Of a stretch of 20,466 bases of DNA, positions 1 through 20,466 are shown piece by piece. Under the pieces are notes generated by a model that saw only the letters and a list, made by a program, of their open reading frames with translations, searched no databases and had not been told where the DNA came from. The position numbers and the translations under genes were made by a program. Numbering within the stretch: position 1 is the first letter of the stretch; every line of letters begins with the position of its first letter. Origin of the DNA: Coleofasciculus sp. B1-GNL1-01 (GTDB lineage: Bacteria; Cyanobacteriota; Cyanobacteriia; Cyanobacteriales; Coleofasciculaceae); assembly GCA_040220235.1 (NCBI GenBank), contig JAVJTO010000086.1; one strand, 5' to 3'.

Positions 1-23
1 CAAAGTCCCACGGTGTAATGCTT

Positions 24-52
24 GTAGGTTGGGTTGACGAAGGAAACCCAAC
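24..52. repeat. GTAG-type REP-like palindrome
   Basis: GTAG followed by imperfect hairpin GTTGGGTT-gacgaagga-AACCCAAC; typical cyanobacterial extragenic repeat layout. Confidence 0.55.
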
Positions 53-152
53 TAATTAAGCGATTAAGCTAGGTTTTCTTCAAATCAAGCCAATCGCTAC
101 ACATATAAGGAAAATTTATCACCTTATGTACGGGAGAGCCAATTGGGAATGG

Positions 153-202
153 GTAGCGAGCAAGATGCAAAGCCTGCGGCATGGCTTCGCTAAACGCACT
201 AC
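153..202. repeat. REP-like palindrome (GTAGCGAGCAAGATGC...CGCACTAC) interrupted by a ~26-nt insert
   Basis: GTAG...CTAC bounded element; arms separated by AAAGCCTGCGGCATGGCTTCGCTAAA. Confidence 0.45.
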
Positions 203-228
203 GGCAAGGATTTCCCTCATACTCCCCT

Positions 229-358
229 TATAGCAGTACCAAGACAGGTTAGGACATTTGTCTCTGTTCCCTGTTCCCTGTTCCCTGTTCCCTGTTCCCT
301 GTTCCCTGTTCCCTCTTGAGATCTAACTGATGTCCTAACGTATCCTCGTAGTGCTATA
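229..358. mobile_element. MITE with 29-bp imperfect terminal inverted repeats (TATAGCA...TGCTATA) and internal heptamer array
   Basis: 229-257 TATAGCAGTACCAAGACAGGTTAGGACAT versus reverse complement of 330-358 TATAGCACTACGAGGATACGTTAGGACAT: 24/29 identical; no coding capacity. Confidence 0.75.
264..312 (+). repeat. STRR-like heptamer tandem repeat (CTGTTCC)x7
   Basis: Seven exact copies read directly. Confidence 0.95.
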
Positions 359-399
359 TTTTGGTGAAACCTCCTCTGTCGCGCATCGTAGTCTAAACT

Positions 400-2307
400 T
401 CAGTTGGTATTATTTCTAAGCAACCGTAAACCACTCAGAATCACCAGTATAGTAGAACCTTCATGTCCAATAACGCCGAGAGGAAGGCTAATACCAATCG
501 TAAAATTAGCCACTAATAACACACCAATACTACACAACGCAAACCCAATATTTTGGGTAACAACCTGAGTGACACGACGACCTAAACGAATCGCAGCCGT
601 TAACTTTTCTAAACGATCTGCCATTAATACAACATCGGCGGTTTCCAAAGCCACATCACTCCCAGCAGTTCCCATGGCAATTCCCACAGACGCGGTTGCC
701 AACGCTGGGGCATCATTGATACCATCACCCACCATGGCTACGGTTTGATCGTGTTTTTTCAGCCTTTGGATCACCTTAACTTTATCTTCTGGCAAAAGTT
801 CGGCATAAACCTCATCAATTCCTAGCTGCTGGGCGATGTAACTCGCCGTAGTTTTGCTATCACCACTGAGCATAATAACCTGTTCAATTCCCAGTTTTTT
901 CAAGTCTTTGATCACAGTTGCAGCCGCCGGACGCACGGTATCGGCAACTGCGATAATTCCCAAGAGTTTACCCGCAGCCGCCACCCAAACGATGGTTTTA
1001 CCGTCTTGTTTCAAGCGTTCGCTTTCTACGATTAGACTCTTGGGGACGTGAGCAATTTCAGATTGAATAAATTTAGCTGTACCAACTTTTATCCCTTCCC
1101 CGTCAACATCACCACTGACACCAAAACCGGTGTGAGATACTACATTCGTAGCCGATGCTAACGTCCAGGATTTATCCATAGTGGCTTGCACAATTGCCTT
1201 GGCAATAGGATGTTCGGAATAGGCTTCCACAGCCGCCGCTTTTAACAAAACCTTATCTTCATTGTTGGGGTCAAGACTGATAATTTGGATAACCTTTGGT
1301 TCTCCAGTCGTCAGGGTTCCCGTTTTGTCAAAGGCAATCGCTCGTATTTTGCCGATTACCTCCAATTGAGCGCCACTTTTGAATAAAATACCCTGTCGCG
1401 CCCCATTCGTCATTCCCGATAGCAGTGTCGGCATAATTGCTGCCATTAATGCACAGGGAGACGCGACGACTAAAAAAACCAAAGCCTGATAAATCGTCCT
1501 TTGCCAATCCCAATTGAAAACAAAAGGGGGAAGAATCGCCAGCAGGATACCACAAACTATAATTATTTTCGCATAACCGCGTTCTAAGCGTTCAATGAAT
1601 AGTTGAGAGGGTGGCGCTTCCGTTTGCGCTTGCTTGACCAAACGAATAACCCGTTGAATTAAGCTACTTTCGGGGGGTTGATGCACTCGCAGGATTAACG
1701 CCCCACTACCATTAATTGTGCCAGCAAAAACTTCATCTCCCACTGTTTTTTCTCTAGGTAGCGATTCTCCAGTAATAGAGGCTTCATTGAGACTACTTGC
1801 ACCTTCAATAATCAAGGCGTCGGTGGGAATTAATTCTCCGGGTTTCACTAAAATTTGGTCATCGATTTTTAAGTCTTGAATCGGAATCTGACAGGTTTGA
1901 CCTTGGAGGATAACCCGTGCTGTATCAGGTGTCAATCCCATCAAACTGCTAATCGCACGGCTGGTTCGTTTCATGGCGTAATCTTCTAATGCCCCACTGA
2001 TGGCAAAGATAAGAATTAATACCGCGCCATCAACAATTAGGAAATAGTCCCGCTGCCAAACTCCTAAAAATGCCGCTCCTAATGCGGCGATGATCATCAA
2101 CAAATCAACATCGAGTTCCTTTTCGACAAACAGAGTGGTTAGTCCCTCTTTCGCACTCTCGTAACCTCCAATTACATAGGCGGCTGGGAGGATGAATAAC
2201 GCTAATCCTAACCAGCCAAGTTGGAGAAAAAGCCAACCCAAGCATACTAAAACAGCACAGGCTACCGCCGCCCAAGTATCTTGATGTTCTGCGATGATTG
2301 TTTTCAT
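400..2307 (-). CDS. coaT: P1B-4 type heavy-metal (cobalt) exporting P-type ATPase
   Basis: TGES, SPC membrane motif, DKTGTLT, HP, GDGINDAP and C-terminal HEGST motif; no N-terminal metal-binding domain; divergent from a MerR-CobH regulator as in the Synechocystis coaT/coaR pair. Confidence 0.9.
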   Translation of the reverse strand: MKTIIAEHQDTWAAVACAVLVCLGWLFLQLGWLGLALFILPAAYVIGGYESAKEGLTTLFVEKELDVDLLMIIAALGAAFLGVWQRDYFLIVDGAVLILIFAISGALEDYAMKRTSRAISSLMGLTPDTARVILQGQTCQIPIQDLKIDDQILVKPGELIPTDALIIEGASSLNEASITGESLPREKTVGDEVFAGTINGSGALILRVHQPPESSLIQRVIRLVKQAQTEAPPSQLFIERLERGYAKIIIVCGILLAILPPFVFNWDWQRTIYQALVFLVVASPCALMAAIMPTLLSGMTNGARQGILFKSGAQLEVIGKIRAIAFDKTGTLTTGEPKVIQIISLDPNNEDKVLLKAAAVEAYSEHPIAKAIVQATMDKSWTLASATNVVSHTGFGVSGDVDGEGIKVGTAKFIQSEIAHVPKSLIVESERLKQDGKTIVWVAAAGKLLGIIAVADTVRPAAATVIKDLKKLGIEQVIMLSGDSKTTASYIAQQLGIDEVYAELLPEDKVKVIQRLKKHDQTVAMVGDGINDAPALATASVGIAMGTAGSDVALETADVVLMADRLEKLTAAIRLGRRVTQVVTQNIGFALCSIGVLLVANFTIGISLPLGVIGHEGSTILVILSGLRLLRNNTN

Positions 2308-2336
2308 GTCATGATTAATTACTCCCCGACTGCCTC

Positions 2337-2378
2337 ATCCTAAACCTTGACATTAATGTCAAGGTCAAGTGCTAAACT
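2337..2378. promoter_or_regulatory. MerR-type operator/promoter for coaT (CoaR site)
   Basis: Perfect 22-bp palindrome ACCTTGACATT-AATGTCAAGGT (2344-2365). On the minus strand -35 TTGACC (2368-2363) and -10 TAGGAT (2342-2337) are 20 bp apart, the over-long spacer typical of MerR targets. Confidence 0.85.
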
Positions 2379-2384
2379 AGCAAA

Positions 2385-3497
2385 ATGGCAAACCAATACT
2401 TAACCATCAAACAACTCACCGCAGCAGTTGGTAATGGTTTAACTCCGAGAATGGTCAGGCATTATCACAAACTGGGGTTGTTACCAGAGGCGAAACGTTC
2501 TGCGGCTAACTATCGTCTCTATACCGATGCAGATGTGCAGCATTTGCGGCGGATTGTGGCGTTAAAATCTCAGGGATTTCAATTAGATCATATTCGTCAG
2601 TTATTGACACCTGATTCTGGAGATCTAAAGGTTGACCAATTAACGTCTCAACTGCAACAGCAATATCGCTCAGTGATGCAACAATTGGCTCGTTTGCGCC
2701 AAACAGCATCGGCTTTGGAAGGCTTGCTAGGACGCGATTATTGTTGTCGAAAAATTCAAACTGAAGCACTGGCGCAACTGCGACAATTAGAACTAGAATC
2801 GACAGTTGAATTAGAAGAATTAGCACCATTTTGGCACAGTTTAGATGCCGCCTGTGATGCTCATCCCGAAGACTTTAGCGAATCCTTGCAGCAACTGTTA
2901 CCCGATTTATCTCAAAAGAATGAAGTTGAACGCGATTTACTGACCAAATTGGTACTCGCTAGTGGTGATGTCAGTTTAGTCGATTTTGTGCGTTTGAGTC
3001 GAGGGGCGATCGCTTCAGCTAGAAATGCTCTCAAGACTCACTGTGAAATTGTTGCTGATGTTTCTCCAGTTGTTGCGGCTCTTGATCAGACTCGCATTGC
3101 ACATTTAGGGATTCCTGTCAAGACTCTAATAGATGAACCCCATATCCACAGCGCTGATGAAGCCGAACGCAGGTTTTGCCAACAAGGGAAATGGCAGGAA
3201 CGATTACAACACCTCACGCCTGGTTGTATCTTAGCGATCGGCTATGCTCCATCAGTATTGATATCTGCCTTGAAATGCATCGAACAAGGACAACTGCAAG
3301 TCTCCTTAATTGTGGGAATGCCGATTGGTTTCAGCCACGCCCCAGCCGCTAAACGCCGATTAATGGGTTCGGGTATGGAGTATATTACGACTCTGGGGAC
3401 AACTGGTGGTGGATTATTAGCCGCCGTCGCCCTGAATAGTTTAGTTGAATCTTTGATTGAAAAGCCCGATTGTCATTGTTATTTGCAGAATCAGTAG
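2385..3497 (+). CDS. coaR: MerR-family cobalt-responsive regulator with precorrin isomerase (CobH/CbiC)-like C-terminal domain
   Basis: N-terminal MerR HTH (LTPRMVRHYHKLGLL, NYRLY); CobH-like region (IGYAPSVL, IVGMPIGF, GGGLLAAVALN); C-terminal Cys-His-Cys (DCHCY) as in CoaR/CorR. Confidence 0.9.
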   Translation: MANQYLTIKQLTAAVGNGLTPRMVRHYHKLGLLPEAKRSAANYRLYTDADVQHLRRIVALKSQGFQLDHIRQLLTPDSGDLKVDQLTSQLQQQYRSVMQQLARLRQTASALEGLLGRDYCCRKIQTEALAQLRQLELESTVELEELAPFWHSLDAACDAHPEDFSESLQQLLPDLSQKNEVERDLLTKLVLASGDVSLVDFVRLSRGAIASARNALKTHCEIVADVSPVVAALDQTRIAHLGIPVKTLIDEPHIHSADEAERRFCQQGKWQERLQHLTPGCILAIGYAPSVLISALKCIEQGQLQVSLIVGMPIGFSHAPAAKRRLMGSGMEYITTLGTTGGGLLAAVALNSLVESLIEKPDCHCYLQNQ

Positions 3498-3499
3498 AG
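3474..3499 (+). repeat. Direct repeat copy 1 (coaR 3' end), left boundary of accessory segment
   Basis: CATTGTTATTTGCAGAATCAGTAGAG is identical to 10130-10155. Confidence 0.95.
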
Positions 3500-3674
3500 A
3501 GTTAGCACTTAGCCCTGATCGAATGACTGATCATCTGGGTTACGATTTCCCAGAGAGTCGCTATCCTGATCGCACCAAGGGCAATATATATCCCCTTCAC
3601 GGCTAGGGCAAGGATGATGTTTTGCTAGACAATGCGGAGGGTGCGGCGAGCGATCGCAATCCCTTGAGCTATTT

Positions 3675-3884
3675 GCCGATGGATCGGCTGATCCCTTACA
3701 GGATGGACATTTAGGCTGGCTAGTACCGCACCGTGATCCGGACGCCGTAGCAGCTGCATGTATTGACAATGATCAGCGCTGTGATGGGGAGTGGTTGCGA
3801 TAACAATGTCTGGCTCAATTTAGCCGAGATGCTTTTCAAGAAAAGTTTAAACAACTCCTGTATAACTTAGATCACAAAATTTAG
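3675..3884 (+). pseudogene. C-terminal remnant of a family 4 (GT-B) glycosyltransferase
   Basis: Reads ADGSADPLQDGHLGWLVPHRDPDAVAAACIDNDQRCDGEWLR*QCLAQFSRDAFQEKFKQLL, resembling the C-terminus of cyanobacterial GT4 enzymes; internal TAA at 3801-3803 and no recognisable intact 5' part. Confidence 0.7.
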
Positions 3885-3932
3885 GGTCTGGCTAAGGTTG
3901 AATAGAATAGTATCCCCACTCAGAGGTTGACA

Positions 3933-4328
3933 ATGGCAGGTCTGTCTAATCTTCAGCTTACCATCGACTTTAGCGAATCTGATTTGGACTCCGAAGACTT
4001 GGAAACCCTTACCCAAAGTCTCTATGAGGATATAGATTCTTTAGAAGAAGTCGAGTCTGTTGAGCGTATCCGAGAAAAGCCAGCAGGAGATGTGAAAGCA
4101 GGAGCAGAGGATTTGGGTAAATTGATGGTTGGCGTTTTAAGCACCCAGATCCCCTTACCGACAATAAAACCTGTCGTGAACTTTCTGTTCAGCCGCTTAT
4201 CTAGTAAAAAAGTTAAGGTGAAAGCAGAGGCTAATGGTAAAACCATTGAGTTAGAGACTGTTGGCACCAGCAAAGAAGAGGTATTAGTTCTGATTGAACA
4301 ACTCAAAGACTTTGTAGAGAGGGCGTAG
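3933..4328 (+). CDS. EACC1-like (effector-associated constant component) small protein
   Basis: Acidic N-terminus (DLDSEDLETLTQSLYEDI), PAGDVKAG loop, hydrophobic middle and C-terminal KVKVKAEANGKTIEL strands; lies 10 bp upstream of a caspase-domain gene, the usual EACC1 context. ATG 3933 preferred over TTG 3927 because GAGG lies at 3923-3926. Confidence 0.7.
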   Translation: MAGLSNLQLTIDFSESDLDSEDLETLTQSLYEDIDSLEEVESVERIREKPAGDVKAGAEDLGKLMVGVLSTQIPLPTIKPVVNFLFSRLSSKKVKVKAEANGKTIELETVGTSKEEVLVLIEQLKDFVERA

Positions 4329-4338
4329 GACGCGGCAA

Positions 4339-7300
4339 ATGGCAAAATTAGCATTGCTGATTGGGATTAGTCAGTACGAGTTTGGTTTAGACCCACTCCC
4401 CGGTTCTATAAAGGATGTACAAGCAATGGAGAAAGTTTTGCGACATCCAGAGAGGGGAGGATTTGATGCCGTTGAGGTGATCACCAATCCTGACCCCCAG
4501 CAGATGCGGGAGAAGATTGAGGCACTATTTGCCGATTGCCACAAAGACGATCTATTGCTCTTGTATTTCTCCGGTCATGGCATTACAGACAACAGAGGAA
4601 AACTGTACTTAACCAGTCCTACAACTAAAAAGACACGACTCGCAGCAACGGCGATTCCTTCTGACTTTGTGCATAGCCTCATGCTCACCAGTCCTTCTCG
4701 GAAACAAGTCATGATTCTTGACTGTTGCTTTAGTGGGGCTTTCGCTAAGGGAATGACCGCTAAAGCTGATGCTGCTGTTCTTACCTCTTCTGGTTTATTA
4801 GAGTATTCCCAGTCAGGAACAGATCTCTCACTTTACACTCGTTTCCTGGTTGAAGGGATGGAGACGGGTGCTGCCGATCTGAATAAAGATGGGATAATTT
4901 CTGTTGATGAGTTGCATGAGTATGCCAAAGAAAAAATAGTGCAATGCTCAACAGAGATTAAGCCAGAAATATATCCCTTCAAAGAAGGTCATAAACTATC
5001 ATTAACTCAAACATCAATTTGTTTTCAGGAACCTCTTCTACCCATTTTTACACCTCCAAGTTTTCCTGATTTTTATGGTAGGCAGACTGAGTTGGAGCAG
5101 GTAAAAAAATTGCTTCAAGCCTCCCCAGTTGTGATACTGTGGGGAGAGTCGGGGGTAGGAAAGACTTACTTGGCAGCACAGCTAGCGCATCAGCTCAGTA
5201 ATGATTACAAAGTTTGTTGGCTAGACAAAGAAGAACTAACATTGGAGGAACTGTTGTTGCAGGTGAACGAGTTCCTCAAAAGCAATGGTGAGTACGGATT
5301 TGTCACAACTTATGCCGAAGACAAAATTACAAGCACTCATAAAATCCCCACTTTAGTGCAGGTTATCAGCACTAGCAAATTAGCCAAGTATGCATTCTTT
5401 ATTGATGGATTTCAGATTGCCAACCATTCAGAGATTGAGCCGTTTATTCAACGCTTCAGAACCCATGGAGGGAAGAACCGATTAATCTTGATTGACCATT
5501 CTCCAGAGCAGTCGTTAGGAGTATGGCTGGCTAGTCGAGTTCATAAATTCAATGTGGCAGGCTTTCAATACGAGGAAGCGGTTAAGTATATTAATCAAAG
5601 ATGTCAAGCTTCAGGGATTGAATGCTCCTTAAATGATGTGATTGCGGTAATCGAAAAAACAGCCGGACATCCTTTAGCGATAGACTTAGTTATTCAGTGG
5701 TACTCCCTGTTAGGAAACTCGATGGGAAATCTACTGCATCGGCTGGTCGAGTATGATAAACGCTATGGCGCTGAACTCAATAAGAGACTATTGGAAAATG
5801 TAGCCATACATCTTGATGAAACAGAACGGGAAGCTTTAAGCCGTCTTTCAGTGTTTCGGACACCCGTTCAACGTTCAGCCTGGACGTATCTGGATATTTC
5901 AGAAAGTGTGGGAGAGTCGCTATTACAGCGCCGATTGCTAACACGAGTGGACTGTGATAAGTTCCAGATGCATCCTCTGATTGCTGAGTTTTGGCGTACT
6001 TCTCAGTCTGAGGAAGAAATGGTATATTGGCAAGAAAAGGTAGCTCACTATTATTGGCAACAGGGTAAACAAAGCCCTTTAGAAACATTAGATCGCCGGG
6101 CTTACCTCGACTCATATTATCACTGGTGTAAAATTGGGCAATTAGAGACAGCAGCACAGGTTTTAAATGATCTGGTGGGTCGTTCACATGAAAAAGAACG
6201 GCTTCTATCAGAAAGACTGACTGGATTAGGAGAATGGCTACTTAATCTTGATGATGCTATTTTTGTAGATAAACCCTGGCTATTGTTGGAGAAAGGTCGA
6301 AAGCTAGAGAAACAAGGTAGCGCAGCAAACGCTGAAGAAATTTTCAAAAATGCCTACGAAATTTTTGAGCAACAAGGGAATCAACTGGGTGCTTCTGTTG
6401 CTTTGTACTATGTGGGCAAGATGCGTCATCTTAGGGGGCAGCCTGAACTAGCTTTGCAAGCCTTGAAGTCTGTTTTAGAGATAGCGGAAAGTCAAGCGGA
6501 TTTTCCAATGCAAATCCGCACTTTAGGGAAAATGATTGGCTGTTATACGGATCTTGGTCAGTGTGATAATGCCCGAAATGTTGCTAATACTGCTGATGCA
6601 CTAGCTACTCGTTCTGACGATCAACTAGGTCTGGCTTTAATTTTATATCGTCAGGGTAGTATCGAGCGTCATCAGAGCAATTTCTTGGAAGCAGAGGAAT
6701 TCTTTAACGATAGCGCGAAAAAATTCGCCGAGCTGGGCGATATATATCGAGAGTCCAAATCTTGGGCACGATTAGGTATTTGCCAAAAATCCCAAAGTAA
6801 GCTTAAAAAAGCGGAGGATAACCTTAAGCATGCTATTGAACTTAAACAATCCATTAATGATCGTCATGGTGAAGCACGAGATTTGGATTATCTTGCAGAT
6901 ATTTATACTCATTTAGGTCGCTATGAAGAAGCCGAGAAAAGTTATCGAGAATCCTTGAATATTAAAGAAGGTAAAGATGGTATTCAACCTGATGTATATG
7001 GACAAATTAAGACATATAACAACTTAGCTAGAATCGCTTTATTAACTGGTCGCTTGGATAAAGCAGATGAGTTGCTTCAGGAATCTAAAAAACGGATTGA
7101 TCAGCAAAACAAACGTTATATTGGAGTGAATGGCTCACGCCTAATAATTCAAGGAGATCTGCAATTTAATCAAGGTGAATATGAAGCTGCATTGCAATCC
7201 TATACAGAGGCGGCTGCCTGCTTTACATCTCCCAATCCAGAAGTACCGAGCAGCTACGCACGAGTCTTATTCTGTTTTGGTCAAACTTACTTAACCTTAG

Positions 7301-9876
7301 GAAATCTTAGTTTAGCCAAGCAGTATCTGGAAGACTCTTTAGCCCGCTTTCACGAGTACCGTATGCGCTACTATGAAGCGCATTCACTCACCCATTTAGC
7401 AAGATTAACAGCTTTAATAAATTCGCATGAAGAAGCATATAACCAAAATCAAGAAGCGATAAGTATTGCTAAAGACATTAATGCCCAGTCAATTGTTAGA
7501 GTTTGTCTGGAGACTCAAGGAAAAATAGAAGAAAATAAAATTTTAAGTAGTTTTAATTTTGGTGAACAAGAAAAAAATACAAAAGACTTGATTGCATCAG
7601 TATGGCGGTGCTATGATGATGCAATTGAGGCAATTCATGAATTAACAGGCAATAAAAATATAAATCGACAGATCGCACAACTACAAGTTCACAAAAAGCT
7701 ATGGCTGTTCACAGTTAAGCATTTATGTAAAGAGGCTATATCTGATGATGATGCCTATGGGTTGTTACAGACAGAAAAACTGCCTCAAGATGTCATCTAT
7801 ATCGAATTATTAAATTTCAAGTATACCCTTGGTATTTTGAATTCCATATCCTCTGGTCTCGCTTCCAGAATAGCCGATTGTGCTTTAAGCATAATTTCAC
7901 CTCTAGCTATGCGATTTGGGTTCAATGAGTTACGTGAAGAATTAGAAGAACGAGCTTTGGCTTTTCTCCATCCGGACGAATACGAAGAAATTAACCAAGC
8001 TCTGGAAAGCCGATTCCCACAGCGAGAAGACTTTATCGAGAATCTCACTTCAGACTTAGAGTCTCTTCTTGAAGAAGCTAAAATTCAGGCTGAAATTTTT
8101 CCTAGAGCTAAGACAATTTACAGTATCTATAAAAAGTCAAAAGCTCGTAAAGTGTCTTTAGACAAAATCCTGGATATCATTGGGGTTCGTATTATAACTC
8201 AAACTGAAAGCGAATGTTACAAAGTCTTGGCAATTGTACAGGAAATGGGAAAATTTTTTCAGGGAGAAGGAATTCTGAAAGAAAGCCTCAGAGATTATAT
8301 TAAACATCCTAAGATTACAGGTTATCAATCTATTCATATCAATATCAGATATGGAGAACCACAGGCACGAATTGTAGAATTTCAGATCCGGACACACAGG
8401 ATGCATCTTGCCGCAGAGGTAGGAATTGGTGTACTAGGTCTGGATCAGGCTGCTCACTGCCGTTATAAAGATCCAGCCTCCTATGCTCGACCGTTGTCAA
8501 AAAGAAATTATGAACTGGCACAGAGTCAACGATTAAATTTGGTAGTTAAATGCCAAAAAGAATCTGTAATAACAATAGGTAATATTATTCGATCTAGCAA
8601 ATTTGAATTATTGAGCGTAGATCTTGATAAATTTTCAGATCAGCGAATAATACTCCAGCTTAATATAGTAACTAAAAGTCGTCGTTATAGGAAAGAAAAA
8701 ACAGAAATAAATCAGGCTCATAATCAGCTAGTCGAAACTATTAATGAAATACCAAATTGTGAGGTTGTTAATGATAAAAATAAAGAATCAGAACTTAAAA
8801 TGATTAGCATGTCTATACAAGACAAAGCTTTATTACTCCAAGAGTTAACTAGGAATTCAAGTGATTTAGACAAATTCATTTACCTAATAACTCCCAAAAA
8901 TGATGTTAAGAAACTACAGAAGGGGGCAACCCCTATTGATTTTGCCTATCGTATTCATACTGATCTAGGTAACCACTGTGCTGGGGCGCGAGTGAATGGG
9001 CAGATGGTTACCCTGGATACCTCCCTGAAGACTGGGGATATTGTGGAAATCATCACCAATAAAAACAGTCATCCTAACTTAGGCTGGCTGCAATTTGTGA
9101 AGACTAGTAGTGCCCGCAATCGGATTCGTCAATGGTATAAGCGATCGCATTGGCAAGAAAATATTGACCATGGTCGAGAACTTCTGCAAAAAGAACTAGG
9201 CAAAGATGGACTTGAAACTCTGCTGGAGTCTGAAGCAATGAAGGACGTGGTGGAGCAATGTAATTATCATAGCGTCGATGATTTACTTGCTAATTTAGGT
9301 TATGGTGAACTCTCCCTCAATCGGGTAGCTAATCGCATACGAGAAGCTACCAATAACAAAAAACTAATTGATAATACCCCTGAGTTGTCAACTACGCCTC
9401 CTACAATCTTACACACCGTTAATATCTCCTCAAGCAAGTCAGCCATTGCAGGGATAGAAGGATTAGGCTATCACCTTGCTCATTGTTGCAATCCTGTACC
9501 TGGTGAACCAATTATTGGCGTTGTCAAACTTGCAGGACGTGGTATTTCTGTTCATACCCAGGAATGCCATAATTGGGACAATGTACCAGATGATCGCCTG
9601 ATCGAGGTTAGCTGGAATAATACAGAAGGTCAAACTTACCCAATTTATATTCAAGTCGAAGTTTGTGACGACGTGGGTGTCCTCAACAACATCACTAGTC
9701 TTTTAAAGGATCTCAAAATTAATATTCGAGATATCCGTATGGATCGTTACGCTGACAAAACGGCTATGATTTATTTATGCATTGATATCTACGATCATAA
9801 ACAGATTCAGCGAATCTTTTCCCAAATAAAAAAGCTAAAAGGCTATTTGAGTGTGCGCCGTAGTAGTCAAGTATGA
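4339..9876 (+). CDS. Multidomain protein: caspase-like peptidase C14 / STAND NTPase / TPR repeats / RelA-SpoT synthetase / ACT-like / TGS / ZFD / ACT
   Basis: YFSGHG (H80) and LDCCFSG (C129); Walker A GESGVGKT (269-276), Walker B FFIDG, GHPLA, MHPL; TPR-like helices ~aa 560-1100; synthetase motifs RAKTIYSIYKK, LDIIGVR, DYIKHPKITGYQSIH, EFQIRT; TGS TPIDFAYRIHT; CC-H-C zinc finger; terminal ACT. Confidence 0.9.
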   Translation: MAKLALLIGISQYEFGLDPLPGSIKDVQAMEKVLRHPERGGFDAVEVITNPDPQQMREKIEALFADCHKDDLLLLYFSGHGITDNRGKLYLTSPTTKKTRLAATAIPSDFVHSLMLTSPSRKQVMILDCCFSGAFAKGMTAKADAAVLTSSGLLEYSQSGTDLSLYTRFLVEGMETGAADLNKDGIISVDELHEYAKEKIVQCSTEIKPEIYPFKEGHKLSLTQTSICFQEPLLPIFTPPSFPDFYGRQTELEQVKKLLQASPVVILWGESGVGKTYLAAQLAHQLSNDYKVCWLDKEELTLEELLLQVNEFLKSNGEYGFVTTYAEDKITSTHKIPTLVQVISTSKLAKYAFFIDGFQIANHSEIEPFIQRFRTHGGKNRLILIDHSPEQSLGVWLASRVHKFNVAGFQYEEAVKYINQRCQASGIECSLNDVIAVIEKTAGHPLAIDLVIQWYSLLGNSMGNLLHRLVEYDKRYGAELNKRLLENVAIHLDETEREALSRLSVFRTPVQRSAWTYLDISESVGESLLQRRLLTRVDCDKFQMHPLIAEFWRTSQSEEEMVYWQEKVAHYYWQQGKQSPLETLDRRAYLDSYYHWCKIGQLETAAQVLNDLVGRSHEKERLLSERLTGLGEWLLNLDDAIFVDKPWLLLEKGRKLEKQGSAANAEEIFKNAYEIFEQQGNQLGASVALYYVGKMRHLRGQPELALQALKSVLEIAESQADFPMQIRTLGKMIGCYTDLGQCDNARNVANTADALATRSDDQLGLALILYRQGSIERHQSNFLEAEEFFNDSAKKFAELGDIYRESKSWARLGICQKSQSKLKKAEDNLKHAIELKQSINDRHGEARDLDYLADIYTHLGRYEEAEKSYRESLNIKEGKDGIQPDVYGQIKTYNNLARIALLTGRLDKADELLQESKKRIDQQNKRYIGVNGSRLIIQGDLQFNQGEYEAALQSYTEAAACFTSPNPEVPSSYARVLFCFGQTYLTLGNLSLAKQYLEDSLARFHEYRMRYYEAHSLTHLARLTALINSHEEAYNQNQEAISIAKDINAQSIVRVCLETQGKIEENKILSSFNFGEQEKNTKDLIASVWRCYDDAIEAIHELTGNKNINRQIAQLQVHKKLWLFTVKHLCKEAISDDDAYGLLQTEKLPQDVIYIELLNFKYTLGILNSISSGLASRIADCALSIISPLAMRFGFNELREELEERALAFLHPDEYEEINQALESRFPQREDFIENLTSDLESLLEEAKIQAEIFPRAKTIYSIYKKSKARKVSLDKILDIIGVRIITQTESECYKVLAIVQEMGKFFQGEGILKESLRDYIKHPKITGYQSIHINIRYGEPQARIVEFQIRTHRMHLAAEVGIGVLGLDQAAHCRYKDPASYARPLSKRNYELAQSQRLNLVVKCQKESVITIGNIIRSSKFELLSVDLDKFSDQRIILQLNIVTKSRRYRKEKTEINQAHNQLVETINEIPNCEVVNDKNKESELKMISMSIQDKALLLQELTRNSSDLDKFIYLITPKNDVKKLQKGATPIDFAYRIHTDLGNHCAGARVNGQMVTLDTSLKTGDIVEIITNKNSHPNLGWLQFVKTSSARNRIRQWYKRSHWQENIDHGRELLQKELGKDGLETLLESEAMKDVVEQCNYHSVDDLLANLGYGELSLNRVANRIREATNNKKLIDNTPELSTTPPTILHTVNISSSKSAIAGIEGLGYHLAHCCNPVPGEPIIGVVKLAGRGISVHTQECHNWDNVPDDRLIEVSWNNTEGQTYPIYIQVEVCDDVGVLNNITSLLKDLKINIRDIRMDRYADKTAMIYLCIDIYDHKQIQRIFSQIKKLKGYLSVRRSSQV

Positions 9877-9907
9877 TAAAAGGTCGCACAGTGAGGCAGT
9901 TTCGAGT

Positions 9908-9968
9908 TATAGCGCTACGCGCCAGGGAATAGGGAATGGGGAATGGGGAATGGAGAAGAAAAAAGCTT
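9908..9968. mobile_element. Truncated MITE end (TATAGCGCTACGCGC) with GGGAATG/GGGAATA heptamer repeats
   Basis: TATAGC terminus like the element at 229, followed by about four heptamer units; the partner inverted repeat is not found. Confidence 0.5.
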
Positions 9969-10129
9969 GCTCATCGGTTATCCATTCATAGAATTCCAGG
10001 GACTCTTGAGAGCAGTCAACACAATGGTGACAGCGTTTTGGAGTCGGTAACTTTTGCACTCTCCCTTTGCGGATGAGTCGGTTCAACATACCGCGTAGAG
10101 CATCTGCATGGATGCCAAAATGAATCTGC
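9969..10129 (-). pseudogene. feoC: Internal fragment of a second feoC allele
   Basis: 161-bp ungapped match to 11234-11394 with 7 mismatches; lacks both the start and the native 3' end. Confidence 0.9.
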
Positions 10130-10155
10130 CATTGTTATTTGCAGAATCAGTAGAG
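10130..10155 (+). repeat. Direct repeat copy 2 (coaR 3' end), right boundary of accessory segment
   Basis: Identical to 3474-3499; encodes HCYLQNQ-stop. Confidence 0.95.
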
Positions 10156-10198
10156 CGTCGGTTCAATAAAAGTAACACCGATTCAGGAGGTCACGCCG

Positions 10199-10981
10199 AT
10201 GATCAACACGACTCTTAACTTTAAGAAAGCACCTGGTCACCAAGTTTTAGCCGCAGCAGGTAAAAAGATTTTACGTCCGGGGGGACGCACCGCGACTGAA
10301 CAGCTTTTTGAGTGGGCAAATTTTCAACCGGGAGAGACGGTATTGGAACTTGCGGCTAGTTTTGGCTATAGTGCGATCGCACTGGCTCAATGCTTTGGTG
10401 TCAGGGTTGTCGGTGTCGAGAAGAACCCTGAGAGTGTAGCACGGGCGCGGGAGAATATCCAGGCAGCAGGGTTAGAAGGACAGGTGGAAATTATTGAAGG
10501 CGATATTTTTCACCTAGAAGCTATTCCTGGACAATTCGATTACGTTCTAGCAGAAGCAATTCTAACCATGCAAGCTATCCCTGGTAAAGAAAAGATTTTG
10601 CAAGGTGTTCGGCAAAAACTAAAGCCAGGGGGTAAGTACCTCGCCCATGAAGTATTGGTTAAAAACCATGAGGAGCAAGTTCACAAAACCCTATCCCAGG
10701 TTATTCGCGTAAATTCCACACCCCTATCCTTAGAAAACTGGAGTAGCCTCTGCGAAAAAACCGGACTCAACGTGCAGCAGTATCAAACGGGAGCGATGAA
10801 TTTGTTAAATCCTATTCAGATACTGCGAGATGAAGGCGTAATTGATACCCTTCGGATTTTTTGGAATGTGTTAACTAAACCGCCGATTCGGGAGCGAGTT
10901 TTGGCAATGCGTCGTGCCTTTCACCAACACCGAGAGGATTTAGGATATATCGTATTTTGTGCCATTGCTAGCGAAGCCTAG
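10199..10981 (+). CDS. Class I SAM-dependent methyltransferase
   Basis: LRPGG, motif I variant VLELAASFG, VVGVE, GDIF, FDYVLAEA, LKPGG; AGGAGG RBS at 10186-10191. Confidence 0.85.
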   Translation: MINTTLNFKKAPGHQVLAAAGKKILRPGGRTATEQLFEWANFQPGETVLELAASFGYSAIALAQCFGVRVVGVEKNPESVARARENIQAAGLEGQVEIIEGDIFHLEAIPGQFDYVLAEAILTMQAIPGKEKILQGVRQKLKPGGKYLAHEVLVKNHEEQVHKTLSQVIRVNSTPLSLENWSSLCEKTGLNVQQYQTGAMNLLNPIQILRDEGVIDTLRIFWNVLTKPPIRERVLAMRRAFHQHREDLGYIVFCAIASEA

Positions 10982-11054
10982 ACAAATTGTTTAGTCCTAG
11001 TCGTTGCTGCTAGGGAAAAGGATCGCGCTGTTCAAGCGGTATAGCAACGGTAGC

Positions 11055-11082
11055 GTAGAGACGTTGCATACTACGTCTCTAC
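11055..11082. repeat. REP-like palindrome between convergent genes, possible terminator
   Basis: GTAGAGACGT-tgcatact-ACGTCTCTAC, perfect 10-bp stem; a related partial copy is at 15305-15328. Confidence 0.7.
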
Positions 11083-11171
11083 CTGTATTTCTTGGTCTTT
11101 CAGGGTGAAATTATGACTATTACACGCTTGGTCATCGCCCGGTTTGGCGATCGCAAGTCTATGTGCCAATA

Positions 11172-11456
11172 CTACTGAACCGATGCTTCAGTGCTATGGG
11201 AGCAGCACTCCTGCTTGTTGATCGCAGCCGCAGGCTCATCGGTCACCCATTCATAGAATTCTAAGGACTCTTGAGAGCAGTCAACACAATGGTGACAGCG
11301 TTTTGGAGTCGGTAACTTTTGCACTCTCCCTTTGCGGATGAGTCGGTTCAGCATACCGCGTAGAGCATCCGCATGAATGCCAAAATGAATCTGCATTTGA
11401 GCCAGGGATGCTCTCCCCTGCTGGGACAGATAGTCCTGAATCTCATTCAAAATCAT
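11172..11456 (-). CDS. feoC: FeoC-like winged-helix protein
   Basis: MILNEIQDYL, ALRGML, RKGRV winged-helix pattern with CxxCxxC; downstream of feoB. Confidence 0.85.
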   Translation of the reverse strand: MILNEIQDYLSQQGRASLAQMQIHFGIHADALRGMLNRLIRKGRVQKLPTPKRCHHCVDCSQESLEFYEWVTDEPAAAINKQECCSHSTEASVQ

Positions 11457-11550
11457 GTCTTTTTTCCGCTTTCAACACTCAGTTATGATGAACCGATTAA
11501 ATGTATCTGGCGATTCATCGGTTTCTACAATGCTCCCTAATACTTATTCA

Positions 11551-12030
11551 TTGGACTTTGGACAAAAAAATAAATTTGCGTAATTTATTTGCCAAGGCAT
11601 TTAGGGCAGAAAAATTAGATGTAGGGGCGGGTTTAGGGAATTTGTAGGGGCGGGTTTAGGGAATTTGTAGGGGCGGGTTTAGGGAATCAATTCAGATATC
11701 CACCAATAACGGAAAAACAAAACCCGCCCTCCCCACCAATAACGGAACAAGAAAACCTGCCCATTCCCCCACCGAACGGCAATCGATTAATCCCAAACTG
11801 GACAACCAAACCTACCTTATTCTCAACCGCGATCGCACAAAAAAAAATGTCGAAATTGGGGCAGGGCGGGTTTTGTAGAAAGGTGATTGGTGACTCCATT
11901 AATTTTGTCCCTAAACCCGCCCCTACATTGGGTTTTATGTCCCCATATTATAGGTTAATATTAACCTGAAACCCGATCAAAAAACACCAGATTCCCAACC
12001 GCGATCGCACTTTGTTTGTCCAAAGTCCAG
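11551..12030. mobile_element. 480-bp MITE with TIRs and 7-bp target duplication, carrying a REP cluster
   Basis: TGGACTTTGGACAAA (11552-11566) inverted at 12015-12029; TTATTCA directly repeated at 11544-11550 and 12031-12037. Confidence 0.8.
11621..11926. repeat. GTAGGGGCGGGTTT REP cluster
   Basis: Three tandem 23-bp units GTAGGGGCGGGTTTAGGGAATTT starting 11621, 11644, 11667; inverted copy at 11909-11926; degenerate copies between; another copy at 15364-15379. Confidence 0.85.
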
Positions 12031-12048
12031 TTATTCAGCAAACCCTAT

Positions 12049-14388
12049 CTAATTGCCGATCATCTGACGCCTGTTCCGGCGAACGGGTTGTGCGATCTTA
12101 AAACCCACAATCGTGATCGCCATGACCAGCACTAATCCCGCAATCCAAGCCAGGGATGTACCCGGTTGCTGAGGGAGTATTGCCCCTTGGTAAAATAACG
12201 TAGCACTCCAGTAGGCAAGTCCTGTCGTCCAAGCTGCCACAAACACCGTCCATCCTACGTTGGTTTCCCGGTAGATGGCGGCAGTCGCGGCGACACAGGG
12301 GAAGTACATCAGTACAAACAGCAAATAGGCAAAAGCACCCGCTCGACCGTCAAAGCGTTGAACCATAGCGCCAAAGGTACCTGTGGTTACCTCTTGCTCC
12401 TCAGCCGCCGCTTCAAGATTGCTCACATCACCCACCGATATACCCAGGGGGTCAAGCAGATTACCAGGAACCTCGGCTAAATTAGCTGGGATCGTGGCAA
12501 ACGCTTCACCAATCCCTCCCCAAAAGTCAAAAGTTTCTGGCGTTTCTAGCGTTTCTGGCTCTACCTCTGCTCCCAGTTGACCGTAAAGGGAGTCAAGTGT
12601 ACCCACCATCGCTTCCTTGGCAAAAACCCCGGTAAAAATACCCACCGTCGCGGGCCAATTGTCTCGCTCTAACCCCATCGGTGCAAAGACGGGAGTGATT
12701 GAGCGGCTGATGGAACTGAGAACCGACTTATCCGTGTTTTCCTGACCAAAGGAGCCATCAGTCCCGATTGAGTTCAATATACTCAATACCATCACCATGA
12801 TCACGATAACTTTCCCTGCCCGCAGCATAAACCCTTTGAGCCGATCCCAGGTACGCAATAACACCCCTTTAAGATTCGGTAGATGGTAGGGGGGGAGTTC
12901 CATGACAAAGGGCGAGGCTTCACCTTGTAACAGGGTGTTTTTCAAGACCAACCCGGTGAACACCGCCATGGCAATGCCAATCAGGTAAAGTCCAAAGACG
13001 ACATTCTGACCCGCTATCGGGAAAAACGCCGCCGCAAATAAAGCGTAAACCGGTAGTCGTGCGCCGCAGGACATGAACGGGTTCATGACAATGGTCATCA
13101 AGCGATCGCGTTGATTTTCTAGGGTGCGGGTTGCCATAATCGCTGGTACGTTACAGCCGAACCCCACTAACATCGGCACAAAGGATTTCCCCGGAAGTCC
13201 AACAAAGCGCATAAAGCGATCCATGACAAACGCGGCTCGCGCCATATACCCAGAGTCTTCTAAGACAGAAAGGCACAAAAACAAGATGGCAATAATCGGG
13301 ATAAATGTCGCCACTGTCTCGATCCCGCCACCGATCCCCTCAGCCAGCAGAACTTTTAGCCATTCGGGTGTACCCATCGTGCTGAGTAACTCGCCGAAAC
13401 CTTCGACAAAGATCGTCAGCGTCACGAGATCGAAAAAATCAATAAAGGCACCGCCGACATTAATCGTCAGTACAAACATCAGGTACAGTACCACCAGAAA
13501 GATGGGCAGACCAAACCAGCGGTTGAGTACCACACTATCGATTCGGTCAGACATATTACTGCTGACTTCCCGGGTGCGTTCCGTCGCCCCATTAACCAGC
13601 TGACGCACAAAGCCGTAACGACTATCGGCAACGACAATATCGATATCTTCGCCCAGCACCTGATGAATCTTGCGGCGCTGCTCTACCACCTGTTTTTCTA
13701 ACTCCTGTCCTCTCAACTCAGGCGCAATCCGGTCTTCGTACTCTAGCAGTTTCAGCGCCGTCCAGCGAGGTTCAACGGCTCGGTCAGGACTTTGTTCCAT
13801 GACGATGGGCATCACCTGAGCGATCGCGTCTTCGAGTACGGGGGGATATGCCACATAGCTGTGGGGTTTGACTGGGTTTTGCAGGTTCTGATTAATCGTA
13901 TCCCGCAGGATCGCCACACCTTCATTACGCGATGCGACTAATGGTGTTACCGGACAACCCAGGCGTTCTGATAGGAGAACGGTATCGATGCGGATACCCC
14001 GATCCTGCGCCACATCGGTCATGTTCAGCGCCACCACCAAGGGGAGGCGCATTTCCATGATTTGGGTAGTCAGATACAGGTTCCGCTCTAAGTTAGAAGC
14101 GTCAACAATATTAACCACTAAGTCGGCTTCGCCAGTGAGCAGGTAATCTCTGGCAATAATTTCATCGAGTCCAGTGTCTTGGTCTTCAGCATCCAAGGAA
14201 TAGACGCCCGGTAGATCAACAACGGTAATATTCTCGTCGCGATCGCGATAGTTCCCTTCCTTGCGCTCAACGGTGACTCCGGGCCAATTCCCGACGCGCT
14301 GGGTGGCACCGGTTAAGGCGTTAAATAGGGTGGTTTTGCCGCAGTTGGGATTACCGACTAGAGCAATAGTCCGCTTATGCATTCTCAT
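12049..14388 (-). CDS. feoB: Ferrous iron transporter FeoB
   Basis: G-domain GNPNCGKTT, VGNWPGVT, DLPG, NMTD; membrane domain with EDSGYMAR, GFGCNVP, PFMSCGAR, FVMELPPY, YFPC. Confidence 0.97.
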   Translation of the reverse strand: MRMHKRTIALVGNPNCGKTTLFNALTGATQRVGNWPGVTVERKEGNYRDRDENITVVDLPGVYSLDAEDQDTGLDEIIARDYLLTGEADLVVNIVDASNLERNLYLTTQIMEMRLPLVVALNMTDVAQDRGIRIDTVLLSERLGCPVTPLVASRNEGVAILRDTINQNLQNPVKPHSYVAYPPVLEDAIAQVMPIVMEQSPDRAVEPRWTALKLLEYEDRIAPELRGQELEKQVVEQRRKIHQVLGEDIDIVVADSRYGFVRQLVNGATERTREVSSNMSDRIDSVVLNRWFGLPIFLVVLYLMFVLTINVGGAFIDFFDLVTLTIFVEGFGELLSTMGTPEWLKVLLAEGIGGGIETVATFIPIIAILFLCLSVLEDSGYMARAAFVMDRFMRFVGLPGKSFVPMLVGFGCNVPAIMATRTLENQRDRLMTIVMNPFMSCGARLPVYALFAAAFFPIAGQNVVFGLYLIGIAMAVFTGLVLKNTLLQGEASPFVMELPPYHLPNLKGVLLRTWDRLKGFMLRAGKVIVIMVMVLSILNSIGTDGSFGQENTDKSVLSSISRSITPVFAPMGLERDNWPATVGIFTGVFAKEAMVGTLDSLYGQLGAEVEPETLETPETFDFWGGIGEAFATIPANLAEVPGNLLDPLGISVGDVSNLEAAAEEQEVTTGTFGAMVQRFDGRAGAFAYLLFVLMYFPCVAATAAIYRETNVGWTVFVAAWTTGLAYWSATLFYQGAILPQQPGTSLAWIAGLVLVMAITIVGFKIAQPVRRNRRQMIGN

Positions 14389-15040
14389 TCACCTCTTCAA
14401 TACAAAGGACATCGGCTTCGTGTCGGCGTAAGCTCAGGTTAAATCCCCGCACTTCGATTTCAATCGGGTCCCCTAGGGGCGCATGGCGGATCACAGTGAA
14501 CTCGGTTCCGGGTGTCAATCCCATGGCTAGCAATTTGCCCTTGTAGCCTCCAGTCGTTTTCTCGTAGCCAACAATACGCCCTTTGCTACCGACGGTTAAA
14601 TTGCTGATATATTTGTCTGTATTCATTGCTTTTCCCTGTTTACAAGCGTTAACTTGATCGGGTTGAGTCACCAGAATTTTGTTCGCCATACCCGCCCCCA
14701 AACCAATGCGGTTATCCCCGAAGGCGACAATCACCGAGCCACTGGGAACGCAGCTCACCACTTGAACTTGAATACCTGGTGTTAACCCTAGACTCAGAAG
14801 GTGACTGATGCCGCCTTTGCCTTTGAACCCGATAATCGACACGCGATCGCCAGCACGAGTCCTCGCTAAAGGGAAATTAGTCTCGGCATCGAACCGCTTA
14901 TGGGCTAAGTCATCATAGAACTCAACAATGTTGTCTTCGTCCCCAGAGGGTTCAGAGGTTTGTCCAAAAAAAGAAAATCCCCATCCTTTACGCTTTCGGT
15001 TGCGCTGGCGTCGGTGATTTGAGTTTCTGTTGGCTGCCAT
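14375..15040 (-). CDS. feoA: FeoA protein with two tandem FeoA domains and a basic N-terminal extension
   Basis: Two FeoA signatures (LLSLGLTPG...RIGLGAGMANKILV; LLAMGLTPG...APLGDP...LSLRRHEA); overlaps the feoB start. Confidence 0.9.
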   Translation of the reverse strand: MAANRNSNHRRQRNRKRKGWGFSFFGQTSEPSGDEDNIVEFYDDLAHKRFDAETNFPLARTRAGDRVSIIGFKGKGGISHLLSLGLTPGIQVQVVSCVPSGSVIVAFGDNRIGLGAGMANKILVTQPDQVNACKQGKAMNTDKYISNLTVGSKGRIVGYEKTTGGYKGKLLAMGLTPGTEFTVIRHAPLGDPIEIEVRGFNLSLRRHEADVLCIEEVNENA

Positions 15041-15085
15041 TGCATGCTCCTGATTAAGACTATTGTTCTATAACGATTTGAGTTT

Positions 15086-15104
15086 ATTAGTAAACTTTTT
15101 TAAT
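15086..15104. promoter_or_regulatory. Possible Fur box upstream of feoA
   Basis: 19-bp AT-rich imperfect palindrome ATTAGTAAACTTTTTTAAT; weak match, supported mainly by context. Confidence 0.35.
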
Positions 15105-15304
15105 AATTAATTTGGGTTTGGGCAGGCTAGATGGGAAAAACTCGATGCAGGCAGTACACCCACAAGACTTAGGCTTTGGGGTTTTCCCGTGAAAGACCCC
15201 TAAACTCCATTCCCGTCCAAGTTGGCGGCATTAGATTCAAATAATTGTCTTATAGATAATAAAGTAAATGAAATGCGATCGCAATAGACTGGGCGGGGAT
15301 ACAT

Positions 15305-15379
15305 GTAGAGACGTGCCATGGCGCGTCTGGGCGGGCGCGAGTTACATCTGGGTCAAGATAGGTAAAACCCGCCCCTACA
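15305..15379. repeat. REP fragments (GTAGAGACGTGCCATGGCGCGTCT and AAAACCCGCCCCTACA)
   Basis: Same families as 11055-11082 and 11621-11926. Confidence 0.65.
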
Positions 15380-15632
15380 AACCATGCCCTCGAAGATTTT
15401 CCAGCTCGTTTGTACTCAACTGGGCTTGACAGTGCTGCAACTTATGCCAAAGGGACTCGATTTGCTCAAACGCCTGATCGGGAGACAATTTACCCGCCGT
15501 TTGCAAGTTGCAAATATAGCTGACTCGCTGGGCAAACTCTTGCAGATTGGCATTCAGTACCAGATGCTCCGGCTTGACGGCTCCGCGATAACGGGCATGG
15601 GGATACAGAAAGTTGTGTTTGGATTGCTTCAT
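15375..15632 (-). CDS. Small conserved cyanobacterial protein of unknown function (DUF7219-like)
   Basis: FLYP-RY-G, NANLQEFAQRVSYICNL, GKLSP-A-I-LW pattern recognised from a widespread cyanobacterial small-protein family. Confidence 0.75.
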   Translation of the reverse strand: MKQSKHNFLYPHARYRGAVKPEHLVLNANLQEFAQRVSYICNLQTAGKLSPDQAFEQIESLWHKLQHCQAQLSTNELENLRGHGL

Positions 15633-15650
15633 AGCTACCGCTCCCCGATT

Positions 15651-15669
15651 ATTGCGATTAATTTTTAAT
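15651..15669. promoter_or_regulatory. Fur-like box upstream of the 85-aa gene
   Basis: ATTGCGATTAATTTTTAAT, 19 bp, same pattern as the boxes upstream of isiA. Confidence 0.5.
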
Positions 15670-15895
15670 TACAGATTAGTTAACCTCAATTTTACCTGAT
15701 TGTCAAGTGAACCTGATCGTGGCGCGATCGCATTATTTGCCATAGCAATTGTAGTGTTGACCTACAGTAGCCAGTTGTTCAGCGCAGACATTTTGCAACT
15801 TAAGAGCCATTCATATTAACTCCTCCGCTGCGGGAAACCCCGTGTCTTCAGACCGGGGAGGAACGCACGGTAGCGGTTTTAACCGCTTGTAGTTC

Positions 15896-16300
15896 TTAAC
15901 TATGGTGAGGGTCGTTAATGTATCTCTGAATTGTTGCTGCGCTGACGTTACCTGCGGTTGAAAAGAAGTAGCTATTTGTCCACAAAGAGGGGAGCTTCTT
16001 AAGTTCCGGAAACTCTTTTCTGAGATAGTTAGCGCTCCGTCCCTTAAAGGCTTTCGCTACCTGGTAAATTGCATCTGTCGGATGAATCTCAACAAACAAA
16101 TGAATATGGTCTGGCGCGACTTCAAGCGCTCTAATGTGCCAACCTTTTTCTGTAGCTAATTCGCTGAATATCTCAAATATTCTATCACGAATCTTTCCCA
16201 CTAGCACTTTCTTGCGCCGCTTAGGTATCCAGACCAAGTGAACTACACACAATCCGATAGCGTGGTTGTAGTGCCTATACTCATATGAATTTTTTCGCAT
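15896..16300 (-). CDS. tnpA: Y1 HUH transposase
   Basis: HLVWIPKRRK, PDHIHLF (HUH), KG-S, LWTNSYF, catalytic Tyr in IQRYI. Confidence 0.93.
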   Translation of the reverse strand: MRKNSYEYRHYNHAIGLCVVHLVWIPKRRKKVLVGKIRDRIFEIFSELATEKGWHIRALEVAPDHIHLFVEIHPTDAIYQVAKAFKGRSANYLRKEFPELKKLPSLWTNSYFFSTAGNVSAATIQRYINDPHHS

Positions 16301-16367
16301 TTATTTCCAGATTGACTGTTGTTACCATTGTAGATTACAATAGAGCAATCAACACCCCAGTCAAAGT

Positions 16368-17693
16368 ATGGCTAAAAACAAAAAGCCTAGGGGTGTACAG
16401 CAAGTGCTGTTACATCCCGACAAAGAAACAAAAGCGATTCTGGAGTATTTATGTGAACAATCAGGAAAACTCTATAACATGGGTGTGTATTTTGCCCGTC
16501 AGACATTTTTCAAGACAGGCAAACTCCTAACTGGAAAGTTTGACTTGATTTACGAGCAAAGCGTAGGAAAAAGTCGAATTGCCCAGTCTCTACCCTCAAC
16601 ACCAGCCCAGCAAACACTATTAAGTGTCGCTGAAGCGTTCAAATCCTACAAAGGGTTGCGTAATACTTGGTTTAAAGGACAATTGCCAAATAAACCCAAG
16701 CCACCCAGCTATTTGAAAGGGTCAAAGCTGTTTAAGGTAGCTTATCCCAATTCAGGGGGACAGAAGCCTAAGCTAGTTGATGGCCAACTTCAGTTTTCCC
16801 TAGGCTTGACTGTTAGGCGCTGGTTTGGACTTGATAGCTTTAAGTTACCTGTTCCAACCAATCTTGATATTACCCAGGTTAAGGAATGGACTATTTTGCC
16901 GAAAAACGGCGTCTTCTACCTGGAAGCTTCCTACGAACTACTTAAACAGGAAACGTTCCTAGGGATTGATGACCAAGCACTAGGAATTGACCTGGGTACA
17001 GCGGATAATCTAGCTGCTTGTGTTGACACCTTGGGCAACTCCTTTCTGATTGATGCCCGTGCCATGAAAGCCTTTAACCAATACTGGAATAAGCAGGTAT
17101 CTACCAGAAAGGAAGGAAAGCCACAGGGATACTGGGACGCCTTTCTTGACCGAGTGACCCGCAAGCGCAATCACCGGATGAGGGACGGTATTAACAAGGC
17201 GGCAAGATTAATCGTCAACCATTGCCTGAAATACGGTATAAGCACGATTGTTCTGGGATGGAACGAAGGGTTTAAGGACAACGCCAATATGGGTAGATTA
17301 AACAACCAAAAGTTTGTTCAAATACCCCTTGGTAAACTTAAAGACCGATTACAGCAATTGTGCGAGATTTATGGTATTCGTTTAGAGGTAACAGAGGAAG
17401 CCTACACCAGTAAAGCCAGCTATCTTGATGGAGACTCCCTGCCTAAGTTTGGAGAAAAACCAAACGGGTGGAAAGCATCAGGAAGACGAGTAAAGCGTGG
17501 TTTATTCAAGAGTAGTGATGACTCGATTGTAAATGCCGATTTAAACGGCAGTGCCAATATTTTAAGAAAAGTAGCCAGAAAGTTAGGCATCGACCTAAAC
17601 CGACTGGGTAGACGGTCTTTGACGACCGTAGCGAGAGTCAGATTGTGGACTTTGCCCCAGTCTACTCTGTCAGCAGAATCCCCGTGTCTTTAG
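16368..17693 (+). CDS. tnpB: RNA-guided endonuclease TnpB
   Basis: LYN N-terminal helix, RuvC-I GIDLG, NNQKFVQIP, EEAYTSK, RuvC-III NADLNGSANI; stop codon inside the right-end hairpin. Confidence 0.93.
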   Translation: MAKNKKPRGVQQVLLHPDKETKAILEYLCEQSGKLYNMGVYFARQTFFKTGKLLTGKFDLIYEQSVGKSRIAQSLPSTPAQQTLLSVAEAFKSYKGLRNTWFKGQLPNKPKPPSYLKGSKLFKVAYPNSGGQKPKLVDGQLQFSLGLTVRRWFGLDSFKLPVPTNLDITQVKEWTILPKNGVFYLEASYELLKQETFLGIDDQALGIDLGTADNLAACVDTLGNSFLIDARAMKAFNQYWNKQVSTRKEGKPQGYWDAFLDRVTRKRNHRMRDGINKAARLIVNHCLKYGISTIVLGWNEGFKDNANMGRLNNQKFVQIPLGKLKDRLQQLCEIYGIRLEVTEEAYTSKASYLDGDSLPKFGEKPNGWKASGRRVKRGLFKSSDDSIVNADLNGSANILRKVARKLGIDLNRLGRRSLTTVARVRLWTLPQSTLSAESPCL

Positions 17694-17715
17694 ACCGGGG
17701 AGCGTCAACCCTTGG

Positions 17716-17840
17716 CTAGTGCAAGAAGGCAGAAATAACTGAACAGCTAATATCTCCCCCCGCTTCCCCTGCTCCCTCTGCTCCCCCTGCTTCATCGTAT
17801 CTACGAAGCTGCTCAAGTATTTTTATGCCCGCTGCACTAG
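17716..17840. mobile_element. MITE with CTAGTGCA termini and internal C-rich nonamer repeats
   Basis: Left CTAGTGCAAGAAGGCAGAAATAACTGAACAGC versus right reverse complement CTAGTGCAGCGGGCATAAAAATACTTGAGCAGC; CTCCCCCTG-like repeats at ~17754-17792. Confidence 0.65.
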
Positions 17841-17886
17841 GGGCTGTGATTAGCTAGGAACACCTCTTCTGTTAATCCGACAATCA

Positions 17887-18102
17887 GTTGAGAAAGATTC
17901 TTAACCTATTGTCGTCTCATTCCAGCTTCCAATCAGAGAGTTGGGCAGGTGGTGAACTCAGCCTAAGTCAGAAAACCCTGACAATCACGTTGATTGAACT
18001 CATTACTAAAACGGGATTGGGTCAGTTTTGTCATAAAACTTAATACTAGCTTGTTGATAATTTCTCTAAACTAGCGCTATCTTGTTGAATATCTTTCGCA
18101 AC
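17887..18102. promoter_or_regulatory. Three Fur-like boxes upstream of isiA
   Basis: GTTGAGAAAGATTCTTAAC (17887-17905), GTTGATAATTTCTCTAAAC (18053-18071), GTTGAATATCTTTCGCAAC (18084-18102); isiA is an established Fur target. Confidence 0.7.
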
Positions 18103-18133
18103 AACTTGCACACCTCAATCAACGAACAGACTT

Positions 18134-19162
18134 ATGCAAACCTATGAAAATCCAGACGTAAAGTACGATTGGTGGGCAGGCAATGCCCGATTTGCCGATC
18201 TCTCTGGCTTATTTATTGCCGCCCACGTTGCTCAAGCAGCCCTAATCACCTTCTGGGCAGGCGCATTCACCCTGTTTGAGATATCCTGGTTTGACCCCAC
18301 CCTGGCGATGGGCGAACAAGGGCTAATTTTGCTCCCCCATCTGGCAACTCTGGGATTAGGCGTTGGCGATGGCGGTCAAATTGTCGATACCTATCCCTAC
18401 TTCGTCGTGGGTGCGGTTCATTTGATTTCATCGGCGGTTTTGGCAGCCGGGGCGCTATTTCACACGTTTAAAGCACCGGAGAACTTAAAAGACGCCAAGG
18501 GTTGGGCAAAGAGGTTTCATTTTGAGTGGGACAACCCGAAACAGTTGGGGTTAATTCTGGGACATCATCTCCTCTTCTTAGGAGCAGGGGCATTATTACT
18601 CGTTGCCAAAGCGATGTACTGGGGGGGACTTTATGATGCGACGACTCAAACCGTGCGCCTGATTACCCAACCGACGCTTGATCCTCTGGTTATCTACGGC
18701 TACCAAACCCACTTTGCCAGTATCAGTAGTTTGGAAGACTTGGTCGGAGGGCATATCTATGTCGGCGTGATGCTGATTGCGGGGGGCATCTGGCACATTT
18801 TAGTTCCGCCTTTCAATTGGACAAAGAAAGTGTTGATCTTTTCCGGCGAGGCAATTTTGTCCTATTCCCTGGGTGGCATTGCATTAGCGGGGTTTGTCGC
18901 TGCCTATTTCTGTGCTGTCAATACCCTAGCCTATCCAGTTGAGTTTTACGGTGCTCCCTTAGAGGTGAAACTAGGGATTGTGCCTTATTTTGCCGATACG
19001 GTTAAATTACCCCTAGGCGAACATACATCGCGTTGCTGGCTCGCCAATGCTCACTTCTTCCTGGCATTCTTTTTCCTGCAAGGGCATTTGTGGCACGCCC
19101 TGCGAGCCATTGGATTTGATTTCCGCCGCGTGGAGCGGGCATTAAATTCGGTTGAAGTTTAA
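18134..19162 (+). CDS. isiA: Iron-stress-induced chlorophyll-binding protein IsiA (CP43')
   Basis: [61 protein letters not shown]; 342 aa without the large CP43 lumenal loop. Confidence 0.95.
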
Positions 19163-19178
19163 GTCTTCCTCACACGAT

Positions 19179-19216
19179 GAGGGGTTTCTACGGATGATTG
19201 AAGCCCCTCTTTCTTT
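19179..19216 (+). terminator. Intrinsic terminator or stabilising hairpin after isiA
   Basis: Stem GAGGGGTTTC / GAAGCCCCTC followed by TTTCTTT. Confidence 0.6.
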
Positions 19217-19319
19217 AAAAGAAATAAATAGTCGGATGACGATCCCAGCCAAGCCAAAACAGTCTTGTCAGAAAACAGCTTGAGGGATCAAGGTTCAAAC
19301 ATAGCGTTTTTCTTGGGTT

Positions 19320-20123
19320 ATGGAAATGTCTAAATCTCCCGATGCACTTTGGCTCCATGTCAGTCCAGCTTTAGCACGATTTGATAGTCCCTTACTGAGT
19401 CATCTGTCTAAGTATGGCGCGATCGCTCGGTGGCACTATTACCAAACACTGGACGAACCGACGTCTCTAGACGCCGCCTTGGTATTACTCCATGACTATC
19501 TCAAGTCTAGCGATCGCCCCCTGCATCTTCTCGGACATGGCACAAGCGGATTGTTAGGACTCCTGTATGCTCATCGCTATCCTGAACGTGTGCGATCGCT
19601 AACGCTTCTGTCAGTCGGCGTTCATCCGGCGATAGATTGGCAAGCACACTATTATATTCAACGCCAAATGCTGCTTGTCCCCCGCGACGTTGTGTTAACG
19701 CAAATGGTTTATAACCTGTTTGGCTGTCACTGTCCCCTGATGGTACGAAAACTCATACCCGTTCTCAAGCAGGATTTAATTAGTTCATTATCCCCTCATT
19801 CGTTATATCAGCGCCTGAGTATTCCAGCGGCGGAAGTGCCTGTTCCCTTGTTCGTTTGTGGTAGCCGTGATGATGTCGTGATTGACTCGGATTTACTCCT
19901 GGGATGGTATCCCTGGTTAAAACAGAATGATCGCCTCTGGCAATGTGCCAATGGACGCTACTTCTTCCATTATTTTCATCCGCAACAAGTGAGTGAGCAA
20001 ATTGTAAATTTCTGGACATCTCTGGGTTTATCCGATTCAACTCCTTATTCATTAGAAATTCATCCATCTGAACAGTCTAACTCTATTGGAATTCAACCGT
20101 TTCAGCGAGGTAATGATGCGTAG
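19320..20123 (+). CDS. isiC: Alpha/beta hydrolase-fold protein, IsiC-like
   Basis: HLLGHGTSG elbow, YPERVRSLTLL, VPLFVCGSRDD, FFHYF; located directly downstream of isiA. Confidence 0.75.
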   Translation: MEMSKSPDALWLHVSPALARFDSPLLSHLSKYGAIARWHYYQTLDEPTSLDAALVLLHDYLKSSDRPLHLLGHGTSGLLGLLYAHRYPERVRSLTLLSVGVHPAIDWQAHYYIQRQMLLVPRDVVLTQMVYNLFGCHCPLMVRKLIPVLKQDLISSLSPHSLYQRLSIPAAEVPVPLFVCGSRDDVVIDSDLLLGWYPWLKQNDRLWQCANGRYFFHYFHPQQVSEQIVNFWTSLGLSDSTPYSLEIHPSEQSNSIGIQPFQRGNDA

Positions 20124-20466
20124 TGAAGTTTCTGTACTAATCACTAATTTGCCCATGATTCTCTGTCCAATTCTGATCTGTAGCCTACTCGTCATCTTGT
20201 GCTTATCCATTTGCGCCGCTGCTCGAGATGGGATAACTCGACTCAAACGATTGCATCAAGTTCCTTGTAGTCACTGTGCCTTTTTTACAGGAGATTATCG
20301 CCTCAAATGTACCGTGCATCCCAGCAAGGCTTTATCGGAAGAGGCAATTGGCTGTTTAGACTACGAACCAATCGCGACATCGTCTCGATCTAACGGTGTA
20401 CATTCCCCATGTTTTTGTGCCAAAACGACAACTAATCACACCTCGACATGTTTGCCCATTAACCAT
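20116..20466 (+). CDS. Cys-rich small membrane protein, possibly IsiE-like (3' end beyond window; absent from ORF track)
   Basis: Open frame MRSEVSVLITNLPMILCPILICSLLVILCLSICAAARDGITRLKRLHQVPCSHCAFFTGDYRLKCTVHPSKALSEEAIGCLDYE...; GAGG at 20107-20110; overlaps the isiC stop. Confidence 0.75.
   Translation, partial: MRSEVSVLITNLPMILCPILICSLLVILCLSICAAARDGITRLKRLHQVPCSHCAFFTGDYRLKCTVHPSKALSEEAIGCLDYEPIATSSRSNGVHSPCFCAKTTTNHTSTCLPINH

Follow-up and report, generated by a model that had tools for sequence, protein, structure and literature searches.

The question raised by this locus of Coleofasciculus sp. B1-GNL1-01 is what a long RelA/SpoT homologue is doing at the end of a protein that begins with a caspase. 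Within the window, by which we mean the whole stretch of 20,466 nucleotides that was analysed, two genes run in the same direction: a short ORF at 3927/3933..4328 (+), immediately 5′ of the caspase gene, and, after a gap of 10 nt, a large ORF at 4339..9876 (+). The latter encodes a single intact protein of 1845 amino acids with zero internal stops, in which an EACC1-type caspase, a STAND NTPase, a TPR array and a long RelA/SpoT homologue (RSH) without its hydrolase half follow one another. The initial annotation had proposed an EACC1-like gene paired with such a fusion; both ORFs were found, and Peptidase_C14, NTPase, TPR, RelA_SpoT, TGS and ACT domains were all matched by Pfam. With a probability of roughly one half, we read the whole as an NLR-like (STAND NTPase) conflict or cell-death system that combines a caspase/EACC1 output with an alarmone-synthetase core. 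Its features are as follows.

3471..3502, no strand: left copy of a 32-nt direct repeat, overlapping the 3′ end of a MerR-CbiC gene
3933..4328, + strand: divergent EACC1-like small protein, 131 aa from ATG 3933 (HMM relatives, structural neighbours, complex model)
4345..4941, + strand: caspase-like (Peptidase_C14) domain of the EACC1-associated type (Pfam, NCBIfam, alignment)
5056..6258, + strand: STAND-type P-loop NTPase with helical/winged-helix part (Pfam, motifs, alignment)
6286..7578, + strand: TPR array, about residues 650-1080 (Pfam TPR families, ortholog comparison)
7579..7788, + strand: variable linker, indel-rich between strains (indels at 7555-7652)
7789..8088, + strand: helices left over from the C-terminal end of HD, plus those that lead into SYNTH; no catalytic hydrolase part
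8089..8484, + strand: RelA/SpoT synthetase (SYNTH) domain (Pfam, RelA alignment, family alignment, tree)
8485..8853, + strand: family-specific, ACT-like insert between SYNTH and TGS (gap relative to RelA, predicted fold)
8854..9078, + strand: TGS domain (Pfam TGS at residues 1514-1573, 1e-22)
9079..9618, + strand: helical (AH) and RIS/zinc-finger domains (Pfam RelA_AH_RIS at 1586-1737)
9619..9876, + strand: C-terminal ACT/RRM domain and stop codon (Pfam ACT_4 at 1764-1841)
10127..10158, no strand: right copy of the direct repeat, 94% identical to 3471-3502

A fusion of this kind invites the suspicion of an assembly chimera or a decaying pseudogene, and the G+C content, which falls to 0.36-0.39 over positions 7000-9500 as compared to 0.44-0.47 in the flanks, would fit this. 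We regard this explanation as practically negligible. The frame stays open over 1845 codons, the catalytic residues do not vary, and about 30 relatives and five other genomes show the same architecture. Moreover, contigs from four metagenome runs of four studies cover all 30 bins, and every junction is bridged by independent contigs: the one from the EACC1-like gene to the caspase in two other studies (X2 record 9, X4 record 25), the one from the TPR array to the RSH by X2 record 13 (6400-8602), X4 record 29 and X1 record 8. These contigs and the relatives contradict misassembly.

The caspase (Pfam Peptidase_C14 at residues 3-201, 5e-21) belongs to a known type. It passes the NCBIfam model NF047832, "caspase, EACC1-associated type", with 154.4 and 159.8 bits (cut-off 140), and is the only one of the genome's 14 caspase matches to do so. 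The catalytic dyad was originally given as H80 and C129. Both residues exist and the histidine holds, but in an alignment of 22 caspases H80, D128 and C130 never vary but C129 does, so that the dyad, as judged from this alignment, is H80/C130, with D128 two residues ahead of the cysteine.

The identity of the small upstream protein is less direct. ATG 3933 is its likely start, because its close homologues open with MAG, MAD or MLN. The protein begins with an acidic part, continues through a linker in which VKAGA (54-58) is invariant and a hydrophobic segment that contains Gly, and closes with an alpha/beta part at the C-terminus. It has no direct match in Pfam, NCBIfam or PADLOC; the Pfam EACC1 family (PF19953) did not match it even at E<=10, nor anything else in the genome. 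An HMM search with it retrieved 194 relatives at E<=1e-3, and of the 125 sequences that were scanned (the query and the 124 matches listed) 27 match PF19953, the best at 4.5e-6, while any other family is matched by at most one. Its structural neighbours in the Atlas include EACC1 clusters (TM 0.65-0.71). The protein is homologous to EACC1 via intermediates and fold, and since this evidence is transitive, we call it EACC1-like.

Modelling of the complex puts this protein into the active site of the caspase, with a score of 0.63 as compared to 0.01 for the best of three controls; among solved complexes 116 of 157 attained this mark, and among mismatched pairs 2 of 215, counts that apply only roughly because we supplied our own alignments. 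The runs share at least 57% of contacts, the partner has a pLDDT of at least 78, and its K55 sits on H80/C129/C130. The small protein is predicted to be a substrate of the caspase and a latent pore former. The initial annotation had suggested that EACC1 might be a substrate or membrane effector, and the homologous system of Ktedonobacter racemifer, EACC1-caspase-Avs12, for which Evans et al. 2025 (bioRxiv 10.1101/2025.11.14.688446) show a mechanism, supplies an experimental precedent for both. EACC1-caspase pairs are described as "System 4" by Kaur et al. 2020 (PMC7159879); according to these two sources, a small 5′ gene precedes one whose product starts with a caspase and varies in its C-terminal remainder, where a STAND NTPase is possible. 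Our locus shares with them the gene order, the NF047832-passing caspase and a partner that is modelled in the active site. It differs in that the small protein is too diverged for Pfam EACC1, and in that the modelled P1 residue is a lysine, K55, rather than the Asp49 proposed as cut site in the studied homologue (10.1101/2025.11.14.688446), which probably corresponds to E48 here. It further differs in that a long RSH forms the end of the remainder; the text of the two sources, figures and bioRxiv supplements aside, does not name this domain among those fused.

The central part of the protein has the tripartite layout of STAND proteins, with an N-terminal effector, a central NTPase and C-terminal repeats. 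The NTPase motifs are a Walker A GESGVGKT (269-276), a Walker B FFIDGF (353-358) and GHPLAI (443-448), of which G269, G274, K275, T441 and H444 are invariant in an alignment of 17 family sequences. Profile matches are narrow: nSTAND3 covers a short stretch only, with 29.6 bits (cut-off 27.2), and AAA_16 reaches 34.1 (cut-off 32.6), both at about residues 245-297. Among four close homologues, the TPR array, the linker and the insert are the least conserved regions, with the TPR array varying most. In the two closest, P0003 and P0004, the C-terminal region of the RSH (TGS to ACT) is 93-100% identical. In the homologue P0005, a TPR stretch is 32-60% identical between flanks of 84-100%, and one relative carries a swapped TPR cassette at about 650-850.

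The C-terminal tail had been annotated as a RelA/SpoT synthetase with regulatory region. It is indeed that, but without the hydrolase half and with one additional domain. Its alignment starts at residue 149 of Rel and residue 178 of RelA, so that the HD domain lacks roughly its first 150 residues; no HD family appears among the 25 of 40 Pfam matches listed or in the precomputed Pfam list. The SYNTH domain (Pfam RelA_SpoT, PF04607, at 1256-1377, 1e-26) retains R1256, K1258, D1279, Y1329, H1333, E1347 and Q1349 in 17 of 17 family sequences. In a phmmer alignment to E. coli RelA, D1279 corresponds to D275 and E1347 to E335; the annotation had named these two together with K275, and all three proved invariant. 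In our reading, the synthetase is catalytically competent and would be unable to degrade its own product. The insert is modelled as beta-alpha-beta-beta-alpha-beta (pLDDT 79.6, pTM 0.70) and resembles ACT domains at Z 8.0-8.9, with middling scores. In the TGS domain, H1540 aligns to H432, which in RelA stacks on the CCA end of the tRNA (PMC7797070), and is invariant across the family, as are the CCHC residues C1716, C1717, H1739 and C1743.

Taken together with the order of SYNTH, TGS, helical, zinc-finger/RIS and ACT/RRM domains, which is identical to that in Rel, RelA and SpoT, and with the retention of catalytic and CCA-stacking residues, this points to a tail of the ribosome type, which by the conservation of H1540 and CCHC may bind ribosomes. 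A fold search with the tail finds ribosome-bound RelA first, followed by SpoT and Rel. Unlike these enzymes, it misses the first ~150 HD residues, has an ACT-like domain inserted between SYNTH and TGS, follows 1100 residues of caspase-STAND-TPR in the same chain and is in every case an additional copy next to a canonical Rel, which is co-resident in 6 of 6 carriers. The full-length model TIGR00691 is not passed (444.3 bits against a cut-off of 499.2).

Antiphage synthetases of the CapRel type, which are fused toxin-antitoxins, also have the RelA/SpoT fold and are inactive in cis until triggered. CapRel is small, has a single enzymatic domain that is followed by a C-terminal sensor of its own, and has no NTPase, TPR array or protease. 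The tail shares the fold of its synthetase, but the match is weak (Foldseek E 6.7e-6, versus 2.9e-30 for RelA; PDB 7ztb and 9erv are among the matches).

The fusion had been presented as a single protein; it turned out to represent a family. The STAND-TPR-RSH part is kept in about 30 full-length or near full-length relatives with 32-92% identity, mostly from filamentous cyanobacteria. Their N-termini, according to precomputed Pfam matches, are caspase, CHAT, Trypsin_2, TIR or HTH; EAD8, EAD7 and EAD10 and weak matches to HTH_26, Trypsin_2 and Lon_C also occur. One member is devoid of an N-terminal effector and has a Metallophos+CHAT gene directly upstream. The EACC1-like gene is confined to the closest subclade and was found in 0 of 5 loci of relatives. 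On the sequences compared, STAND-TPR-RSH is the constant core of a small family whose N-terminal module is exchanged among many, the caspase being one of these. Exchangeable N-termini such as caspase, CHAT, TIR, trypsin-like domains and EAD adaptors are typical of conflict systems.

The core is present in 5 of 400 other genomes of the same order, in 0 of 27 of the same family, in 0 of 6 of the same genus and in 1 of 400 genomes of a phylum-wide sample. The unit is rare and accessory. It had been described as a repeat-bounded accessory segment, and the 32-nt direct repeats do lie on either side of it. The segment itself is larger than assumed: a genome of the same genus (G454) has a single copy of the repeat at the corresponding place and lacks the two-gene unit at this syntenic site, and because its alignment with the window is colinear over 1200-3529 (94%) and then jumps to 15340-15731, the strain-variable block is 3530-15339. 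This block additionally contains a methyltransferase gene and feoC, feoB and feoA. No recognised defence neighbours were found in the window, the flanks carrying cobalamin, iron-uptake, IS200/IS605 and photosystem genes. PADLOC (library of 2023) did not assign a named system; its six matches (PDC-S33, caspase, TPR, mad8, TRIP13 and PDC-S01) do not include an Avs model, and PDC-S33, caspase and TPR are matches at the level of domains.

This metabolic neighbourhood, together with TPR_MalT and AfsR-like profile matches on the large protein and HTH N-termini in some members, could be taken to mean that the protein is a regulator outside of any conflict, a STAND-TPR protein of the MalT/AfsR kind that tunes alarmone synthesis to a metabolite or developmental cue and uses its N-terminal domains for self-processing or signalling. 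We consider this distinctly improbable, given the patchy and rare distribution with absence from same-genus genomes, the swapping of N-termini in the manner of conflict systems and the pairing with a pro-toxin-like EACC1 gene.

The annotators knew of no described protein of this composition, and we found no publication of the domain combination in the literature either. Its closest analogues are partial. Dyrka et al. 2014 (PMC4986451) report fungal NLRs in which an N-terminal RelA_SpoT domain, read as an effector, is joined to a NOD/STAND NTPase and to WD40 or unannotated repeats. The joining of an alarmone-synthetase domain to NTPase and repeats is the same, but in those accounts the effector position at the N-terminus holds a short SYNTH, whereas here a whole ribosome-type tail lies C-terminally behind the repeats and the N-terminus is occupied by another effector. 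In the vWA-MoxR/VMAP ternary systems, Kaur et al. 2020 (PMC7159879) list a RelA nucleotidyltransferase or TGS among the effectors. Here, too, RelA-type and TGS domains occur in conflict systems of multicellular bacteria, and the EAD7, EAD8 and EAD10 N-termini of our family are common to both. The core of those systems, as described there, is vWA and MoxR, and the RelA domain is a variable effector; in our family it is the constant part.

How might the parts work together? The trigger would most likely be received by the fast-evolving TPR array. Nucleotide-dependent oligomerisation, as expected from STAND biology, would then gather the N-terminal modules, and the caspase would, by the complex model and by analogy, cut the EACC1-like protein in its linker and thereby free a membrane-permeabilising C-terminal fragment. 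The synthetase tail would probably act on or near the ribosome via its Rel-like C-terminal region and add an alarmone-type growth arrest as constant output; alternatively or in addition, it might gate activation by translation status. Candidate outputs of the diverged synthetase are (p)ppGpp, (p)ppApp or tRNA pyrophosphorylation.

An enzymatic effector in C-terminal position, behind a repeat sensor, is unusual for STAND proteins, and for this reason the tail may instead be a sensor. TGS-AH-RIS-ACT would dock on ribosomes and read deacylated A-site tRNA or a translation defect, which would open the STAND switch, such that severe starvation or phage-induced translation damage leads to caspase activation and an EACC1 pore, with SYNTH as a co-signal or lock only. 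The tail would then sit where STAND proteins carry their sensors, and it is constant while the N-terminal outputs vary. The C-terminal domains (CTD) are 55% identical to the same genome's Rel as compared to 30% for SYNTH, and the H432 equivalent and CCHC residues are invariant. The SYNTH domains of all 17 fusions group into a single clade (SH-aLRT 100), whose stem measures 1.19 changes per site; only 4 of 81 matches among shorter proteins fall into it, the others being canonical Rel with HD domain. A single clade for all fused CTDs was rejected (AU p 0.0045, in quick trees in which the rows concerned have long branches and biased composition). The two non-cyanobacterial members have a CTD of non-cyanobacterial type; in P0030 and P0031, CTD type tracks the host phylum in the quick trees and SYNTH remains in the family clade. 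We nonetheless think a pure sensor unlikely, albeit well worth considering. It leaves unexplained why a TPR array of 430 aa is retained and diversifies fastest, and why SYNTH has invariant catalytic residues and is the best-conserved domain at depth (63-75% identity versus 41-59% for the NTPase); moreover, ribosome binding is itself deduced from sequence.

The same resemblance to Rel underlies the initial annotation's alternative of an integrated decoy, in which the tail would mimic the host stringent factor and phage proteins directed against Rel or the stringent response would bind it and trip the switch. There is a canonical Rel to guard in all six carriers, and the CTD was apparently exchanged for a host-like type across phyla. 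Yet SYNTH is far from host Rel, with its 30% identity and long stem branch, the HD half is absent, the ACT-like insert is present, and a pure bait would have no need of invariant catalytic residues. These data weaken the decoy to the point where we hold it to be very improbable.

We thus return to the reading of a conflict or cell-death system, in which the RSH tail may be a second effector, a sensor or both. As best read, the caspase-to-EACC1 pore is the known and exchangeable output of this family, and the ribosome-type alarmone synthetase is its constant and hitherto undescribed module.

The window comprises an entire contig of a cyanobacterial genome. The two open reading frames at 3927/3933-4328 and 4339-9876 run in the same direction with 10 nt between them, and the larger one comprises 1845 codons in a single uninterrupted frame. 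Pfam places the following domains in the large protein:

residues 3-201, + strand: Peptidase_C14 caspase
residues ~245-297, + strand: AAA_16 and nSTAND3, the STAND NTPase
residues ~650-1080, + strand: many TPR families
residues 1256-1377, + strand: RelA_SpoT, the synthetase
residues 1514-1573, + strand: TGS
residues 1586-1737, + strand: RelA_AH_RIS
residues 1764-1841, + strand: ACT_4

The residues named by the initial annotation are all present, but its assignment of C129 as the catalytic cysteine has to be amended, since H80, D128 and C130 are invariant in an alignment of 22 caspase sequences and C129 is not. That the fusion might be a misassembled chimera is contradicted by about 30 relatives with the same layout and by bridging metagenome contigs. 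These contigs, from four runs of four studies, cover 30 of 30 bins of 3900-9900 at a likeness of at least 85%, and single contigs span the passage from the small gene into the caspase as well as that from the TPR array into the synthetase. The linker between TPR array and RSH tail (7555-7652) is a hotspot of small deletions and carries one 78-nt replacement between environmental strains. A scan of 3400-10300 returned 17 promoter-like sites, which with 15.4 expected is uninformative, and 11 terminator-like sites (5.4 expected), none of the latter tellingly placed. An 86-residue frame on the minus strand (3509-3769) is probably not a gene, being of low complexity and without a family match.

The large protein scores 154.4 bits against the NCBIfam model "caspase, EACC1-associated type" (cut-off 140), and it alone among the 14 caspase matches in the genome passes this model. 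The small protein is harder to place. Direct scans gave no match to Pfam, NCBIfam or PADLOC models, and a genome-wide search with Pfam EACC1 stays empty even at E≤10. A word-based homologue search returned only three close matches. A profile built from the small protein and three close homologues retrieved 194 relatives (E≤1e-3) from 1.84 billion representative sequences. We scanned 125 sequences with Pfam, namely the query and 124 of the 150 listed hits, leaving out the protein hit P0078 and long or very short hits; 27 of the 125 match PF19953 (EACC1), and every other family is matched by at most one. Neighbours in the protein atlas are unnamed cyanobacterial clusters and EACC1 clusters. We therefore read the small protein as a divergent EACC1, so that the partner proposed by the initial annotation is borne out through intermediates, though not by a direct Pfam match. 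An HMM of this EACC1-like family recovers the frame in the window and none at five loci from more distant relatives. P0078 itself (1306 aa) has 21 separate stretches that match residues 17-69 of the profile, which cover the acidic N-terminal part and the linker; it repeats the putative cleavage region in tandem.

The EACC1-caspase pair was defined by Kaur et al. (2020), with about 50 alternative domains behind the caspase (PMC7159879). For the Ktedonobacter EACC1-caspase-Avs12 system it was described that the caspase cuts EACC1 into two fragments, that toxicity is confined to the C-terminal one and that EACC1 has to be cleaved to permeabilise liposomes (Evans et al. 2025, bioRxiv 10.1101/2025.11.14.688446). 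Pore formation upon caspase cleavage has thus been shown elsewhere, for a homologous pair, and by analogy may apply here. A structure model in which two caspase domains are combined with the partner, as the initial annotation had suggested, places the small protein in the active site, with a score of 0.63 as compared to 0.01 for the best control. Of 157 solved complexes 116 reach the mark for such models, as do 2 of 215 mismatched pairs; these counts hold only roughly because our own alignments were supplied. Between runs at least 57% of the contacts agree, and the partner's pLDDT is at least 78. In the model, K55 of the small protein, within an invariant VKAGA, sits on H80/C129/C130, whereas Asp49 was proposed as the cut site of the studied homologue; according to the alignment, Asp49 probably corresponds to E48 in the same linker. 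A basic P1 residue would, we assume, fit a metacaspase-like S1 pocket with D128.

At the other end, the RSH tail aligns with residues 178-363 and 390-740 of E. coli RelA (phmmer) and, in BLASTP, with the canonical Rel encoded by the same genome (751 aa, contig C8). The latter alignment begins only at Rel residue 149, which means that the HD domain has lost its catalytic half. The synthetase residues D1279 and E1347 align with RelA D275 and E335, and H1540 with H432, which in RelA stacks on the CCA end of the deacylated A-site tRNA and whose replacement abolishes activation (PMC7797070). All three are intact and invariant in an alignment of 17 sequences at 32-71% identity, as are the Walker lysine and the zinc-finger CCHC residues. 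Between synthetase and TGS lies an insert of about 110 residues that has no counterpart in RelA. Modelled alone, it folds as beta-alpha-beta-beta-alpha-beta (pLDDT 79.6, pTM 0.70), and its best matches are ACT domains, those of Rel proteins included (Foldseek E 1.7e-3; VIA Z 8.0-8.9, in the middling range); Foldseek with the insert alone returned nothing at E≤0.001. The order of secondary structures and the middling Z scores suggest an ACT-like domain. A model of the whole tail (pLDDT 74.8) matches ribosome-bound RelA, followed by SpoT and Rel. Identity to the host Rel is 55% over the C-terminal region (TGS to ACT) and 30% over the synthetase.

The family is modular. A word-based search found about 30 proteins in which NTPase, TPR array and RSH tail occur together (32-92% identity), some of them named from Phormidium, Kamptonema, Roseofilum, Symploca, Spirulina and Planktothrix and annotated only as "tetratricopeptide repeat protein". 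Their N-termini carry caspase, CHAT, Trypsin_2, TIR or HTH domains in precomputed Pfam data and further EAD8, EAD7 or EAD10, together with weak matches to HTH, trypsin-like and Lon-like domains, and on these domain assignments the N-terminus is exchangeable. One member without an N-terminal effector is directly preceded by a Metallophos+CHAT gene (locus L137:5541-7286, minus strand), such that a separate gene supplies the protease-effector pair. A CHAT member lies behind DUF1822 and two unknown genes. Two of the five distant relatives whose loci yield no EACC1-like frame have another caspase type and share instead a pair of divergently transcribed genes (loci L133:9688-11887 and L136:4757-6783) for proteins of about 165 aa (37% identical) and about 500 aa (53% identical, with a hydrophobic C-terminus), neither in a Pfam family, which are candidate partners of that subclade. 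A 3390-aa member (locus L135:6661-16833, plus strand) stands beside a 1984-aa MZB-domain helicase and an NB-ARC protein.

At depth, the synthetase is the best conserved domain (63-75% identity versus 41-59% for the NTPase). Close orthologues differ most in TPR array, linker and insert; in one relative the TPR stretch is 32-60% identical between flanks of 84-100%. The trees are quick ones, and the software warned of long branches and biased composition. In them the 17 fused synthetases all group in a single clade (SH-aLRT 100), whose stem measures 1.19 changes per site. Forcing the 17 fused C-terminal regions into a single clade is rejected (AU p 0.0045), since the two members from outside the cyanobacteria fall with non-cyanobacterial Rel; the same constraint on the 15 cyanobacterial regions is not rejected (AU p 0.24), and the C-terminal region of one protein hit (P0015) nests among canonical Rel. 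Among 81 hits shorter than 1014 aa, four fall in the diverged synthetase clade, two of which, on contigs of about 3 kb, are probably cut; the others are canonical Rel with an HD domain. A contig scan with the family alignment picked up generic RSH motifs, and hence its 80 loci are all canonical Rel (79 checked, L121 excepted); they yielded nothing on gene neighbourhoods and served as outgroups. Scanning metagenome contigs with residues 1-1100 gave 90 pattern matches, none confirmed.

The unit is accessory, as had been claimed: the STAND-TPR-RSH core occurs in none of six genomes of the same genus, none of 27 of the same family and five of 400 other sampled genomes of the order, as well as in one of 400 in a phylum-wide sample, and the unit is absent from the syntenic site of the same-genus genome G454. 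The proposed repeat boundary likewise holds, with a 32-nt direct repeat flanking 3503-10126. G454 is colinear with the window up to 3529 and resumes at 15340, and the block missing there (3530-15339) contains the two-gene unit, a methyltransferase gene, feoC, feoB and feoA. Its G+C content is 0.52 over feoB versus 0.36-0.46 elsewhere, and the block as a whole resembles a variable mosaic. Two copies of a 166-nt direct repeat (95% identical) lie at 9969-10134, adjoining the right 32-nt repeat, and at 11234-11399; the latter copy falls within a FeoC-like frame (11172-11456, minus strand), which gives the former the appearance of a duplicated gene fragment. The window contains no integrase and, by tRNA scan, no tRNA, hence no tRNA-linked integration site. 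Around the block lie:

2385-3497, + strand: one frame with a MerR-type HTH (residues 18-114) and a CbiC precorrin-8X methylmutase (167-355)
15896-16300, - strand: IS200-like Y1 transposase, just beyond the variable block
16368-17693, + strand: IS605 OrfB/TnpB-like gene beside this transposase, with OrfB_IS605 and Cas12f1-like TNB domains
18134-19162, + strand: 342-aa short chlorophyll-binding relative, matching only positions 3-270 of a 500-position PSII (CP43/CP47-type) profile

The MerR-CbiC frame may be a cobalamin-linked regulator-enzyme fusion. The chlorophyll-binding relative is, by its size, presumably IsiA/Pcb-like; upstream of it, at a distance of about 3 kb and past the IS element, are the feo genes for iron uptake.

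Each of the components is already known singly: the EACC1-caspase pair, STAND/NLR-like immune switches, protease-activated pore toxins and anti-phage alarmone synthetases. The nearest precedent is in fungal NLRs, which carry RelA_SpoT at the N-terminus (PMC4986451), and vWA-fused effectors also include RelA and TGS domains (PMC7159879). In the literature, as far as the accessible parts of the sources extend (PMC7159879, PMC8195603, PMC3153485 and PMC3501461 included), no STAND-TPR protein with a hydrolase-less long RSH at its C-terminus is described, in agreement with the initial annotation; figures and supplements of the bioRxiv paper lie outside this coverage and might list one. What is new is that known pieces are united in one polypeptide family, in which the death effectors are exchangeable and a stringent factor that lacks the hydrolase, and is complete in its ribosome-reading domains, stays constant.

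We favour, at about even odds (0.5), a two-output NLR-like system with the synthetase tail as its constant module. The TPR array would receive the trigger, the STAND protein would oligomerise, and the tail, with its invariant synthetase residues, would be active and make its product, possibly docked on the ribosome. Its main rival, in which the tail is a sensor, we consider rather unlikely; the retained ribosome-reading domains speak for it, and that the synthetase is the best conserved domain of the family speaks against it. Canonical Rel is also present in six of six core carriers. A decoy, a housekeeping function or an artefact are less likely readings.

A more speculative and rather unlikely proposal is that TGS-AH-RIS-ACT in full, together with the extra ACT-like domain, was recruited as the sensing arm of the STAND protein. 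The stringent-factor tail would read deacylated tRNA on stalled ribosomes and directly license oligomerisation, which would activate the caspase and lead to pore-mediated death, local alarmone synthesis being a built-in second signal.

If the tail is an effector, as in the favoured two-output reading, this would be an unusual NLR-like protein with one output at each end. If it is a sensor, bacteria would have connected a cell-death switch directly to the surveillance of translation, and docking on the ribosome would make it the bacterial equivalent of innate immune receptors that sense ribotoxic stress and would couple programmed cell death in multicellular cyanobacteria to the stringent response. 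Either way, H80/C130, K275, D1279/E1347 and H1540 offer point-mutant handles on the coupling of alarmone signalling and cell death in these organisms.
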